Assembly: GCA_001792305.1 (NCBI GenBank) | Contig: MGGH01000023.1 | Coordinates: 34,347 to 98,346, forward strand | Length of the DNA stretch: 64,000 nucleotides | Origin: Candidatus Woesebacteria bacterium RIFCSPHIGHO2_01_FULL_39_23 | Lineage (GTDB): Bacteria > Patescibacteriota > Microgenomatia > UBA8517 | Reading direction: 5' to 3' | Shown: piece after piece, positions 1 through 64,000 of the stretch | Position numbering within the stretch: position 1 is the stretch's first letter | How the letters are laid out: every line of letters starts with the position of its first letter | The notes under the pieces: model-generated | Told to the model about the DNA's origin: nothing | The model's database searches: none | Seen by the model: the letters and a program-made list of their open reading frames with translations, nothing else | Translations under genes and position numbers: made by a program

Positions 1-792
1 GTCTTTTCCGAGAAAATGATAGGTGTTTAACCAAAATTCTTTGTTGCCATTTATTTCAAGCGATGAAAGGTAGTTTAGAAGAGCTTCTACCCAAACATAA
101 ATAGTTTGATTTTTGTCCCCTGGGAACTCTATACCCCAAGCAACTTTTTCTTTAGGCCTTGAGATACTAATGTCTTCGATTTTAGTCTCTAGTCTTGAGA
201 GAATCTCTGCCCTTTTTCCTTCGGGGATAATTTTGATTTTGTTTTCCGCAATTAACTTTTTGACGGTTGGAGTATATTTGGAAAGTTTAAAAAAATAATT
301 CTCCTCCTCGATTTTCACTACCTGGTCTGGTCTGTGTAGTGGGCAATGTCCCTTTTCATTTAAGTCAGAGAGCGTAAGAAATTTTTCACAACCATTGCAA
401 TACTTTCCATAATATTTAGACTTGTAAACGTCGTTGTTATGGATCAGTTTTTGAATAAACTGTCTGGCAAAATCTTCATGTTTCGAATTAGTGGTTCTTG
501 CAAAGTAGTCGTAGCTAATGTTTGTTTGTTTAAACGCTTTTTCCCATTCAATTGCCCTTTTGTCTACATATTTTTGAAAAGTTTTTAATATATACCCTTC
601 CTTTTTTGCAGCCTGTTCAACTGTGGTTCCATGTTCGTCAAGTCCTGTCGTAAAAAACACGTTGCTCTTTCCAAGTATTAGACGGTATAACCTCGCTATC
701 ACATCAGCTGCCGTGGTGGTTATAAAATGTCCCACATGAGGTGACCCATTAGCATAATAAATTGGTGTAGTAATATAAAATTTCTTGTTCAT
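1..792 (-). CDS. metG: Methionyl-tRNA synthetase, N-terminal ~264 aa; the rest lies beyond the window start
   Basis: Reverse-strand translation from the ATG at 792-790 gives MNKKFYITTPIYYANGSPHVGHFITTTAADVIARLYRL, with the class I HIGH motif (HVGH) and a CPLH..C zinc knuckle. It is absent from the ORF track because it runs off the window edge. Confidence 0.85.
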   Translation of the reverse strand, partial: MNKKFYITTPIYYANGSPHVGHFITTTAADVIARLYRLILGKSNVFFTTGLDEHGTTVEQAAKKEGYILKTFQKYVDKRAIEWEKAFKQTNISYDYFARTTNSKHEDFARQFIQKLIHNNDVYKSKYYGKYCNGCEKFLTLSDLNEKGHCPLHRPDQVVKIEEENYFFKLSKYTPTVKKLIAENKIKIIPEGKRAEILSRLETKIEDISISRPKEKVAWGIEFPGDKNQTIYVWVEALLNYLSSLEINGNKEFWLNTYHFLGKD

Positions 793-823
793 AAGAAACA
801 AACCCCCCAAGAGAGTTCCGCTT

Positions 824-1180
824 TTATTTCAACCTGGTGACCTTTTTTATTCTTTCTGCCCATTTATTGGCCCATTCTTCAGCCTCCATTTTTTTGATTG
901 CGAGCTTGAATCCGGGTTTATTAAGCATTTCAGAAACTACAGCAATAGTTGCGCTTGATACCTTTAAATTGGTTTTAATGTTTTCGTAATTTCTTTTTTT
1001 AGATAACCAATAACCTATTGCAAGTCTTTTGGATAGAAGTGTAAGTTCCGTATCCGTAAAAAAGTCTTTAATAAAAGTGTTTGATTCTTCTGTAGTTTTG
1101 ATATCTGTTATTACTTGAGCAAAAGTTCCCCTAATCTCATCTTCCAAAAACTTACTGAGTTTGATTTTTGCCGTGCGCAT
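824..1180 (-). CDS. TrpR-like YerC/YecD family small DNA-binding protein
   Basis: 118 aa. The segment TDTELTLLSKRLAIGYWLSKKRNYENIKTNLKVSSATIAVVSEM matches the YerC/YecD pattern T..EL..L..RL.IA..L...Y..I....S.ATI..V. Confidence 0.45.
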   Translation of the reverse strand: MRTAKIKLSKFLEDEIRGTFAQVITDIKTTEESNTFIKDFFTDTELTLLSKRLAIGYWLSKKRNYENIKTNLKVSSATIAVVSEMLNKPGFKLAIKKMEAEEWANKWAERIKKVTRLK

Positions 1181-1213
1181 ATTTTTAGTGCTTTAAAAAT
1201 CAAGTGAAGTATA

Positions 1214-1543
1214 TCAGTAAGATTTTCTAAAGTAAAACTCAAGAGCGGTTAATATTCCGACAATTAATATCAAATTCAGCAGGTTTCCGACCCCGACCAG
1301 TCTAAGGATAAGAAAAAAAGTTACAGCAATAGATATCATTAGTCCTCTTCTGGTATTAAGAAGTATGATGGACAGGGTAAATAGCATTGCAAAGAAAAAG
1401 TTAACAATAAAAATAGGGATTGCAAGGTTGTTCTCAGGATTCACAAAGAAAAAAATGTATAAAAGTGAGATCCAGAAGACAACAGTTAATATAAAGCTTA
1501 ACCTTACTTTTTTTTCAGCAACATTTTTACGTCTTAATTTCAT
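1214..1543 (-). CDS. Hypothetical small integral membrane protein
   Basis: 109 aa with about 3 hydrophobic helices and no recognisable family. Confidence 0.35.
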   Translation of the reverse strand: MKLRRKNVAEKKVRLSFILTVVFWISLLYIFFFVNPENNLAIPIFIVNFFFAMLFTLSIILLNTRRGLMISIAVTFFLILRLVGVGNLLNLILIVGILTALEFYFRKSY

Positions 1544-1647
1544 TTCCTTTAATTCTACTTGTTTTGCCGATATAATTTACAAGTGGTTTCAGAACCACTT
1601 GTACAGGCACATATAAAAAAACTGTATAATTAAGTAGCCTGTAAGCA

Positions 1648-2649
1648 ATGAATGAAATTTTTCTTCTGGTATTAATCTTGGTAACATTTTTGGCAGTTGC
1701 ATTTTATATTTCTAAAAAAATTGAAAACTTGAAAGACAACAAAACTCCACCGGAACTGTTGGAAGTAATTAAAATATTGCAGCAATCTTCAGCACAGGAC
1801 AGAAGAGAACTGCTTTCGGCTCTTCAAAAAAATACCAATTCTTTGAATGAAAGACTTGACAGAGCTGCACAGGTAATAAGCGGAGTGCAAAAAAACATCG
1901 GTGAAATGAGTGAAATAGGTCGCTCAATGCGCGAACTTCAAGAATTCTTAAATAGCCCCAAGCTTCGCGGTAACGTAGGTGAACAAGTCTTGAAGGAGCT
2001 TTTAGGTCAGATGTTACCCAAACAGTCATTTCACCTTCAATATACGTTCCGCTCGGGGGAAAAAGTTGACGCTGCGATAAAAACTGCTGCTGGAATAATT
2101 CCGGTCGACAGCAAGTTTCCGATGGAAAACTTCAGAAAGTTTATGGGTGCCAAAGAGGAACAAGAAAAAAAAGATTTCCAAAAGGCATTTGAGAAGGACG
2201 TTAGAAGCCATATTGATTCAATTTCCAAAAAATATATTCTAACAGAAGAGGGTACGATTGATTATGCTTTGATGTATATCCCCAGCGAGGCGGTTTATTA
2301 TGAAGTAGTAAATGATCTATCGCTTTTTGACTACGCGAGCGAAAAACGTGTTTTGCCCGTTTCTCCAACCACATTTTACGCGTACCTTAGAGCAATACTG
2401 ATGAGCTTCGAGGGGCAAAAGATTGAGGATAAAGCAAGGGACATTTTAAGAATGATCAAGGCCATACAAAAAGATTATTCAGGAGTGGAAGACAATTTAA
2501 GTATTCTCCAGAAACACGTAAGTAATTCCTATAACTCCCTTTCAAACGTGCGTGAAGCTTTTTCTCGGCTTGGAGGTAAGATTTCTTCTGTAGCTAAACT
2601 CGATATCAAAGAAAAAAGACTACCATCAAATTCAAATGAAAAGCAATAA
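1648..2649 (+). CDS. rmuC: DNA recombination protein RmuC
   Basis: N-terminal TM helix, coiled-coil region and a C-terminal RmuC-like core (GNVGEQVLKELLGQMLP...). Confidence 0.65.
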   Translation: MNEIFLLVLILVTFLAVAFYISKKIENLKDNKTPPELLEVIKILQQSSAQDRRELLSALQKNTNSLNERLDRAAQVISGVQKNIGEMSEIGRSMRELQEFLNSPKLRGNVGEQVLKELLGQMLPKQSFHLQYTFRSGEKVDAAIKTAAGIIPVDSKFPMENFRKFMGAKEEQEKKDFQKAFEKDVRSHIDSISKKYILTEEGTIDYALMYIPSEAVYYEVVNDLSLFDYASEKRVLPVSPTTFYAYLRAILMSFEGQKIEDKARDILRMIKAIQKDYSGVEDNLSILQKHVSNSYNSLSNVREAFSRLGGKISSVAKLDIKEKRLPSNSNEKQ

Positions 2650-3307
2650 GTATCCTTCTAAATTAATTTTAGTTCCTACACTTTTGATTTTTGTAATCTC
2701 TATACTATTTTTGGCTCTTGCCGGGTTTGATTATGGTAATCTATCGAATTTTGTAACTTCTTACGGAGTTTGGGGGGCAATTGTTTATATTTTGATGGGT
2801 GCCTTAAGCATTGTTGTCGCGCCGACTTCGGTAATTCCGCTTTGGCCTGCAGTTCTTGGTGCATACGGTTTTTGGGGAGCTGTAAGCCTGACTTGGATAA
2901 GCGGGATGATAGGCGCGGCCGCAAATTATTATATTGCAAAGGTTTTTGGTAGACCGGTTGTAAAAAAACTTGTCGGAGAAAAGGCTCTGATAGAAGTCGA
3001 TAGAATTGCCAAAATTGTCGGCTGGAAAGGATTGGTTGTTGTCCGCACAATCGGCAATGCGTCATTTGACTATGCCTCGTATGCTTTTGGTCTAGCAAGG
3101 TTTAATTTCAAAAACTATTTAATTGTTACAGCAGTCACCACGCTATTTTGGGATATGGCTGTTTTTTATTTTTTAAAGAAAGCTATATCTCTGACACTTA
3201 TCCCGTCAATTGCGGTTATGGTAGGAATGTATTTTCTGGCAGTGTTTGTTGGGATAAAAGTCTGGAGGCGTTATATGAATGTTGAGAAAAAGAGCAGAAA
3301 AGAGTAA
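2636..3307 (+). CDS. DedA/TVP38/TMEM64 family membrane protein
   Basis: 223 aa, multi-TM. The glycine-rich segment VAPTSVIPLWPAVLGAYGFWGAVSLTWISGMIGAAANYYIAKVFGRP is typical of the DedA/SNARE-associated family. Confidence 0.55.
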   Translation: MKSNKYPSKLILVPTLLIFVISILFLALAGFDYGNLSNFVTSYGVWGAIVYILMGALSIVVAPTSVIPLWPAVLGAYGFWGAVSLTWISGMIGAAANYYIAKVFGRPVVKKLVGEKALIEVDRIAKIVGWKGLVVVRTIGNASFDYASYAFGLARFNFKNYLIVTAVTTLFWDMAVFYFLKKAISLTLIPSIAVMVGMYFLAVFVGIKVWRRYMNVEKKSRKE

Positions 3308-3376
3308 AAGTTAATCTATATTTATGAAATATAGAGTTTTGGGTAAAACCGGGTTCAAAGTTTCAGAAGTTGGGAT

Positions 3377-4774
3377 GTGGACGCAGTAATTTTTACAATG
3401 ACAAAATTAGTATCTACAAACCCTGCTAAGAATTATGAAGTGATTGGTGCTGTTGATATTTCCACAAAAAGGGAGATAGAAGTAAAAGTGGCCTCCGCAC
3501 AAAAAGCCAAGTTAAAGTGGAAAGAGCTTGGAATTGTAAAAAGGACACAATTTTTAAGACCGGTTTTCAAAGAATTTATGAGGAGACAGAAAGAACTCGC
3601 ACTTCTTATTACCAGAGAAATGGGGAAGCCTATAAGAGAAAGTTTAGATGATATTGATTGGGATAGAGATTATTTCCAGTGGTTTTTGGACAATGGCGAG
3701 AAATATTTATCAGATGAGATAACTCATGAAGACGAGAAATCAGTTCACAAAACAGTATACGAACCTTTAGGTGTTGCGGCAGTAATTGTTCCTTGGAATT
3801 TTCCTTTTGACATGTTTCTTTGGGGAGTAATTCCAAACTTAATTGCCGGTAATACGGTTGTCTTTAAACACTCTGAAGAATGTCCACTAACAGGGAAATT
3901 GATTGAAGAAGTGATGAACAAAAGCGAGTTACCAAGAGGAGTTTTTTCCGAAGTTTATGGCGACGGAAAGGTGGGTGAGATTTTGGTAAACCAAGACATG
4001 GACCTGATCTGGTTTACGGGGAGTACTAAAGTAGGTAGACACATTTACGAGGTTGCCGGCAAGAAATTTATTAAGGCGATTTTGGAGATGGGCGGTTCAA
4101 ATCCGGCAATAGTTTTTGATGATGTAGACATTGATGGAATAATCGACAAAATTTACTCAAAAAGATTTTTGAACTGCGGCCAAACGTGCGACGCATTAAA
4201 AAGATTGATCGTGCACAAGTCGATTTTTGGTAAGGTAGTGGAGAAGTTGAAAAGGCAAGTTGAGTCAAAGGTGGTTGGCGATCCGGAAGATAGAAATACT
4301 GATATGGGAAGCTTGGTAGCCAAAAGGCAGTTGGAATTACTTGAGTCTCAGGTCAAAGACGCGATCCAAAAAGGAGCAAAAATTGTTACTGGTGGAGGAA
4401 GGCCAAAGAATTTAAAGGGTGCTTACTATCTACCCACTATTCTAACTAAAGTTAAAAGAGACATGAGAGTCTGGAAGGAGGAAACTTTTGGTCCGGTATT
4501 GGTTGTAGTTCCTTTTAAAACAGAGAAAGAAGCTATTAGTTTAGCTAACGACACACTTTATGGCTTGGGTGCACAGATTTATTCAAATAATAAAGCACGA
4601 GCAAGAAGAGTTGCTTCAAAAATTGACGCTGGGACAATCGATATCAATAGTGCGAACCACTGGTTGGCTTGTAATCCATTCGGCGGTTTCAAATATTCGG
4701 GAATGGGTCGTGAGCATGGTGAATATGGTTTTCGTGAACTTACTCAAGTAAAAGTTATCGCGGAGGAAAAATGA
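3377..4774 (+). CDS. NAD(P)-dependent aldehyde dehydrogenase family protein. The track start is GTG; the first ATG is at 3398.
   Basis: ALDH hallmarks are present: VPWNFPF, EMGGSNPAIVFDD, and GQTCDALKRL carrying the catalytic Cys. Confidence 0.85.
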   Translation: MDAVIFTMTKLVSTNPAKNYEVIGAVDISTKREIEVKVASAQKAKLKWKELGIVKRTQFLRPVFKEFMRRQKELALLITREMGKPIRESLDDIDWDRDYFQWFLDNGEKYLSDEITHEDEKSVHKTVYEPLGVAAVIVPWNFPFDMFLWGVIPNLIAGNTVVFKHSEECPLTGKLIEEVMNKSELPRGVFSEVYGDGKVGEILVNQDMDLIWFTGSTKVGRHIYEVAGKKFIKAILEMGGSNPAIVFDDVDIDGIIDKIYSKRFLNCGQTCDALKRLIVHKSIFGKVVEKLKRQVESKVVGDPEDRNTDMGSLVAKRQLELLESQVKDAIQKGAKIVTGGGRPKNLKGAYYLPTILTKVKRDMRVWKEETFGPVLVVVPFKTEKEAISLANDTLYGLGAQIYSNNKARARRVASKIDAGTIDINSANHWLACNPFGGFKYSGMGREHGEYGFRELTQVKVIAEEK

Positions 4775-5361
4775 ATAAGGTAAAGGTCCTGGTTGAAGGG
4801 TATGCGAAGATAAATTCTGATGGGACTTGGGATGCGACTTCGAGCACTACGTTTATTGACACTGGAAAGCTCAAAATTGTCGTTGACCCAGGATGTAGTC
4901 GTGAGCTACTTTTGAAAGCTTTGAAAAATGAAAATTTGAAAACAAGCGATATTGACTGCGTGTTTGTAACGCATTATCACCCTGACCACTGTGCTTTGAT
5001 GGGCATATTTGAAAACGCAACAATTTACGATTCTGTCCAATGGCAAAATGGGCCTCTGGGTGGGGATATTGGTGGGCTTCTGCCCGAAACCGATATTGAA
5101 GTCGTTAAGACACCAGGGCATTCGCCTGAACATGCATCACTTGTTGTCAATACCAATGAGGGAAAATATGTTGTAGCTGCGGATGTTTTCTGGTGGAAGG
5201 CGGGTGAAGAGCAGAAGGTAGATATAGAAAAGCCGGATGATTTTGCATCTGATATATCTGCGCTAAAAGAAAATCGCAGGAAAGTTTTGGAAATAGCTGA
5301 CTTTATAATTCCTGGGCACGGAAAGATGTTTAAAGTAGAAAATGAAGGGTTGGGTGAGTAA
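4771..5361 (+). CDS. MBL-fold metallo-hydrolase
   Basis: HxHxDH motif (VTHYHPDHCA). Its start overlaps the ALDH stop (ATGA). Confidence 0.75.
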   Translation: MNKVKVLVEGYAKINSDGTWDATSSTTFIDTGKLKIVVDPGCSRELLLKALKNENLKTSDIDCVFVTHYHPDHCALMGIFENATIYDSVQWQNGPLGGDIGGLLPETDIEVVKTPGHSPEHASLVVNTNEGKYVVAADVFWWKAGEEQKVDIEKPDDFASDISALKENRRKVLEIADFIIPGHGKMFKVENEGLGE

Positions 5362-5401
5362 AGATCTGAATCTAAGAACCCAAAAGGCAACTGTTGGCAG
5401 T

Positions 5402-5899
5402 TTAGGGGCGGGAAGCGATTTTAAGCGCATACTTCGCATAAAACTTCACGTGTTTTTTGAGATTGTACTTTGGATCATCTAAGTCTCTTTCAGTGAACCA
5501 TTTGTGGTTTGTAACAAACTTATCCTTGGAACCTCTAGGGTCAACATCTGTTGTCAAAAAAAATCGATAAGCGACATGCGTATGTTCTTCAGAAACCTGA
5601 TGAATGTCTGTGAAGGTTGGTGTAACTACAGATCTGCTTTTCATGCCTCCCATATCAGAAAAAATATTCTCTTTTGGCAAGCTATTTCTTGGATCTAACA
5701 GTTCTAATTCGCTTTTTTTGATTCCTGTTTCCTCTTCCATTTCTCTGTAAATTGTGGTTTCGGGGTCTTCGTCTTTCTCAATGTGCCCACCAGGCCCAAA
5801 CCACGAATTGTATTTCTTATTAAAAATCAGAAGAACCTTATCATTTTTAATAATGAAACAGTTAATTGTATATTCAAGAACTTTGTTTGTATGAGCCAT
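5402..5899 (-). CDS. NUDIX hydrolase
   Basis: Nudix box GPGGHIEKDEDPETTIYREMEEETGI. Confidence 0.8.
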   Translation of the reverse strand: MAHTNKVLEYTINCFIIKNDKVLLIFNKKYNSWFGPGGHIEKDEDPETTIYREMEEETGIKKSELELLDPRNSLPKENIFSDMGGMKSRSVVTPTFTDIHQVSEEHTHVAYRFFLTTDVDPRGSKDKFVTNHKWFTERDLDDPKYNLKKHVKFYAKYALKIASRP

Positions 5900-5905
5900 G
5901 GATAA

Positions 5906-6160
5906 TTATAATCTAATATTCTTTATATTTGAAACTGCCATCCATGAGGACATTGATCCAAATCCTGATTTGTTAATACTAAATGGTTTTACTTTTTGAG
6001 GATTTTTGAGAAAGACTAGAATGCAGCATTTTTTATCCTTTCGACCACTTTCTATAAGATTCCGGATAAAAAACTTTATTAAGGGCTTTTCAGTTGTATG
6101 TCGAAAATAAACTGGATATTGAGGCCTGTATATTAATTGCTTAAATGGAAAAAGAACATG
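5906..6160 (-). pseudogene. Orphan 3'-terminal fragment paralogous to the ASCH-like gene at 8964..9395, with no start codon
   Basis: The reverse-strand frame is open from the stop at 6163-6161 down to the stop at 5908-5906 without any ATG. It encodes ...KDKKCCILVFLKNPQKVKPFSINKSGFGSMSSWMAVSNIKNIRL*, versus the intact gene's ...KDKKCCILVFLKNPQKVKPFSINKSGFGAMAAWLTVNNINKIKI*. Confidence 0.6.
5964..6040. repeat. Copy 1 of a perfect 77-bp direct repeat (cctgatttgttaatactaaatgg...gcagcattttttatcctt)
   Basis: Identical to 9022..9098 by direct comparison. The flanks show only partial similarity. Confidence 0.9.
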
Positions 6161-6283
6161 TCAAAGATATTTTTTCTTACGATCTAGGATTTGATAAGCT
6201 ATCTGGTATAAACAAGATTGATCCATGATTTTTTTAACAGTTGGCAATTTATTGGTGGCAAATGATGGGCGAATCGGTTCTAA

Positions 6284-7270
6284 TTAATTAGTATTTTTGA
6301 ATAAATCGGGGTTAATTTTCCAATCAGGAGTTGCGTAGTTATCTCCCCAAACCCCTTCACTGTCAACAGAGTTGAAGTAAAAAATAGTCTTTAAAAGTGG
6401 GTATTTTTTACTGCTATTTATTGCGTCAAATAACCAATTTTTCTGGAAATCTTGGTTACCTGTTACACCAAACTCCGCTATTATCACAGATTTATCATAA
6501 TCTTTCACCATGTTGTATCTGTCAGCGAAAATATTATCGAAACTTCTAGCTTTTCCATAATTGTCTATGTCCCACTGGGGATATTCGAAAACTGATAAAC
6601 CAATAAGATCGACGTAATTCCCTCCAGGCCAATAATTGTTGGCGTTAGTATGGCCAACCGGTGACCAAACGAAATAATTTTTCGAATCTATTTGTCTGCA
6701 ACGGTTTACAAAATACCGATATGAAGCGATGTAACTTTCACTATCCTCTTTTGCCCAAGGATACCTTCCTGTCACATTTTCCATTTCGTGACCCCAGCGG
6801 ATAAATACAGGATTTAGTGAGTCTTTGAAATCTAAGCAGACAGCATCAGTAGCTTCATCGTAACTTCCTTTTAGAATATCTTCAAATAAGGTACTAGTTT
6901 GATCAACAGAGCCATCAAAAGTAAACGGCTCCACAGTTACCATAGTCCATCTGTTATTTTTACTTGCCTCATTGAAAAAATTATCTAATTCCCCTTTTTC
7001 GTATTCGTTCCATTTAATAAATTCGTGCACGATTGATATTGTATTGACGGAATCGAAATTGCCGTTCGGGTCATAAACACCGAAATTGATTTTTATGTTT
7101 TTCCAGTCTATGTTGCAGTTCCTTTTTAAAAATTCGAACGGTGAATTACAAAGAATAGATTTATAACCCCAGGTAATACCATTTATTGCGTCGGACCCCC
7201 TAGTAATAATAGCGGATATGGGGAATAAAAAAACTAATAAACTAAAAGTAATAAATAAGTATTTTTTCAT
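6284..7270 (-). CDS. Secreted clan GH-A glycoside hydrolase, GH26-like (beta-mannanase/endo-glycanase type)
   Basis: Signal peptide (MKKYLFITFSLLVFLFPISAI). IRWGHEMEN matches the GH26 acid/base region (R..HEMN), and IIAEFGV is a nucleophile-Glu strand. Overlaps the upstream GT2 gene by 4 nt. Confidence 0.55.
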   Translation of the reverse strand: MKKYLFITFSLLVFLFPISAIITRGSDAINGITWGYKSILCNSPFEFLKRNCNIDWKNIKINFGVYDPNGNFDSVNTISIVHEFIKWNEYEKGELDNFFNEASKNNRWTMVTVEPFTFDGSVDQTSTLFEDILKGSYDEATDAVCLDFKDSLNPVFIRWGHEMENVTGRYPWAKEDSESYIASYRYFVNRCRQIDSKNYFVWSPVGHTNANNYWPGGNYVDLIGLSVFEYPQWDIDNYGKARSFDNIFADRYNMVKDYDKSVIIAEFGVTGNQDFQKNWLFDAINSSKKYPLLKTIFYFNSVDSEGVWGDNYATPDWKINPDLFKNTN

Positions 7271-8853
7271 AATCTGGATTTACGACTAAAAGATTTATTT
7301 TCATTAAAGTGATTTTTTATGATCATAAAGATAGAAATTGTGTAAGTAATAATATTTAATATTACAAAGTACAAATATCCAGAAACCATAGGAGAACCTT
7401 TTGCATATAAGGAAATATATGACAAAAAGATAATAACCAGGTAAGGTGTTAACATGCCTATTTTTAAAGGGCGATTACCAATTTCACCCTTTGAAGTTAC
7501 TTTAAAAGAAACGTCTTTTCTTGAAATACATACAATAATTCCAGAAAGAACACCAAGTAGCACCCAAGGCCATCTAATTAGTTGAAAAACAAACGTTTCC
7601 CACGAGATAAATTTTGAATTGGATGGTCTAAGCCATCCCCTATTTTTGATCCAAATTATTATGCTAAGTGTAATAATGGAAAGGATCCATGTGTAAAAAC
7701 TGAAAGCGATGTAGGTCACATTGACCCATGGCTTGTTTGTAACCAAAGCAATTATAGGTAGGCTGTACGCAAAAACTATTGTTGTAGAAAACAGAGGATA
7801 CCATAATTCAGAGAACAGAAATTGCAGTTTAAAGCGCGAAGGTAGATTTTTAAGGTATTTAGGAGTTACTGTCAGCAATATTATAATTAGACTCCTGGTC
7901 CATTGGAATTCTTGAAACATACTATCTGTAAAACTTTCTGCTCCGTCACCGTGGGCAATTGCATCTGTTGCGTGGATTCCACGCCACTTGTTCGCGTTCA
8001 TCATAAGTGTTGTTGTATGGTCTTCAGCCAATTCAGGCCCCAAACCTCCAATTTCTTTTAAAGCTTTTGTGCGCACGGCGTAGTGCGACCCGATGCAAAG
8101 AGGTGCCCAGCCGGCATTATACCCAGACTGTAGGGGTCCGTGCAGGGTGGCTTCAGCATATAGCCTTGCCCTTGCTGCCCAGCTTTTCTTTGCATTTGCG
8201 TCGCAAATGCTTGGAGCAGATACATATCCTACTGCCGGGTCTGCAAACGGTCTTAGCATCTCTTCTAAATAACCGGCTTCCGGTACGTGGTCGGCATCCA
8301 TTTGGATTACGAATTCGTAGCGGTAATAGCCGTAATTATCGTAAAAGTAGGCAAGATTGCCTTCTTTGCATTTTGTTTTTCTTGGCCACTTTGGGCGATG
8401 ATATTCTACAGCCCCCTTTCTGGTTGAAACAAAAACTCCATTTCGCTTGCACCACTGGTAGACTTCTTCTGTCGGGTCTTCGTCTGCAAGCCAGGTATCG
8501 TGTGCGTATTTCTGGGAAAGCATAGCTGAAAGCGTCTTTTTGACAACTTCAAAAGGTTCGGATGGGGCTTTTGTAACAACCATGGCTACCAATAGCCCTT
8601 TGGGTATAGGTAGTTTGGGATTGGGTTTTTTCATTTTGGCCACAAAGAAGAAAAAATATGCAGGCATCATCATATTCCAGGCAATCAAGGTGCTGTTTAA
8701 CACAAATCCCAGTCTTCCTACAACATGGCTTTCGTCCAGCCACCATATCCAAAAAACAGCTGCGAAGATAAGCCACAGTGCAAATAAAACGTTAAAGAAT
8801 ACCTTTTGTCTTTGTGTCATTATATCGACCAGATATGGGATACTAATATTCAT
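7267..8853 (-). CDS. Processive family-2 glycosyltransferase, cellulose-synthase-like (BcsA/Csl-type), integral membrane
   Basis: N-terminal TM helices, then LADEDP (D,D), KEGNLAYF (KAG-like), QMDADH (DxD), GPELAEDH (TED-like), QEFQWTRS (Q..RW-like), and about 6 C-terminal TM helices. Confidence 0.6.
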   Translation of the reverse strand: MNISIPYLVDIMTQRQKVFFNVLFALWLIFAAVFWIWWLDESHVVGRLGFVLNSTLIAWNMMMPAYFFFFVAKMKKPNPKLPIPKGLLVAMVVTKAPSEPFEVVKKTLSAMLSQKYAHDTWLADEDPTEEVYQWCKRNGVFVSTRKGAVEYHRPKWPRKTKCKEGNLAYFYDNYGYYRYEFVIQMDADHVPEAGYLEEMLRPFADPAVGYVSAPSICDANAKKSWAARARLYAEATLHGPLQSGYNAGWAPLCIGSHYAVRTKALKEIGGLGPELAEDHTTTLMMNANKWRGIHATDAIAHGDGAESFTDSMFQEFQWTRSLIIILLTVTPKYLKNLPSRFKLQFLFSELWYPLFSTTIVFAYSLPIIALVTNKPWVNVTYIAFSFYTWILSIITLSIIIWIKNRGWLRPSNSKFISWETFVFQLIRWPWVLLGVLSGIIVCISRKDVSFKVTSKGEIGNRPLKIGMLTPYLVIIFLSYISLYAKGSPMVSGYLYFVILNIITYTISIFMIIKNHFNENKSFSRKSRL

Positions 8854-8963
8854 AGAGAAGCAAGAATTATAGAGTATTTAGGGAAACTAAGTCAATCGTG
8901 ATAAGTTGATGCTTATCGATTATACGGTGCTACGTTTAGAATATATTTAAGACTATGTTTGGA

Positions 8964-9395
8964 TCATATCTTAATTTTGTTGATGTTGTTGACTGTAAGC
9001 CACGCAGCCATTGCGCCGAAGCCTGATTTGTTAATACTAAATGGTTTTACTTTTTGAGGATTTTTGAGAAAGACTAGAATGCAGCATTTTTTATCCTTAA
9101 ATAATTTGTAGTAATAATCAATCTTATTTTTCTCAATTCCGTCTGGTCTGTGGAATTTGTTTAATAATTCTTCTACTCTTCGCGGATTTAATTTATCAAA
9201 TTGTAAAACTTTGGATACCTTCGCTTTTACAACAATAAGTTCCCCGGAGTTTTTGAAATAAACAGTGTCACTTGCCTTTACTTTGTCCCAAGGAGCAGAC
9301 TTGTTCTTAAGCCAGCGAGACTCGATATTTTTTGTACCATTGAGGATTTTGGGAATGAGGCCCCAAGATTTTTTCATTATTGCCAGATGATCCAT
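8964..9395 (-). CDS. ASCH/PUA-like domain protein
   Basis: 143 aa. MKKSWGLIPKILNGTKNIESRW...DTVYF...GELIVVKAKV resembles ASCH-domain proteins. The last ~45 codons contain repeat copy 2. Confidence 0.4.
   Translation of the reverse strand: MDHLAIMKKSWGLIPKILNGTKNIESRWLKNKSAPWDKVKASDTVYFKNSGELIVVKAKVSKVLQFDKLNPRRVEELLNKFHRPDGIEKNKIDYYYKLFKDKKCCILVFLKNPQKVKPFSINKSGFGAMAAWLTVNNINKIKI
9022..9098. repeat. Copy 2 of the perfect 77-bp direct repeat
   Basis: Identical to 5964..6040. Lies inside the 3' end of the ASCH-like CDS. Confidence 0.9.
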
Positions 9396-9446
9396 GTTTT
9401 ATGATATGTTTTTCCGAGTGAAAAATGAATTCCCCTATAAAATTAC

Positions 9447-10178
9447 TCAAATTAAATCGACATTCATGGCTATAGCCAAAGGTGAAGCGTTCATTATATA
9501 TTTATACCCTGACAAATAATGTGTAAGTTTTTCATCGTCTAAAGACATTTTGCCGCCGTAAGATGGATCCAATACAACCAACCGATGTTTAGGTTCTCTT
9601 ATTAGAGTTATAAAGTGGTCAGTATGTTCCGCATAACCTAAGTAAAAGTAGTCTCCACGAATCGCCAATGGGCCGACTGTTTGGGTATGATTAACTATCC
9701 AATCTACAGTTAATGGTTGGTACACTAATTCGATTTGTCTTTCTTCATTGTATGATCTAGTCAAGTTATGTTGCGTCCTTGTGTCTGTGTAAAAAGTTAA
9801 TCTCGTGTTTGGGAAATGTCGAACGAAGGTTGCAGCAACCTTAAGCGGATAGTAACCTGGATATACACCGTAGGACTCCATGTAAAGTTCTCTTTGAAGG
9901 CGTTCGAGATCAAAGGGTGTTCTGGTTAAATCGCGTAGCATCATTAAAAGGCAAGCGTTACCACACGTTAAGGCATCTCTTTGATGGTGCACCTCAAAAA
10001 AGCCCTTCCTTTCCTTCATTTCATTTAATCCTCCAATATTTAATTTGACCAAAATAAATGCATAAAGAAAATAAAATTGTAACGAAAAGAGTTGTAAATT
10101 CAGTAAAGAAATAGCCAATATCGACAAGTTCCCCATTTCCTGAGATTCTAAGTGTGAACCCAATGATATAGTTGACAA
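9447..10178 (-). CDS. Standalone peptidase C39-like (papain-fold cysteine peptidase) domain protein. Start uncertain: either the upstream TM-containing start at 10178 or the internal Met at 10019.
   Basis: HHQRDALTCGNACLLMM fits the C39 Q..DCG.ACL active-site pattern, and HTDHFITL supplies the His. No ABC transporter domain is attached. Confidence 0.5.
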   Translation of the reverse strand: MSTISLGSHLESQEMGNLSILAISLLNLQLFSLQFYFLYAFILVKLNIGGLNEMKERKGFFEVHHQRDALTCGNACLLMMLRDLTRTPFDLERLQRELYMESYGVYPGYYPLKVAATFVRHFPNTRLTFYTDTRTQHNLTRSYNEERQIELVYQPLTVDWIVNHTQTVGPLAIRGDYFYLGYAEHTDHFITLIREPKHRLVVLDPSYGGKMSLDDEKLTHYLSGYKYIMNASPLAIAMNVDLI

Positions 10179-10381
10179 GAGGAAAGATGAAGATGGCTAG
10201 TTTCCTTAAGTTCAGGCTGAAATCCTTTGCGAAAGACCTGATCAAAAAGACTGATGCGAAAAGGATTATTATCTCGACAAAAATTGCTTTGGACATAACA
10301 AATTTTCCTTTCTGGTTGGTTAGTGTAGCATTTAAAAAATTTATTATCTTTTAAAAATTTAAGCGTGGTAGAATTGAGCTT

Positions 10382-13324
10382 ATGAGTGAGCAGAAGAAGC
10401 TTAATAAGGAGCAAAAGGAAACCGTGGAGTTTGGGAGTGGGCCGCTTTTGATAATCGCAGGAGCGGGTACGGGGAAAACAACTGTCATAACTGAAAGAAT
10501 AAAGCATTTGATATCTTCCGAACTAGCAAAACCCCAAGAGATTCTTGCGTTAACTTTCACTGAAAAAGCCGCGCGGGAAATGGAAACCAGAGTTGATGAA
10601 ATTATGCCTTATGGTTATACGCAAATGTGGATCATGACGTTCCACTCCTTTTGCGATCGGGTCTTGCGAACTGAGGCACTTCATATTGGTCTTGACCCGA
10701 GGTACAAGTTAATGACAGAAGCAGACGCAACGGCTTTAGTCCGGAAGAGCTTGTTTAAATTTGATCTTGACTATTTCAGACCTTTAGGGAATCCGACGAA
10801 ATTTATTAGCGGAATATTACAACACTTCTCTCGATTGCAAGATGAAGACATATCGCCCGCGGAATATTTCCGCTGGGCTCAAAATCACAACTCCCGCCTT
10901 CGCCGAAGTTACGGCGGGCAAGCAAAACTTAAATCTGAAAATAGTGAAGAAATAAAGAAATGGAAAGAATTAGCTGGGGCGTACAGAACTTATGACGAGG
11001 TCAAAGTTAAAGAAAACGTCATGGATTTTGGGGATTTGATAACAAAGACATTAAAACTTTTCAGAGATAGGCCAAATGTATTGAAAGAATATAGAGAAAA
11101 GTTTAAGTATATTTTGGTAGACGAGTACCAGGATACAAACTTTGCCCAAAACGAACTGGTAAAACTTCTTGCGGGTAAGAAGGGAAATGTAACCGTCGTC
11201 GCAGATGATGACCAAAGTATCTATAGGTTTCGCGGGGCCGCTATTTCAAACATAGTCCAGTTTCGAAAAAGTTTTCCCAAAACCCGTGTTATCACTTTAA
11301 TCCAGAACTACCGCTCTACCCAGGAAATTTTGGATAAAGCATATCAATTGATTCAGAATAACAACCCCGATAGATTGGAAGTTGTAGAAAAAGTTGACAA
11401 GAAGCTTGTTTCGCAAGTCGCCAAAGACGGAGAGTCTATTAAATTTATACATGAAGTTAGGGTTGAAAACGAAGCGGAAGCAGTAGCTAAGGAAGTTACT
11501 AAGTTACTAAGTTACAAAGATATTAAGTATCAGTACAAAGATTTTGCGATGCTAGTCCGCGCAAACAACCATGCAGAGCCGTTTATTAGAGCTTTTCAAA
11601 GACACTTAATTCCCTATCAGTTTTTAGGGCCGGGAAGACTTTTTAGACAAAGTGAGATAGTTGATCTTATTTCGTACTTGCGAGTTTTATATAATTTTGA
11701 GGATTCGGTATCCCTCTATAGAGTGTTGTCTATCGAATATTTTGACATTTCGGCTCGTGATTTAGCAAAAATCGGTAACTTTGCGAAGAGATATAACCTT
11801 TCAATGTTTGAGGCATGCGAGAAAATCGACGAATTATTTGTGACAGACGAGACAAAAGAAAAAATAAAAAATATGGTCGGCTTGGTGAATAAACATTTAA
11901 AGCTGGTTCGAAAGGAAACTGCGGGTCAAATCTTGTATTATTTCCTGCGAGATACTGGACTTATTGAAAAGCTGGTAAATCCCAATTCAGCCGAGGCACA
12001 AAAAGAAGCTCTAAACATTTCAAAATTTTTCGATAAATTAAAATCTTATGAAGTAGATCATGAGGATGCGACTGTTACAACTGTCGTTGATTGGCTCGAT
12101 TTGTCTACAGAACTTGGGGAATCGCCGTTGGCGGCTGATAGTGACTGGACAGATATAAATGCGGTTAATATTTTAACTGTACATTCCAGCAAAGGCTTGG
12201 AGTTTCCGGTTGTTTTTTTGGTCAATTTGGTTGGTCAACGATTCCCATCAACGGAGCGAAGCGAGCAAATTCCGATTCCTGAGGATCTTATAAAAGAGAT
12301 TTTGCCGCAAGGTGATTTTCACCTAGAGGAAGAAAGAAGATTGTTTTACGTTGGGATGACCAGAGCCAGGGAAAGGCTTTATTTTACTGCTAGTGATTAT
12401 TATGGAGAGGGTAAACGGGAAAAAAAGCTCAGTCCTTTTATTTTCGAGACGCTTGGAGACGAAGTAATTGCCAGTGAACAGTCAACTATGGGGACCCAGC
12501 AGTTGTCTTTTTTGGACTATCAATCCGTGAAGCAGATTACTGATGCCCGGCAACCGACAACCAAGCTACATGTTGATTATTTGTCCTACAGCCAAATAGA
12601 AACTTTTAGGGTATGCCCCTTGCATTATAAGCTGGGTTATATACTGCGAATTCCGACTCCCCCCTCCGCTTCACAAAGTTTTGGGACATCAATTCACTCG
12701 GCATTAAAGAAATTTTATGATGGGGTCAAAAATGGTGAAAGTCCGACCGAAAAATATATTTTGTCACTTCTAGATAGTAATTGGGTCAAAGAAGGGTATA
12801 CAAGTCGCGATCATGAAAGGAAATTTTTGGAGAAAGGTAAAGATTATTTGAAAGGGTACTTAAATGTAGAGTTTAATCCGAAAGTAATACCTTCGCTTTT
12901 GGAACAGAGATTTACCATTCCGTTATCTAAAGAAGGCGAACGGCCGTTAAAAATGGGCGGAGTAATTGACCGTATTGATGAAGCCTATGACGGCTCAATT
13001 GAAATAATTGACTATAAAACCGGTGCCAATATCCCTTCGCAACCAGAGATTGATAAAAACCTGCAGATGACCTTTTACGCTTTAGCTTCAACAATGATAC
13101 GCGAGCAACCTTTCAACAAAGGCCCGCAGGAGGTAGTTTTGTCTTTGTATTTTTTGGACAACCAACAAAAAATTTCAACCAAAAGGACAAAGGAACAACT
13201 TGAGGAAGCAGTAAAAGAAATTTTTAAAGTACGTCGCCAAATTGAGGAGTCTGATTTTTCTTGCTCCGGCCACATGTTTTGCAAAAACTGCGAATACAAA
13301 TTAATGTGCAATGTGGATAGCTAA
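10382..13324 (+). CDS. UvrD/PcrA-type SF1 helicase fused to a C-terminal PD-(D/E)xK nuclease with a 4-Cys cluster (AddAB/Cas4-like)
   Basis: Walker A AGAGTGKTTV, helicase motifs TFTEKAAREM and VDEYQDTN. C-terminal EIIDYKTG (nuclease motif) and CSGHMFCKNCEYKLMC (Cys cluster). Confidence 0.8.
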   Translation: MSEQKKLNKEQKETVEFGSGPLLIIAGAGTGKTTVITERIKHLISSELAKPQEILALTFTEKAAREMETRVDEIMPYGYTQMWIMTFHSFCDRVLRTEALHIGLDPRYKLMTEADATALVRKSLFKFDLDYFRPLGNPTKFISGILQHFSRLQDEDISPAEYFRWAQNHNSRLRRSYGGQAKLKSENSEEIKKWKELAGAYRTYDEVKVKENVMDFGDLITKTLKLFRDRPNVLKEYREKFKYILVDEYQDTNFAQNELVKLLAGKKGNVTVVADDDQSIYRFRGAAISNIVQFRKSFPKTRVITLIQNYRSTQEILDKAYQLIQNNNPDRLEVVEKVDKKLVSQVAKDGESIKFIHEVRVENEAEAVAKEVTKLLSYKDIKYQYKDFAMLVRANNHAEPFIRAFQRHLIPYQFLGPGRLFRQSEIVDLISYLRVLYNFEDSVSLYRVLSIEYFDISARDLAKIGNFAKRYNLSMFEACEKIDELFVTDETKEKIKNMVGLVNKHLKLVRKETAGQILYYFLRDTGLIEKLVNPNSAEAQKEALNISKFFDKLKSYEVDHEDATVTTVVDWLDLSTELGESPLAADSDWTDINAVNILTVHSSKGLEFPVVFLVNLVGQRFPSTERSEQIPIPEDLIKEILPQGDFHLEEERRLFYVGMTRARERLYFTASDYYGEGKREKKLSPFIFETLGDEVIASEQSTMGTQQLSFLDYQSVKQITDARQPTTKLHVDYLSYSQIETFRVCPLHYKLGYILRIPTPPSASQSFGTSIHSALKKFYDGVKNGESPTEKYILSLLDSNWVKEGYTSRDHERKFLEKGKDYLKGYLNVEFNPKVIPSLLEQRFTIPLSKEGERPLKMGGVIDRIDEAYDGSIEIIDYKTGANIPSQPEIDKNLQMTFYALASTMIREQPFNKGPQEVVLSLYFLDNQQKISTKRTKEQLEEAVKEIFKVRRQIEESDFSCSGHMFCKNCEYKLMCNVDS

Positions 13325-13893
13325 AGAAGTCTACGTGGAAGGAAATAAATATAGATGGCACTTGAGAAGCACAAGCACGCCATAAGTATGAAGAGTGCAT
13401 TAAAACCAAAAAGCGTTACAACTGTTCCTCCAATTATTGCGCCAAAAGACATACTAAAATAATTAATCGATTCCCAAGCACCCCACTGCCTTCCCGCCCT
13501 ATCCACGCTTAAATGTTTAGAATAAACAGCATCGAAGGAGGGGCTATAAAAAGCTTCTGCTGAACCAATTAACGCCTGGATCAACGACAGAAATATAACA
13601 GAATTTACTTGTGTAAAAAGCAAATACCCCAACCCTATTACTGCGTATCCCGCTGCGACGATCAGCTCATTTTGTTTAATTTTGTCTGCAAATTTTCCTG
13701 CGACTATGGTTGTAATACCTGCTGCAAAAGCAAACGCACCCCCCGTAAGGCTGGCATCCAATAAACTTCCACCAACTTTGTCAACGAACAATGCATAAAT
13801 TGGGGCAAGCATGGCACCTGAAATTAAAATGAACGCATTTGTCCCAAGCATGATCTTTAAAGCTTTATTAAGATGAATATTAAAATTTGGCAT
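13321..13893 (-). CDS. MFS-like 6-TM protein (half-size; possible truncated transporter)
   Basis: 190 aa with 6 predicted TM helices and a motif-A-like loop (GKFADKIKQNEL). There is no partner half within 162 bp upstream. Confidence 0.4.
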   Translation of the reverse strand: MPNFNIHLNKALKIMLGTNAFILISGAMLAPIYALFVDKVGGSLLDASLTGGAFAFAAGITTIVAGKFADKIKQNELIVAAGYAVIGLGYLLFTQVNSVIFLSLIQALIGSAEAFYSPSFDAVYSKHLSVDRAGRQWGAWESINYFSMSFGAIIGGTVVTLFGFNALFILMACLCFSSAIYIYFLPRRLL

Positions 13894-14055
13894 TAATTAA
13901 TAAATTCTACTATTTATTTTGCTGAATTTGGGTGCCGATTATATATGTTTTTGTGATTTGAGTTTAGATGCGATCCGACTTACAGCAATGGGAAACCCAT
14001 TATTCTGTCCGCATCGCGATAAGGATTTTCATTGGTTAATTTCATTTTGACATTC

Positions 14056-14730
14056 TTACTTCAAGAGCTCTTTTAAAGCGTCTTTGGCAATCCAGTTGGC
14101 AGTTTTGTTGTCCATCTTTTGGATTTCTCGGGCGAGTATAATTACCGTCTTTTTAAGATTTTGATTTCTTTTACCTATTTGCCTGAGGGCCCAATTGACT
14201 GCCTTTTTAACAAAATTTCTTTTGTCTTTCGAAGCGTTTTTAATAAGAGGGAGGAATTTTAGGAATTTTTTATCAGCTGCGTTTTTGTCATGCCAGGCAA
14301 GACAAGCCATTAACGCAAAACCTGCTCTTTTTTCAAATTCTTTGTGTTTTTTTGACCATTCTGCGGCCTTATCAAATGCAAAGGGAGTTTTGTCAAATAA
14401 GTTCATGCAAATCTGGTCGCACAGGTCCCAGGAGTTAAATTCTTTTATCCAACTATCCATCTGTTTTTGGGTGACAAGTTCAGGCACATCAATCATCGAT
14501 GCTAAGATTCTCACTTCGTGGATTTTGCTACCCCACAGTTTACTAGCCAGTTTGTGTTTTTCTTGCGACTTATTTTTAAGCTCTTTTTCGATATCCGCAG
14601 CGAGCTTTCTCAATACGGGAACATTTACTCCGAGTGCATACTTTGGATTTATCCCGAATCTCGCCATCCCTTCAACATTTTTGGGGTTTGATAACAATTT
14701 AAGTTTCTTGATGACTTTTTCGATATCCAT
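14056..14730 (-). CDS. DNA alkylation repair enzyme (AlkC/AlkD-like HEAT-repeat glycosylase family)
   Basis: MDIEKVIKKLKLLSNPKNVEGMARFGINPKYALGVNVPVLRKLA is typical of the DNA alkylation repair family. Confidence 0.65.
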   Translation of the reverse strand: MDIEKVIKKLKLLSNPKNVEGMARFGINPKYALGVNVPVLRKLAADIEKELKNKSQEKHKLASKLWGSKIHEVRILASMIDVPELVTQKQMDSWIKEFNSWDLCDQICMNLFDKTPFAFDKAAEWSKKHKEFEKRAGFALMACLAWHDKNAADKKFLKFLPLIKNASKDKRNFVKKAVNWALRQIGKRNQNLKKTVIILAREIQKMDNKTANWIAKDALKELLK

Positions 14731-14765
14731 CTCTATCAGTCTATGCCCACTACTAAGTTATTTTA

Positions 14766-15503
14766 TCAATATTCGATAAATTCTAAAATTTCCCTCGCCA
14801 ATCTTTTCGGATACTTTACTGGAATACTGTGGTTACAGGCAAATGAGATAATTTTCGCGTTTTGGAAATGTTTATAAAGCTCTGTGCCATGAGTTCTGAC
14901 AATTGCCTGATCTTTGGTTCCATAGGCAATTAGGGTTTTATTGATTATGCTCTGTGTTTCTTCTGGCCAATTATGAGCCAAAAGGTCTTTGCAACAGAGT
15001 GCAACCGACTTCGCGTCGCTGTTTTTTAGAAACCCTGGATCCATAGGTATTAGATTTTTGATAACCGTTTTAAGATATTGGTGGTTAGAGTTTAGTATTT
15101 TTTTAATCACACGGTCGACAAAATAAAAGTTGACACCGAGCCAGATTAAAAACTTATAAGAAAGTGGAGACCCTGATTTTGGGTTTCGTAAGGGTACCGA
15201 GATAATGATTAACTTTTCCACTTCTTTTGGGAATCTTATGGTGTATTCCAGGGAGATATAACCGCCAAGCGAATGCCCTACCAAAATAAATGGGGGTTTA
15301 ATATTTATCTTTTTAAGCTGATCTTTAAGATAATTTGGATAGGTCTCAAAATTTAAAGGAACACTGTTGTAATAAGTTCCGTATGGATCTATATCTATTG
15401 CATGACAACTGTATTTATTTTTAGGCAAGGATTGAATTAACTTGTCCCAAAGTTGTTTTGTATAGCCTAAACCGGGAATAAAGACGATTGTTTGTTTTTG
15501 CAT
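14766..15503 (-). CDS. Alpha/beta-hydrolase fold protein
   Basis: Nucleophile elbow ILVGHSLGG. Confidence 0.7.
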   Translation of the reverse strand: MQKQTIVFIPGLGYTKQLWDKLIQSLPKNKYSCHAIDIDPYGTYYNSVPLNFETYPNYLKDQLKKINIKPPFILVGHSLGGYISLEYTIRFPKEVEKLIIISVPLRNPKSGSPLSYKFLIWLGVNFYFVDRVIKKILNSNHQYLKTVIKNLIPMDPGFLKNSDAKSVALCCKDLLAHNWPEETQSIINKTLIAYGTKDQAIVRTHGTELYKHFQNAKIISFACNHSIPVKYPKRLAREILEFIEY

Positions 15504-15506
15504 TAC

Positions 15507-16328
15507 CTAAAATGGTAACAGAAATTTAGAATAGGCGCCGGGATATTCAACTTCTAAACCCCCAAAACTTTTTTTGAAGCGGGAGAAACCGAGCCACGAT
15601 TTTAGAGGGAATCTATCGTCGTAAACACCTTCAAAATCAAAAACCTTGCACTTTAGTTTCTTTGCCAATCTTATCACTTCCCAAGTAACCAAGGTTGGGG
15701 CGAATAGTTTTTTCCCTTCCGGAGTTGCGGCAGCATACATATAGTAGGCGACATAACCTGTTTCAGGCATTAAAATTCCGGCGAGAAGTTTGTTGTCTTT
15801 ATAAGCCAATAAAAGGTGTGAATTTTTTCCAAAAGCGTTGTGTATGGCGTGTATTGATTTGCCGAGTTTTAAAAACTTTCTACTTGGTTGCGCATTTAGC
15901 CAAAGGTCTACGAATCTTTCTATATCTTTTGATTTTTTGACTACTACACCCCTTTTTAGTGCAACTTTTATATTGTATCTGGTTTTATAATGCATTTCTT
16001 TTAGTACCTCTTTTTCCGATTTTGTTAAATCAATGTGAACTGTTTTACTTGGTAAATAAGGAGATTTAGTTAGTTTAAATCCATGCTTTATAAGTGGTTT
16101 ACCCTGAGCGAGGTCGAAGGGTTCTATGACAATTTGAAAGGCTCTATATTTTTTCACAACGCGGTTTATTTGATTAAAGTCGGTTATTTTAGGTCTTTGG
16201 ATTTTGACAAATGATCCGATTACTGGAAGCCTTTTTATAAAGTAATTTACACCACCAACTCTTTCCACGATCCAGCCAATACTTTTCATATATTTTGCAT
16301 ATTCCTTGGTTTGTCGAAGATCAGTCAT
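15507..16328 (-). CDS. FemAB-family peptidoglycan cross-bridge peptidyltransferase-like (GNAT fold)
   Basis: Paralog of 17027..17995: KTRYNIKVALKRGVVVK here versus KTRYNIRLAQKHGVKVIE there. The FemAB-like architecture is common in CPR genomes. Confidence 0.55.
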   Translation of the reverse strand: MTDLRQTKEYAKYMKSIGWIVERVGGVNYFIKRLPVIGSFVKIQRPKITDFNQINRVVKKYRAFQIVIEPFDLAQGKPLIKHGFKLTKSPYLPSKTVHIDLTKSEKEVLKEMHYKTRYNIKVALKRGVVVKKSKDIERFVDLWLNAQPSRKFLKLGKSIHAIHNAFGKNSHLLLAYKDNKLLAGILMPETGYVAYYMYAAATPEGKKLFAPTLVTWEVIRLAKKLKCKVFDFEGVYDDRFPLKSWLGFSRFKKSFGGLEVEYPGAYSKFLLPF

Positions 16329-16345
16329 AATTTAAAAGTCAGCGA

Positions 16346-17023
16346 TTAGTGACTTGTGGTTAGTATTTCTTTGATTATCTCAAAGGTTTCTGGTGAGTTT
16401 ATAATATTCAAGTGGCCTGCAACGTCGATTTTAACGTTCTTCGCCCCTTTGAGGACTAAACTACTATTCGGAATGACAACTTCGTCAAGTCTAGGATAAA
16501 GGTTTGTAAACATTTTATTTACTCTAACCTTTCGGTCAAGATTTTTTATAAGCTTTGAAGAAGGGACAATTTCACCAAGGTTAAATATATTTACATAGCC
16601 TGAATAAGTTCCCTTATAGGGAGAGGAAATGCTAATTACTTTGGAAACGCGGTTTGAATACTTCGAATTTATCAGAAAATATTTAGTTATAACACCACCT
16701 TTGCTATGACTTATTATAAGAGAGTCTTTAATTGCATTTTCGTTAATATAGTTTTCAAGTATTTCCGAGCATTTTTTAATTTTGGCGGTGTTATTTCCTA
16801 ACTTTTTTAGAACATGCACCCTGTATCCAAGACCATTAATAAAATTTCCTATTTTGATTAGGTATGACCAGGTTCCACCAAAACCTTGTACTAAAATGAC
16901 ATTGCCTTCCTTTCCATAAGACCATTTTTCTGGTGGTGTTCGAATAATAAAATTACTAAGTTTTGCAATTGGGTGAGTTAGAATATCCAAAATTATTTCC
17001 AAGGTGGTTTTTAAAATTCTCAT
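16346..17023 (-). CDS. Lipase-like alpha/beta hydrolase (DUF676/PGAP1-like)
   Basis: GxSxG elbow ISHSKGG. About 225 aa. Confidence 0.5.
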   Translation of the reverse strand: MRILKTTLEIILDILTHPIAKLSNFIIRTPPEKWSYGKEGNVILVQGFGGTWSYLIKIGNFINGLGYRVHVLKKLGNNTAKIKKCSEILENYINENAIKDSLIISHSKGGVITKYFLINSKYSNRVSKVISISSPYKGTYSGYVNIFNLGEIVPSSKLIKNLDRKVRVNKMFTNLYPRLDEVVIPNSSLVLKGAKNVKIDVAGHLNIINSPETFEIIKEILTTSH

Positions 17024-17026
17024 AGT

Positions 17027-17995
17027 TTATAAAGAAGTCTTAGTAAGACTAAACTTAGCTTTAGTTCTTAAAACTAGCCAACGGATTTTTTCAGCAATTC
17101 TATAAAGATGATAAAGGGGGTGTGCTACTAAATCCCAACTTCCTAAAAACTCAATAACCTGTGGGTTATATCCCTCTTTAAATTTTGTAAATCCCTTTCC
17201 AGGCTCCCTTCCCCAAAGGTCAAAAATCTTATAACCCCGGCGCTTGCCAAATCTAATTGCCTCCCACATCATAAGGTTATTTGTCATGACATTTTTGTAT
17301 TTGTCGGAACTGGCACCGTATGGGTAGTAAAGAATTTTGTCGTAGGTAAACAAAATCCAGGTTGTGATAATTTCACTTTTATATTTAGCAACCAGAAGAT
17401 GAGCTAGGGGTGATCGGTGTTCGGTGATCGGTGTTCGGTGAAGGTGCTTCCACATAAGGCGGTGATATTCTGGTGTGTGAGCATAAAAACCTTGTCTTTT
17501 AGCTGTCTCAAAAGTCAGTTCCAAATATTTTTCAAATGCTTTATTTGAGTTATCCTCAATCACTTTTACTCCGTGTTTTTGGGCAAGACGGATGTTGTAG
17601 CGGGTTTTACCGGAAAAACTTTTCAGGAGTTCGTCTTCTGGTTTTGTTAAGTCGATTCGGAAAGTTGTAGGAGTAAATAAAGTTTTACCAGGGACAGCGT
17701 TGTTTTTTTTGAATAAATGAATTATTGAATTATTGACCTCACTTTTTATAATATTTGGTTCCAATTTTATAAATATTAGATTTTTTTCTTTAGCAATCTT
17801 TTTTAGAAAAACAAGCATTTCTTGTGTTGGTTTTGGCCCTTTGATAAACATGCCAATTTTCCATGGCGTAAAAGGGATTTTATGAAGAGTAATTACGCCA
17901 TATTTGGTTTCCAAAACCTCATTTCCCCATTCTTGTCGAAACTGCGCCCACTCGTGAGATTGTAAGGGGTGTTTTGGCTCTCTTGTTTTTACCAT
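17027..17995 (-). CDS. FemAB-family peptidyltransferase-like protein
   Basis: Homologous to 15507..16328. The N-terminus is MVKTREPKHPLQSHEWAQFRQEWG. Confidence 0.55.
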   Translation of the reverse strand: MVKTREPKHPLQSHEWAQFRQEWGNEVLETKYGVITLHKIPFTPWKIGMFIKGPKPTQEMLVFLKKIAKEKNLIFIKLEPNIIKSEVNNSIIHLFKKNNAVPGKTLFTPTTFRIDLTKPEDELLKSFSGKTRYNIRLAQKHGVKVIEDNSNKAFEKYLELTFETAKRQGFYAHTPEYHRLMWKHLHRTPITEHRSPLAHLLVAKYKSEIITTWILFTYDKILYYPYGASSDKYKNVMTNNLMMWEAIRFGKRRGYKIFDLWGREPGKGFTKFKEGYNPQVIEFLGSWDLVAHPLYHLYRIAEKIRWLVLRTKAKFSLTKTSL

Positions 17996-18409
17996 TTAAA
18001 CAACCTCGATATATTTTGGATAATTAAAAGTTACTTTAAAGTGGTCGAAGAATCCGTTATTTCCTAAAACGTCGAAGGAGTTTTGTGGTATTTCTTTTGA
18101 AAAAATAACGTTGGTTTCATACTCCTTTCCCGCAACTCCAAATAAAATTTTAAGTTGGTAACCTTTTATTTCCTTTCCTCCAATACCTCTTATTTTCCTT
18201 TTTTTACCTGTTGAGAGCTTAATTCCCAGATATGAAGTTACCAGTTCTTCAAATAGGCAATAGTCTGCTCCTGAATCTACTATTGCTTGATATCCCACAA
18301 TTCTCTTTTTGTTAAGTAGAATTACAGGAATCACTGGCCTGTAGATTATTTTTTTTCTGGGTGTGGCAGGTGAGGGAGTAACTTCAAATTCTTGATATTG
18401 ATATTTCAT
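17996..18409 (-). CDS. Retropepsin-like (clan AA) aspartic protease, single-domain
   Basis: Catalytic triad motif IVDSGADY plus flap motif RGIGGKEIKGY. 137 aa. Its stop abuts the FemAB start, and its start overlaps the upstream small ORF. Confidence 0.75.
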   Translation of the reverse strand: MKYQYQEFEVTPSPATPRKKIIYRPVIPVILLNKKRIVGYQAIVDSGADYCLFEELVTSYLGIKLSTGKKRKIRGIGGKEIKGYQLKILFGVAGKEYETNVIFSKEIPQNSFDVLGNNGFFDHFKVTFNYPKYIEVV

Positions 18410-18633
18410 TATGCATGAAGATTGTACCCAACATATGGCAATGATTCTTTGGGTATCTTCATTAAATAGGGTATTTTTGTGCCGGATTTTGTGGCTTTTT
18501 CTGCTGCCTCTTTTAGCGTTTTCCCCACACCAGCGACAGTAACAAGATCTTCTTTAAATGCGACCCATTTTCCGGGGTATTTCCTCTGAACCTCAACTCT
18601 ACTGATCGGTTTCATATTTTTATTATACACCAA
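18409..18633 (-). CDS. Small protein partner of the retropepsin. The likely true start is the ATG at 18615, giving 68 aa (the track starts at a TTG). It resembles the ~70-aa DUF5678-like family recalled from memory; unverified.
   Basis: MKPISRVEVQRKYPGKWVAFKEDLVTVAGVGKTLKEAAEKATKSGTKIPYLMKIP, i.e. the pattern GKWVA..D..V.AG.TL.EA.EKA.K.G. It overlaps the protease gene by 1 nt. Confidence 0.55.
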   Translation of the reverse strand: MVYNKNMKPISRVEVQRKYPGKWVAFKEDLVTVAGVGKTLKEAAEKATKSGTKIPYLMKIPKESLPYVGYNLHA

Positions 18634-18721
18634 CTAAAACTCCACACTTTCCCCACCCCCTTCGAAACTCCGCCCACTCGTGAGATTGAAGTGGATGAGT
18701 TGATGATTCGGTTGATTCCAT
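18632..18721 (-). pseudogene. Duplicated 5' fragment of a FemAB-family gene: start codon plus 31 codons, then a stop
   Basis: Reverse strand from the ATG at 18721-18719 encodes MESTESSTHPLQSHEWAEFRRGWGKCGVLVGV*. The intact gene at 17995 encodes MVKTREPKHPLQSHEWAQFRQEWGNEVL. DNA identity is 26/27 between 18662-18688 and 17936-17962. Confidence 0.65.
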
Positions 18722-18798
18722 GTTTTTATGGTATATGCTAATCATACAATGAAAGTAATTGTACATAAATTTATTTCCGACTTTGGTACAATCTGAGT

Positions 18799-19497
18799 AT
18801 GTCAGGTGAACCGACAGGCGAGGTAAGACCTGAAAATAGCGATGCTTCGATTAAAGTACGGGTAGTTTCTCAAAATGAACTATTTAGAATGAGCAATAGA
18901 GCACTGGATCTGGTTGAAGTAGATATCGAGAAAAACGTATATTGGCTAGAAACAGATGGGAAAACGCCAATTTTGAATAAGGGAGCTGGGCCCTGCTTAA
19001 TAATGTTTGTCAAAAATATTGGTGATGGCACTATAATTTCAGGACACTTTTCGGGTAGAATTGCTGACCATCAACTTAGCCAAGAAATATTAAAAACGCA
19101 TCTTAAAAAAGTACAAAAAGAGATTCCTAACGAGGGAGACGAAATATTAATTCATAGCCAGCAAGAACTTGATAATCTTGCGATTTCAGATAAAGAAATG
19201 TACAGGTCTTATTTGGCTTTGCTTGATAGAATTAAAGAGTTTTGTTCTGAGGCAGGAGAAGCCAGGATTGAAATATATCTTTTTGGTCAAAATTATTGGA
19301 GGTTGGTTTCGGAACCGGACGAAATTGGAGGATTAACGGAAAATATAATTCAAAGGCAAAATGTGGTGACTGATTTGGAGAGGTTAGGTGTTAAACCCCC
19401 AAGAATATTTGATTACAGGGATCTGAAGAGATTGGAGGGAACAGACGACACATTGTTTCTGCCCGAAGAAGATGTAATTTTACACGCTACTGGATAA
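18799..19497 (+). CDS. Hypothetical protein
   Basis: 232 aa with no recognisable motifs. Confidence 0.4.
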   Translation: MSGEPTGEVRPENSDASIKVRVVSQNELFRMSNRALDLVEVDIEKNVYWLETDGKTPILNKGAGPCLIMFVKNIGDGTIISGHFSGRIADHQLSQEILKTHLKKVQKEIPNEGDEILIHSQQELDNLAISDKEMYRSYLALLDRIKEFCSEAGEARIEIYLFGQNYWRLVSEPDEIGGLTENIIQRQNVVTDLERLGVKPPRIFDYRDLKRLEGTDDTLFLPEEDVILHATG

Positions 19498-19505
19498 GAC
19501 TATTT

Positions 19506-21351
19506 TTATTCAAAATTGTACTCTGTTATTCTTTTTTTAATGTAGCCGTTATCAGTTTCGATTAACTCCTCCGGAATATCAGTCAAAAACCGGCTGGGGG
19601 GATTTGAGGACGTTTGGCCGAAATAAAGACGGCGGGAGGCGTAAGTTAGATAAAGAATTTCTTTTGCGCGAGTGATACCTACATATGCGAGCCGCCTTTC
19701 TTCTTCCATCCCGTCTTGTTCCCATAAAGATTGTGCATGTGGGAAAAGTCCCTCTTCCATACCGATAATAAATACAACTTTAAATTCCAGTCCTTTTGAA
19801 GCATGTAATGTCATTAGGGTAACAGCATCTTTATTTTTTTCGCCATTTAATGGATCATCTGGCAGATATTCTTGTTGAACAAGTGCGACGTTTTCCAAAA
19901 AGTCGTGGATTTTGGGAAACTCGCTAGCAACGGACCTGAGCTCTTTGATGTTTTCAAGGCGCGCATAGTCTTCGGTTGATTCAGGATTAAATTTTTCTAA
20001 ATATCTTGTGATACTCACCACTTCGTCCATCAGCTCAAGGGTGGTTTTGGCGTTTAAAGGTTTAATTTTTACAGAGTATTTTTTAAACTCATCAAATCTT
20101 CTTTTACCGATTTTTTCTACCCGCTTGGTTGAAACATGATCTTTGGGGTTAACAAGCAGTCGTAAATAGGAAAGTACGTCCTTTATTTCGGCCCGCTCGT
20201 AAAATTTCACACCACCAACCAGTACGTAAGGAATTCCTGCGTGCAAAAAAGCTTCTTCCAAAACTCGTGATTGGGCATTAGTCCTGTATAAAATTGCTAT
20301 GTCTTTATAGCTTAAATTATTTTTTAAAATTTCATTGATTATATATGTCGCTTCTTCCGACCCGCTTCTGGCAGAATAGATTTTTATTTTTGGTCCGCCC
20401 TTTTTCTTTGTCCAAAGTTTCAAGACCGGGTGAGTTGTATTTTTTGAAATAACACTGTTTGCCGCAAGCAGAATGACTTCTGAAGACCTGTAATTTTCCT
20501 CAAGATTGACAATTTTGATACCTGGAAAGTCATTAATTAAATTTGCAATGTTTCGGAAATCTGCGCCTCTCCATGAATATATTGATTGGCTTGCATCGCC
20601 TACGGCAGTTATATTCTTGTTTTTTGATACAAGCAATTTGGTGAGCAAGTATTGTATTTTGTTTGTATCCTGCCATTCATCCACTAAAACATAAGTGAGC
20701 CTATTTTCCCATTTATTTAAAGTAGGCGGATCATTTTTTAGAAGATCGACTGTGTGCAGTAGAAGGTCATTAAAATCCAGTGCGTCGGCTTTTTTGAGAG
20801 CTTTTTCGTATTCAAGATAAATTTTGAAAGTTTTTTCCTGCATTGGTGTTTTTGCGATCTCCGCATACATAAGGGGGGTCAACATTTGGTTCTTCGCCGA
20901 ATCTATGGAGGAAAGAACCGATCCGGGACTCACGGATTTATCCGAAATATTTAAGACTTTTATAATGTCTTTTATTAAGTCCTTTTGATCTTGTGTGTCA
21001 TATATGATGAAGTTTCTGTTTATTCCTATTTTTTCCCCGTCTATGCGAAGCAGCCGTGCGCAAAAAGAGTGGAAAGTTCCCGTAAAAAATGGAAAGGTGC
21101 CGGTAATTTTTTCTACTCTTTCTTTCATTTCCCCCGCAGCTTTGTTAGTGAAAGTTAGAAGTAACAAGTTTTCTGGTCTTGCCCATTTTTGCGAAAGCAC
21201 ATATGCGGCTCTTTGTGTTAGTACCCTTGTCTTGCCGCTTCCAGCACCAGCGAGGACCAGTAGTGGTCCACTGCCGTAACTTACAGCTTCTTGTTGTGCA
21301 GTATTGAGTTGATCTAAAATAGATTTCGTTATACGTTTTTGATTGTAACAT
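19506..21351 (-). CDS. UvrD/PcrA/Rep-family SF1 helicase. The N-terminal ~50 codons, including Walker A, are reachable only through a 1-nt frameshift in a T5/A5 run at 21336-21340.
   Basis: The track ORF 19506..21200 starts at LLLLTFTNKAAGEM, which is helicase motif Ia. The same frame continues upstream through GPLLVLAGAGSGKTRVLTQRAAYV to a stop at 21360-21362 with no start codon. An ATG at 21351-21349 lies in the +1 frame (MLQSK...). Deleting one A joins them as MLQSKRITKSILDQLNTAQQEAVSYGSGPLLVLAGAGSGKT. Confidence 0.7.
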
Positions 21352-22405
21352 GGCGAGATCTAAATTTTTCTTTACAAAATTCAAGCGAAAATTTTTGAGC
21401 CACTTGTGGTTGGCAAGGATTATAATTATTTTGGGGGTGTTGTGTGTGGTGTTCCTGGGTGTTGTCGGGATTGCCTCGGTTGTTAAGAAGACCCCGCTTT
21501 CAGACTATATCGATATTGTGACTGCTTTTGTGTTTTCACCAAAAGACAAAGTGAAAAATTTTGACGGTAGGACAAATATTTTGATTCTTGGCAAGGGTGG
21601 TGAAGGCCACGAGGCACCAGATCTTACCGACACCTTAGTTTTAGCCTCAGTCGATTTTGATAAAAATGCAGTTTCGTTTCTATCTATTCCTAGAGACATT
21701 TGGATAGAGTCTTTGAGGATTAAGTTGAATAGTGCTTATTATTGGGGAAACGAAAGACAAGAAAATGGAGGACTGATTCTTGCTAAATCATCTGTCGAGG
21801 AAATCATTGGTTCACCAGTGCACTACGCCGTGGTTATTGACTTTGTTTTATTTAAGGATTTGATTGACGAGGTGGGTGGAATAGAAGTGGACGTGGAGGA
21901 TTCGTTTGTGGATCATCGATATCCCATTCCTGGGCGGGAAAATGATGAGTGTGACGATGATCCTAAGTTTTTGTGTAGATATGAAACAATCGAGTTTAGG
22001 AAAGGCTTGCAATTTATGGATGGTGATACTGCTCTAAAATTTGTCCGTTCAAGAAATGCCGAAGGGGACGAGGGGACGGATATTGCAAGATCCAAGAGGC
22101 AGCAGAAGGTGATTTTGTCTTTAAAAAACGAAATTCTAAGCTGGAACATTATTTTCTCATTCAATAAGTTGTCGAACATAAAAGAATTGGTGGGATCAAG
22201 GACGGAAACAGATATGGATACAATTGCGTCGGTAATTGTTGCAAGGAAGATTTTTGACGCGAGAAATAACTTTAGGACTTTAAGCATTCCCGAAGAATTC
22301 TTGGAGGTAGCGCCAAAGTCTCCCGACTTCGACAATCTTTACGTATTCATACCGAGTGCTGGTAATTGGATGGAACTTCAAAGGTGGATAAAAAGCAATA
22401 TCTGA
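21350..22405 (+). CDS. LytR-CpsA-Psr (LCP) family cell-envelope polymer transferase
   Basis: N-terminal TM helix, then DTLVLASVD...SIPRD, the LCP signature. Confidence 0.75.
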   Translation: MARSKFFFTKFKRKFLSHLWLARIIIILGVLCVVFLGVVGIASVVKKTPLSDYIDIVTAFVFSPKDKVKNFDGRTNILILGKGGEGHEAPDLTDTLVLASVDFDKNAVSFLSIPRDIWIESLRIKLNSAYYWGNERQENGGLILAKSSVEEIIGSPVHYAVVIDFVLFKDLIDEVGGIEVDVEDSFVDHRYPIPGRENDECDDDPKFLCRYETIEFRKGLQFMDGDTALKFVRSRNAEGDEGTDIARSKRQQKVILSLKNEILSWNIIFSFNKLSNIKELVGSRTETDMDTIASVIVARKIFDARNNFRTLSIPEEFLEVAPKSPDFDNLYVFIPSAGNWMELQRWIKSNI

Positions 22406-23880
22406 TTTTAGCAGTAGTTTGTTTACTTTACCTTATTTTCCGATTAGGGTGGCAAGATACTATTGAGTTTGGATATGACCAGCCGCTGTTGGCTTCTAAG
22501 GTTATTGAATTTTTTAAAAACCCTAACTGGATTGAAAGTTATGAATTTGTTGGGACAAATCCCTGGGGGTTTCCATCTTGGGGGCCGATGCAACTCTTTT
22601 TCTGGGTCCCTTTTATTTTGATGTCCCGAGACCCAATAATTCTTTCCTTGTCGGCTGCGGTTTTTAATATGTTAAGTATTATCCTTATTTTCATAATCGG
22701 GAAAAGATATTTTTCTTTGAAAGTTGCTGTTTTTTCCTCACTTTTTCTGGCTATTCACCCTTGGTGGGTGGTTTTCTCGAGAATGATTTATGAACCTACG
22801 CCCGTGCCCACTATTATTGCTTTTTCAATACTCTTAAGTTTTTATGTTTTTGAGAAAAAGAAAACTTCAGTGGTTGTGTTGCTTATTATTTCATGGGCAG
22901 CTCTTATACAAATATATATTCATACGTTTTCTTTTGTGGTGACAAGTGTTTTGTTTTTACTCGCCAGCATAAAGAAAACTTCCAAAAAGTACATGGTCCT
23001 TGGATTTTTATTATCACTCCTCCTTTTTCTGCCTGTTTTTCATTACTACGTCAAATATCCTGATCGTAGTCTTGATCTATTAAAGGTTTTGGAAGAATTT
23101 AACAAGGGGGATTTGGAGTCAGGGCATTCCACTCGAGACGTTTTACCCGAATTTTTAAAGACAATTTCAGGAGATGGATTCGAATGGCAACTTGGCTATG
23201 CATATCCCGAGTTTCAGAAAGAATTGAAAATTGCTGCCCCTGCTATTTTAGCCACAATTACAACATTGGCCGTATTAATCTATGGTTTTATCAGCGTTTT
23301 CGAAAAAGGTTACGGAAAACATAAAACAATACTTCTTTTATTGTGGACTCTGGCTCCGGTCTGGTTTCTCTTTTTGATAAATACGCCCATTGCACTTCCG
23401 CGCTACTTTTTAATGAGTTTGCCACCTTTATCAATTCTTTTTGGCTTAGCAGTCGAGAAGTTTTATACCAAAGTAAAATATTTTACTTTGATTGCCGCTC
23501 TTTTTGTGTTATTTTGGTGGCTGGTGTTTAATGCTATTTATTTATCGTTTATAGGGAATTACAAATACCCGAGCGGCTTTTTGAGTCATTATTCGGATGT
23601 CCCTTATCTGTTTTTAAAAGATGCGGTATTGTGGATTATTGAGGATTCAGCAAAGAAAGGATACATTGAGTTTACCATTAGTAACGATATTAATAAACCC
23701 TACGAGTTCAGCCTAAATGCAGCAACAGAATATGTTTTGAAGTATGTTTACGAAATAGAATTTAGAGATGCTGGAAGTATGAATATTGGACATTATTTGT
23801 TGATTTATTCGAACGAATCTATTGACGTAACTGTTCTAAAACAATTTGGTCCTTATATAGTAGCTTACCCAAAAATATAG
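22366..23880 (+). CDS. GT-C fold membrane glycosyltransferase (ArnT/PMT_2-like)
   Basis: 504 aa, polytopic, with the general ArnT/PMT_2 architecture. Confidence 0.45.
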   Translation: MDGTSKVDKKQYLILAVVCLLYLIFRLGWQDTIEFGYDQPLLASKVIEFFKNPNWIESYEFVGTNPWGFPSWGPMQLFFWVPFILMSRDPIILSLSAAVFNMLSIILIFIIGKRYFSLKVAVFSSLFLAIHPWWVVFSRMIYEPTPVPTIIAFSILLSFYVFEKKKTSVVVLLIISWAALIQIYIHTFSFVVTSVLFLLASIKKTSKKYMVLGFLLSLLLFLPVFHYYVKYPDRSLDLLKVLEEFNKGDLESGHSTRDVLPEFLKTISGDGFEWQLGYAYPEFQKELKIAAPAILATITTLAVLIYGFISVFEKGYGKHKTILLLLWTLAPVWFLFLINTPIALPRYFLMSLPPLSILFGLAVEKFYTKVKYFTLIAALFVLFWWLVFNAIYLSFIGNYKYPSGFLSHYSDVPYLFLKDAVLWIIEDSAKKGYIEFTISNDINKPYEFSLNAATEYVLKYVYEIEFRDAGSMNIGHYLLIYSNESIDVTVLKQFGPYIVAYPKI

Positions 23881-23881
23881 T

Positions 23882-24943
23882 TTAGAAAGCCCATCTTCCA
23901 AGGTAGAAAGCGTTGGTATAAAAAATTAGAAGGATAGAGGACAATAATACCCAAACGACTTTAAATAGCTTATATTTCAAAAGTAACTGGAGAATTATAA
24001 GGAAGGGAAACATAGATAAAATATATCTCGGGGCACTTAGTATAAATCCCGTGGAGGTAAAAAGCAGAGTACTCAAAAACATAAAAATAAAATAAGCAAA
24101 GTTAATATTGGATCTTTTAAATAGTGTTAATAGACTAAAAATCCAAGCTAAGAAAGACGAAAGACCCTCGAAAAGACCTGCTGTGACCCTTTGATAGGTA
24201 TCCCAGTCGAAGTGGGTCATTAGTTTAAAGCTTTTAGTAATTCCTTCCCAGGGCAATGCAAAAGACTTTTGCCAGTAGTTTTTAAGAAAAAGTGAGAAGG
24301 AAAAAGGATCCTGGTTCAATTTGAAATTTAAGTATAAATAATAAATCGGGAAAATTAATCCCGGCAAGACATAAATCAATTTACTAATATTTTTTGTCTT
24401 AAGAAGGAGATAAAGAATTGCCGGAAAGATAAATATTCCCGTTGGTCTTGTAATCGATGCCAAGCCTGCAAATAAAAAACCCAACAAAAAATTACTTTTT
24501 CTGGCAAAATAAAAAGAAACCGCTGTCAAAAACAAAAAAAGTGATTCCGGATACCCGGCTGAAAAAAAGTATGAGGTGGGAAAAAGCGAAATTAAGATTA
24601 CAACTTCTTTTGAAAACTTCTCTTCGTAATCAATTTTAAGTAACTTATATAAAATTAGACTACCTAGGATAAAGAAAATGTTTGATACAAAAAAGGCGAT
24701 GGTCTCCGTTTGCAGTCCCAAAAAACTAAAAAATCTCAAAATAGTTGGAAACAAAGGTAGAAAAACTATAAACTCGCTACCGACGAGGTTTTGTGGGACA
24801 TAACCGTTTTCGGCTATAAATCTATAGCTATTTCCGTCCCATCTCTCACCCAGAGTCGATATTACAAACTCACCATTTATGAAAAATAGCGAGACAAAGA
24901 GCACAAGCCTTGTTGATATTAAAAATATTAATAACTTACCCAT
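23882..24943 (-). CDS. GT-C membrane mannosyltransferase-like protein (PIG-V/GT87-like)
   Basis: GERWDGNSYRFIAENGY matches the WD..Y..IA..GY motif of PIG-V-type GT-C enzymes. Polytopic. Confidence 0.45.
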   Translation of the reverse strand: MGKLLIFLISTRLVLFVSLFFINGEFVISTLGERWDGNSYRFIAENGYVPQNLVGSEFIVFLPLFPTILRFFSFLGLQTETIAFFVSNIFFILGSLILYKLLKIDYEEKFSKEVVILISLFPTSYFFSAGYPESLFLFLTAVSFYFARKSNFLLGFLFAGLASITRPTGIFIFPAILYLLLKTKNISKLIYVLPGLIFPIYYLYLNFKLNQDPFSFSLFLKNYWQKSFALPWEGITKSFKLMTHFDWDTYQRVTAGLFEGLSSFLAWIFSLLTLFKRSNINFAYFIFMFLSTLLFTSTGFILSAPRYILSMFPFLIILQLLLKYKLFKVVWVLLSSILLIFYTNAFYLGRWAF

Positions 24944-26082
24944 CCGAATTTATTTATCCAAAGAACTCCCCAAAAGTTAACTCCAACCGAAATGAAAAGT
25001 AGTAGCCAATGGTGCCACTTAAGGTCAGTCTTTGTAACATTTTTAATTATTAGAAAGATTAGGAAAGGGTAAAAGTCTACCGCAAAACGGTAGCCGAATT
25101 GAGCAAAGCCTGTGGTGCCGTGCATAAAAACAACAGATGCTATTGCCAAAATTGTCAGCCAGAAAGGCACGGCCCATTTTTGTCTAATAGTTTTTATTGA
25201 ATAAATGAAAGCGGGTGTGGTGATCCAGATGGCCATACCTGACCAGGACGGTTGAATGTAGGGGAAAGTGTTTTTAATAACAGGGAGTCCTTTAAATATA
25301 ACTTCCAAATGCCTGCCAATGTATGAGGGGTGAAATAAACCGTTTTGGTACCATGGTTCCTCGAAAATTTCAGGGATAAGTAGATATCCTTTATCCCAAA
25401 TGACTCCAAACCGGGCATAGTTATACAAAGAATTAAACATTAGAAACGGCAGAAAGCCAACTACAATCTGAAAAACATCTTTAAGAAAGGAACTCTTTCT
25501 GTCCTTTGCGATAAGATAAATAAATAAAGGCAGTGCGAGGACTGTGTGGATTCTTGATAGATACGAGGCACCAAGAAATGTTCCAATTATTAGCCCTCTT
25601 TTTTTACCCGCTACCTCAAGGAGTGCAAACAACATGAAAAACATCGCGGATATTTGTCCCAGATACCACGACGATCCAACTGATGAAAGAAACCAAACAA
25701 CACTTCCAAGCCCAACTAAAGTACCTGACCAAAAGGCAACTTTGTAGTTGCTTTTGATTCTCAATGCAAGCTTGACTGTTAATAAGACTATACCTGCACC
25801 CATCAGGTGGGCTAGAATTTGCTGAGGAAAATCCTTTCCAAAAATGGCGACAAAGGGAAGAGAAGCTATAGCTGGCATTGGCGGATAAACGATGTAAAAT
25901 TTGTTTGAGCCGCCTGGAACCAATTCGGACAGCCAGGGTGGATTTTCGGCTATCCAAAACTGTCCATTTAGAAAAGCAGCTGAAAGTCTCGTAAAATAGT
26001 TATAGGGAGTGTTACCTACTGGTCCGAACAATTTATAAATGACAAAAGTAAGTATAAAAATCGGCAAGAAAAGTTTTTTCAT
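24928..26082 (-). CDS. GT-C fold membrane glycosyltransferase (ArnT-like)
   Basis: 384 aa, polytopic. Its start overlaps the start of the divergent gene at 26039 by 44 nt. Confidence 0.4.
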   Translation of the reverse strand: MKKLFLPIFILTFVIYKLFGPVGNTPYNYFTRLSAAFLNGQFWIAENPPWLSELVPGGSNKFYIVYPPMPAIASLPFVAIFGKDFPQQILAHLMGAGIVLLTVKLALRIKSNYKVAFWSGTLVGLGSVVWFLSSVGSSWYLGQISAMFFMLFALLEVAGKKRGLIIGTFLGASYLSRIHTVLALPLFIYLIAKDRKSSFLKDVFQIVVGFLPFLMFNSLYNYARFGVIWDKGYLLIPEIFEEPWYQNGLFHPSYIGRHLEVIFKGLPVIKNTFPYIQPSWSGMAIWITTPAFIYSIKTIRQKWAVPFWLTILAIASVVFMHGTTGFAQFGYRFAVDFYPFLIFLIIKNVTKTDLKWHHWLLLFISVGVNFWGVLWINKFGWVSY

Positions 26083-28537
26083 TAGTAATATTTTACTATT
26101 AATTTTTGCTGCGTTTATAATCCGGATTTTATTATCACCATTTGGTACCTTGGATCTTGACCAAAATACATTTATTGCCTGGAGTAATATTTTAACCGAA
26201 GGTGGTTTTAAAAGCTTTTATAATAGCTGGTCGGATTATCTTCCAGGATACCTTTATGTTTTGTGGTTTTTGGCTAAAATTGGAAATCTCCTGCCCATTC
26301 CAACGGAAGTGCTGTTTAAACTTCCCGCGCTTATTTCCGATCTTGCCACAGGCTACTTAATTTACCATATTGTAATGAGATTAAAAGGTGAAAAGCTAGG
26401 GTTTGTTGCCGCGTCAATTTTTTTGTTTAACCCTGCAGTATTGTCTAATTCTAGCCTCTGGGGTCAGATAGATAGTCTTACCTCTTTATTTTCTCTTCTT
26501 TCGATTTTATTTTTTGGAAAAAATATTTACCTTTCGGCTTTTTTCTTGTCGTTTGGGTTTATGGTTAAACCCCAAGCTGCATTAGCAGCACCTGTTATTT
26601 TGTTTTTAATGGCTAAAAATAGGTTTGCTGCGAAAAATTTTTTTCTTTTTTCAGCTTTAGTTTTAATATTTTTGACTCTGGGATTTTTGCCCTTTTTCTC
26701 GGGCGGGAACTTAGCTGAATTTATTATTCAAAGGGTAAAGATGACTTTGGGTCAATATCCGTATAGTTCGATTAATGCTTTCAACTTTTGGGGTTTGCGT
26801 GGTTTTTGGAAAAGCGAAGGTGAGGGGATATTCACAACAGGTTTTTGGGGCTTGCTTTTTTCGGGTTTTGTCGGTTTGGTCTCCATTTTCAAGCTTGTGC
26901 GATCTAAAAAACCAGGAGGAGAGTACTACTTAGCTGCGATACTTTTTATATCTAATTTTTTGTTTTTCAGCCGAATGCACGAGAGGCATCTTATGCCCTC
27001 ATTTGCCTATCTTGCTATTGTCTCCGTTCTTGACTGGAGAATTGTTTTTTCATACATCGCTCTTTCTTTTACCTATATTATGAATACAATATATTCTTAT
27101 ACATGGATAGTCGAAGACTTTAAGGAAATTTTTACAGGTGATTTAGTAAAAGTTTTTATTATTGGAAACCTGCTGGTTTTTGGTAACCTGATTCTGCAAG
27201 GTTTTAAGAAAAAAAGCGATCAATTTCCAAGTTTTAATATATCTACTCCCTTCCGGAAAAAACCAGTTGATATTAAATTTGGCGATATAGCCAAAAATAC
27301 GGCTTCAAAGCTGGTGCTTCTTATTCTTTTGTTTTCCGCCATAACAAGAATATTTTATCTTCACCAACCGCAAAAAGAGTATTTTGATGAAGTCTATCAC
27401 GCCTTTACGGCGAGGCAGATGCTCTCTGGTAATACTTTTGCCTGGGAGTGGTGGAATCCTCATCCCGAAGGCTTTGCTTACGAGTGGACACATCCGCCTA
27501 TGGCAAAGCTAATTATGGCAGCCGGGATGTACATTTTTGGCGTGAATCAGCTTGGTTGGAGATTGCCTGGAGCGATCTTTGGTGTGCTTGCAACACTTCT
27601 AATTTTTTTGATCTCAAAGTCAATTTTTAGAAACAGGAGTATTGCAGTACTTAGTGCATTCATTTTTTCACTGGAGGGCCTACCTCTGGTCATGAGCAGA
27701 ATAGGGATGAATGATATTTACTTTCTTACTTTTATGTTGCTCTCAATTTACCTTTTCATTAAGACCAAAAATTTTGCGTCAAGTATTTCTTTGGGGCTCG
27801 CTGCCGCCTCAAAATGGAGCACACTGTGGGCTTTACCTATTTTTCTAATCATACACTTTGCCTTGAAGAAAAAAATTAGGCTGTCTTACTTGTGGTTTTT
27901 GGTGATGCCGGTTTTGGTTTATCTGTTATCTTATTCGCCAATATTTTTAAGTCCAAAAATTCAGAGAGAATATGTTGAAAACACTGGTTACCAAAGAAAC
28001 ATTGACGAAAAGATCGGAATTATTCCTTTGGATATGTTTATTGATACACAGAAGCAAATGTGGTGGTATCACACTAATTTAAAAGCAACTCATCCTTTCA
28101 CTTCTCCATGGTGGAGCTGGCCGTTTTTAAGCCGTCCAGTGTGGGTTTATACTGGAAGCGAAGAGGGTGGTGTAGTAAGTAATATTTATATAATGGGTGA
28201 TCCTCTTGTGTTTTGGTTTGGTATTGTTTCTATTATCGCATGTGGATATTACGCTTTGAGTGAAAGAAATAAAAAGCTCGGGCTAATTGTTTTTTCGTAC
28301 GTTATCTTTTTTGCTCCCTGGGCAGCATCCCCTAGAATTATGTTTTTGTACCATTATCTTCCATCTGTACCGTTTATGGTAATTGCCATAAGCTATGTAC
28401 TTAAAAGAAATTCAAAGTATTTAGTCCCTGTTTTAATAGTATTTGTTTTAAGTTTTATCTATTTTTACCCGCGTTTCTCCGGTATCCCAGTACCACCCCA
28501 ACTAAATGAATCATACAGATGGTTTGATGGTTGGTAA
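26039..28537 (+). CDS. Two-module GT-C protein: an N-terminal GT-C (DUF2029-like) domain fused to a C-terminal PMT/GT39-like protein O-mannosyltransferase domain
   Basis: The C-terminal half has YFDEVYHAFTARQ...WTHPPMAKLIMAAGM, the PMT/GT39 DE..H / HPP.AK signature. The N-terminal half is a separate 10+ TM GT-C-like module. Confidence 0.55.
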   Translation: MTKVSIKIGKKSFFISNILLLIFAAFIIRILLSPFGTLDLDQNTFIAWSNILTEGGFKSFYNSWSDYLPGYLYVLWFLAKIGNLLPIPTEVLFKLPALISDLATGYLIYHIVMRLKGEKLGFVAASIFLFNPAVLSNSSLWGQIDSLTSLFSLLSILFFGKNIYLSAFFLSFGFMVKPQAALAAPVILFLMAKNRFAAKNFFLFSALVLIFLTLGFLPFFSGGNLAEFIIQRVKMTLGQYPYSSINAFNFWGLRGFWKSEGEGIFTTGFWGLLFSGFVGLVSIFKLVRSKKPGGEYYLAAILFISNFLFFSRMHERHLMPSFAYLAIVSVLDWRIVFSYIALSFTYIMNTIYSYTWIVEDFKEIFTGDLVKVFIIGNLLVFGNLILQGFKKKSDQFPSFNISTPFRKKPVDIKFGDIAKNTASKLVLLILLFSAITRIFYLHQPQKEYFDEVYHAFTARQMLSGNTFAWEWWNPHPEGFAYEWTHPPMAKLIMAAGMYIFGVNQLGWRLPGAIFGVLATLLIFLISKSIFRNRSIAVLSAFIFSLEGLPLVMSRIGMNDIYFLTFMLLSIYLFIKTKNFASSISLGLAAASKWSTLWALPIFLIIHFALKKKIRLSYLWFLVMPVLVYLLSYSPIFLSPKIQREYVENTGYQRNIDEKIGIIPLDMFIDTQKQMWWYHTNLKATHPFTSPWWSWPFLSRPVWVYTGSEEGGVVSNIYIMGDPLVFWFGIVSIIACGYYALSERNKKLGLIVFSYVIFFAPWAASPRIMFLYHYLPSVPFMVIAISYVLKRNSKYLVPVLIVFVLSFIYFYPRFSGIPVPPQLNESYRWFDGW

Positions 28538-28541
28538 AAGT

Positions 28542-29063
28542 TTACAAGACTAGTGCAATTGCAAAGATGAGAAGTAATCCTCCAAGGCCTATGCCGACCA
28601 AGGTTGGTAAACCGACTCCCGCTTGAGGCAATTCTGGTTGACTGGTTGGGCTTTGGGATGGCGCACTTGTACTCGGTGTTGATGTCGAGCTACTTGTAGG
28701 AGTTGATGTTGACGAACTCGTTGGTGTTGCGGTTGATGAACCGGTGGGTGTACTTGTTGGTGTGTCTGTAGGTGTACTCGTCGGCGTGCCAGTTGGTGTC
28801 GCAGTTGGCGAACTGGTGGATGTACCTGTCGGTGTAGGAGTAGCAATTGTAAATGTCAATTTTGTACAAGATCCGTATTCACACGGAGTTGATGTTGGCG
28901 AGCCTGTTTCCGCATGGGGCTCGCTGGATGGTGCAGTGGGTGCAACAGGCACGCTACGGAGTTGATAAAGCCTTATAGCAGTAAAAATTGCAACACCAGC
29001 CAAGACAATAGTTGCAATTGTGATCGCGAAAGTCAATCCGTTTTTCTTTATAAAGTCCTTCAT
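28542..29063 (-). CDS. Pro/Thr/Ser-rich (mucin-like) cell-surface protein with an N-terminal TM helix and a C-terminal LPQAG-plus-hydrophobic tail
   Basis: About 100 aa of (S/T)PT repeats (TPTGTSTSSPTATPTGTPTSTPTDTPTSTPT...), then ELPQAGVGLPTLVGIGLGGLLLIFAIALVL. Confidence 0.6.
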   Translation of the reverse strand: MKDFIKKNGLTFAITIATIVLAGVAIFTAIRLYQLRSVPVAPTAPSSEPHAETGSPTSTPCEYGSCTKLTFTIATPTPTGTSTSSPTATPTGTPTSTPTDTPTSTPTGSSTATPTSSSTSTPTSSSTSTPSTSAPSQSPTSQPELPQAGVGLPTLVGIGLGGLLLIFAIALVL

Positions 29064-29084
29064 TTTATATCAAAATTCTCTCAA

Positions 29085-30764
29085 CTACATCCACTGATCT
29101 AATTCATTATGATGAACTTGTGCGTTAACTTCAAAGCTATATGTATTGTCTGGCACTTCATATGAATAGTAAAATTCCTCGCTTCCGGGCTTTTTACTGG
29201 TTACTTCTGTATCCCAAGTGTTTGAATTTACTCTAAATCTGGCTTTATCTATAGTTCCCGAAGATGTGGTGCCCAAAACAGTGAAGTACACTTTATCTCC
29301 TTTTTTAAGATTCGAAAGATCAGCGCTTGTCAGAGCTTCCCAATTTGAAGGATCAGTTACACTTCCCGTAACCGAGTAAGCTTTGATGTCCACACATTGA
29401 GCGTTAATGCAGGTAATTGGGGTAGCCGTAGGTGTTGGAGTCGCTTCCTGCTTTTTAACACAAACATTGAAATTCGAACTGTCTCCGCCGTTATCAAAAA
29501 TCATCTGGGTTGCAGTTTTATCCAACTTCTGGGAAGCCCATTTATTACCACCCGTTACTGTTAAACTTATGCCGTTTATTGACCACGGTTGCTCTCCTGA
29601 TTTGGGGTCGTTATCAAAAATCAAAGCTGTGTCGAGAAGCACAGAACTTGGAAAGTCGACAGTGATCTTTTTACAATATTGTGCCAAGAGTACCCCGTTT
29701 TTGGAGATTACAGTACATGATCCTTGCTGTGAACTTATTGTGCCTCCCTGGGCAACAGTACCCCCAACACGCAGTTGTTGTCCTAAATTAGAGAATAACA
29801 ATTCAGTACCAGATGGGCAGGAAAGATTTGGAGTCGAAGTTGGAGTCGGTGACGGTGTACCACAGTTGGATGGGTAATGCTCTCCTTTTATTCTACCTTG
29901 GCCTGACACATCTATATACATAAGTGTTACATTGGGCGTTAGATCTCCTTGCCAGTTCTGACTTGCAGATTCACCTGGGCCAAGACTAAATTCCTTTTTA
30001 AAGTAGGGGTCAAACTGTTCAAATATACCGCTTATTTTATGATTATCATTGTCATCATTGTCATTATTATTATCATCATCGTCATCATCCGATGTGTTTT
30101 TAATAAAAGCTCCGCTGCAATCTATCCGCGTCTCGTATTTAGGAGGTTTTGGAGTTTCTTTCGGTCCGTAAGTTCCACTGTCGCTGCAATCTTTAGAGCC
30201 AATTACTTGCCAGCTAAAACCGTTGTCAGGGACAGAAACGTTACCTAAAGTTGATTCTTCGTCTGATTTCAAATTTGGTACATCAAAAGTAGCGACCTCA
30301 ACTGAATTTATAAAAACTTTAGCTTTTTGCAGTGGCTCGTCCATACTAGAGTCATTTTTGACAGTAACAACCCCGTCTTGACTGACCCTGAAATTATATT
30401 TTTCGCAGTCCCAGGCGCTTGTGCGAAACTGGGTGGGCTGGCGTACAAGAACAACCCCAGCGCCAACACCAAGGACCAATAGTGCTATTCCAAGAATTGT
30501 CGCAATTATCCTTCCACTTGAACTACGACTACGCCCACCGGAGGTGGAGCCTGAGCCCTCGGCAATTACTGTGTGATTGTCAATAAGTGGAGGCGACTCT
30601 TCAATTGGGATATTGGGTTTAGACAAAGGTGTTACCGTACCTTGGCTTTGGCTTAAGGTTTTGTCAGCTGGTTGGGTCGGGTTACTTTGGGGTAGTGGGG
30701 GTGGAGCCATAAAATCAGCGCCATTCTGATTCTGATCACTTGGACTTGTTATTTTTGGGTCCAT
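29085..30764 (-). CDS. Large surface-anchored hypothetical protein with an Asp/Asn-rich tract
   Basis: Pro-rich N-terminus, one TM helix (IIATILGIALLVLGVGAGVVLV), an extracellular body, and DDDDDNNNDNDDNDN. Confidence 0.5.
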   Translation of the reverse strand: MDPKITSPSDQNQNGADFMAPPPLPQSNPTQPADKTLSQSQGTVTPLSKPNIPIEESPPLIDNHTVIAEGSGSTSGGRSRSSSGRIIATILGIALLVLGVGAGVVLVRQPTQFRTSAWDCEKYNFRVSQDGVVTVKNDSSMDEPLQKAKVFINSVEVATFDVPNLKSDEESTLGNVSVPDNGFSWQVIGSKDCSDSGTYGPKETPKPPKYETRIDCSGAFIKNTSDDDDDDNNNDNDDNDNHKISGIFEQFDPYFKKEFSLGPGESASQNWQGDLTPNVTLMYIDVSGQGRIKGEHYPSNCGTPSPTPTSTPNLSCPSGTELLFSNLGQQLRVGGTVAQGGTISSQQGSCTVISKNGVLLAQYCKKITVDFPSSVLLDTALIFDNDPKSGEQPWSINGISLTVTGGNKWASQKLDKTATQMIFDNGGDSSNFNVCVKKQEATPTPTATPITCINAQCVDIKAYSVTGSVTDPSNWEALTSADLSNLKKGDKVYFTVLGTTSSGTIDKARFRVNSNTWDTEVTSKKPGSEEFYYSYEVPDNTYSFEVNAQVHHNELDQWM

Positions 30765-31816
30765 TATTCTCTTATCTTTCTACCCACATAAACACCTATT
30801 AAAAATAGGCTTACTCCCATGATAGGGGCGACAAAAACTGGTGTCAAGTCGCTTAAAGTTTTATTTTTACTACTGGAATCTGTTTTTGAGGGTGTTATTA
30901 ATGTATAAGAGTTATCGCTGGTTGTAAGCTTTTCGAAAACAGGCTCTGTTGTGGGAGTTGTTGTTGACTCGGGTATCTCCAAAGTCTCAATTTCGTTGTC
31001 CGAGTTCTCGACGGAAAACCCTGAAGGTTGGGTTTCATTTTTTGAAAGATCAATTTTTGCTCTTGTGATTTCGAGTGTTGGCGAAGTCGATTTGTCCCTA
31101 AAATCTTGTGCTTTACCAATGACAATGGGTGGAATTGGGTTTGCATTGCCGGTGTAGAAAACGGCTGAGGCAATTCCATCGCTACCTGTGTGGACAAAGA
31201 CTTCAAGTGTCCTTCTGGAACCGATGTCAAAATATGAAAGTAGATCTTGTTTTCTTGATATAGATAAGGGAATAAACCAGTTACCATTATCGGTGGTAAT
31301 AGTCGAAAGAGGGCTAATATTTTCTCCAGACAAAAGAACCAAGGCCTTTGATACTGGAGCGCCGTTTTCGTTAATGACAGATCCCGATATTATCTCGGTA
31401 TGTTTGGGTGGGGGAAGCGGGGGGGCAGTTTTTACTTCCCAAGATTTCCCGGCGCTATCGAATTCAATGTCTCCTGAAACTATTTTAAATGAGTACATGG
31501 TGTCTGGCGACAAATTGTTGATGGTGATAAAATGCACCATTTCAAATGTAGGAGGGTTGTTTCCTGTTACATTTTCCAACGTATTTTCTTTTCCCCAAAC
31601 CAAAAACCCGCTGGTTTTTGCGTTAGTTAACCATGACACTGTGAAAGAGCTGTCTGTGATGTTTGTGATCCTTATATCTTGTGCGGTGACACCCTCGCCT
31701 ACTTTAGTAGTATAGCCTTGAAGATATTTAATAAGGAGCGCTATCCCTACAAAAGTAACGAACATGATTGGTAACGCCAAAATAGTTGGGATTTTAAATG
31801 GCCCTTTCTTTTTCAT
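30764..31816 (-). CDS. Surface protein with FN3-like and carboxypeptidase-regulatory-like domains, TM helices at both ends
   Basis: ITDSSFTVSWLT is FN3-like. ISGSVINENGAPVSKALVLL is CarbPepD_reg-like. N- and C-terminal hydrophobic helices. Confidence 0.45.
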   Translation of the reverse strand: MKKKGPFKIPTILALPIMFVTFVGIALLIKYLQGYTTKVGEGVTAQDIRITNITDSSFTVSWLTNAKTSGFLVWGKENTLENVTGNNPPTFEMVHFITINNLSPDTMYSFKIVSGDIEFDSAGKSWEVKTAPPLPPPKHTEIISGSVINENGAPVSKALVLLSGENISPLSTITTDNGNWFIPLSISRKQDLLSYFDIGSRRTLEVFVHTGSDGIASAVFYTGNANPIPPIVIGKAQDFRDKSTSPTLEITRAKIDLSKNETQPSGFSVENSDNEIETLEIPESTTTPTTEPVFEKLTTSDNSYTLITPSKTDSSSKNKTLSDLTPVFVAPIMGVSLFLIGVYVGRKIRE

Positions 31817-31822
31817 TAGTAG

Positions 31823-32116
31823 TTAGGATACCTCCGTGTTTTCCTGCTCTTCTGTTGTTGGTGGTTCAGGAGTTGGTTTTGGTTGTGGTTTGAAGACATT
31901 AAGCTCATCTTCGTTTAGGTAAACTCTTTTTTCAAGCTTGTCAAGTAATAAGGTATCTAAAGTCGGATTAAGTGACTCGAGAACCTGGGGCGGTACATCC
32001 GGCTCCGGCTTGGATATTACAATTCTAACAACTTCGAATCCCACCCAAAGAATTGTTGTGATAAGCGTTAGTGCCATAATTGTGACAAGCCCTGGCACTT
32101 TTATTCTTTTTCTCAT
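31823..32116 (-). CDS. Small bitopic membrane protein with a Pro-rich tail
   Basis: 97 aa with one TM helix. Overlaps the upstream PilO-like gene by 4 nt. Confidence 0.35.
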   Translation of the reverse strand: MRKRIKVPGLVTIMALTLITTILWVGFEVVRIVISKPEPDVPPQVLESLNPTLDTLLLDKLEKRVYLNEDELNVFKPQPKPTPEPPTTEEQENTEVS

Positions 32117-32784
32117 TCTTTTACCCCTTCTCCCTCAAATGCTACGCGGCCTTTTAGCATCAAAGATCTTGTGCTACCCTCGTCAGTTTCGATCAGAATT
32201 AAATTTGTTTCGTCTATCCAGATTGGTCTTCGAAGATTTTCGATATTCTCAAGAAAAGCGATTAGTTGGGAATAGTTACCATTAGCTGAGCTTGAGAATG
32301 AAAATCCACTAGACCCGGGTGGAAGTTCTTCAAGCTCTTCGGTTTTTGATTTCTGGACCGGCTTCTGGGCCCCTTTTATTGTGGTTTCCTCGATTTTGAG
32401 GTTGGTGAGAAGCACATTGCTTTTTAACGATATTGATTCGATTTGTCTCACATATTTTTCAACCTCTGTGTTTTTAGGAACACTGTCATCGAGAAGCAGA
32501 ATCCTGTCGATTTGTTGATTATAAAGATTTTGCGCCTGGTCAAGGTTATCTCTTTTTCTTTTGAGAGTTTCTAAAGTTTCTTCTTTGGTGCTGATATCTT
32601 TAAGTATATGGGTGATGGTAATAATTGTTGGTCTTAAAGCAAAGGCCACAAAAAAAGTTATTGTTGCCAGAGATAGGATTATTTCTAAGAATGCTTTAAC
32701 ATCGTCTCTGTTTTTGTATACTGCAAAGAGATTCGAGAAATAGCGCTGGTATCTTACGTAGTCCTTTCGCCAGCCTACAGCCAT
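32113..32784 (-). CDS. pilO: Type IV pilus assembly protein PilO-like
   Basis: Bitopic with a coiled-coil periplasmic domain. Immediately follows pilN with adjacent stop and start. Confidence 0.45.
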   Translation of the reverse strand: MAVGWRKDYVRYQRYFSNLFAVYKNRDDVKAFLEIILSLATITFFVAFALRPTIITITHILKDISTKEETLETLKRKRDNLDQAQNLYNQQIDRILLLDDSVPKNTEVEKYVRQIESISLKSNVLLTNLKIEETTIKGAQKPVQKSKTEELEELPPGSSGFSFSSSANGNYSQLIAFLENIENLRRPIWIDETNLILIETDEGSTRSLMLKGRVAFEGEGVKE

Positions 32785-33345
32785 TTAAATGTTTTCCTCC
32801 TTTTTAATTTTTGAACTGATTGAAAAATCTATAAATGGAGACTCTTGCTTGGATGATATTTGTGTAAGGTTAATCTCTGTTAATTTGCTTGTGGAGTTCA
32901 GATTTGAAATAAACTGGGCGATTGATTGCTCTGTAAAACTTGAGCCCTGGATGTCGATTTCCCCTCTTGATATTGAAATACTTTTAAGCAGAATATCTGA
33001 TGGGAGGTATGGTGTAATATAGTTCTTGATTGTATCGGAATGTAGGGGACTTGTGGTAAATTGTGCAAACACTCCCAGTCTTTTTTGTGTATTCCTGAAA
33101 ACCGCTTCGAAATCACTGTAGGATTCAACTATTTCTCTTTCGTTATCTACCTCGTCTGTTAAGTCGTTTGATTTTATATCAAGCCAAAACCTAGATAAAA
33201 AAGCAATGATGACTATCATTTCGGTCAGGATAACAATCATTCTGAAGGTAGAAAGCACCCAAGCTAGAACACGGCCGGTTGTTGATGCGGCAAATTGTTC
33301 TTGGGGGAGTAAGTTTATTTCTTTGTTTTTTTTACGAGCAGCCAT
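32785..33345 (-). CDS. pilN: Type IV pilus assembly protein PilN
   Basis: Conserved N-terminal INLLP motif (KEINLLPQE) followed by a TM helix. Confidence 0.55.
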   Translation of the reverse strand: MAARKKNKEINLLPQEQFAASTTGRVLAWVLSTFRMIVILTEMIVIIAFLSRFWLDIKSNDLTDEVDNEREIVESYSDFEAVFRNTQKRLGVFAQFTTSPLHSDTIKNYITPYLPSDILLKSISISRGEIDIQGSSFTEQSIAQFISNLNSTSKLTEINLTQISSKQESPFIDFSISSKIKKEENI

Positions 33346-33485
33346 ACTCTAGATCTCAATATAACACATGGTAGATCAGGAAATATACTCTTCTTACTCG
33401 AGTTTACAACTCTCGTAAGAGATTATGATCCCCAATTTTACTATTATTAACTTCAAGTTAAGGTAAAATTGGTATAAATGAAGAG

Positions 33486-33776
33486 TTATTTCTTTTTGGA
33501 ATTTTTAGTTTTTTGGGGAAGAGATTTTTTAACCCTCGGCTTTCTGGGTAGTAGTCTGGACAAAGAAGATTTCATACGTGCTGCCTTATTTTTGTGAATA
33601 ATATGTTTTTTTGCTGTGCGGTCGATCGTCGACACCGCAGCGATAATATCCTTTTCTTTCTTACTCTTTTGCGCAACCCGCAGTAAGACTTCAAGTTTTG
33701 TGACTAATTTTTTGTTAATGTTTTCTTTTCTTTTACTGGATCGCTGCGCCCTTTTGGCCGTTTTAGTTACAGGCAT
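33486..33776 (-). CDS. rpsT: 30S ribosomal protein S20. The track ORF extends to 33842; the true start is the internal Met.
   Basis: MPVTKTAKRAQRSSKRKE...HIIHKNKAARMKSSLSRLL. Confidence 0.8.
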   Translation of the reverse strand: MPVTKTAKRAQRSSKRKENINKKLVTKLEVLLRVAQKSKKEKDIIAAVSTIDRTAKKHIIHKNKAARMKSSLSRLLPRKPRVKKSLPQKTKNSKKK

Positions 33777-33812
33777 GAGTGAAGTATAATTCAAGGAAGG
33801 TTTTATTTCAAT

Positions 33813-35540
33813 ATGAACACGATACTTAAAAAAGGAAAGCAAATTCTTCTCTCACAGCAGTCCAGTGTGATCTCTGCTGCCAGTGTTATCATGCTGATGG
33901 TTGTCGCCTCAAGAATATTGGGTTTAGTTCGCCAAAGAGTTCTGGCACACTTCTTCTTGCCCGAGGAACTTTCATTGTTTTTTGCTGCATTTAGACTTCC
34001 TGATCTTCTTTTTGAAGTGTTGGTTTTTGGGACATTCTCCTCAGCGTTTATTCCAGTTTTTACCAAGTCGTTAAAAAAAGGAGACACCCTTGCTTGGGAC
34101 ATAGCGGGACGAGTGGTTAATATTGGTCTGGTTATCTTCATCCCGATAGCTATTATTTTTTCTTTTAACGCAGAGGCAATATATTCATATGTTGCTCCGG
34201 GATTTTCAGTTGAAGAGATACAAATAATAGCATCCATTGCCAGAGTATTGTTCGCTGCACAAGCCTTTTTTGTGGTTAGCTACGTATTAACTGGGGTACT
34301 CGAGTCTCTAAGAATTTTTTTAGTACCTGCTTTGGCGCCGGTTTTTTATAATCTTGGGATAATAGCTGGAACTGTGCTTTTTACCAATAGTTTGGGGCTT
34401 TTTGCTCCGGCAGTTGGTGTGCTTCTTGGAGCAGCCTCACATTTTTTTGTCCAGCTTCCAGCCTCAGTTAAGTTAGGTTTTCGATTTAGTAATCAAGTGC
34501 GACCAAATGATGAAGTCAGAAAAATCGGGCGGCTTGCTTTACCTCGTGTAGTCGATCTTTCTTTCCAGCAAGTAGCCAAAACTGTTGAGCTTTATTTTGC
34601 GTCGCTTATCTCAACAGCTTCCTACACTTATTTTACTTTTGCAAATACTTTACAGCTACTGCCTGTTGGACTTTTTGGAATATCAATTGCAAAGGCAGCG
34701 CTCCCTACCCTTTCAAGAATAGAAAATGATAGTGCGGAGTTTAAAAAGACTTTGTTTTCAATATTTAACCAAATGATATTTTTGATCACCCCTTTTGCCA
34801 CAATGTTAATAATAATAAGGATTCCTTTTGTTCGCTTAGTTTATGGTACAGATATTTTCGGTTGGGAGGCTACAGTGCAGACCGGAATGGTTCTGTCGTC
34901 TTTTGGTGTGGGGGTGGTTTTTCAAGCAGCTGTTGCCCTTTTGTCAAGAGCTTTCTATGCACTCCATGACACGAAGACTCCTGTGGTTGCTTCAGTTATT
35001 AGTATTTTTTTTAATGTTTTTGCAAGTTTTTATTTTATTAAAATCTTAAAATTTGAAGTCTGGTCGTTAGCCTTGTCATTCTCGCTCTCAATGATATTGC
35101 AGACCGTTTTACTCTTTTACCTTTTGGTAAAAAAGGTTAATCATACAGACTGGAAAAAGCTTTTTATACCTTTATCTAAAATTTTTGCCGCCGCGTCTAT
35201 TTCCGGATTTGTAATGTATTTTCTGCTCAAGTTTTTTGACCGTTACACTTGGGTAAAAAGGCTTTCATTTTTGGAAAGAATTGATGCGGAGTCTATTGCT
35301 TTTGAAAAGTTCGTTTTGGATACCCGTTACACGTTAAATCTTTTATTTTTGACGGTAGCGGTTGGGCTTATAGGATTTATTGTTTATATTTTTGTTTCCT
35401 GGATTTTGAAATCTCAAGAACTTAAAGTCTTTGTTAGCCTGGCTAGAAAGTTCACACTCAAAAGTACTGCTTTTTTGTCAGGTGCTTCAATGCCTCCCAA
35501 GGAACAGGAACCTATTACAAGTACAGATAGTGACTCTTGA
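33813..35540 (+). CDS. murJ: Lipid II flippase MurJ (MviN)
   Basis: ASRILGLVRQRVLAHFFLPEELSLFFAAFRLPDLLFEVLVFGTFSSAFIPVF is the MurJ N-terminal signature. 14 TM helices. Confidence 0.85.
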   Translation: MNTILKKGKQILLSQQSSVISAASVIMLMVVASRILGLVRQRVLAHFFLPEELSLFFAAFRLPDLLFEVLVFGTFSSAFIPVFTKSLKKGDTLAWDIAGRVVNIGLVIFIPIAIIFSFNAEAIYSYVAPGFSVEEIQIIASIARVLFAAQAFFVVSYVLTGVLESLRIFLVPALAPVFYNLGIIAGTVLFTNSLGLFAPAVGVLLGAASHFFVQLPASVKLGFRFSNQVRPNDEVRKIGRLALPRVVDLSFQQVAKTVELYFASLISTASYTYFTFANTLQLLPVGLFGISIAKAALPTLSRIENDSAEFKKTLFSIFNQMIFLITPFATMLIIIRIPFVRLVYGTDIFGWEATVQTGMVLSSFGVGVVFQAAVALLSRAFYALHDTKTPVVASVISIFFNVFASFYFIKILKFEVWSLALSFSLSMILQTVLLFYLLVKKVNHTDWKKLFIPLSKIFAAASISGFVMYFLLKFFDRYTWVKRLSFLERIDAESIAFEKFVLDTRYTLNLLFLTVAVGLIGFIVYIFVSWILKSQELKVFVSLARKFTLKSTAFLSGASMPPKEQEPITSTDSDS

Positions 35541-35547
35541 CAACTAG

Positions 35548-35574
35548 TTAGCACTCGTGATATATAAGTGCTAA
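35548..35574 (+). promoter_or_regulatory. CIRCE operator (HrcA binding site) upstream of hrcA
   Basis: TTAGCACTC-gtgatatat-AAGTGCTAA, one mismatch from the consensus TTAGCACTC-N9-GAGTGCTAA. Confidence 0.85.
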
Positions 35575-35611
35575 CCCTTCGGCTAACGCTCAGGGTAAAT
35601 TATATAATCAT

Positions 35612-36340
35612 ATGAAGGATAACCTGACGGTGAGGCAATTACAATTGCTTAAAGTTTTGATAGATGAGTATATCGAAACAGCTGAGCCTGTTGGTTCTCA
35701 AGTACTTGAAAAAAAGTACTCCCTTGGGATTTCTTCAGCCACAATCAGAAATGAGATGGCGGCTTTGATAGACAAAGGTTTCCTAAAGCAGCCTCACACA
35801 TCAGCGGGCCGCGTGCCGACTCCTAAAGCCATGAAGTTTTACATAGATCAGCTTATGGAAGAGAAACACTTGAGCCTGACAGACGAGGTCAGGGCAAAAG
35901 AAGAAATAGCTACCCACAAAGGTGATATTGAGGGGATAATTGATGAGGCTACGCATGGTTTGGCCAAGCGAACTCATACACTAGCTGTTTCCGCACTAAA
36001 CGATGGGAGTACTTGGCATGCGGGTTATGCCAGTTTATTTGGAAACCCCGGATTTTCAGATCTATCAGTTTGCAGGAGCGTCTTTGGACTGATTGAAGAA
36101 ACTAAAAAGATGCACGAGCTTTTCTTTGAAAGGCTTGAGTTTGAGTCTCCTGTTGAAGTTTTGTTTGGTGAGGAACTGGGGTGGAGATTTTTTGAGCCGG
36201 TGGGCGTAGTCGCCAGAAGGTTTAACGCAGGAGGAAAAACTGGCGCAATTGGAGTTATTGGCCCACTTGGGTTTGATTATCCGTATATAATACCGACTGT
36301 CAGATATTTTGGCGATCTGATTGAAGAGTTGTCCGTGTGA
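35612..36340 (+). CDS. hrcA: Heat-inducible transcription repressor HrcA
   Basis: RQLQLLKVLIDEYIETAEPVGSQVLEKKY...SSATIRNEMAALIDKGFLKQPHTSAGRVPT. Confidence 0.85.
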   Translation: MKDNLTVRQLQLLKVLIDEYIETAEPVGSQVLEKKYSLGISSATIRNEMAALIDKGFLKQPHTSAGRVPTPKAMKFYIDQLMEEKHLSLTDEVRAKEEIATHKGDIEGIIDEATHGLAKRTHTLAVSALNDGSTWHAGYASLFGNPGFSDLSVCRSVFGLIEETKKMHELFFERLEFESPVEVLFGEELGWRFFEPVGVVARRFNAGGKTGAIGVIGPLGFDYPYIIPTVRYFGDLIEELSV

Positions 36341-36825
36341 TGAAAAAAGACAAGATAAAAAACAAAGAAATAGTAGCGGAACTTAAGGGGCAACTAGCAA
36401 GAGCACTAGCAGATTACGACAACTTAAGAAAAAGGACTGAGGAAGAACGCCAGGCACTTTACAAGTATTCTAGCCAGAGAATAATAGCCAGGTTTTTGCC
36501 GCTTTTTGATATGTTTGAGGCTGCCCAGAATCACATTAACGATTCCGGATTAGCAATTGCGATTAAGGAATGTAGAGACCTGCTTAAAGAGGAAGGTGTT
36601 AATGAAATTCAGGCAGGAGAAGGAGAGCAATTTGATGAAAATACTCAAGATGTGGTAGAGGTTGTAGAAGGTGGTCAAAAGGGTAAAATTAAGGAAGTTG
36701 TTTTAAAAGGTTACAAATATAGCGACGGCTACATAATAAGGCATGCTAAAGTAAAAGTATATGGAGGTTTGACAGAAAAGCAAAAAGACGAGAATATAAA
36801 AAAGGAGGAAAAAAATAATGGGTAA
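36337..36825 (+). CDS. grpE: Nucleotide exchange factor GrpE
   Basis: [13 protein letters not shown]...[14 protein letters not shown]. Confidence 0.85.
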
Positions 36826-38740
36826 AATAATTGGTATTGATCTCGGAACTACAAATAGTGTTGTTGCCGTGATGGAAGGCGGCAGACCAAAAGTTATTGC
36901 AGCGGCGGATACTGGACGAAACATTACACCATCTGTTGTCGAGCCTGTCAAAAACCTGGTCGGAGATGTGGCTAAAAGACAAATGATCTTAAACCCCAAA
37001 AATACAATTTATTCGATTAAAAGACTAATGGGAAGAAGGAAGGGAGACGACGAGGTAAAGAGGACAGAGAAAATGGTTCCCTACACAATTACTTCAGGCA
37101 AAGATAGCATGGCGGCGGTTGAAGTGGAAGGAAAGACTTACACTCCCCAGGAAATTTCGGCAATGATTTTGGCTAAGCTTAAGAAAGACGCCGAAACTCA
37201 TCTTGGAGAAAAAGTTGAGCAGGCAGTAATTACAGTCCCCGCCTATTTTGACGACAGCCAGCGCCAGGCAACAAAACAAGCAGGAGAGATTGCGGGCCTT
37301 AAAGTTGAGAGGATAATTAATGAGCCTACAGCAGCTGCTTTAGCATACGGGCTTGATAAGGGAAAATCGGAAAAAATTGCAGTGTATGATCTTGGGGGTG
37401 GAACTTTTGATATTTCAGTCCTTGAGCTGGGTGACGGGGTTTTTGAGGTTAAAGCAACAAATGGAGACACTCATCTTGGTGGAGATGACTTCGACGCAGT
37501 GATTGTTGACTATATAGTAACGGAATTTAAGAAAGAAAACGCGGTTGACCTAAAGGCCGATAAACAAGCGTTGCAAAGAGTCAGAGATGCTGCTGAGAAA
37601 GCAAAGATTGAGCTTTCCGCGGCCTCCGAAATCGAAATAAACCAGCCTTACATTACTCAAAAAGACGGCAACCCCCTTCATTTAACAATGAAGCTAACTC
37701 GTGCCAAGCTCGAGAGCTTGGTTGAAGAGTTAATTGAGAAGACCTTTAAACCAGTTGAATCTTGTCTTAAGGACGCAAAACTTGACCCCCATGACATAAA
37801 CGAAGTGATCTTGGTTGGTGGTATGACCAGGATGCCAAAGGTAATTGAAAGAGTAAAGGAATATTTCGGCAAAGAGGCCAATAAATCAGTCAATCCGGAT
37901 GAAGTAGTTGCAGTGGGTGCAGCGATTCAAGCAGGGGTTTTGGCTGGGGATGTGAAAGATATATTACTTTTGGATGTGACACCATTGACTTTGGGAATAG
38001 AGACTTTGGGGGGAGTTGCGACTCCGATGATAACTAGAAACACGACAATTCCGGCTTCTAAGACTGAAACATTCTCAACTGCTGCTGATAATCAAACTCA
38101 AGTTGAGATTCATGTAACTCAGGGTGAGCGTCCGATGTCGGCCGATAATAAATCATTGGGAAGATTTATTTTGGACGGAATTCCGCCTTCGCCTAGGGGA
38201 GTACCTCAAGTCGAGGTCACATTTGATATCGATGCATCTGGGATACTCAAAGTTACTGCAAAAGATAAAGCGACAGGTAAGAGCCAAAACATTACGATAA
38301 CAGGTGCTGTTGGTTTATCTGATGACGAAGTCAAAAGGATGCAGGAAGAAGCGGAGAAGCACAAAGACGAAGACACTAAAAAGTCGGAACTAATTACTGC
38401 CAGGAATCATGCTGATGCAATGGTAGCTACAGCTGAAAAAGCCTTGAAAGATGCTGGGGATAAAGTCGCCAAAGAAATTAGAGAAAAAGTTGAGGAGAAA
38501 ATTAAAGCAGTTAAGGATGTAAAAGATTCTGATAAGAAAGACGAGATTGAGTCTAAAACAAAAGATCTTTCCGAAACTCTTTCACAAATTGGTCAAGCGA
38601 TGTATTCCTCCACAGCTAAAGCTACGGAGGACAAGGGGGCTACAAAGGGGAAAACCAACGGTCCTGAGCCAGCCGAAGGAAAGAAAGCTCCAAAAGACGG
38701 CGACAAAGCCGAAGCGGAAGAAGGGGAGGTAGTATCATAG
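36818..38740 (+). CDS. dnaK: Chaperone DnaK (Hsp70)
   Basis: [26 protein letters not shown] and the C-terminal lid. Confidence 0.95.
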
Positions 38741-38741
38741 T

Positions 38742-39620
38742 GTGGCAGCAGCGAAAGCAGACTACTACGATATCCTTGGAGTATCAAAAAACTCTTCTCA
38801 GGACGAGATAAAGAAAGCCTATAGAAAGCAGGCTCTGGAATGGCACCCGGACCGCCATAAGGACGACAAAGAGGCAGCAGAGAAGCGCTTCAAAGAAATT
38901 AACGAGGCTTATCAGGTATTATCTGATTCCAAGAAACGTCAGACTTATGACCAATTTGGTCATAGTGCATTTTCTCCTGGAGGTGGATTCGCTGGTCAAG
39001 AAAGTCCTTTTGGACAAGGCGGACAGTATGGGCCATTTACCTATACTTATTATTCAAGTGACGGCGGAAAGGGTTCGCCTTTTGCAAGTTTTGATTTTGG
39101 CGATCCGTTTGACATTTTCGAACAATTCTTCGGAGGATCGCCTTTTAGGCGTGCCCGCGCAAAACCCCGTTATAGTATGACGATTGCTTTTGATGACGCG
39201 GTACGTGGGGCAACAAAGGAAGTTCAGATAGAAGGCAAGAAAAGAAAAATTAAAGTCCCCGCAGGAGTTGATGATGGTTCAAGAATAGAATTTGATGATT
39301 TTATTCTTTCAATAAACGTTAAACCAGATCCGAAATTTGAGCGAGACGGAGCAGATATTTATTTTAGAGAGAATATCAGTTTTACGACAGCCGCATTGGG
39401 CGGAGAGGTCGAAGTGCCAACTGTTGATGACAGGGTGAAACTTCGAATCCGCCCAGGGACAAAGTCGGGTACGATGATTCGTCTTCGGGAAAAAGGGATG
39501 CCTAATCTTCGCGGGTCTGGTCGTGGCGACCAATATGTTCGAATTACAGTCGACGTCCCCGAAAGACTCACTGGTGGCCAAAAACGCCTTTTGGAAGAAT
39601 TGAGAAGGGAAGGAATATAA
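38742..39620 (+). CDS. dnaJ: J-domain co-chaperone (DnaJ/CbpA-type) without the Cys-rich zinc-finger domain; GTG start
   Basis: DYYDILGV...HPD, a G/F-rich region and C-terminal domains. There are no CxxCxGxG repeats. Confidence 0.8.
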
Positions 39621-39685
39621 TTTTAAATTGACTTGTGTAATTAAACGATTTAAACTATAGCAGGTTTTGTGGATCAGGAATAATT

Positions 39686-39707
39686 GGTGGGGTGACCCAC
39701 CTTTTTT
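39686..39707 (+). terminator. Rho-independent terminator-like hairpin between dnaJ and nusA
   Basis: GGTGGG-gtga-CCCACC followed by TTTTTT. It ends 8 nt before the nusA ATG. Confidence 0.5.
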
Positions 39708-39715
39708 AATAATTT

Positions 39716-40765
39716 ATGGTAGCGCAAACAGCCAGAACAGAATTTGCTCAGGCTCTCAAAGCAGTTGCTACAGAGCGTGGGCTTGACGTGGAAGTGATCT
39801 TGGAAACAATCAGGCAGGCGATTATTGCTGCTTATAAAAGAGACGCTCGGGAGCAAGGAGAGGAAGGAGAGGAAGCAGAAGAGCTTCAGTACGAAGTAGA
39901 GATTGATCCGGTTAGCGGCGAGGCAAAAATATATTCTTATGAGGAAGGAAAGCATAATAAAAAGAAGGATATTACACCTCCTGGATTCGGGCGGATTGCG
40001 GCCCAAACCGCAAAGCAGGTCATTCACCAGAAAATCAGGGAAGCTGAGAAAGACGCTGTTCTCGAGGAATTTTCCGACAGAGTTGGCTCCTTAATTTCCG
40101 GCATGATCCTTCGTTTTGATGGGCCTAATGTGAGAGTTGATATGGGTAGGACCGAAGGTCTGATGCCAGCCGAGGAGCGAGTACCTAATGAGAGACTTTC
40201 CTTAAGCCAAAGATTGACGTTTTTACTTAAAAATATTGTTGAAGGTCCAAGGGGAAAAGAAGTTATTTTGTCACGCGCGGACCCTGAGTTTGTCAAAAAG
40301 CTTTTTAGCCGGGAAGTGCCGGAGTTGTCATCTGGAAGCATAGAAATAAAGGCAATTGTCAGAGAACCTGGAACCAGGACCAAAATTGCTGTTGTTTCCA
40401 AGCAATCTGGGGTTGACCCCGTTGGCTCTTGTGTCGGCCAAAAAGGTGTGCGGGTGCAGGCAGTTACCAATGAGCTAAACGGTGAGAGAGTAGACATTAT
40501 TCCCTGGACTGATGATCAAAAGGAATTGATTAAGGTAGCCTTGTCCCCCGCCGAAATAGACTCAATCAGTATCATTAAGAGTACTAACACTGCCAAGGTA
40601 GTAGTGCCTGAAGATCAACTTTCAATAGTAATTGGTAAAGAAGGTCAGAATGTGCGCCTGGCAAGTAAACTTGCTGGCGTTAAAATTGATGTAATTTCGT
40701 CAGGAAAGGTTTCGAACAAAAAGCCTGTTAAAGAGAAGCAAGAAGAAAAGCGGAGAGCTAGATAA
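39716..40765 (+). CDS. nusA: Transcription termination/antitermination factor NusA
   Basis: N-terminal EFAQALKAVATERGLDVEVILETIRQAIIAAYKR, then S1 and two KH domains. Confidence 0.85.
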   Translation: MVAQTARTEFAQALKAVATERGLDVEVILETIRQAIIAAYKRDAREQGEEGEEAEELQYEVEIDPVSGEAKIYSYEEGKHNKKKDITPPGFGRIAAQTAKQVIHQKIREAEKDAVLEEFSDRVGSLISGMILRFDGPNVRVDMGRTEGLMPAEERVPNERLSLSQRLTFLLKNIVEGPRGKEVILSRADPEFVKKLFSREVPELSSGSIEIKAIVREPGTRTKIAVVSKQSGVDPVGSCVGQKGVRVQAVTNELNGERVDIIPWTDDQKELIKVALSPAEIDSISIIKSTNTAKVVVPEDQLSIVIGKEGQNVRLASKLAGVKIDVISSGKVSNKKPVKEKQEEKRRAR

Positions 40766-40780
40766 AGAACATGTATCTAG

Positions 40781-42205
40781 GTGCAGAAAGAAATTACTTT
40801 AAATATGAAAAGACCAAGACCACCAATTGTGACTGTTTTAGGCCATGTAGACCATGGAAAGACCACTCTTCTTGACTACATCCGAAAGACATCTCTTGCC
40901 AAAAAGGAAGCCGGTGGAATAACTCAAAATATTGGTGCTTCAGTTATAACTACCCAAAAAGGTCTGCCTCAAGGGGTAGGTAAAGAAATAACTTTTATAG
41001 ATACCCCCGGCCACGCTGCATTTTCGAACATGAGGTCGCGGGGGGTAAAATTGGCTGACATAGCAATTTTAGTTGTCGCTTCAGATGCTGGGGTGAAACC
41101 CCAGACAGAAGAAGCGCTAAATTACATAACAGAAGTTAATGCCCCGTTTATAGTTGCTTTAACAAAAGTAGATTTGCCAAGTGCAGAGATAGAAAAAGTT
41201 AAAGGTGAACTTGAAAAGTTGGGAGTATTATTTGAAGGACGTGGTGGGAATGTTCCGTTAATTGCTGTTTCGGCAAAAACTGGTCAGGGAGTGAATGAAC
41301 TATTGGAAACTATTAGTTTAATGGCTGATGTTGGAGAAATATCTGGAGACGATAAGGCTTCCTTGGAAGCGGTAGTGATTGAAACTTTAAAAGATAACCG
41401 CGGGGTGCTGGTTTCGGTAGTTGTTAAAAACGGCTTGCTTAGAGTTTCAGATACTGTATTTTGCACTGATATCAAGGCTAAAGTAAGGGGTTTATTTAAT
41501 TTTCAAGGGAAAAGCGTTCGAGAAGTTTTTCCCGGGTTTCCCTGCCAAATTTTGGGTTTTTCCCACCTTCCCGAAGTTGGGAGTTTAATAACGACCGAGG
41601 CAACAAAAGTCGAAAAGAAACAATTAGATACTTTTACAGAAGGAACTTTAAACGAAGGTCTACCGATGATTATTAAAGCTGACAATAGCGGCAGTTTAGA
41701 GGCAGTCGTCTCAAATCTTCCCTCAGGAGTGCACGTCGTCTCAAAAGGTGTGGGTGATGTAAATGAGGGTGATATTTTTTTAGCTAAAACCTCAAAAGCG
41801 AATATTTTTACATTTGAAGCCAAAGCAAATAGTAGTGTTCGGAAACTCGGTGAAACAGAAGGGGTTAAAATTTTTGAATTCAAGATCATTTATGAGCTTT
41901 TTGAAGCGTTAGAGAAATTAATTGAAGAAGGAATAGAAAAGATTCTGGGTAAAGCTCGGATTTCGGCAAGCTTCCCTTATGAAAGGAAAAAAGTAGCTGG
42001 TTGCAAGGTATTGGAAGGGAAAATATCAAAAGCGAGTAAGTTAAGGCTTTTTCGTGATGATAATGCTTTGGGGAATGTAAGGGTGATTTCTCTCAAAAAG
42101 GGCAAACTTGACGTTGATGAGGTTGGCCAGGGGGAAGAATTCGGAGTAATTTTTGAGCCCCAGCTTGAATTTAAACCTGGTGATGTGTTACTATCGGTGC
42201 AATAA
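40781..42205 (+). CDS. infB: Translation initiation factor IF-2, compact form
   Basis: [30 protein letters not shown]. Only 474 aa, with no long N-terminal extension. Confidence 0.85.
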
Positions 42206-42207
42206 CT

Positions 42208-43062
42208 ATGGGTGGTCAACTTAAGCCAATTATTGATGGGAGTAAATCGGTATTGCTTCTTTTGCCGGTTAATCCCACTTTTGATACTGTTGCCGGAGGA
42301 CTTGGGATGTATTTGGCCTTGCAATCTCAAAAAGAAGTAAGCATCGCCTGCGAAACGCCCATGACTGTCGAACATAATCGTCTGGTTGGGGTAAATAAGA
42401 TATCCTCGGAAGCTGGCGATAAGAACTTAGTGATAAGATTTAAAAATTACCACGCAAACAATATCGAAAGGGTTAGCTACGATATTGAAAACGGAGAGTT
42501 TCGTTTAACAGTGATACCAAAACCCCGTAACAGCGCCCCTCAAAGAGAACACGTTCATTTGACGTACTCCGGGGTGGCTGCCTCTACACTGTTTCTTATT
42601 GGTGGATCTCACGAGGAACACTTTCCCATGCTTAAGTCTTCGGACGCGGCTAATCTTAAGAAAGTTCATATAGGTGTTCGAAGTTTAAATGTTACAGGTG
42701 GTCAAAATATTATGTCTCTAGCCAGACCCGCTTCATCTGTGTCAGAGCTTGTTGTTCACTTGCTTCGCGAAGCCGAATTTGGCTTGGAGGCGGATGTCGC
42801 GACGAATTTACTCATGGGAATTGAAGAGGAAACTAATAGTTTTACAACACAAGAGGTAACATCCGAGACTTTTGAGATAGTTTCGTATCTTTTGAAATCG
42901 GGTGGACAGAGAAAACCCAAAAATCTTCCGGATTCTAGATTTTTCCCGCCAGGTGCGATTCCCGGAGAGAAACTCCATCCATTGGAGGAAGCGGAAAAAG
43001 GAGATATCCCCAAAGCCTGGATGGAAAAACCCGCGGTTTATAAAGGAACGAGTATCAGTTAG
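42208..43062 (+). CDS. Hypothetical protein, possibly a degenerate DHH/DHHA1 (NrnA/CnpB-like) phosphoesterase
   Basis: Positional analog of the DHH gene that follows infB/rbfA in other bacteria. Motifs are weak (FDTVAGG, GGSHEEH, LKSGGQ). Confidence 0.3.
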   Translation: MGGQLKPIIDGSKSVLLLLPVNPTFDTVAGGLGMYLALQSQKEVSIACETPMTVEHNRLVGVNKISSEAGDKNLVIRFKNYHANNIERVSYDIENGEFRLTVIPKPRNSAPQREHVHLTYSGVAASTLFLIGGSHEEHFPMLKSSDAANLKKVHIGVRSLNVTGGQNIMSLARPASSVSELVVHLLREAEFGLEADVATNLLMGIEEETNSFTTQEVTSETFEIVSYLLKSGGQRKPKNLPDSRFFPPGAIPGEKLHPLEEAEKGDIPKAWMEKPAVYKGTSIS

Positions 43063-43104
43063 TTTGAATTTAACTTAATCTGGGAAAATCTCTCAACTAT
43101 ACAA

Positions 43105-43437
43105 CTATAAAAGCGACGATAGTTTTCTTGTGTCTTTCAAGTTATCGCAATAGCTTTCGTAACGCTTAATTGCTTTATCGCTTTTTTCAATAATCCGGCT
43201 TACTTTATCCGCAATATTATCTCTTCTTTGTTTCAAAGCCTGCATTTCTTGAACGCTGAAAGCTTTGTATTCAGTTTCGCCTGAAACCTCATCCAGTAAA
43301 AAATTAAATGAGCGCTCCGCCGTACGAAGTTGGGCAACGAATTTCGGTTCCGGCGCGTTTTCGGCCTTATCGACCAATCTTTCGAGAAGAGAAATGTAGT
43401 TTTCCAAAAATTTCCGATAAGAGTCTATTTTATCCAT
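43105..43437 (-). CDS. Hypothetical alpha-helical protein (island ORF 1)
   Basis: 110 aa, no recognisable family. Confidence 0.4.
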   Translation of the reverse strand: MDKIDSYRKFLENYISLLERLVDKAENAPEPKFVAQLRTAERSFNFLLDEVSGETEYKAFSVQEMQALKQRRDNIADKVSRIIEKSDKAIKRYESYCDNLKDTRKLSSLL

Positions 43438-43520
43438 GCAGCAACATAATAAAGTTTTACGGGGTGGAAATCAATATTGATATGCTTTAAAATTTAGTCA
43501 ATTGTTTAGCGTAGACGGCT

Positions 43521-44276
43521 ATGAGTTCAAAATACGTTCAGTTTGTTTTTCCCCAATTTCCCAAACGCTCACTGGGTGGAAAACATGGTTCCGAATTTAT
43601 CGACTCATTAAAAAAACTACTTCCCAAAAAAGCTAAAACAAGTTTATTTCTACCTTTCCCTAAAAACTCCTCAACACCTGTATTTCAAGAAAGTCCAACC
43701 ACGGCCGAGATTTCCCCAGCGATTATCAGTAGCGAGCTTGGTTATGTCCAAGTTAGTGTTGGCTTAGATAAAAACGATTTATTTGGAAGAGTATTTTCGG
43801 TCAGAGATGGAGTTTCCGACGGCCTGCACCGTCTTAATTTTTATCTTATTTTCTCGTTTAATGATATCGTTCATTATTCCAGTCAGACCAACCCACGGTT
43901 CTTTGACAAAGGGGGCATGAGTCCCTTAAGAATAAATCCGCCAGTTCGGGAGTATGCAGTAATTTCAGACAAGGTTAACAATAAGGATTATCATTTTCCA
44001 CCCGTTCCCGGCTTGGCAGAATTCTCCGATTCCACATTCGACGCCGAAGCTTACAGTTTGGAATATATGGATGCCAGATACGGCACATCATCAATAATGC
44101 ATGAAACTATCAAGTCGGGATTATATTGTTTAACTGTCGAACTGGATTTTTCCCCCAAAAGTCAGCTCCTAGCCTACTCCAAGCAATTTGAAGAAATTTT
44201 AATACCCCTGTTTGGAGATGATTACGTTCTGGTTCCCAAACCCCCCCAATCCGAGTTTTCTAAAATCACTCCCTAA
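43521..44276 (+). CDS. Hypothetical protein (island ORF 2)
   Basis: 251 aa, no recognisable motifs. Confidence 0.4.
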   Translation: MSSKYVQFVFPQFPKRSLGGKHGSEFIDSLKKLLPKKAKTSLFLPFPKNSSTPVFQESPTTAEISPAIISSELGYVQVSVGLDKNDLFGRVFSVRDGVSDGLHRLNFYLIFSFNDIVHYSSQTNPRFFDKGGMSPLRINPPVREYAVISDKVNNKDYHFPPVPGLAEFSDSTFDAEAYSLEYMDARYGTSSIMHETIKSGLYCLTVELDFSPKSQLLAYSKQFEEILIPLFGDDYVLVPKPPQSEFSKITP

Positions 44277-44327
44277 GTGCCACCCTAGTTGTTTTATAAC
44301 ATAAGTAGTGAAATAATTTGATAGGGA

Positions 44328-44591
44328 GTGAAAGTGATGGAAGGAGGAGACGCGGGAGTTAGGGAAGGTTTGGGGAGTGGTCAAGAAACTGCTCGTGAAA
44401 CTCGGGCGAGGGTTGACGCTGGAGCGAGGTTGAGAGATGCCGCGGATTTTGATCTCAGTCGGGCTCAAGCACGGCTCGCTAAACCTGACTTGAATGCGAC
44501 AATTAGAGTTGGCCGAACGCCAACTGAAACGGGTAAACTGCAAAGATTATCTCAAGCTCTTAAGATGTTGGTTCAAGGAAATAGAGGCTAG
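44328..44591 (+). CDS. Hypothetical Arg/Ala-rich low-complexity ORF in a locally GC-rich segment. Coding status is uncertain; it could be a structured RNA.
   Basis: 87 aa. MKVMEGGDAGVREGLGSGQETARETRARVDAGARLRDAADFDLSRAQARLAK. Local GC is roughly 55-58%. Confidence 0.25.
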   Translation: MKVMEGGDAGVREGLGSGQETARETRARVDAGARLRDAADFDLSRAQARLAKPDLNATIRVGRTPTETGKLQRLSQALKMLVQGNRG

Positions 44592-44638
44592 GATTTTGTT
44601 CGTGATCTTTAAGCAGCGGGCTATACTTTAAAATGTAA

Positions 44639-44983
44639 ATGGCTTACGATATCCATATCACTCGCAGAAATAATTGGTTTGACAAAGAAGGGCCGGTTAT
44701 TTCTGAAGAAGAATGGAAAAGGCTAGTCGGTGAGGATTCTGAATTAAAACTTACAGATTATGCCGAGTCCTCACTGAAAAATAAACCGTTTGAAATAGTA
44801 AGACTAAAAAAACACCTCATGGGGCTGTTGAGTGACCCAATAACAAAAAAAGACTTTTATTTTGTATATTCTCCAGAGAAAATAACTGTGTCGGATGCTG
44901 AAAGGAATGTCGTTGAAAAAATGAAGCAGGTTGCTCAAAAGTTGGATGCAAAAGTACAGGGAGATGAAGGAGAACTCTATTAA
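44639..44983 (+). CDS. Hypothetical protein (island ORF 4)
   Basis: 114 aa. MAYDIHITRRNNWFDKEGPVISEEEWKRLVGEDSEL. Confidence 0.4.
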   Translation: MAYDIHITRRNNWFDKEGPVISEEEWKRLVGEDSELKLTDYAESSLKNKPFEIVRLKKHLMGLLSDPITKKDFYFVYSPEKITVSDAERNVVEKMKQVAQKLDAKVQGDEGELY

Positions 44984-45068
44984 AGATCTGATTTGATACG
45001 ACCTGGAAAATTTTAGCCGAAAGGTTGGGTCGGTGTGAAAGTGCGGAGTAAGGTTGATATTTAAGGCA

Positions 45069-45548
45069 CTAGAATTTATAAACAACTCGCATCAGGTGAG
45101 TTGGCGTATCTTCAGCTTGCGAACCGATAATTCTTCTTAAGGCTCTGCGAGCCGGGTTTGTTTCAGGATTTTTGTCGCTGTGTTCACCGTCAATTGTTCC
45201 GTGATTTCGTAAAGCTAGAGTGGTTATCTCTCCTGAAGCTTCTATAATCAGATTGAAATCATCTCCATACAGTTGTACTTCTCTGCGTGCTATTCCCTGC
45301 ATTTTATCTCTTTGAATACCTGTAAGTATCTGTTCGCTGGCCATTGCACCTACTATGTCTCCTTCTCTAAATTCGTCTTCCTGAATGCCTTGATACAATT
45401 CTGCTTCGTCTGGGTCATGAATTTGGATTTCGGCCCCTTTTTCTCTCCACTCCGGAATAATTCCAACCACGGCACTCTCAAAAGTAACTGCGTTTTGCTG
45501 GCTCTCAACGTGAGGTAAACTGAATTCTCCCGACGAATCTAGATTCAT
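45069..45548 (-). CDS. Hypothetical protein (island ORF 5)
   Basis: 159 aa. Overlaps the upstream ORF 6 by 4 nt, so probably an operon. Confidence 0.4.
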   Translation of the reverse strand: MNLDSSGEFSLPHVESQQNAVTFESAVVGIIPEWREKGAEIQIHDPDEAELYQGIQEDEFREGDIVGAMASEQILTGIQRDKMQGIARREVQLYGDDFNLIIEASGEITTLALRNHGTIDGEHSDKNPETNPARRALRRIIGSQAEDTPTHLMRVVYKF

Positions 45549-46339
45549 TGTAGTGAAGATTTTAGTGTCTCAAGACTTTTGATTCTGACATCTGTCGTGT
45601 TGATGGTGTGCATTAACCTACCCCGTTCTGTTGTCGATTGCAGAGCTTTTAGCCGTAGGATTTCAGCGTTAATTGTTAAAATTTGTCCTGTTTCAGTCAT
45701 ACCTTGTTTTGATGCCTTAAGCCTTGCGATTTCTTGTTTTAACCTTTTGTATTCGTCATCTCCGGGTAGTTTTCCGATTGGTTTTAGGCTACCCCTTGCC
45801 GCATCAAATCTTGCTTTTAATTCCCCAATCTCTCTTTCAATCTCCAGTTTTACTGGTTCACGATTTCCCATTCTGAGGTTTGATGCCATATTGGTTAATC
45901 GTGCAAGTTCTGTTTTTGCGGCACGATCATTTGGGTCCATTACCGAGTCCGCCAAGGCTTGAAGCCGTCTTTGTTCCAAATAACTTTCCGGGGTAGATAA
46001 ATTAGGAAGAGGTCTGCGTTCTGATGCTCTAGGCTGTGATACTTCCGGCTGTCTGCTTAAATCGACCACATGTCTTTCTCCACCTTCATAATAGTAGCCC
46101 TTCCCTCTTCTCTCGTCGTCATCAAAGGGAGTTACATTTACTCGTTTCCCGCCGATTACCATCTCGACTCTTTCTGTTGGTATTGAACCAGCGGCTGATG
46201 GGGCACCCGATCTTGGGGATTCAACCACTGAAGGTCGGGGAGTTACTTCTCTTATTTGATCGCCTCTGACCTCGACTGTTATAGGTCTGGGTGGGCCTTT
46301 TGTTGGGTCCCATTCTGTTTGAGAATCGATCGTCGACAT
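45545..46339 (-). CDS. Hypothetical Pro/Arg/Glu-rich coiled-coil protein (island ORF 6)
   Basis: 264 aa. Higher GC than the window background. Confidence 0.4.
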   Translation of the reverse strand: MSTIDSQTEWDPTKGPPRPITVEVRGDQIREVTPRPSVVESPRSGAPSAAGSIPTERVEMVIGGKRVNVTPFDDDERRGKGYYYEGGERHVVDLSRQPEVSQPRASERRPLPNLSTPESYLEQRRLQALADSVMDPNDRAAKTELARLTNMASNLRMGNREPVKLEIEREIGELKARFDAARGSLKPIGKLPGDDEYKRLKQEIARLKASKQGMTETGQILTINAEILRLKALQSTTERGRLMHTINTTDVRIKSLETLKSSLQ

Positions 46340-46487
46340 ATTTTATGCTTTATAAGCGACTGTACCAATTGGTTGATTAGAATTATAAACTATTTTGTAT
46401 TTTTAAAAAAGTGTGATATCATTCCAAGTGTTGTTTGACTAGGGATACGGACTGTCCGACCTACTACTTGGTTTTACAACAATAAAA

Positions 46488-46754
46488 ATGGCATTATCAA
46501 AGGACGAAAAGCTTGATATTATAAAAAAGTTTGCTATTGAAAAAGGCGACACTGGTTCTCCTGAAGTACAAGTGGCTCTTCTTTCGGCTCAGATAGAAAA
46601 GCTTGCCAAGCATTTGAAAGATCACGCTAAAGATGTACACTCAAGAAGAGGACTTTTGTCGATGGTCGCCAAAAGAAGGAGGCTTCTTAATTACCTTCTT
46701 AAAAAAGACGAGGCTCGCTACAAAGAGCTTGTCAAGAAGCTTAAATTGAAGTAA
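46488..46754 (+). CDS. rpsO: 30S ribosomal protein S15
   Basis: [57 protein letters not shown]. Confidence 0.9.
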
Positions 46755-46762
46755 TAATTTTT

Positions 46763-49024
46763 TTGATGAAAGAATTAAAAGAAAGTATTGAAATTGGAGG
46801 GAAAACGCTCACCCTCTCTACAGGAAAATTGGCGGGTCAGTCAAATGGTGCTGTAGTTGTTTCTATTGGTGAGACAGTAGTACTATGCACAGCTGTTTCC
46901 TCGGTTATGGATACTGACCGCGACTATTTTCCCTTGACTGTTGACTACATGGAGAGGCTTTATGCAGGGGGTAGAATTAAGGGAAGCCGTTGGATAAAAA
47001 GGGAAGGCAGGCCCACCGATGAAGAAATATTGACCTCAAGGCTTATTGACCGCTCCATAAGGCCGCTCTTCCCCTACGCTTATAAAAAAGAAGTGCAAGT
47101 GACTGCAACTGTTTTATCAGTCGATTTGGTCAACAGTCCTGACATTGCAGCCTGTATAGGTGCCTCAACGGCTATAGTGATTTCTGATATTCCGTTTAAA
47201 GAGCCAGTTGTGACCGTAAGAGTTGGCAAGGTCAACGACAACCTTACTCTTTTCCCGACGGTTGAAGAAATAAACAAGGGAGAATTGGATGTAACTGTTA
47301 GTGTTACTAAAAATGCTGTTGTGATGATCGAGGCTGGAGCCAAAGAGGTCGACGAAAAGACTATTGCGAAGGCAATCGACTTAGCCGTTAGCGAAGGCGG
47401 AAAAGTTATTGACCTTATCGAAAAGTTTGCCAAAAAAGCAGGGAGTGCCAAACAGAAGTACTCCAACGATAAAGTTGACTTGGAAACTAAAAAAAGAATC
47501 GAGAAAGTGGTTGGCAACAAACTTGCCTCCCTTGTGACCAAAATGGCGACAAAAGAAGGGAGTTTTGCTGATTATGAACAACTAAGAAATGCGGTTGTAG
47601 ACGAGTTTGGAAATGAAGAAAAAAGTAAAGCAATTGAGGGTTTTGAAGATCTTTTTAAAGAAAGGGTTAGGCAAATGATTTTAGCTGGAAAGCGGCCTGA
47701 CGGCCGTAACCACGACCAAATTAGAGATTTAACCAGCGAAGTGTCAATTTTGCCAAGGACTCATGGCTCGGCAGTTTTTGCCAGAGGCCAGACACAAGTC
47801 TTAAGTGTTACTACTCTTGGATCGCATACTTTCGAGCAGTTGCTGGAAAGCGCTGAGGGTGAGGAGTCCAAACGCTACATTCATCATTACTCTATGCCTC
47901 CTTACGCAACGGGAGAAGTGGGAAAGGTTGGTTATCCGAATAGGCGGGAAATTGGCCACGGAGCACTTGCTGAGCGCGCCTTGATACCTGTGATTCCATC
48001 AGAAGAAGACTTTCCCTACACAATTAGAGTGGTTTCGGAAGTAACAAGCTCTAACGGCTCAACTTCAATGGCCTCGGTTAGTGGTAGCACGTTGTCATTG
48101 ATGGATGCGGGAGTTCCAATAACTAACCCCGTATCTGGGATCGCAATGGGGCTTGTTATCGAAAACGACAAAAAATACGCCGTCCTGACTGATATTGTGG
48201 GAATTGAAGATATTAGTGGTGACATGGATTTTAAAGTAGCGGGCACCAAAAACGGAATTACTGCGCTGCAATTGGATGTGAAAACTTTAAAGTTGACATT
48301 ACCGATTCTCGAGGCCGCTTTAAAACAAGCAAGGAAAGCAAGAGAGAAGATTTTGGAAGCGATGCTTGCGACTTTAGCTGAGCCAAGAAAGCAGGTTTCT
48401 AAGTTTGCACCCAAGATAAAAGTCATAAAGATCGATCCTTTCAAAATTGGAGAGCTTATTGGCCCTGGTGGAAAGACTATCAAAGGCATAATCGCGAGAA
48501 CAGGTGCTGATGTGGATGTTGAGGATGACGGCACAGTGCATGTAACTGCAGTTGATGAATCTGCAATGCTTAAAGCAATTGATGAAGTAAATAAGCTTAC
48601 CAAAGAAATTTTGCCAAACGAAATTTATGAAGGCCAGGTCAAAAGAGTGGAAAATTATGGAGCGTTTGTGGAGATTCTGCCGGGAAGAGAAGGATTGGTT
48701 CATGTTTCAGATATGTCGGAAGCTTTTGTTAAGGATCCCTCAACCCTGGTTAAAGTTGGCGACAAAGTAAGCGTGCGAGTCAAAGGGATTGATAATTTAG
48801 GGAGGCTTAATCTTTCAATGGTGATGGATCCCTCGTTTGATAAGCAGAAAGAAGAAAGGGATCACGACAGAAGCCGAGGTAGGAGTGGAATGGACAGGGG
48901 AAGGGGTCGCGAGGAGAGGTTTGGAAGAAGAAGGGATGGTGGTTTCAGGGACCGTACTGGGGGACCACATTTTCCCGCCAGTAACCTACTCGAACCCAAA
49001 GAGCGCAGAAACTTCCGAGAATAA
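46763..49024 (+). CDS. pnp: Polyribonucleotide nucleotidyltransferase (PNPase)
   Basis: Two RNase PH domains, KH (GPGGKTIKGI) and S1 domains, and an Arg/Gly-rich tail. Confidence 0.9.
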   Translation: MMKELKESIEIGGKTLTLSTGKLAGQSNGAVVVSIGETVVLCTAVSSVMDTDRDYFPLTVDYMERLYAGGRIKGSRWIKREGRPTDEEILTSRLIDRSIRPLFPYAYKKEVQVTATVLSVDLVNSPDIAACIGASTAIVISDIPFKEPVVTVRVGKVNDNLTLFPTVEEINKGELDVTVSVTKNAVVMIEAGAKEVDEKTIAKAIDLAVSEGGKVIDLIEKFAKKAGSAKQKYSNDKVDLETKKRIEKVVGNKLASLVTKMATKEGSFADYEQLRNAVVDEFGNEEKSKAIEGFEDLFKERVRQMILAGKRPDGRNHDQIRDLTSEVSILPRTHGSAVFARGQTQVLSVTTLGSHTFEQLLESAEGEESKRYIHHYSMPPYATGEVGKVGYPNRREIGHGALAERALIPVIPSEEDFPYTIRVVSEVTSSNGSTSMASVSGSTLSLMDAGVPITNPVSGIAMGLVIENDKKYAVLTDIVGIEDISGDMDFKVAGTKNGITALQLDVKTLKLTLPILEAALKQARKAREKILEAMLATLAEPRKQVSKFAPKIKVIKIDPFKIGELIGPGGKTIKGIIARTGADVDVEDDGTVHVTAVDESAMLKAIDEVNKLTKEILPNEIYEGQVKRVENYGAFVEILPGREGLVHVSDMSEAFVKDPSTLVKVGDKVSVRVKGIDNLGRLNLSMVMDPSFDKQKEERDHDRSRGRSGMDRGRGREERFGRRRDGGFRDRTGGPHFPASNLLEPKERRNFRE

Positions 49025-49050
49025 ACTTCTTTGTGTTAATATAATTTGAA

Positions 49051-50097
49051 GTGGCATCAAACGTACTTAGTGAACTGAATAAAATTGGTGAAAGTGTAAA
49101 GTCAGCTGATATTCCGCAGGGGCTTCAAGATGACATTTTGACCAGAATCAGCCAGCTTGGCAATCTTGTCGAGTCGTCGACTTTTCTGCCGGAGTTTGAT
49201 CGCTTGAATAGTTATATTGACTGGGTAGTAAATCTTCCCTGGAATAAAAAAAGCGAGGAAGTGCTTGATTTGGTCCGCGCCAGAGAGATTTTGGACAAAA
49301 ACCACTACGGTTTAGACGAAATTAAAGATAGAGTTTTGGAATATATGTCCGTAATGAAGCTAAATCAGGAAAACAAAGAAAATATTGCTCATGCACCCAT
49401 TTTGTGTTTTGTGGGCTTGGTCGGAACTGGTAAAACTACAATAGCCAAATCAATAGCCGAGGCAATGGGTAGGCGCTTTGTGAGAATTCCTTTCGGAGGA
49501 ATGGGGGACCCTCTCGACCTTCGCGGGCAGTCTCGGATGCACCCGGAGGCAGAACCTGGAAAAGTTATAAAAGCAGTAAGGTCTGCTGGGACTAGAAATC
49601 CAGTGATACTTTTAGATGAAATTGACAGAGTTACAGATGAAGGAAGATCGTCGATTATGGGTGTTTTGGTTGAGCTTCTTGATCCCCAGCAGAATTATGC
49701 GTTTGTTGATCATTATATGGATTATCCTTTTGACCTCTCCGATGCTTTGTTTATAGCTACAGCCAACAACACGACAAAAATTTCGACTGCAGTCTTGGAC
49801 AGGCTTGAGCCTCTGATGATGCCGTCCTACACAGATAATGAAAAAATGACAATAGGCCAAAAGTACATTTTTCCAAGGGTAATGAAGGAATCTGGAGTTC
49901 CAGAAAACGCTTTGACAATTGCGGATGATATATGGCCAAATATTGTTCGGCCTCTTGGATTTGATGCGGGGATCCGGACATTACAGCGAACAATTGAAGG
50001 AATTGTCAGGAAAGCCGCAAAAGAAATTGTTGAAGGTAGAAAAGAGAGGATTGAAGTAAAAAAAGATAACGTCAAATATTATCTACCACCGTTGTAA
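49051..50097 (+). CDS. Lon-like AAA+ ATPase module lacking the S16 peptidase domain and most of the Lon N-domain
   Basis: DKNHYGLDEIKDRVLEYM...ILCFVGLVGTGKTTIAKSIAEAMGRRFVRI...VILLDEIDRV...FIATANN...LDRLEP aligns with the Lon AAA+ core. The ORF ends at 348 aa and the next gene begins 8 nt later. Confidence 0.65.
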   Translation: MASNVLSELNKIGESVKSADIPQGLQDDILTRISQLGNLVESSTFLPEFDRLNSYIDWVVNLPWNKKSEEVLDLVRAREILDKNHYGLDEIKDRVLEYMSVMKLNQENKENIAHAPILCFVGLVGTGKTTIAKSIAEAMGRRFVRIPFGGMGDPLDLRGQSRMHPEAEPGKVIKAVRSAGTRNPVILLDEIDRVTDEGRSSIMGVLVELLDPQQNYAFVDHYMDYPFDLSDALFIATANNTTKISTAVLDRLEPLMMPSYTDNEKMTIGQKYIFPRVMKESGVPENALTIADDIWPNIVRPLGFDAGIRTLQRTIEGIVRKAAKEIVEGRKERIEVKKDNVKYYLPPL

Positions 50098-50105
50098 TTT
50101 AACAA

Positions 50106-50618
50106 ATGAAAGTAGCGGTATTGTCAGACATACACGATCATATTTGGAACTTGGAAAAAGCAAAAAAAATTATTAAAAAAGAAGGCTCGGGAGCTGTAAT
50201 TTTCTGTGGTGATATGTGTGCTCCCTTTACGACAAGTTTACTATCCGAAACTGGGCTCCCTACGTATACTGTTTGGGGTAATGTTGACGAAGATCACTGG
50301 GCGATGGTTCAAAAAGGAGGGGAGAACCTTATAGCTGTCCCCCTTACACAAGAGTTTCATGAAGTGGAGCTGAATGAGCGTAAAATTGCATTTTGTCACT
50401 ATCCAATGCTTGGAAAGTTGTTGGCTGAAACTAGGTATTACGATGCAGTTTTCCATGGCCATACGCATATGCAGTATCACAAGATGGTTGGAAATACATT
50501 AGTTGCAAACCCAGGAGCGGTTTGTGGAATTGTCAAAGGCCGCGAGGGTTTGGCTAGTTTCATGATTTATGACACCGATAATAACACTGTTCAATTATTT
50601 AAACTAGGCAATGGGTAA
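50106..50618 (+). CDS. Metallophosphoesterase (YfcE/MPP family)
   Basis: VLSDIHDH...FCGDMC...GHTH. Confidence 0.7.
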   Translation: MKVAVLSDIHDHIWNLEKAKKIIKKEGSGAVIFCGDMCAPFTTSLLSETGLPTYTVWGNVDEDHWAMVQKGGENLIAVPLTQEFHEVELNERKIAFCHYPMLGKLLAETRYYDAVFHGHTHMQYHKMVGNTLVANPGAVCGIVKGREGLASFMIYDTDNNTVQLFKLGNG

Positions 50619-51243
50619 AAAAGAAAAACTTGACGAGATAAGAAAAAGAATGAATGAGGATAAAAGTTTGCCTCTGCGGTCAGGTGCCACCCAGCTTGTT
50701 TTCGGTGACGGAAATCCGGAAACTGACATTTTATGTGTTGGTGAAGGACCGGGTTACTTCGAGGATCAAAAGGGTTTGCCTTTTGTGGGGAATGCAGGGA
50801 AATTATTAGATCAGCTGCTTGAGGGAGCCGGGATGACAAGAAAAAATGATGTTTATATAACAAATGTAGTTCACCACCGGCCACCCGAGAACCGTGACCC
50901 TCACCCACAAGAAATAGCCTCATACGGCGTTTATCTGGATGAAATTATTGAGACAATTGATCCCGAAGTTATAATTACTTTGGGTAGATTTTCAATGAAC
51001 AAGTTCCTGCCGAGTGCAAAAATAAGCAGGATTCACGGCCAGGAGCAGGTTTGTAGTTTCAAAGGAAGAGAGGTAATCGTTGTCCCGATGTACCATCCTG
51101 CAGCAGCTCTTCGAAGCAGTGAAGTAATGCTTCAGGAAAGGGAAGATTTCGCTAATTTGCCAAATATCTTGGCTAAGATCAGAAATAAAAAAGACGCTAG
51201 CGATGAACAAAAGAGTGTCGGTGAGCAAATGCAGCTAGTTTAG
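50611..51243 (+). CDS. Uracil-DNA glycosylase, family 4/5 type
   Basis: GEGPGYFEDQKGLPFVGNAGKLLDQLL. Confidence 0.75.
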   Translation: MGKKEKLDEIRKRMNEDKSLPLRSGATQLVFGDGNPETDILCVGEGPGYFEDQKGLPFVGNAGKLLDQLLEGAGMTRKNDVYITNVVHHRPPENRDPHPQEIASYGVYLDEIIETIDPEVIITLGRFSMNKFLPSAKISRIHGQEQVCSFKGREVIVVPMYHPAAALRSSEVMLQEREDFANLPNILAKIRNKKDASDEQKSVGEQMQLV

Positions 51244-51253
51244 AAATTAATAT

Positions 51254-52903
51254 ATGTTACGTTTTATTGTAATATCTGGGACAACCGGGGTAACTGAGAA
51301 TTGTTTTATTTACGAGTGGAACGGTCAAATGCTGATTGTGGATTGTGGAGTGGGATTTCCCGACCCCGAGATGCTTGGGGTGGATCTTGTGATCCCAGAC
51401 TTTACTTATATAAAGAAAAACAAAGAAAAATTAAAAGGTATCCTTATTTCCCACGCCCATGAAGACCACTTAGGGTCATTACCGTTTCTTTTTAAAGAAG
51501 TGGAAGCTCCTATTTACTCGACAAAATTAGTTGCGGGTTTCATTGAAGACAAGTTTGCTGATTACGGTATGAAAATTCCCAAAATAAACGTATTTAATCC
51601 TGAAAGAGACTCCTTTACTGTTGGGCCTTTTAAAATAAATCCTTTTAGAGTTTCTCACTCTGTTCCTGATGGAGTAGGATATTCAATTGACACACCGGTA
51701 GGCAGAATTTTCCATGTCCCTGACTATAAATTTGACTGGACACCTGTCGATGGTAGACCTTTTGATATTTCAAAAGCAGCAGTACTTGCAAGTGGTGGTG
51801 TTTTAGCCTTAGCCTCGGACTGCTTGGGATCAACGACGGAAGGTTATACAAAGTCGGAGAAAGAAATCGAAACAAAAGTTGAAATTATTGCGAAGTCTGC
51901 CTCAAAAAAAATCCTTTTCACGACAATATCCTCCAACATTTCAAGGATTAAACAAGCCTTTAACGTCGCGGCAAAACTTGGTAGAAAAGTAGTAATTGTT
52001 GGCAGATCCATCGAAAAGAAAGTGGAAATTGCTCGAAGGTTAGGTTATTTGGACTATCCGAAAGACTTGATTATTTCACCAAAAGACGCGAAAAGACTTC
52101 CCGAAAATGGTGTGTTTTATGTGATATCGGGTAGCTATGGACAAATTGGTAGTGCTTTGTATAGGGTCGCGATTTCAGATCATCAATTTATTAGTGTTAA
52201 CGCAAATGATGTAGTAATTTTTTCAGGCGATCCTGCTCCTCCCGGATCGAAAGACAATGTGGATTTTGTGGTAGACAGGTTAATTGAGCTTGGGGTCGAC
52301 GTGCATTATTATGATACCCAGGATGATCTTCATGTCTCCGGTCACGGCTCGCAGGAGGACATAAAAACTCTTTTTGGAATTGTTAGGCCAAAATACTTTA
52401 TACCAATAGGGGGTACAATTAGGCACATGCGAGCCTACAAAAGCATAACTCACGATTTCGGGTCTCCTCGAGATAATGTTTTTGAACTAAAAGACGGCGA
52501 AGTACTTGGGATTGACAGTAAGGGTGCGAGACTTCTACCTGAAAAGGTTCCTTCAAAAAGCGTAATGGTTGACGGGCTTGGGGTTGGAGATGTAGGTAAC
52601 ATAGTGCTCCGGGACAGAAATGTTCTTGCCAATGAAGGAGTTGTAATTGTTGTTATAGGGGTTGCTAAAGACACTAAAAAGTTAAATACGACCCCAGATA
52701 TTATTAGTCGTGGATTTGTTTTCAAAGGCGCAAAAGAGTCGCTACTGCGGGATGCCAGCTTTGGTCTAAAAAAAGAGCTTGAGAGAATGAAAGATTTAGA
52801 CGCAAAACTTGCAAGAAATGTAACAATCGATTTTTTGGAAAAGTTTTTCCACAAAAAAATTGCCCGCCACCCCATGATTTTACCAGTCGTAGTTGAAGTT
52901 TAA
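51254..52903 (+). CDS. rnj: Ribonuclease J (MBL/beta-CASP)
   Basis: ISHAHEDHLGSLPFL, a beta-CASP region and a C-terminal domain. 549 aa. Confidence 0.8.
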   Translation: MLRFIVISGTTGVTENCFIYEWNGQMLIVDCGVGFPDPEMLGVDLVIPDFTYIKKNKEKLKGILISHAHEDHLGSLPFLFKEVEAPIYSTKLVAGFIEDKFADYGMKIPKINVFNPERDSFTVGPFKINPFRVSHSVPDGVGYSIDTPVGRIFHVPDYKFDWTPVDGRPFDISKAAVLASGGVLALASDCLGSTTEGYTKSEKEIETKVEIIAKSASKKILFTTISSNISRIKQAFNVAAKLGRKVVIVGRSIEKKVEIARRLGYLDYPKDLIISPKDAKRLPENGVFYVISGSYGQIGSALYRVAISDHQFISVNANDVVIFSGDPAPPGSKDNVDFVVDRLIELGVDVHYYDTQDDLHVSGHGSQEDIKTLFGIVRPKYFIPIGGTIRHMRAYKSITHDFGSPRDNVFELKDGEVLGIDSKGARLLPEKVPSKSVMVDGLGVGDVGNIVLRDRNVLANEGVVIVVIGVAKDTKKLNTTPDIISRGFVFKGAKESLLRDASFGLKKELERMKDLDAKLARNVTIDFLEKFFHKKIARHPMILPVVVEV

Positions 52904-52940
52904 AGATTTTACCTTCAGAGCAGGTAGGCTATAATAGCCC

Positions 52941-53720
52941 TTGATGAAAGTCAAAAGAGCCACTAAAAAACTGGTAATTGTTGCTGACGATTTTGGGTTG
53001 GCCAAGGAAATTAACGAGGGGATACTTCGGGCATGTCGTGAAGGTTTTGTTACCGAATTTTCGTTGATGCTTAAGTCTCCGTCTACCCAACACGCCGTCG
53101 ATATTATTAAAAAATGTAAGCTAAGAGATGTAGGTATTCATCTTCTTTTAGTGGGTTTTGACGATATCAAAAGGATGTTTAGACGAAGTGATTATGTTGA
53201 ACTTTTTAAAAACAAAAACTATCAAGAAATTCAGAAACTGGCAGAATTGGAGTTACGGCTTTTTGAAAAGCTGATAGGCAAAAAACCAACACATATCATA
53301 CCGCAGTATGGTATCCACGGTAATCTAAAACTACTCGATTTTTTGTTGGGATACGCAAAGAAATACGATATACCCATGCGGCTGCCTCGGACAACTTTGG
53401 GAGAAAAATTTGGAGAAAATTATGCAGCAGAGATAATGCTTAGAAGAAGTGGAGTAAGAACGACAAAATATCTTTTTGGACATGTTTTGGGTAGTAATTT
53501 GTTGAGAATTGAGAGAGAGTTTATTGACGAACTTGCCAGAGTAAAAGGTGGTGAAAGCGCCGAGGTTCTTACTCACCCGGGGTATTTTGATGAAGAAGTG
53601 CTTAAGCTCACCTCTTTGAATTATGAACGTGCTCGCGATTTAGCCATGTGTTTAGATAAAAAATTTGAAGAGAAGATATTAAATTTAGGATATCATTTGG
53701 TTAGTTTCAGCCAAATATGA
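52941..53720 (+). CDS. YdjC/ChbG-family carbohydrate deacetylase-like protein (paralog 1)
   Basis: LVIVADDFGLAKEINEGILRACREGFVTEFSLM. Confidence 0.6.
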   Translation: MMKVKRATKKLVIVADDFGLAKEINEGILRACREGFVTEFSLMLKSPSTQHAVDIIKKCKLRDVGIHLLLVGFDDIKRMFRRSDYVELFKNKNYQEIQKLAELELRLFEKLIGKKPTHIIPQYGIHGNLKLLDFLLGYAKKYDIPMRLPRTTLGEKFGENYAAEIMLRRSGVRTTKYLFGHVLGSNLLRIEREFIDELARVKGGESAEVLTHPGYFDEEVLKLTSLNYERARDLAMCLDKKFEEKILNLGYHLVSFSQI

Positions 53721-54520
53721 AGAAGAAATTAATTATAACGGCACATGACTTTGGATACTTTGATTCAATAAACAGAGGAATAATTTACTCTTTGAAACAT
53801 AAGAATAACATAATAACGGAGTTGTCCTTGCTCGCAAACACGCCTGGAAGTTTGGAAGCTGCCAAGTTCTCTAGAAGTACAAAAATCTCAGTAAGTTTGA
53901 ATACTAACTTTACATCTCAAAAACCCCTGTCAAGGGGTGTCCCTTCTCTGGTTGGTAAAGACGGCAACTTTTTGAAAGTAGACACTAAAACATGGGACTT
54001 TTCGGTAATTGATCGATTTAATGAAAAAGACGTTACTAGGGAGCTAGATGCCCAATGGGATTGGTTTACCGAAAATGTTGGCAGGAAACCAAGCGCTATT
54101 TTATCTAAAAAAAACGAGTACGGAGACCCAAAAATACTTATGCCTGTTGTATCGAAAGCAAAAAAAGAGGGTGTACCTATTCGGGTTCCCGTTTGGATGT
54201 GGAAGGAGAATTACGGAGCCCAGTCTTATGTGGAACAGGAAGGGGTTAAATCTACCCAAAACATTTTTCTAGGACTTAAAGAGTGGAAAGGAAAATTTGG
54301 CTATGATTTGATAGAAGATATTGACCAGTTAATTGCTGACATCAAGACTAAAGAAGGTGTATCTGAATTGCTGGTATTTCCAGGATTTGTAGACAAAGAG
54401 CTGATGGATAAAAGTACTTTGAATTGGCAGAGAGGACAATTTTTGCAAGTATTGGACAACAATGAGGTTATTAGTAAAATCAAAGATAACTTCGAACTAA
54501 TTAGTTTTAGGGATTTGTAA
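53717..54520 (+). CDS. YdjC/ChbG-family protein (paralog 2)
   Basis: LIITAHDFGYFDSINRGIIYSLKHKNNIITELSLL. Overlaps paralog 1 by 4 nt. Confidence 0.55.
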   Translation: MKKKLIITAHDFGYFDSINRGIIYSLKHKNNIITELSLLANTPGSLEAAKFSRSTKISVSLNTNFTSQKPLSRGVPSLVGKDGNFLKVDTKTWDFSVIDRFNEKDVTRELDAQWDWFTENVGRKPSAILSKKNEYGDPKILMPVVSKAKKEGVPIRVPVWMWKENYGAQSYVEQEGVKSTQNIFLGLKEWKGKFGYDLIEDIDQLIADIKTKEGVSELLVFPGFVDKELMDKSTLNWQRGQFLQVLDNNEVISKIKDNFELISFRDL

Positions 54521-54605
54521 TTAAGGTCTGGTGCATACTCCTTCTCCTTTTTGGGTAAACAAGGATATAGCAACTTCCCTGACAAGTTGGGTATAATGGT
54601 GTGGT

Positions 54606-56726
54606 ATGGCTAATTTTAAGAGGAAGAAAAGGGGGCGAGTTCCCAAAAAAAGTTTTAAGATACGGCTTAAAAAAGCTACGGTTTATTCAATTGCCCAAGT
54701 TGTCTTTTTTTCCATAGCGATTCTTTTAATTGTTTCATTTTCTAGACAGGGGTTGATATTGGTCAAGATTAATGATGCCTTGGTCGAACTTTTTTCTTGG
54801 ACTGCAATATTTTTGCCTTTTATCTTTTTGTCCTTTGGCTTCATGATCTCAAAATTTAAAATTCCTTTGTCCCAGCCCAATGTGGTCGTGGGGGGAATTC
54901 TGTTTTTACTCTCCATCGCAAGTGTGGCCAAAGCTGGGTTTGTAGGAAGATATATTTGGGATGGGATAGAGACTTTAGTTACTCCGGGAGGTGCATATGT
55001 CATAATGCTTGGTGCAGCATTCGTTGGAATAGTCGTACTGTTTAACACCTCTGTTGACCGAATTTTATTTTTAGTAACTACGTTTCTGATCCAAGTACGA
55101 AGGTATTTGGTCGGCGAAAAATCGCAACTTCTAAGTATTAGAAAAAACTTTTCCAAAGATAAGTTACTACCCCGCCGCGAAATAAAAGTTACAGGCTCGG
55201 GTGATCAAGCCAACCAACAACTTACAAGGAAGCCAGAACTGGGGAGTAAGGGAGGCACTTTTTCCCAACAGCTGGTGAGTAACATCCCCGGACAAGACAA
55301 ACTTTGGGAGTATCCACCTCTTTCACTTTTATCAGAAGACGGTGTGGGTAAAGCAGATAGAGGAGACATTAAGAGAAATGCCGATGTCATTGAAAAAACT
55401 CTTGAGTCTTTTGGAATAACTGCGAGGGTAGTAGAGGTCAATCTTGGTCCCGCTGTGACGCAGTACGCATTGGAAGTGGCGCTTGGTACGAAACTTTCCA
55501 AAATCACCGCTTTAGAGAGGGATCTTGCGTTAGCACTGGCTGCTCCGACCGGAACAATCAGAATTGAGGCGCCAATTCCTGGAAGGTCTTTAGTTGGGAT
55601 AGAGCTTCCAAACAGGATTCCTGAATTTGTGCCTTTAAAGAAAATGCTTGATTCCGATATTATGAAAAATTCAAAGTCAAAGCTTACTTTGTCGTTGGGG
55701 CTTGATGTTTCGGGTAAACCTCTTGTGGCTGATCTTTCCCGCATGCCTCATGTTTTAATTGCTGGCCAAACTGGTTCCGGCAAAAGTGTTTGCATTAATG
55801 CGTTTTTGACATCAATGCTGTTTCGTGCATCGCCAAGTGAGGTTAAATTTATATTGGTTGATCCTAAACGTGTGGAGTTAACGATCTATAATGGAATTCC
55901 TCACCTTTTATCTCCTGTGATAGTTGATCCTGATAAAGTCGTGTCAGCTCTTCGTTGGATCTTAAGCGAGATGGACAGTCGTTATAAACTGTTTGCTCAG
56001 GCGGGTGCAAGAAATATCGAGAGTTACAATGAAATGAGCGGGTTTCAGGCACTTCCGTATATAGTTCTCATTATTGACGAGCTTGCTGATATTATTCTCT
56101 TTTCACCAACTGAGGTCGAGGATTCGATAACTAGAATTGCCCAAATGAGCAGGGCAACTGGAATACATATGATTCTTGCTACACAGCGCCCCTCAGTTGA
56201 TGTGATAACAGGCCTTATTAAAGCAAACGTCCCTTCGCGTATCGCTTTTGCAGTTTCTTCGTTGGTTGATTCCAGAGTAATTCTTGATACTGGGGGCGCA
56301 GAAAAATTACTTGGAAGAGGGGATATGCTATTTTTGCCTCCCGAGCAAGCTAAACCAGTCCGGATTCAAGGAGCGTTTCTTTCCGACAAAGAAATAAACT
56401 CTCTTATTTCATATTTAAAGGGAAGAGGTGTCAATCCTCAATATACTGAGGAGGTAACCCAGATGCCTAAGTCTTTTATAGCAGGAGGTGCTTTAGGTGA
56501 TACGGATGAGCTTTTTGAGGATTCGGTGCGTTTGGTTTGTCAATTTGGCAAGGCTTCGGCGTCACTACTTCAAAGAAGATTGTCAGTTGGTTATGCCAGG
56601 GCAGCAAGAATTATTGATCAGTTGGAAGCGGCGGGGGTAGTGGGGCCAACGGATGGGACTTCAAAACCCAGGGAACTCTTGATCCGAGATGCAGAGAGCT
56701 TTTTAGCTTCTCGAAAAAGTGAGTAG
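54606..56726 (+). CDS. ftsK: DNA translocase FtsK/SpoIIIE
   Basis: N-terminal TM helices, AGQTGSGKSVCINAFLTSML, and a C-terminal gamma winged-helix domain. Confidence 0.9.
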   Translation: MANFKRKKRGRVPKKSFKIRLKKATVYSIAQVVFFSIAILLIVSFSRQGLILVKINDALVELFSWTAIFLPFIFLSFGFMISKFKIPLSQPNVVVGGILFLLSIASVAKAGFVGRYIWDGIETLVTPGGAYVIMLGAAFVGIVVLFNTSVDRILFLVTTFLIQVRRYLVGEKSQLLSIRKNFSKDKLLPRREIKVTGSGDQANQQLTRKPELGSKGGTFSQQLVSNIPGQDKLWEYPPLSLLSEDGVGKADRGDIKRNADVIEKTLESFGITARVVEVNLGPAVTQYALEVALGTKLSKITALERDLALALAAPTGTIRIEAPIPGRSLVGIELPNRIPEFVPLKKMLDSDIMKNSKSKLTLSLGLDVSGKPLVADLSRMPHVLIAGQTGSGKSVCINAFLTSMLFRASPSEVKFILVDPKRVELTIYNGIPHLLSPVIVDPDKVVSALRWILSEMDSRYKLFAQAGARNIESYNEMSGFQALPYIVLIIDELADIILFSPTEVEDSITRIAQMSRATGIHMILATQRPSVDVITGLIKANVPSRIAFAVSSLVDSRVILDTGGAEKLLGRGDMLFLPPEQAKPVRIQGAFLSDKEINSLISYLKGRGVNPQYTEEVTQMPKSFIAGGALGDTDELFEDSVRLVCQFGKASASLLQRRLSVGYARAARIIDQLEAAGVVGPTDGTSKPRELLIRDAESFLASRKSE

Positions 56727-56739
56727 TCAGAAATAATAT

Positions 56740-57363
56740 ATGAGAACAATAGGCAAGACATTAAAAGACGCGAGAATCCAAAAAGGAATAGTTCTTACGG
56801 ATTTGGCGAAGATAACCAAGATTAAAAAAGATTTTTTGGTGGCCCTTGAAAAAGAAGATTGGAGTAAGCTTCCGGAATATCCAGTGGTCGCTGGTTTTGT
56901 AAAAACTCTGGGGAATTTTTTTGGACTTGGGGAAAAGCAGGCAATGGCACTTTTACGTCGTGATTATCCGCCTAAAACTTTGTCAGTTAACCCTAAACCT
57001 GACGTTGAAAATAAATTCATTTGGAGTCCGAGAAAATCGTTTTTCACTGGGATTATGATCGTATTTGTTTTTGTTGCGGGATACCTCCTTTTCCAATACA
57101 CGAGGTTTGTTAGTCCACCGGTTCTTCGAGTTTCGGAACCACTTGAAAATTATTCAACTAAGGAAACAGTAGTGAGGGTTATAGGGGTGACAAATCCTTC
57201 AAGTGCTGTTAGAGTCAATAATCAACCTGTAACTGTTGACGACAATGGCAATTTTGAGACAGAGCTTGAAGTTCTACCGGGGGAATTTAGAATAATGGTA
57301 AAATCTGTTTCCAGATCTGGCAAAGAAACTGTGGTTGAAAGGACTATTAAAGTGGAGGAGTAA
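56740..57363 (+). CDS. rodZ: RodZ-like HTH cytoskeleton protein
   Basis: N-terminal HTH (IGKTLKDARIQKGIVLTDLAKITKI), a TM helix and a C-terminal beta domain. Confidence 0.55.
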   Translation: MRTIGKTLKDARIQKGIVLTDLAKITKIKKDFLVALEKEDWSKLPEYPVVAGFVKTLGNFFGLGEKQAMALLRRDYPPKTLSVNPKPDVENKFIWSPRKSFFTGIMIVFVFVAGYLLFQYTRFVSPPVLRVSEPLENYSTKETVVRVIGVTNPSSAVRVNNQPVTVDDNGNFETELEVLPGEFRIMVKSVSRSGKETVVERTIKVEE

Positions 57364-57605
57364 TGGAAAGTGTGCAGGTAATACTGGTTATAGTTGTGGT
57401 TTCGTTAACAATTTTACTTCTTGCTGTCGGTGTAGAGGTGTTTCTTATAATGCTTGATCTAAAGCGAGCGGTCAAAAGACTGAATTCATTACTTGAAGAT
57501 TCCATTATTGGTGGTGGACTTCTTCGCCCTGAAAAGCTGACGAGCATTCTTGAAATCTTCAAAAGAAAAAAAGTCTCCGACACCCGCTCTAAAGGAGAAA
57601 GTTAA
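57363..57605 (+). CDS. Small membrane protein, hypothetical
   Basis: 80 aa with one TM helix. Confidence 0.3.
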   Translation: MESVQVILVIVVVSLTILLLAVGVEVFLIMLDLKRAVKRLNSLLEDSIIGGGLLRPEKLTSILEIFKRKKVSDTRSKGES

Positions 57606-57976
57606 TCTTTGTACTTTGAATAAGTTTTTAAAAGCTTCTTATCAAAACTTCTAAGTTGGGATTCTGAGTTTAGAACTTCGGCCACTAGTAGAGAATCATA
57701 AAAACTTATATTTTCGCTTTTGTATATATTTAGTGCCAAATGCACGAAGGAAGAAGTTGAAATGTTAGACTGTTTTACCAGTGAAATTAAAATGTCACAC
57801 AGCTCGTTCTTGTTTGCTTTGTAGTGTGTCTCAAGAATATAAACCGTTTCAGCCAGCACAATATTAGCTATGTATATCTTATCTTTTTCAATAATTTTCT
57901 TTGCGATTTGTGCCTGGACTTTTATATCTTCGGTTAGAAAGCGTACGATATAGTTTGTGTCCAAGTAGGTAGCCAT
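57602..57976 (-). CDS. vapC: PIN-domain toxin VapC
   Basis: YLDTNYIV carries the first acidic residue; further acidic residues in LAETVY and FYDSL. Confidence 0.65.
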   Translation of the reverse strand: MATYLDTNYIVRFLTEDIKVQAQIAKKIIEKDKIYIANIVLAETVYILETHYKANKNELCDILISLVKQSNISTSSFVHLALNIYKSENISFYDSLLVAEVLNSESQLRSFDKKLLKTYSKYKD

Positions 57977-58025
57977 TTTATACCAAAAATACCTTAATCT
58001 GCATTAGAAATAGCATTTTTGGGGA

Positions 58026-58307
58026 TCATAATCTCTTGCGAGAGTTATAAACTCGAGTAAGAGGAGTATATCTATCTGAAAATAGACCTTTATTTATTAA
58101 ATCGCCCATTTTCTTGGATGAAATCGGCTTAACTTTTGTGTTTTTTAGCGATCCATAGAGTTGATCGATTGATAGAAGTTTTTCAATAACGAATTTACCT
58201 CCGACTTTATTAAAAATGATCCTGTCGGAAGGTTTAACGTTTAGCTCTTTCCTTATATTAATCGGAAGAGTAACCTGTCCTTTAACAGTTAAGGTGGATG
58301 TTAACAT
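58026..58307 (-). CDS. vapB: AbrB/MazE-type antitoxin (VapB-like)
   Basis: TLTVKGQVTLPINIRKELNVKPSDRIIF is a SpoVT/AbrB swapped-hairpin fold. Confidence 0.6.
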   Translation of the reverse strand: MLTSTLTVKGQVTLPINIRKELNVKPSDRIIFNKVGGKFVIEKLLSIDQLYGSLKNTKVKPISSKKMGDLINKGLFSDRYTPLTRVYNSRKRL

Positions 58308-58418
58308 ATACTGACATATTACAATAAGTATTACTTTTTGTCAATAGTAATACCTGAAATGAAATTAAAAGAGAGATTGTTTTGGGAGAAAGTTAAAACA
58401 GTGTGTTAGAATTCCTAT

Positions 58419-59249
58419 ATGAGTAGTGAACCTGGAGTCGGAGAGTTTTCTCTAACTGTTGACACGAAATTCAGGTTTAAGAATGGTGAACCATTAGAAA
58501 CTAAATCAGGACCTCTTTCGAATTTATTTGCTGAAATTACACAAAGAGCTCTTGAAGTTTTAGAAGTAAAGTCTGTTGTTTTAGTAGCCGGACCTTCGGG
58601 GATAGGTAAAACAGAGTTGTTTTTGGGTAATTTAGGAATAGGTGCTTCTCCAATTGAAGCAGGAGGGATTGCAACAGCATTATCGAGAAAAGGAGTTACT
58701 TGGTGGTACGAAAATTTGCAAACGAGAGATGAATATCTTCAATGCGCTGCGTTTGGTAGACCTGTGGATAGTGAAGGTGAAGAGATAATTAGAAATATTA
58801 GACGAGCACAAATTTTACTTTTGGACGAAGGTGGATTGTTGGCAGTTAGTGAGGAGCTGTCGGCTGCGGTTGTAAAATTTGTTGGTGATGGTAAAAAGTT
58901 TGTTATTGTAGGTGGAAGTACGGCGTCTTCAAGTGAACAACTGGATGCTATGAGTCAATCATTGGTTGGAGTTGGATTGGAGATTGGTGAGGATCAAAGA
59001 ATTAAACTTGTTCCGAACCTTTTGACTCCCAGTCAGGCTGAAGAATTACTGATGGCCAGGGGAGGAAGAATGAATCAAGAAGCCGCTCGAGCAATAGTGC
59101 AAAGGTATGGGGAGTTGGGAGTGCCATTAATGTTTAGAACTGTATGGTATGCACAATATCTGTTACCGGACATGTCTATACAGCACGCAGTAAAACTTAT
59201 TGACAAATATAGTCTACTTGAAGTGGTTAGACACGTAGAAAAGATTTAA
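58419..59249 (+). CDS. Uncharacterised P-loop NTPase
   Basis: Walker A VLVAGPSGIGKTE and Walker B ILLLDEGG. 276 aa with no further family assignment. Confidence 0.45.
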   Translation: MSSEPGVGEFSLTVDTKFRFKNGEPLETKSGPLSNLFAEITQRALEVLEVKSVVLVAGPSGIGKTELFLGNLGIGASPIEAGGIATALSRKGVTWWYENLQTRDEYLQCAAFGRPVDSEGEEIIRNIRRAQILLLDEGGLLAVSEELSAAVVKFVGDGKKFVIVGGSTASSSEQLDAMSQSLVGVGLEIGEDQRIKLVPNLLTPSQAEELLMARGGRMNQEAARAIVQRYGELGVPLMFRTVWYAQYLLPDMSIQHAVKLIDKYSLLEVVRHVEKI

Positions 59250-59273
59250 ATTTAAAGCTATAATTGCTTCACA

Positions 59274-61031
59274 ATGACTTCAAACGAAGTTCGGAAAAAA
59301 TATATTGATTTTTTTGTAAAAAGGGGGCATGTAGAGATTCCACCAGCGCCCTTGGTTTTGGAAAATGATCCAACCACACTTTTCACCTCAAGTGGTATGC
59401 AACCATTGGTCCCGTATCTTATGGGCGAGCCTCATCCAAAAGGGAAAAGATTAGTAAATTCCCAACCTTCGATTCGAGTGCAGGATATTGAAGAAGTCGG
59501 TGACAATCGGCACATGACATTTTTCGAGATGTTAGGTAATTGGAGCTTGGGTGATTATTTCAAAGCCGAGCAATTGCCTTGGATCTGGGAATTTTTAACC
59601 AAAGAATTAGTTCTTCCCAAAGATCGGCTTTGGGTGAGCATCTTTGAGGGGTCAAAGGAAGTTCCGCGCGACGAAGAATCTGCGAATATCTGGAAAAAAC
59701 TTGGTGTTCCAGAGAGTAAGATATTTTATTATCCCGCAGAGAAAAATTGGTGGAGCAGGTCAGGAACACCAGAAGAAATGCCGACAGGCGAAATCGGTGG
59801 TCCCGATTCGGAGGTGTTTTATGAATTTGCGCAGGTAAAGCATGATCTGAGATTCGGCGACAAGTGCCACCCAAATTGTGACTGCGGAAGGTTTTTGGAG
59901 ATAGCTAACTCCGTCTTTATTCAATACAGAAAAGGTAAAGATGGAAAGCTTGAGGATTTGCCCCAAAAAAATGTTGATTTTGGCGGAGGGTTGGAGAGAA
60001 TAGTTACTGCAGTTAATAATGATCCGGACAATTTTAATATCGATCTGTTTCAAGGTTTTATCAAAGAGGTTGAGAAGGTAAGTGATATACCCTATGGTAA
60101 AAATCCCGGCGGTGACAGAAGCTATAGAATTGTAGCAGATCACCTACGAGCTTCAGTGATGTTAATATCAAGTGGTGTTTTACCGTCAAACAAAGGTCAG
60201 GGATACGTTTTAAGAAGGTTAGTTAGAAGATGTGTTTTTCACATTTCAAAAATAAAGGGATCTACAAAGCTGCCAGTGATTCGAAATTTAGATAAGTTTG
60301 AATACCCCTTGAAGCTGAAAAGCTGGTCAGAGATATCAAGTGTTATTGATGACGAAGCAAATAAATTTTCGAAAACAATAGACAGAGGGTTAAGGTTAGT
60401 TGGTAAAATAAGTCCGTTTGGTTTGTTCCAGACTTATGGTTTTCCACTTGAATTAATAGAGGAAGCTTTAGCTGAAAAGGGACAAAAAGTTGATAAAAAC
60501 GTATTCAAAAAAGAATTTGAGAAGCATCAAGAAAGGTCAAGAACCGCCTCGAAAGGGATGTTTAAAGGCGGGCTTGGGGGACATTCGGAAACCGAAATTA
60601 AATATCACACGGCGACTCATCTTTTACACCAAGCTCTTCGAAACGTTTTGGGAGAGCACATTCATCAAGCAGGAAGTAATATTACAGCCGAAAGGCTGCG
60701 GTTCGATTTTACTCACCCCTCTAAATTGACAGACGAAGAAATAGAAAAAGTTGAGGGTGAAATAAATAAGAAAATAGACGAAAATTTGAAAGTAACTCGG
60801 GAAAAAATGCCGAAAGAAAAAGCATTAAAAGAAGGTGCTTTGGCCTTTTTTCCGGAAAGATATCCAGATATAACCTCTGTGTATACAATTGGCCCTTTGG
60901 ATAATTCGTACAGCAAAGAACTATGTGGTGGGCCGCATGTCGCCTACACCAGGGAGTTGGGTCGTGTTAAGATAGAGAGGCAAGAATCTGTTGCTCAAGG
61001 GGTGCGCCGGATTTATGCAGTATTAGAATAA
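59274..61031 (+). CDS. alaS: Alanyl-tRNA synthetase, compact form (catalytic plus editing domains; no long C-terminal extension)
   Basis: LFTSSGMQPLVPY, FFEMLGNWSLGDYFK, editing HTATHLLHQAL and CGGPHV motifs. 585 aa. Confidence 0.85.
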   Translation: MTSNEVRKKYIDFFVKRGHVEIPPAPLVLENDPTTLFTSSGMQPLVPYLMGEPHPKGKRLVNSQPSIRVQDIEEVGDNRHMTFFEMLGNWSLGDYFKAEQLPWIWEFLTKELVLPKDRLWVSIFEGSKEVPRDEESANIWKKLGVPESKIFYYPAEKNWWSRSGTPEEMPTGEIGGPDSEVFYEFAQVKHDLRFGDKCHPNCDCGRFLEIANSVFIQYRKGKDGKLEDLPQKNVDFGGGLERIVTAVNNDPDNFNIDLFQGFIKEVEKVSDIPYGKNPGGDRSYRIVADHLRASVMLISSGVLPSNKGQGYVLRRLVRRCVFHISKIKGSTKLPVIRNLDKFEYPLKLKSWSEISSVIDDEANKFSKTIDRGLRLVGKISPFGLFQTYGFPLELIEEALAEKGQKVDKNVFKKEFEKHQERSRTASKGMFKGGLGGHSETEIKYHTATHLLHQALRNVLGEHIHQAGSNITAERLRFDFTHPSKLTDEEIEKVEGEINKKIDENLKVTREKMPKEKALKEGALAFFPERYPDITSVYTIGPLDNSYSKELCGGPHVAYTRELGRVKIERQESVAQGVRRIYAVLE

Positions 61032-61041
61032 AAACCTGTCC

Positions 61042-63213
61042 ATGACTTTGATTAAGTTTGGTTTAGATAGTAAAAACCAAGAGTATTATTGGACCCTGAT
61101 CATTGAAGAGGGCTGGGTTCAAAGTGCCATTTGGAAAATAAACGAGGAAAAAGAAGAGTCTGTTGTAGTTGCAACAAGCTCTCCAGTGCGATGGGAAAAC
61201 GATGAAAATCTGATTGAAACCTCGGACACTTCACTTTCGGCAACGATTCAAAATTTGCCTGAAGGCGTACCTGAACCTTCAAAGACTGTATTTGGCGTTC
61301 CTTCGTCGTGGGTAACTGAAGGTCAAATTAGCCCGGGATACTTGGAGAAAATAAGGCACATCTGCTCAAAACTGTCGTTGGAACCGACCGGTTTTGTAGT
61401 TCTTTCTGAAGCTATAGCGTTTTTAGTTAAGACAAAAGAAGAGTCGTCGTTAAACGCTGTTGTTATAGGTTTGTCAGCGAACCACTTAGAGTTGAGCGTT
61501 TTTAAATTCGGTAAACTTGTCGGTAGCACTAAAGTAGCCCGAAGTGTGTCTTTATTTGATGATACGGTAGAAGGCCTTTCAAGATTTGCCGATGGAAGTC
61601 CAATACCATCTCGCTTCTTGATTTACGACGGGAAAGAAGGAGAGCTCGATGAAGCTAAAGAGGCACTCGTTTCTGCTGATTGGTTGGATGGCTTACCTGA
61701 AAATATCAAATTTGTACACTCTCCAAAGGTAGAAACAATTGATCCTAATGATAAGGTTTTAGCAGTGTCCCTTGCCGGGTCATCCGAAATAGGAAAAGTA
61801 AAAAGTGTGGTAATGGGCGCAAAAAGCGAATTTAATGACGAAGAAAAGGATGGTGAAAAAGTAAAAGTTGTGGAAGTTGTAAGTAACATTAAGGAGCCTG
61901 AAGATGAAGTAAGTCCAGAGGAATTTGGATTTGTACGGGACGGTGATGTAAGTGCGAATGTAGACGAAGAAAGGATTAAGGTTTTTGAAAAAAATAAGGC
62001 CTCGATTGTTTCCAGACTTATCGGTTTAAAAGATTTGCTTTCGTTACCTGGGTTTAAGATCAACGCACCAGGTTCGAGAGGAAAAAAGACTTTGGTTTTT
62101 GGTTTTTCTGCATTTTTTGTGATTGTTTTAACCTTTTTGGTTGTTTGGTGGTTTCTTCCCAAAGCTACAGTTAATATATTTATTTCACCCCGCATCTTGC
62201 AGGAAAAAGACACGATTTCAGTTGACATAAATGCAGTGAAAAGCGACCTTGATGCAAAAGTTATTCCTGGTAATGTTAAAAAGGTAAATGTAGACGCTAG
62301 TAAAACGAAATCAACAACTGGCACAAAGGTGATAGGAGACAAAGCAAAAGGAGTAGTAAAACTTCGAAATGGCACGCCTACAGACGTCAGTTTTTCAGCA
62401 GGGACTGTATTGGAAGGGTCCAATGGTCTCAAATTTAGTCTAGATGAATCTGTATCTGTTTCAGCTGCAATTTCCCCTACCTCTCCAGGTAATTCTAGTG
62501 TACCAGTAACTGCCGAAGCTATTGGTTCCGAATATAACTTGGCTAAAGATGAGACTTTTAAAGTAAGCAATTATCCTAAAAGCGAAATTGACGCTATTTC
62601 CGAATCTGATTTCTCAGGTGGAACCAGCCGTGAGATAGCAGCGGTATCTGAGAAAGATGTCAATATTCTTAAAGAAGAGTTGACAGAAGAGTTGAAAAAT
62701 GAGGCGGAAGAGAAAATTAAAAGTATCCTTTTGGCTAACGAAATATTTATCGAGGGAGCAGTTACGTCAAATGTTTTAAAGAGCGATTTTAGCAATAAAG
62801 TTGGAGACGAAGCTTCTACTTTGGAACTTTCCTTGTCTTTGGAGTTTGGTGGTTTGGTTGTTGATGAATTAGAGTTGGATAACCTTGCCTCAAAACTTCT
62901 GGAAGATGAAACCCCACAAGGATTTTTATATAGGAGAGAACAAATAGATAAAACTTTTAAACTCGAAAGTCAAAAAGACAGTATTTATCAAATTACTGTG
63001 AGTTTTGTTGCCAATCTATTGCCGGATTTAGATATCGACGATATAACGTCCAAAATTGTCGGGAAAACACCGAGTGTCGCAAGTGAATTTCTTCAAACTA
63101 TTCCCGGTTTCAAAAGGGCAGAGATACATATAACCCCCAGATTTCCTGGTAAACTTGGTACTTTACCTAAAGTCAAAAATAATATATCTATAGAAGTCTC
63201 AGCGGTAAAATAG
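61042..63213 (+). CDS. Hypothetical bitopic protein: cytoplasmic N-domain, one mid-protein TM helix, large extracellular C-domain (PilM/N- or GspL-like topology?)
   Basis: 723 aa. FGLDSKNQEYYWTLIIEEGWVQSAIWKI, then a TM helix LVFGFSAFFVIVLTFLVVWWFL around residue 360. Confidence 0.35.
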   Translation: MTLIKFGLDSKNQEYYWTLIIEEGWVQSAIWKINEEKEESVVVATSSPVRWENDENLIETSDTSLSATIQNLPEGVPEPSKTVFGVPSSWVTEGQISPGYLEKIRHICSKLSLEPTGFVVLSEAIAFLVKTKEESSLNAVVIGLSANHLELSVFKFGKLVGSTKVARSVSLFDDTVEGLSRFADGSPIPSRFLIYDGKEGELDEAKEALVSADWLDGLPENIKFVHSPKVETIDPNDKVLAVSLAGSSEIGKVKSVVMGAKSEFNDEEKDGEKVKVVEVVSNIKEPEDEVSPEEFGFVRDGDVSANVDEERIKVFEKNKASIVSRLIGLKDLLSLPGFKINAPGSRGKKTLVFGFSAFFVIVLTFLVVWWFLPKATVNIFISPRILQEKDTISVDINAVKSDLDAKVIPGNVKKVNVDASKTKSTTGTKVIGDKAKGVVKLRNGTPTDVSFSAGTVLEGSNGLKFSLDESVSVSAAISPTSPGNSSVPVTAEAIGSEYNLAKDETFKVSNYPKSEIDAISESDFSGGTSREIAAVSEKDVNILKEELTEELKNEAEEKIKSILLANEIFIEGAVTSNVLKSDFSNKVGDEASTLELSLSLEFGGLVVDELELDNLASKLLEDETPQGFLYRREQIDKTFKLESQKDSIYQITVSFVANLLPDLDIDDITSKIVGKTPSVASEFLQTIPGFKRAEIHITPRFPGKLGTLPKVKNNISIEVSAVK

Positions 63214-63216
63214 AAA

Positions 63217-63906
63217 ATGCGTAAAACACTCTCGAGGATTACATCTTTCGTAATGGGTATTGTAGGGATTTTTATTCTAACTTCCACGCTATTTCCTATT
63301 CTTTCTTATGAATTTTCCTCGTTGGATTCTTTTTCCAACTACCTGTCACCAGTGCCAGAAAAGGACCTAACCGTAATTGAAAAAAGTGGCGATGACCTGA
63401 CTCTTGCTAGTAACTGGTTTGAAGGAGGAGCTAAAAAGGAAGATTTTACTAAGTTGGGCAACATTGACTATTATACATTGTCAATTCCCAAGTTTAAAAT
63501 CGAAAATGCCAAGGTATCGGTTGGAGGAGAGGACTTATCGGAGAATCTCATTCAATACCCAGGCACCGCCTTGCCTGGGAGAATGGGTAATACCGTCATT
63601 TTTGGCCATTCTATCTTACCGCAATTTTTCAACCCTAAAAACTATTTGTCGATCTTTTCTCGCTTGCCAGAGTTAAAAAAGAATGACGAGATAGAGATTT
63701 ATTATGACGGAATATCATATCTTTACAGGGTTGTTGACTTGGTTGAGGTTTACCCAGATGACATTGAAGTACTGGAGCAGCGATGGGGAGATTCTTATTT
63801 AAGCCTTGTTACTTGTGTCCCGCCTGGAGATCCCAGAAAGCCAAGAAGGTTAGTGGTTCGGGCAAAAATTGTCCCACCAGGCGAGGAAACTTTAAGCAAA
63901 ATTTAA
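63217..63906 (+). CDS. Sortase (class E-like transpeptidase)
   Basis: N-terminal TM helix, catalytic His in VIFGHS, catalytic Cys in LSLVTCVPPG (TLxTC-type), and a downstream Arg. Confidence 0.75.
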   Translation: MRKTLSRITSFVMGIVGIFILTSTLFPILSYEFSSLDSFSNYLSPVPEKDLTVIEKSGDDLTLASNWFEGGAKKEDFTKLGNIDYYTLSIPKFKIENAKVSVGGEDLSENLIQYPGTALPGRMGNTVIFGHSILPQFFNPKNYLSIFSRLPELKKNDEIEIYYDGISYLYRVVDLVEVYPDDIEVLEQRWGDSYLSLVTCVPPGDPRKPRRLVVRAKIVPPGEETLSKI

Positions 63907-64000
63907 ATGAAGCTTCTAGGAGTTGACTTTGGACGCAAAAAAATCGGGATTGCCTTTTCAGAGACGAAAATTGCAAAGCCATTGGTTGTCTTGAAAGGCG
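63907..64000 (+). CDS. ruvX: Holliday junction resolvase-like RuvX/YqgF, N-terminal fragment; continues beyond the window
   Basis: MKLLGVDFGRKKIGIAFSETKIAKPLVVLKG. Confidence 0.75.
   Translation, partial: MKLLGVDFGRKKIGIAFSETKIAKPLVVLKG

Follow-up and report, generated by a model that had tools for sequence, protein, structure and literature searches.

Orphan immunity genes are well documented (PMC3150448, PMC9086364, bioRxiv 10.1101/471110), and the defence system MADS is an eight-gene operon (bioRxiv 10.1101/2023.03.30.534895). The canonical gene order around the locus described here is nusA-infB-rbfA-truB-(ribF)-rpsO-pnp. In agreement with the preliminary description of the locus, which had expected rbfA and truB at this position, rbfA-truB-ribF was found there in an unrelated bacterium (L018). 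The window, i.e. the whole 64-kb stretch of Woesebacteria DNA that was analysed, resembled this neighbourhood in its flanks (nusA, infB, rpsO and pnp). It differed from the canonical neighbourhood in two respects: the ancestral arrangement in the wider lineage is infB-DHH followed directly by rpsO, without rbfA or truB (L017), and three of the ORFs between these flanks were on the opposite strand. In our judgement, the segment between these flanks is fairly probably an accessory-gene hotspot at the boundary of nusA-infB-DHH and rpsO-pnp, restricted to a small group of Woesebacteria, rather than a recent foreign island or a relic of rbfA and truB.

Layout of the locus and its junction in related genomes

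Six ORFs (o1 to o6) were arranged in three transcription units, as previously described (one reverse, three forward, two reverse), and the layout was identical on 10 contigs of the same species. The features of the locus and its flanks were as follows:

42208–43062, plus strand, DHH/NrnA-like gene (A2961_03165), lineage-specific, after infB, marking the conserved left edge of the junction
43063–43104, left junction spacer of 42 bp, separating the DHH-like gene from the 3′ end of o1
43105–43437, minus strand, o1 (A2961_03170), core orphan gene, 110 aa
43521–44276, plus strand, o2 (A2961_03175), accessory orphan gene, 251 aa
44337–44591, plus strand, o3, core orphan gene, 84 aa (255 bp), with ATG at 44337 and GGGAG 7 nt upstream; the ORF list begins it earlier, at GTG 44328
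44639–44983, plus strand, o4 (A2961_03185), accessory gene, 114 aa
45069–45548, minus strand, o5 (A2961_03190), core orphan gene, 159 aa, its start overlapping the o6 stop (ATGA)
45545–46339, minus strand, o6, core orphan gene, 264 aa
46340–46487, right junction and rpsO upstream region
46488–46754, plus strand, rpsO, right flank (30S ribosomal protein S15 at NCBI; PF00312 on matching gene calls)
46763–49024, pnp, directly after rpsO

The DHH-like gene had no Pfam match and just weak NrnA-type matches in NCBIfam. It was also located directly 3′ of infB in L016 (48% identity), L017 (45%) and L026 (81%). As a separate observation, at least three small recombining accessory-gene slots were present within 20 kb here, between core operons.

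Related loci were obtained with a PNPase-based scan of GTDB genomes, which used poorly conserved peptides as query and returned four loci, with relatives thinly sampled. The comparison set comprised three island-bearing lineages, namely variant A (the window), variant B (including L001, with gene calls on L001–L005) and variant C (L026), and two island-free relatives. In L017, a more distant relative, infB-DHH was followed by 120 bp and then rpsO, an empty junction. In L016, also more distant, the junction held one unrelated gene of 183 aa. More than 12 flanking genes were syntenic in the comparison with L016 and L017. This empty junction, differently occupied junction and lineage-dependent gene content bore out the earlier proposal of an insertion at a conserved site.

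The genes o1, o3, o5 and o6 formed a core that was present in all three lineages at the same site, while o2, o4, a 227-aa gene and a HerA-like ATPase gene represented variable slots. In variant B, approximately 770 bp containing the extra 227-aa gene replaced positions 46344–46438 (blastn of L001 against the window). Variant C was without o2 and o4, and its o2 slot was filled by an unrelated gene on the other strand, encoding a 376-aa DUF87/HerA ATPase (c376), with o1 downstream on the same strand as the ATPase gene. Genes were gained and lost between near-identical strains. Remnants of the swapped cargo (the 227-aa gene, c376, o2 and o4) were sought in the other variants and none were found; this included o2 in L026.

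The cluster also had a synonymous-site ancestry of its own. Between variants A and C, four-fold sites differed at 0.655 in eight flanking genes and at 0.396 in o1, o3 and o5 (Fisher p = 1.3e-6), the low core value being based on 96 sites. The boundaries were sharp: the last third of the DHH gene stood at 0.67 and the first 100 PNPase codons at 0.72; the synonymous divergence of rpsO was low (0.41), resembling the island core. Between variants A and B, the flanks and o2–o4 differed at 0.05–0.11, and o1, o5 and o6 at 0.29–0.46. Since synonymous divergence was decoupled from the flanks in both directions, we infer that cluster alleles were exchanged between lineages. Homologous recombination through the conserved flanks would carry these alleles from one related lineage to another. 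The low core divergence between A and C could instead be due to synonymous constraint. With its variable gene content and decoupled synonymous ancestry, the segment behaves like accessory DNA that is open to exchange. We hypothesize that, in a small group of Woesebacteria, an accessory-gene cluster became fixed where the nusA-infB-DHH operon meets rpsO-pnp. Its non-core slots turn over remnant-free, with o2 and o4 in the window, the 227-aa gene in the sister strain and the HerA-like ATPase in the third lineage.

Base composition and signs of recent acquisition

The preliminary description had read the segment as a higher-GC island of horizontally acquired cargo, possibly a defence or toxin module or a phage remnant. 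We consider a recently acquired foreign island with an anti-phage defence or toxin system, or a prophage remnant, unlikely. The GC content of the region was 42.0% (window 39.3%), at the 83rd percentile of same-size windows and not above that of the adjacent dnaK-nusA-infB block (approximately 42–47%). The GC3 of the six genes was 33–40% (window mean 36%), and the dinucleotide delta* was at the 62nd and the tetranucleotide distance at the 72nd percentile. Only o3 was truly GC-rich, with approximately 200 bp (44335–44535) reaching 55% GC (200-bp maximum 0.555, starting at 44335) and a GC1, GC2 and GC3 of 0.64, 0.52 and 0.375, respectively. This was because the o3 protein is rich in Ala, Gly and Arg. 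The reported abundance of Arg, Glu and Pro in the encoded proteins held for o6 (R+E+P at the 97th percentile), o3 and o5, and did not hold for o2 and o4. The composition of the island is native, and the compositional argument for a foreign origin fails.

Signs of mobility were likewise lacking. There was no tRNA in the 64-kb window, no integrase, transposase or other recombinase domain in the ORFs (Pfam), and no att-like repeat; the longest direct repeat across the junctions, at 11–12 nt, was no longer than expected by chance. None of the six proteins had a meaningful match in PADLOC (no match below E 0.001) or PHROGs (only a coiled-coil-type match, E 0.008). IMG/VR scans of o2, o5 and o6 were negative, as was tblastn of all six against INPHARED, and neither these databases nor PLSDB contained relatives of o1, o2, o3, o5 and o6. 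A phage remnant was thus not supported: five of the six genes lacked homologues in phages and plasmids.

A recent island would be consistent with the junction being empty in L017 and differently occupied in L016, and with the variable gene content of close relatives. It would also agree with the immunity-like nature of o4, with the weak match of the L016 junction gene to PD-T4-6 (E 6e-4), and with c376 of variant C, which matched PADLOC mad8 (E 1.4e-12) and Pfam DUF87/HerA. However, a single mad8-like ATPase in another lineage is not a MADS system. In addition, c376 was homologous to an ATPase located after a toxin-immunity pair in L022 (E 6e-10), of which it lacked the membrane-anchored N-terminal part. 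What survived of the toxin or defence idea was a weakened form, an immunity-like o4 and a slot with a mad8-like ATPase in one lineage, while none of the six ORFs matched a defence model.

The age of the core also argued against a recent island. The preliminary description had noted that relatives with the same ORFs at the same site and with similar composition would point to old, lineage-specific genes. Half of this was found: two Woesebacteria lineages carried the core at this site with native composition. The acquisition was therefore old and at the level of the clade. Moreover, PNPase was only 72–75% identical among the lineages with the same core; therefore, the island is not recent.

The accessory gene o4 and EC869-type toxins

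The gene o4 was present in lineages A and B and absent from C. It belonged to a widespread family of small proteins without annotation or Pfam model, characterized by the motifs MAYDIHITRRNNWFD and KLDAKVQGDEGE.Y. In L020, L021 and L022, the three nearest homologues followed the stop of a toxin domain in the same orientation, at distances of 12, 2 and 10 nt, respectively. A profile of the upstream C-terminal domain matched the EC869 CdiA-CT in the PDB (4g6u_A, E 6.7e-8; 4zqu_A, E 1.2e-3), with D198, S209 and K211 aligned. The L021 domain passed the gathering threshold of PF21111 with 36.7 bits, and the other two were just below it (24.6 and 24.8 bits, threshold 27). A Paenibacillus homologue was found at the tail of an Rhs locus, downstream of an Rhs protein with a weakly PF21111-like C-terminus. 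The position of the three nearest homologues, immediately 3′ of nuclease toxin domains of the EC869 CdiA-CT type, makes it probable that o4 is an orphan immunity gene whose product acts against EC869-type PD-(D/E)XK nuclease toxins.

The predicted fold of o4, a small alpha/beta protein-binding sandwich, also resembled CdiI 4g6v_B. When searched against PDB sequences, the A1 profile had no hit at E ≤ 1. Seven members of the o4 family had no Pfam family consistently in common, and o4 had no NCBIfam match. EC869-like domains were absent from the 64-kb window (HMM, tblastn). Orphan copies of the family were observed on an integron, on an ICE and in IS contexts, and six of ten contexts had no toxin nearby. 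We now propose that the o4 family provides the immunity partner of EC869-type nuclease toxins, with orphan copies on integrons, ICEs and a CPR genome. The o4 protein would bind and neutralize an incoming EC869-type Zn-dependent PD-(D/E)XK DNase toxin from neighbouring cells. We know of no delivery route for such toxins in CPR bacteria, and, to our knowledge, Woesebacteria probably lack the outer-membrane receptors used by classical CDI.

Core genes, remaining alternatives and comparison with known systems

No meaningful match to any of the six ORFs was found in Pfam, PHROGs, PADLOC or NCBIfam, as the preliminary description had anticipated. On the basis of the searches, o1, o2, o3, o5 and o6 are clade-restricted orphans without phage, plasmid, defence-model or Pfam match. 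The o1 protein was predicted to be helical and soluble, without a TM segment, and had only sub-threshold Pfam matches; it shared 89% identity with its variant B counterpart and 74% with that of variant C (dN/dS 0.11). The gene o2 was restricted to lineages A and B (dN/dS 0.29). An exhaustive phmmer search of 1.84 billion representatives recovered only o2 itself and one spurious repeat protein, and there was no PDB, phage or plasmid match. Despite the similar length and position, o2 was rejected as a diverged TruB, with no Pfam or phmmer signal and no homologue among these representatives. The o3 protein shared 96% identity with its counterpart in B and 70% with that in C, and its MEGGDAG start was conserved (dN/dS 0.16–0.23). 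Its candidacy as a truncated remnant of an EC869-like toxin C-terminus (I..GR.TP....L motif) was also dismissed: alignment scores equalled those of shuffles (p 0.2–0.7), and the hhalign probability was 0.2%.

The o5 protein was strongly acidic (net charge −14), with identities of 76% to the variant B and 68% to the variant C protein (dN/dS 0.16–0.23). Among 5.8 billion proteins, o5 was found in just three clusters, all from this clade, and o6 had only two matches. The AF2 model of o5 was unusable (pLDDT 47). In the o6 protein, the N-terminal part was rich in Pro and Arg, a GGKRVNVTPFDDDERRGKGYYY block was conserved and the C-terminal half is probably a coiled coil; Pfam and PHROGs gave weak coiled-coil-type matches only. 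It was the fastest-evolving of the set, with 65% identity in B and 41–43% in C (dN/dS 0.25–0.37). No paralogy among the island genes was found, and searches of BFVD and of PDB sequences gave nothing informative.

Because o6 evolves fast, alleles exchange, o5 and o6 form an acidic/basic pair and conflict-type cargo adjoins, our best guess, tentative as it is, is that the core genes may also serve in conflict between cells or against invaders. It is doubtful that o1, o3 and o5-o6 go as far as constituting an undescribed Woesebacteria-specific conflict module, which would spread by recombination at the rpsO junction and recruit conflict cargo (EC869-type orphan immunity, HerA/T4CP-like ATPase). 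If true, this would provide direct evidence, from genomes, of ultra-small CPR bacteria both joining and resisting contact-dependent toxin warfare. In the same doubtful reading, the toxin-immunity-ATPase loci in L020 and L022, which hold nearest homologues of o4, may constitute a type-IV-like toxin delivery system.

A housekeeping role also appears improbable to us. The genes would then be old, vertically inherited and lineage-specific, perhaps linked to translation or the ribosome, and would replace rbfA, truB and ribF. All six are under purifying selection and lie between translation operons, at the site of rbfA-truB-ribF in L018. Between A and C, o1, o3 and o5 were 68–74% identical, a divergence similar to that of IF2 and PNPase (68–75%), and rbfA, truB and ribF were not found in the window or the related loci. 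However, the genes were absent from L016 and L017 despite the same flanking synteny, three of the four core genes were opposite in strand to the flanking operons, near-identical strains gained or lost genes, and synonymous divergence was decoupled from the flanks. RbfA or TruB similarity was also missing: RBFA, TruB_N and FAD_syn/Flavokinase domains were absent from the six ORFs (Pfam, E ≤ 1), and phmmer searches with the L018 RbfA, TruB and RibF found no matches among all ORFs of the window, L016, L017 and L026.

That some or all of the ORFs are not genes, with o3 a structured RNA and the others chance ORFs in an intergenic spacer, is highly improbable and effectively refuted: although a longer antisense ORF (44199–44543) overlaps o3, itself short and GC-rich, and no ORF was assigned to a family, dN/dS in the annotated frames was well below 1 (0.11–0.29 for all six against the close relative, variant B; 0.11–0.37 for the core genes against the more distant variant C), lengths and start codons were conserved in both variants, independent gene callers agreed on these genes on more than 15 contigs, codon positions 1 and 2 accounted for the GC excess of o3, and no Rfam (gathering score or E ≤ 1) or tRNA/tmRNA match was found. 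All six are genuine genes that encode soluble proteins and evolve under purifying selection.

The main value of the accessory-gene hotspot is corrective, in that a "GC-rich foreign island" was natively composed and the evidence for insertion came from synteny and synonymous-site ancestry. Even highly reduced Woesebacteria genomes retain small recombining accessory-gene slots between core operons. The finding is ordinary in kind, and neither these slots nor the o4 family overturn current understanding.

Compared with MADS, c376 resembled mad8 by its PADLOC match; the gene is outside the window, in variant C only, and the other seven MADS genes were absent. With a Walker A motif and a DUF87 score of 27.5 bits (above the gathering score), c376 also resembled HerA/VirD4-like ATPases. 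The island differed from the surroundings of orphan cdiI and rhsI genes and AID clusters in that cdiBA, Rhs and T6SS genes or a recombinase were not nearby and only one of the six genes had such a signature; o4 itself differed from orphan cdiI and rhsI in having no sequence similarity to solved CdiI or to Pfam and NCBIfam immunity families. Like orphan cdiI genes (PMC3150448, PMC9086364), o4 encodes a small soluble protein of approximately 115 aa and stands alone without a toxin in this part of the genome, as do family members on several mobile elements; in this it also resembles the immunity arrays of acquired interbacterial defence (AID) clusters (bioRxiv 10.1101/471110). Unlike plasticity hotspots, the island was tiny (3.3 kb), without mobility genes, compositional signature or recognised defence system, and it differed from typical hotspots by a four-gene core conserved across variants. 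It resembled defence-island-type hotspots in the conflict-type cargo of some variants (o4; mad8/HerA-like c376), and integration and plasticity hotspots in its fixed site, lineage-specific content, remnant-free swaps and decoupled allele ancestry.

Gene content and composition of the region

The region between the DHH-like gene and rpsO was occupied by six genes (o1–o6); exact protein look-up placed the genes of the region at locus tags A2961_03165 to 03200, and an identical six-gene layout was called on ten more contigs of the same species.

Features of the region (window coordinates)
42208-43062: DHH-like gene, left flank, directly after infB
43105-43437, minus strand: o1, 110 aa
43521-44276, plus strand: o2, 251 aa
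44337-44591, plus strand: o3, 84 aa, counted from the ATG used by the gene callers and by both relatives
44639-44983, plus strand: o4, 114 aa
45069-45548, minus strand: o5, 159 aa
45545-46339, minus strand: o6, 264 aa, with an ATGA overlap with o5
46488-46754: rpsO, right flank

Two relatives carried versions of the cluster. Variant B (L001–L005), a close relative with a flank nucleotide identity of approximately 96%, contained all six genes at unchanged lengths, with dN/dS values of 0.11–0.29. Variant C (L023, L026 and L027; Woesebacteria RBG_16_41_13-type genomes and ACD_52C00026, PNPase 72–75% identical) contained o1, o3, o5 and o6, with dN/dS values of 0.11–0.37. These substitution patterns excluded that some or all of the ORFs are non-coding, and the six are real genes, as they had been taken to be. 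The 114-aa antisense ORF at 44199-44543 (minus strand), which overlaps o3 and the end of o2, is no gene: its codon usage was aberrant (GC3 0.60), and it is an artefact produced by the high GC content of o3.

The preliminary description had assigned none of the six to a known family, and searches with o1–o6 against Pfam, PHROGs, PADLOC and NCBIfam indeed gave no score at a meaningful level. Five of them (o1, o2, o3, o5 and o6) were clade-restricted orphans: among 5.8 billion proteins, o6 had two matches, both from this clade, and o5 had three, while an exhaustive phmmer search of o2 over 1.84 billion representatives returned only o2 itself. PDB sequence searches of the orphans yielded nothing informative, and neither did the AF2 model of o5 (pLDDT 47), a strongly acidic protein. 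Transmembrane-like segments were found in none of the six proteins. The window contained no tRNA and no Rfam family at the gathering score, and the six-gene region had no Rfam match even at E ≤ 1. A TATGCTTTAAAAT-like motif was observed upstream of o2 and o4 (43481-43496 and 44622-44637) and, on the other strand, adjoining the o6 start (46344-46355); it could represent a promoter element of the -10 type, but at 12–16 nt its recurrence is within chance expectation.

A higher GC content had been claimed for the region, and this was not borne out. Its GC content was 42.0%, compared to 39.3% for the window (83rd percentile among equal-sized windows), no higher than that of the adjacent dnaK-nusA-infB genes. 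The GC3 of the six genes (33–40%) spanned the window mean of 36%, and Karlin's dinucleotide delta* and the tetranucleotide distance were at the 62nd and 72nd percentile, respectively. The only truly GC-rich stretch was approximately 200 bp within o3 (55%, the window maximum at the 200-bp scale). Since the o3 excess lay in the first and second codon positions (GC 0.64 and 0.52; GC3 0.375), it reflects an Ala/Gly/Arg-rich protein. The reported enrichment in Arg, Glu and Pro applied to o6, o3 and o5, but not to o2 and o4. The composition of variant C was also native (island 40.9%, L026 43.3%).

The junction in related genomes

Relatives were found by a PNPase scan of species-representative genomes, and two of them (L016 and L017) kept more than 12 flanking genes in order. 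The L017 junction was empty (infB, DHH, 120 bp, rpsO, pnp), and the sole occupant of the L016 junction was an unrelated reverse-strand gene for a membrane-anchored protein of 183 aa. The unrelated bacterium L018 had the textbook arrangement infB-rbfA-truB-ribF-rpsO-pnp. The L016 and L017 junctions indicate that infB-DHH-rpsO is the ancestral state of the lineage and that the six genes are an addition, in agreement with the proposed insertion at a conserved site. The cluster of variants B and C lay at this junction too and was native in composition. The comparison with relatives therefore cut both ways: shared ORFs, site and composition in B and C counted against acquired cargo, whereas their absence from L016 and L017 did not. 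The cluster is an insertion, but an old, clade-level one.

The DHH-like gene had no Pfam match and weak NCBIfam matches to NrnA or a diphosphatase (residues ~160–233); its position was kept in L016, L017 and L026 (45–81% identity). The protein is DHH/NrnA-like, strongly diverged and specific to the lineage. NusA and IF2 (window 39716-42205) were 349 and 474 aa long, compared to 443 and 879 aa in L018. Woesebacteria belong to the candidate phyla radiation (CPR), and the short forms are in keeping with the protein reduction typical of this group. The genes dnaK-dnaJ preceded nusA in the window (36818-40765), L016 and L017, but not in variant C (L026:14523-17327), where unrelated ORFs took their place; the left-hand synteny block thus also breaks within the clade.

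Gene turnover and mosaic ancestry

Gene content differed between the variants. In variant B, an additional gene of 227 aa lay between o6 and rpsO, in place of 94 bp of the window. Variant C lacked o2 and o4 and instead encoded a 376-aa P-loop ATPase (c376) on the other strand, upstream of o1, with matches to Pfam DUF87/HerA (27.5 bits, above the gathering score) and PADLOC mad8 (E 1.4e-12). In L026 (10763-11893) it occupied the slot of o2 in the window, on the same strand as o1. No remnants of the swapped genes were left.

Ancestry was assessed at four-fold degenerate sites of conserved residues. Between the window type (variant A) and variant C, the flanks differed at 0.655 of sites (686/1048), near saturation, with 0.67 in the last third of DHH, 0.72 in the first 100 PNPase codons and at least 0.56 in every contiguous 96-site flank stretch, compared to 0.396 in o1, o3 and o5 together (38/96, Fisher p = 1.3e-6) and 0.41 in rpsO. 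Between A and B, the flanks and o2-o3-o4 differed at 0.05–0.11, and o1, o5 and o6 at 0.30, 0.29 and 0.46. The history of the cluster was therefore decoupled from that of the genome. From these sequence comparisons, we read the decoupling as probable allele exchange among related lineages via the conserved flanks, with synonymous constraint as a possible alternative.

Two other slots within 20 kb were variable: a Metallophos gene (50106-50618) was missing from L017, and L016 had an unrelated 224-aa ORF in its place; two YdjC genes after RNase J (about 52900-54606) had no counterpart at this position in L016, L017 or L026. Small indels between core genes thus seem routine in the lineage.

The best-supported explanation is a small recombining accessory-gene hotspot between infB-DHH and rpsO, which would combine a four-gene orphan core (o1, o3, o5 and o6) with swappable cargo. 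The native composition and a core kept across several lineages disfavour a recently acquired defence island and also a prophage remnant, which the preliminary description had raised as a possibility. Mobility and phage signatures were likewise missing: neither an integrase or transposase gene nor a tRNA or att-like repeat marked the cluster borders; tblastn of o1, o2, o3, o5, o6 and the 227-aa gene against 50,697 phage and 72,556 plasmid records gave no match; and IMG/VR had none for o2, o5 and o6. A housekeeping replacement for rbfA/truB is also disfavoured, given the absence of the genes from L016 and L017, their opposite-strand orientation, the gene flux and the decoupled ancestry.

The o4 family and toxin immunity

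Only o4 had relatives outside the clade, and the suggested toxin or defence module held, by analogy, for this gene alone. Homologues with 37–43% identity occurred on unrelated metagenome contigs and in Paraburkholderia, sharing the invariant motifs MxYxxHIxxRxNWFD and AxVQGDxxExY. A family HMM detected plasmid-borne members in Variovorax, Paenibacillus, Streptomyces, Paraburkholderia, Pantoea, Pseudomonas and E. coli (E 1e-16 to 1e-33). In all three contigs with the nearest homologues (L020, L021 and L022; Logan SRR22387954, SRR22387830 and SRR22387808), a gap of 2–12 nt separated the start of the o4-family gene from the stop codon of an upstream gene, whose product had a characteristic domain at its C-terminus. 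Matches of the domain profile were the structurally solved EC869/TA271 CdiA-CT DNase (4g6u_A; E 6.7e-8) and, more weakly, the toxin of YpIII (4zqu_A; E 1.2e-3), and the domains scored 36.7, 24.8 and 24.6 bits against Pfam PF21111 (gathering score 27). D198, S209 and K211, the catalytic residues of the EC869-type toxin (PMC9086364), were aligned in the profile. The 64-kb window contained no EC869-like domain.

L020:3625-6888 and L022:1-3028 shared a four-gene arrangement, which could be a toxin-delivery locus.

Genes of the arrangement, in order
Gene 1: 503-aa protein, EC869-like nuclease at the C-terminus, trafficking domain not recognisable at the N-terminus
Gene 2: o4-family protein
Gene 3: conserved 144–159-aa protein
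Gene 4: membrane-anchored DUF87/HerA and TrwB-like (type IV coupling-protein-like) ATPase

In its ATPase domain, c376 was homologous to the L022 ATPase (28% over 134 aa, E 6e-10), but it lacked the N-terminal membrane part of the L022 protein. Speculatively, these toxin-immunity-ATPase loci may link the o4 and c376 cargo types. A class 1 integron on a P. aeruginosa plasmid (CP080283) had an o4-family member (L030:4947-5309, annotated as 'hypothetical protein') as the cassette next to intI1, followed by aacA4 and aac(3)-VIa; this points to a possible spread of an immunity gene together with resistance cassettes.

Hallmarks of polymorphic-toxin immunity genes include a location directly behind the toxin gene, a small product with a binding-type fold, and numerous orphan copies on mobile DNA. 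Such orphan copies are well documented (PMC3150448; PMC9086364; bioRxiv 10.1101/471110). Based on the location of the nearest homologues, the small size, a putative binding-type fold, the orphan copies and the lack of an EC869-like domain in the window, o4 is probably an orphan immunity gene of the polymorphic-toxin type, and at least this cargo gene would, by analogy, act in interbacterial toxin immunity. When compared with described immunity families, o4 belonged to none. The locus joins two known kinds of element, a plasticity hotspot and a probable orphan immunity gene.

Follow-up and report, generated by a model that had tools for sequence, protein, structure and literature searches.

The gene at 49051..50097 (+), here called lonAAA, encodes a Lon-type AAA+ ATPase of 348 aa without a protease, and we judge it probable that the product is a Lon-derived, ring-forming, ATP-hydrolysing remodelling ATPase with changed substrate contacts. 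It would be a functional stand-alone ATPase that arose when LonA cleanly lost its N-terminal substrate-binding domain as well as its S16 peptidase, and its clade is widespread in the Patescibacteria (CPR) lineages sampled. We infer its ATPase activity, oligomeric state and clients from the sequence: lonAAA would assemble into a Lon-like ring, and its ATP hydrolysis would remodel or hold client macromolecules, not feed a protease. Since the axial loop is without the Tyr-Ile pincer of Lon and carries conserved acidic residues, the clients or the grip probably differ from those of Lon, and we lean towards basic polypeptide segments as the candidate clients.

The open reading frame starts with GTG, and an in-frame TAA lies seven bases before this start codon. 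The initial annotation had described a Lon-type AAA+ ORF and this assignment holds: Pfam matches AAA at residues 118-253 (7.7e-18) and Lon_lid at residues 279-332 (3.7e-10), and the best PDB matches are Lon proteases (E = 6e-79 to 1e-68), with the alignments confined to the three-helix bundle and the AAA+ part, e.g. residues 247-573 of 7p6u. The strings it had quoted, DKNHYGLDEIKDRVLEYM, GLVGTGKTT (residues 122-130) and ILLDEID (residues 186-192), were all found. Over 49051..50097 (+) the protein thus comprises a three-helix bundle, a nucleotide-binding domain and a lid, without N-domain or S16 peptidase domain, and it matches LonA only over residues ~240-585 of E. coli Lon. Neither Lon_C nor LON_substr_bdg (PF02190) was detected by Pfam in the protein. 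The model TIGR00763 'lon' covers it over positions 254-575 of 795 only, with a score of 334.9 bits against the curated cut-off of 608.05, and NF008053 gives 255 against a cut-off of 891. When the window, i.e. the whole 64-kb stretch of DNA analysed here, was searched by tblastn with E. coli Lon (a query sequence whose landmark residue numbering agrees), the sole match was Ec residues 273-579 at 49150-50085, and nothing resembling the Lon N-domain (Ec residues 1-235) or the S16 peptidase was found in any frame. The earlier statements that the ORF ends at 348 aa before a peptidase domain, and that neither this domain nor the Lon N-domain is encoded here, are therefore borne out by Pfam on the ORF and by tblastn on the window. 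The 8-nt gap to a metallophosphoesterase was also recovered, as 50097 is the last base of the lonAAA stop codon and Metallophos_2 begins at 50106.

Five features of a LonA protease (TIGR00763, MEROPS S16.001) were tested, and one of them, the Lon-type AAA+ module with lid, is present in lonAAA. The peptidase domain, the N-domain, a score at the curated level and the pore-loop pair Y398-I399 are lacking. Because four of the five defining features fail, lonAAA should not be named a Lon protease.

The AlphaFold2 monomer model of lonAAA (pLDDT 92, pTM 0.86) consists of three N-terminal helices (2-18, 23-37 and 45-60), a linker helix, a RecA-like α/β domain and a helical lid. The top Foldseek matches of this model are LONP1/LonA chains with TM values of 0.79-0.87, and the whole length of 6n2i, the E. 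coli Lon(235-584) fragment, is covered by it (TMq 0.86, TMt 0.88). This fragment was made by limited proteolysis of full-length Lon and forms an open helical hexamer in crystals (PMC6722904). Since 6n2i is fully covered, both ends of lonAAA fall at domain boundaries of LonA (E. coli Lon ~240 and ~585), as if the module had been cut out cleanly. The helices of residues 2-60 in the model (49054..49230, +) correspond to the NTD-3H bundle of LonA (alpha8-alpha10). Within it, Y55 and W58 are the counterparts of E. coli Lon Y294 and W297, for which a role is described in PMC7239648, and the segment YIDW..PW is conserved in the protease-less family.

The ATPase motifs are complete and invariant. In Walker A (GLVGTGKTT, 49414..49440, +), where K128 is the counterpart of Ec K362, G-x-G-K-T is invariant among 241 members, and so is D-E in Walker B (ILLDEID, 49606..49626, +), where D189/E190 correspond to Ec D423/E424. 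Sensor-1 (ATANN, N239/N240, Ec N473) and the trans-acting Arg finger (LDRLE, R251 = Ec R484), which lie together in 49756..49809 (+), are likewise invariant in the 241 sequences. Sensor-2 is found in the lid, inside the Pfam Lon_lid match at 279-332, as DAGIRTLQR (49963..49989, +; R309 = Ec R542), with G307 and R309 invariant. By alignment to E. coli Lon, the pre-sensor-1 beta-hairpin region LDPQQNYAFVDHYMDYPFDLS at 49678..49740 (+) is of the HCLR-clade type, and D224 in it corresponds to Ec E458. Its residues L210, D211, P212, Q214, N215, F218, D220, P226 and S230 are invariant, so that the segment reads LDPxQN..F.D...P...S throughout; the motif set was scored in 35-241 family sequences. The sequence of lonAAA thus holds the whole residue set of an HCLR-clade AAA+ ATPase, with the pre-sensor-1 hairpin included. 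Because an Arg finger is useful only between subunits, we infer that lonAAA works as an oligomer. The LonA protease domain contributes to the hexamer, and so a ring is not guaranteed when this domain is missing.

The short length of lonAAA relative to LonA, and nothing beyond it, would fit a full-length lon gene shortened by frameshift, mis-assembly or decay. We give this artefact or pseudogene reading practically no probability and reject it, since the same form recurs in the relatives and no Lon_C remnant exists in the window. Hundreds of independent assemblies, with four complete or near-complete chromosomes among them (CP011214.1, CP066693.1, CP066686.1 and OY970314.1), show equal length and termini; the catalytic motifs are invariant, nothing like Lon_C follows in any frame, and unrelated conserved genes resume 8 nt after lonAAA.

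The spread of this form was evaluated in three independent samples, two lists of relatives and a species scan that took one genome per GTDB species. The closest 120 relatives listed (63-97% identity) have 342-355 aa, except for one fragment of 281 aa, and none of them has Lon_C. A further 120 relatives were listed for the distant member P0161, which is 39% identical to lonAAA; they have 342-507 aa and carry AAA and Lon_lid only, and those with a name are Dojkabacteria, Nomurabacteria or 'Patescibacteria group'. Altogether the 240 relatives listed, from Woesebacteria, Gottesmanbacteria, Dojkabacteria, Nomurabacteria and other Patescibacteria, are mostly 342-416 aa long, with a few of up to 507 aa, and all 240 are without Lon_C. 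Folded extra domains in the longer relatives (P0141, P0135, P0137, P0152, P0164 and P0175) were considered and rejected: their N- and C-terminal extensions are Q/P/S/T-rich and of low complexity, without a Pfam match. The species scan gave 67 lonAAA loci, the four chromosomes among them, and each of the 67 carries the same gene of ~345 aa. The sequencing error or frameshift that the initial annotation had proposed to check is therefore excluded, as the same ~348-aa form exists in the 120 close relatives, the 67 GTDB species and the 120 distant relatives; the comparison of domain boundaries with orthologs, also proposed there, shows the truncated form to be common to all relatives listed. Because this cut-down form is conserved across the Patescibacteria (CPR) sampled here, lonAAA is a real Lon derivative and no sequencing artefact.

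Many MAG records with a Woesebacteria-type locus are titled 'uncultured Gammaproteobacteria', 'Alphaproteobacteria' or 'Nanoarchaeia archaeon' (for example L011-L013, L016, L018, L025, L027 and L075). These titles look wrong, because the gene order and the identity of 63-68% match Woesebacteria/Microgenomates.

Across 1.84 billion cluster representatives, searched exhaustively, the short protease-less forms are distinct from LonA, with its N, A and C domains, and from tandem-AAA+ Lon proteins. A neighbour-joining (NJ) tree was computed from 166 AAA+ modules, 15 of them protease-less representatives, with 100 bootstraps. One bipartition unites all 15, lonAAA among them, with zero Lon_C-bearing sequences (bootstrap 81/100); the support is 93/100 when two unstable sequences are left out, and 96/100 for the six representatives closest to lonAAA. 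The tandem Lon-like proteins (889-1675 aa; P0121-P0130, P0132-P0134, P0136 and P0138-P0139 among them, one annotated as Candidatus Dependentiae) have two or three Lon-type AAA+ modules, a single Lon_C and no Lon N-domain, and several contain modules whose pore loops or Walker B motifs are degenerate. Such a stacked or multi-tier architecture is absent from the Lon classification in PMC9569914.

The part of the motor that was rebuilt is pore loop 1, RGQSRMHPEAEPGK, at 49522..49563 (+), as seen in the alignment to E. coli Lon and 241 family members. The segment reads R158-G-Q-S-R-M-H164-P165-E166-A-E168-P-G-K, in which H164 is the counterpart of Ec Y398, P165 of I399, E166 of G400 and E168 of M402. 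All full-length Lon representatives inspected have the loop RGHRRTY[IV]GAMPG and retain T-Y-[IVL/M]; in lonAAA the pair Y398-I399 is replaced by M-H-P, with acidic residues at the positions of G400 and M402. In E. coli Lon, Y398 and I399 grip the substrate, and the mutation I399A impairs degradation (PMC7239648). The protease-less clade, whose 3H, AAA+ and lid core has ~340-400 aa when disordered extensions are set aside, has its own signature, x-x-x-[DE]-[AS]-E-P-G, of which the last five positions are E166-A167-E168-P169-G170 in lonAAA. At the M402 position all 241 sequences have Glu (E168 in lonAAA), and the G400 position (E166) holds Asp or Glu in 221 of them. The Y398 position is His in 118 of 121 close, Woesebacteria-type sequences, and in the P0161-type group it is S, N, V, Y, A or F, with a Tyr one residue earlier in 43 of 120. 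With the Y398 position unconstrained and two acidic positions fixed, the alignments indicate that protease loss is accompanied by relaxed selection on the gripping residue and by a new conserved acidic signature. By homology, the conserved acidic side chains would point into the axial channel, and the His and Met of the lonAAA loop could contact the substrate. Since Tyr or Phe still occurs at positions 397/398 in roughly half of the distant P0161-type members, polypeptide threading would still be possible for the family.

The initial annotation had suggested two roles for lonAAA, as a chaperone or unfoldase and as the partner of a separately encoded peptidase, and neither could be established. 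Y398/I399 would be expected in a classical unfoldase as well as in the ATPase half of a split Lon, and so the M-H-P loop with its acidic flanks counts against both. For the second role, lonAAA would be one half of a two-component Lon whose S16 peptidase is encoded elsewhere and binds beneath the ring, in the manner of ClpP with ClpX or HslV with HslU. It is consistent with this arrangement that the ATPase motifs and the NTD-3H and PS1-beta-hairpin elements for Lon translocation are kept, that lonAAA ends exactly at the A/P domain boundary, and that some distant members have an aromatic residue in pore loop 1. However, no Lon_C was found in the 64-kb window, and neither Lon_C nor Lon-N occurs within ±10 kb of lonAAA in the 67 GTDB species loci, when searched by tblastn with E. 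coli Lon and three Lon_C domains; nor does an S16 or other recurrent peptidase stand near lonAAA in 12 further contexts. A database search with the Lon_C of the N-less Lon P0208 gave short unnamed fragments only, with no Patescibacteria names. The Y398-I399 pincer is lost in the lonAAA subfamily, its position is unconstrained across the clade, and no split Lon is described in the literature searched, PMC9569914 included. With the pore loop altered and no peptidase nearby, a separately encoded partner is disfavoured, and we regard the split enzyme as quite improbable.

The window contains, in this order, hrcA-grpE-dnaK-dnaJ, nusA, infB, an unknown ORF, a 3-kb insert of unknown ORFs, rpsO (46488-46754, +), pnp (46763-49024, +) with its stop 26 nt before lonAAA, lonAAA itself, and downstream of it the metallophosphoesterase (Metallophos_2, 50106-50618, +), a UDG family gene (50611-51243, +), RNase J (rnj, 51254-52903, +), two YdjC paralogs and ftsK. 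The spacings between successive genes from pnp to rnj are 26, 8, -8 and 10 nt, all on one strand, and no terminator-like site was found between these genes; around lonAAA such sites occur at chance level and inside genes only. Because of the short gaps and the lack of a terminator-like site between the genes, lonAAA is most likely co-transcribed in this genome with rpsO-pnp and the downstream genes through rnj. A structured RNA around lonAAA was rejected, as Rfam gave no match in 43000-54000, and an anti-phage defence role was rejected too, as PADLOC gave weak generic P-loop matches only.

Several other features of the window were noted. A conserved 284-aa protein without a Pfam domain is encoded at 42208-43062, between infB and rpsO, and has the same position in 55 of the 67 loci; in many bacteria the infB-rpsO slot holds rbfA/truB. 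Between this gene and rpsO, 43100-46450 contains four ORFs without a Pfam match (43521-44276 +, 44639-44983 +, 45069-45548 - and 45545-46339 -), and it is a variable insert in the conserved array, since most relatives have ~1 kb there. At 52941-54520, after RNase J and before ftsK, the two YdjC-family paralogs (259 and 267 aa) stand side by side, and the stop of one overlaps the start of the other. A 723-aa protein beside alaS (61042-63213), whose sole Pfam match is a weak one to Baseplate_J-like (E = 1.5e-5), may be a phage-tail-like or contractile-system remnant.

Among the 67 species loci, pnp lies upstream of lonAAA in 64, within 150 nt in 46 of these, and downstream there are rnj in 62, UDG in 50 and the metallophosphoesterase in 31; ftsK is present in 56. 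The order is the same at 50-52% identity in L003 and L008, with pnp-lonAAA-rnj directly adjacent in L008. A locus labelled Nomurabacteria (L079) has nusA-infB-X-rpsO-pnp-lonAAA-UDG-rnj-ftsK, and in L081 lonAAA-UDG adjoins nusA/infB. In L005 lonAAA comes 4.5 kb after pnp, and in Dojkabacteria and some other members it stands in unrelated contexts. In the lineage of P0271 (394 aa; L076 1344-2949) it is divergently adjacent to groES and a probable groEL, which hints at a proteostasis context there. From this distribution, rpsO-pnp-lonAAA-(UDG)-rnj-ftsK appears to be an ancestral array of CPR genes with mixed functions. The 'RNA-metabolism operon' of the initial annotation thus stands as far as the pnp-lonAAA-rnj order is concerned, for which conservation is strong; UDG and ftsK are also part of the array, however, and in several lineages the gene is found elsewhere. 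The array allows a link of lonAAA to RNA decay and does not prove it.

Such a link is also raised by the PNPase encoded directly upstream, which ends in a probably disordered Arg/Gly/Asp-rich tail of 62 aa with a pI of ~11 (48836..49021, +). No other stretch of the 64 kb is RG-rich, and the tail contains a conserved short motif, GPHFPAS (48962-48982, +), which takes the form GPHFP[TA]S(R) across relatives (L009-L075) and occurs once per locus. A tail of 30-112 aa is found in 63 of 64 related loci and the GPHFP motif in about 60; in the four Gottesmanbacteria-type loci the RG tail is shorter and lacks the motif, and the PNPase of L005 has no tail. Judged from its sequence, the motif looks like a docking motif for some partner, and we put forward the hypothesis that the tail is linked to lonAAA. 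Taken further, lonAAA would be an accessory ATPase of the RNA-decay machinery that cooperates with PNPase and RNase J; it might, for example, engage the basic RG-rich GPHFP tail or strip basic RNA-binding proteins from RNA. This overlaps with the remodelling-ATPase explanation. It is encouraged by the position of pnp directly upstream (64/67; 46/64 at 150 nt or less) and of rnj downstream (62/67), by the order kept in L003, L008 and L079, by the tail with its motif and by the acidic pore loop. Nevertheless, UDG and ftsK belong to the array as well, which extends the universal nusA-infB-rpsO-pnp operon, and the neighbourhood may thus reflect descent of the gene order and not a shared function; the Dojkabacteria and other members in unrelated contexts, and L005, with lonAAA 4.5 kb from a tail-less PNPase, also stand against it. 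On balance we hold a role in RNA decay to be possible but unlikely. A still bolder and highly doubtful version is that Patescibacteria gave up Lon proteolysis and kept an acidic-channel motor as the ATP-driven part of a minimal RNA-decay assembly that acts on the PNPase tail or RNA-binding proteins. The ancestral array would then be nusA-infB-rpsO-pnp-lonAAA-UDG-rnj, and the motor would dock on or thread the basic RG-rich GPHFP tail of PNPase, or basic RNA-binding proteins. If true, a Lon descendant would have been repurposed from protein degradation to ribonucleoprotein remodelling.

For the preferred reading, in which lonAAA is a remodelling ATPase whatever its clients, the comparison with known systems starts from LonA (endopeptidase La, MEROPS S16, TIGR00763), to which it is 36-44% identical over its whole length. 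Both have the three-helix bundle, the HCLR-type nucleotide-binding domain with the pre-sensor-1 hairpin, the Lon lid, Walker A and B, sensor-1, the Arg finger and sensor-2. Unlike LonA, lonAAA has no N-domain, coiled coil or Ser-Lys peptidase domain, and pore loop 1 is H-P-E-A-E where LonA has Y398-I399-G-A-M. Its nearest physical equivalent is the E. coli Lon(235-584) fragment (PDB 6n2i), whose boundaries match. The LonA helical region and A-domain have been compared to ClpB (PMC6722904), and lonAAA resembles ClpB/Hsp104 NBD2 and other protease-free HCLR remodellers in being a same-clade, presumably ring-forming ATPase without an attached protease. However, ClpB has two AAA+ tiers, an M-domain and aromatic polypeptide-threading pore loops, whereas lonAAA has one tier and its subfamily has no conserved aromatic pore-loop residue. 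ClpX and HslU, like lonAAA, are single-tier AAA+ proteins encoded without a protease domain, but the GYVG pore loops, the peptidase-docking elements and the usually adjacent peptidase genes of these two are not seen for lonAAA. In the classification of Lon, all members are one chain with both an ATPase and a protease domain (PMC9569914). The opposite case is LonC, which has a degenerate ATPase and an active protease (PMC9569914): there too one Lon activity was given up, with the protease kept and the ATPase lost, while the lonAAA family kept the ATPase and lost the protease. In a full-text literature search, neither a protease-less Lon nor any account of Lon in CPR/Patescibacteria was found.

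The finding corrects annotation. The protease-less members are labelled 'AAA family ATPase', 'hypothetical protein', 'ATP-dependent Lon protease' or 'Lon protease' in the databases, and the many under the last two labels cannot be proteases. The protein is small (348 aa), its model is confident, and expression and testing should be straightforward. What the Patescibacteria radiation conserves is the Lon motor by itself, its catalytic residues intact and its substrate-contact loop redesigned, and lonAAA is thus a natural experiment on the capacities of a Lon AAA+ ring without its protease. Patescibacteria are ultrasmall, host-dependent bacteria, and the question is raised how such reduced cells carry out the quality-control and regulatory proteolysis that is done by Lon elsewhere.
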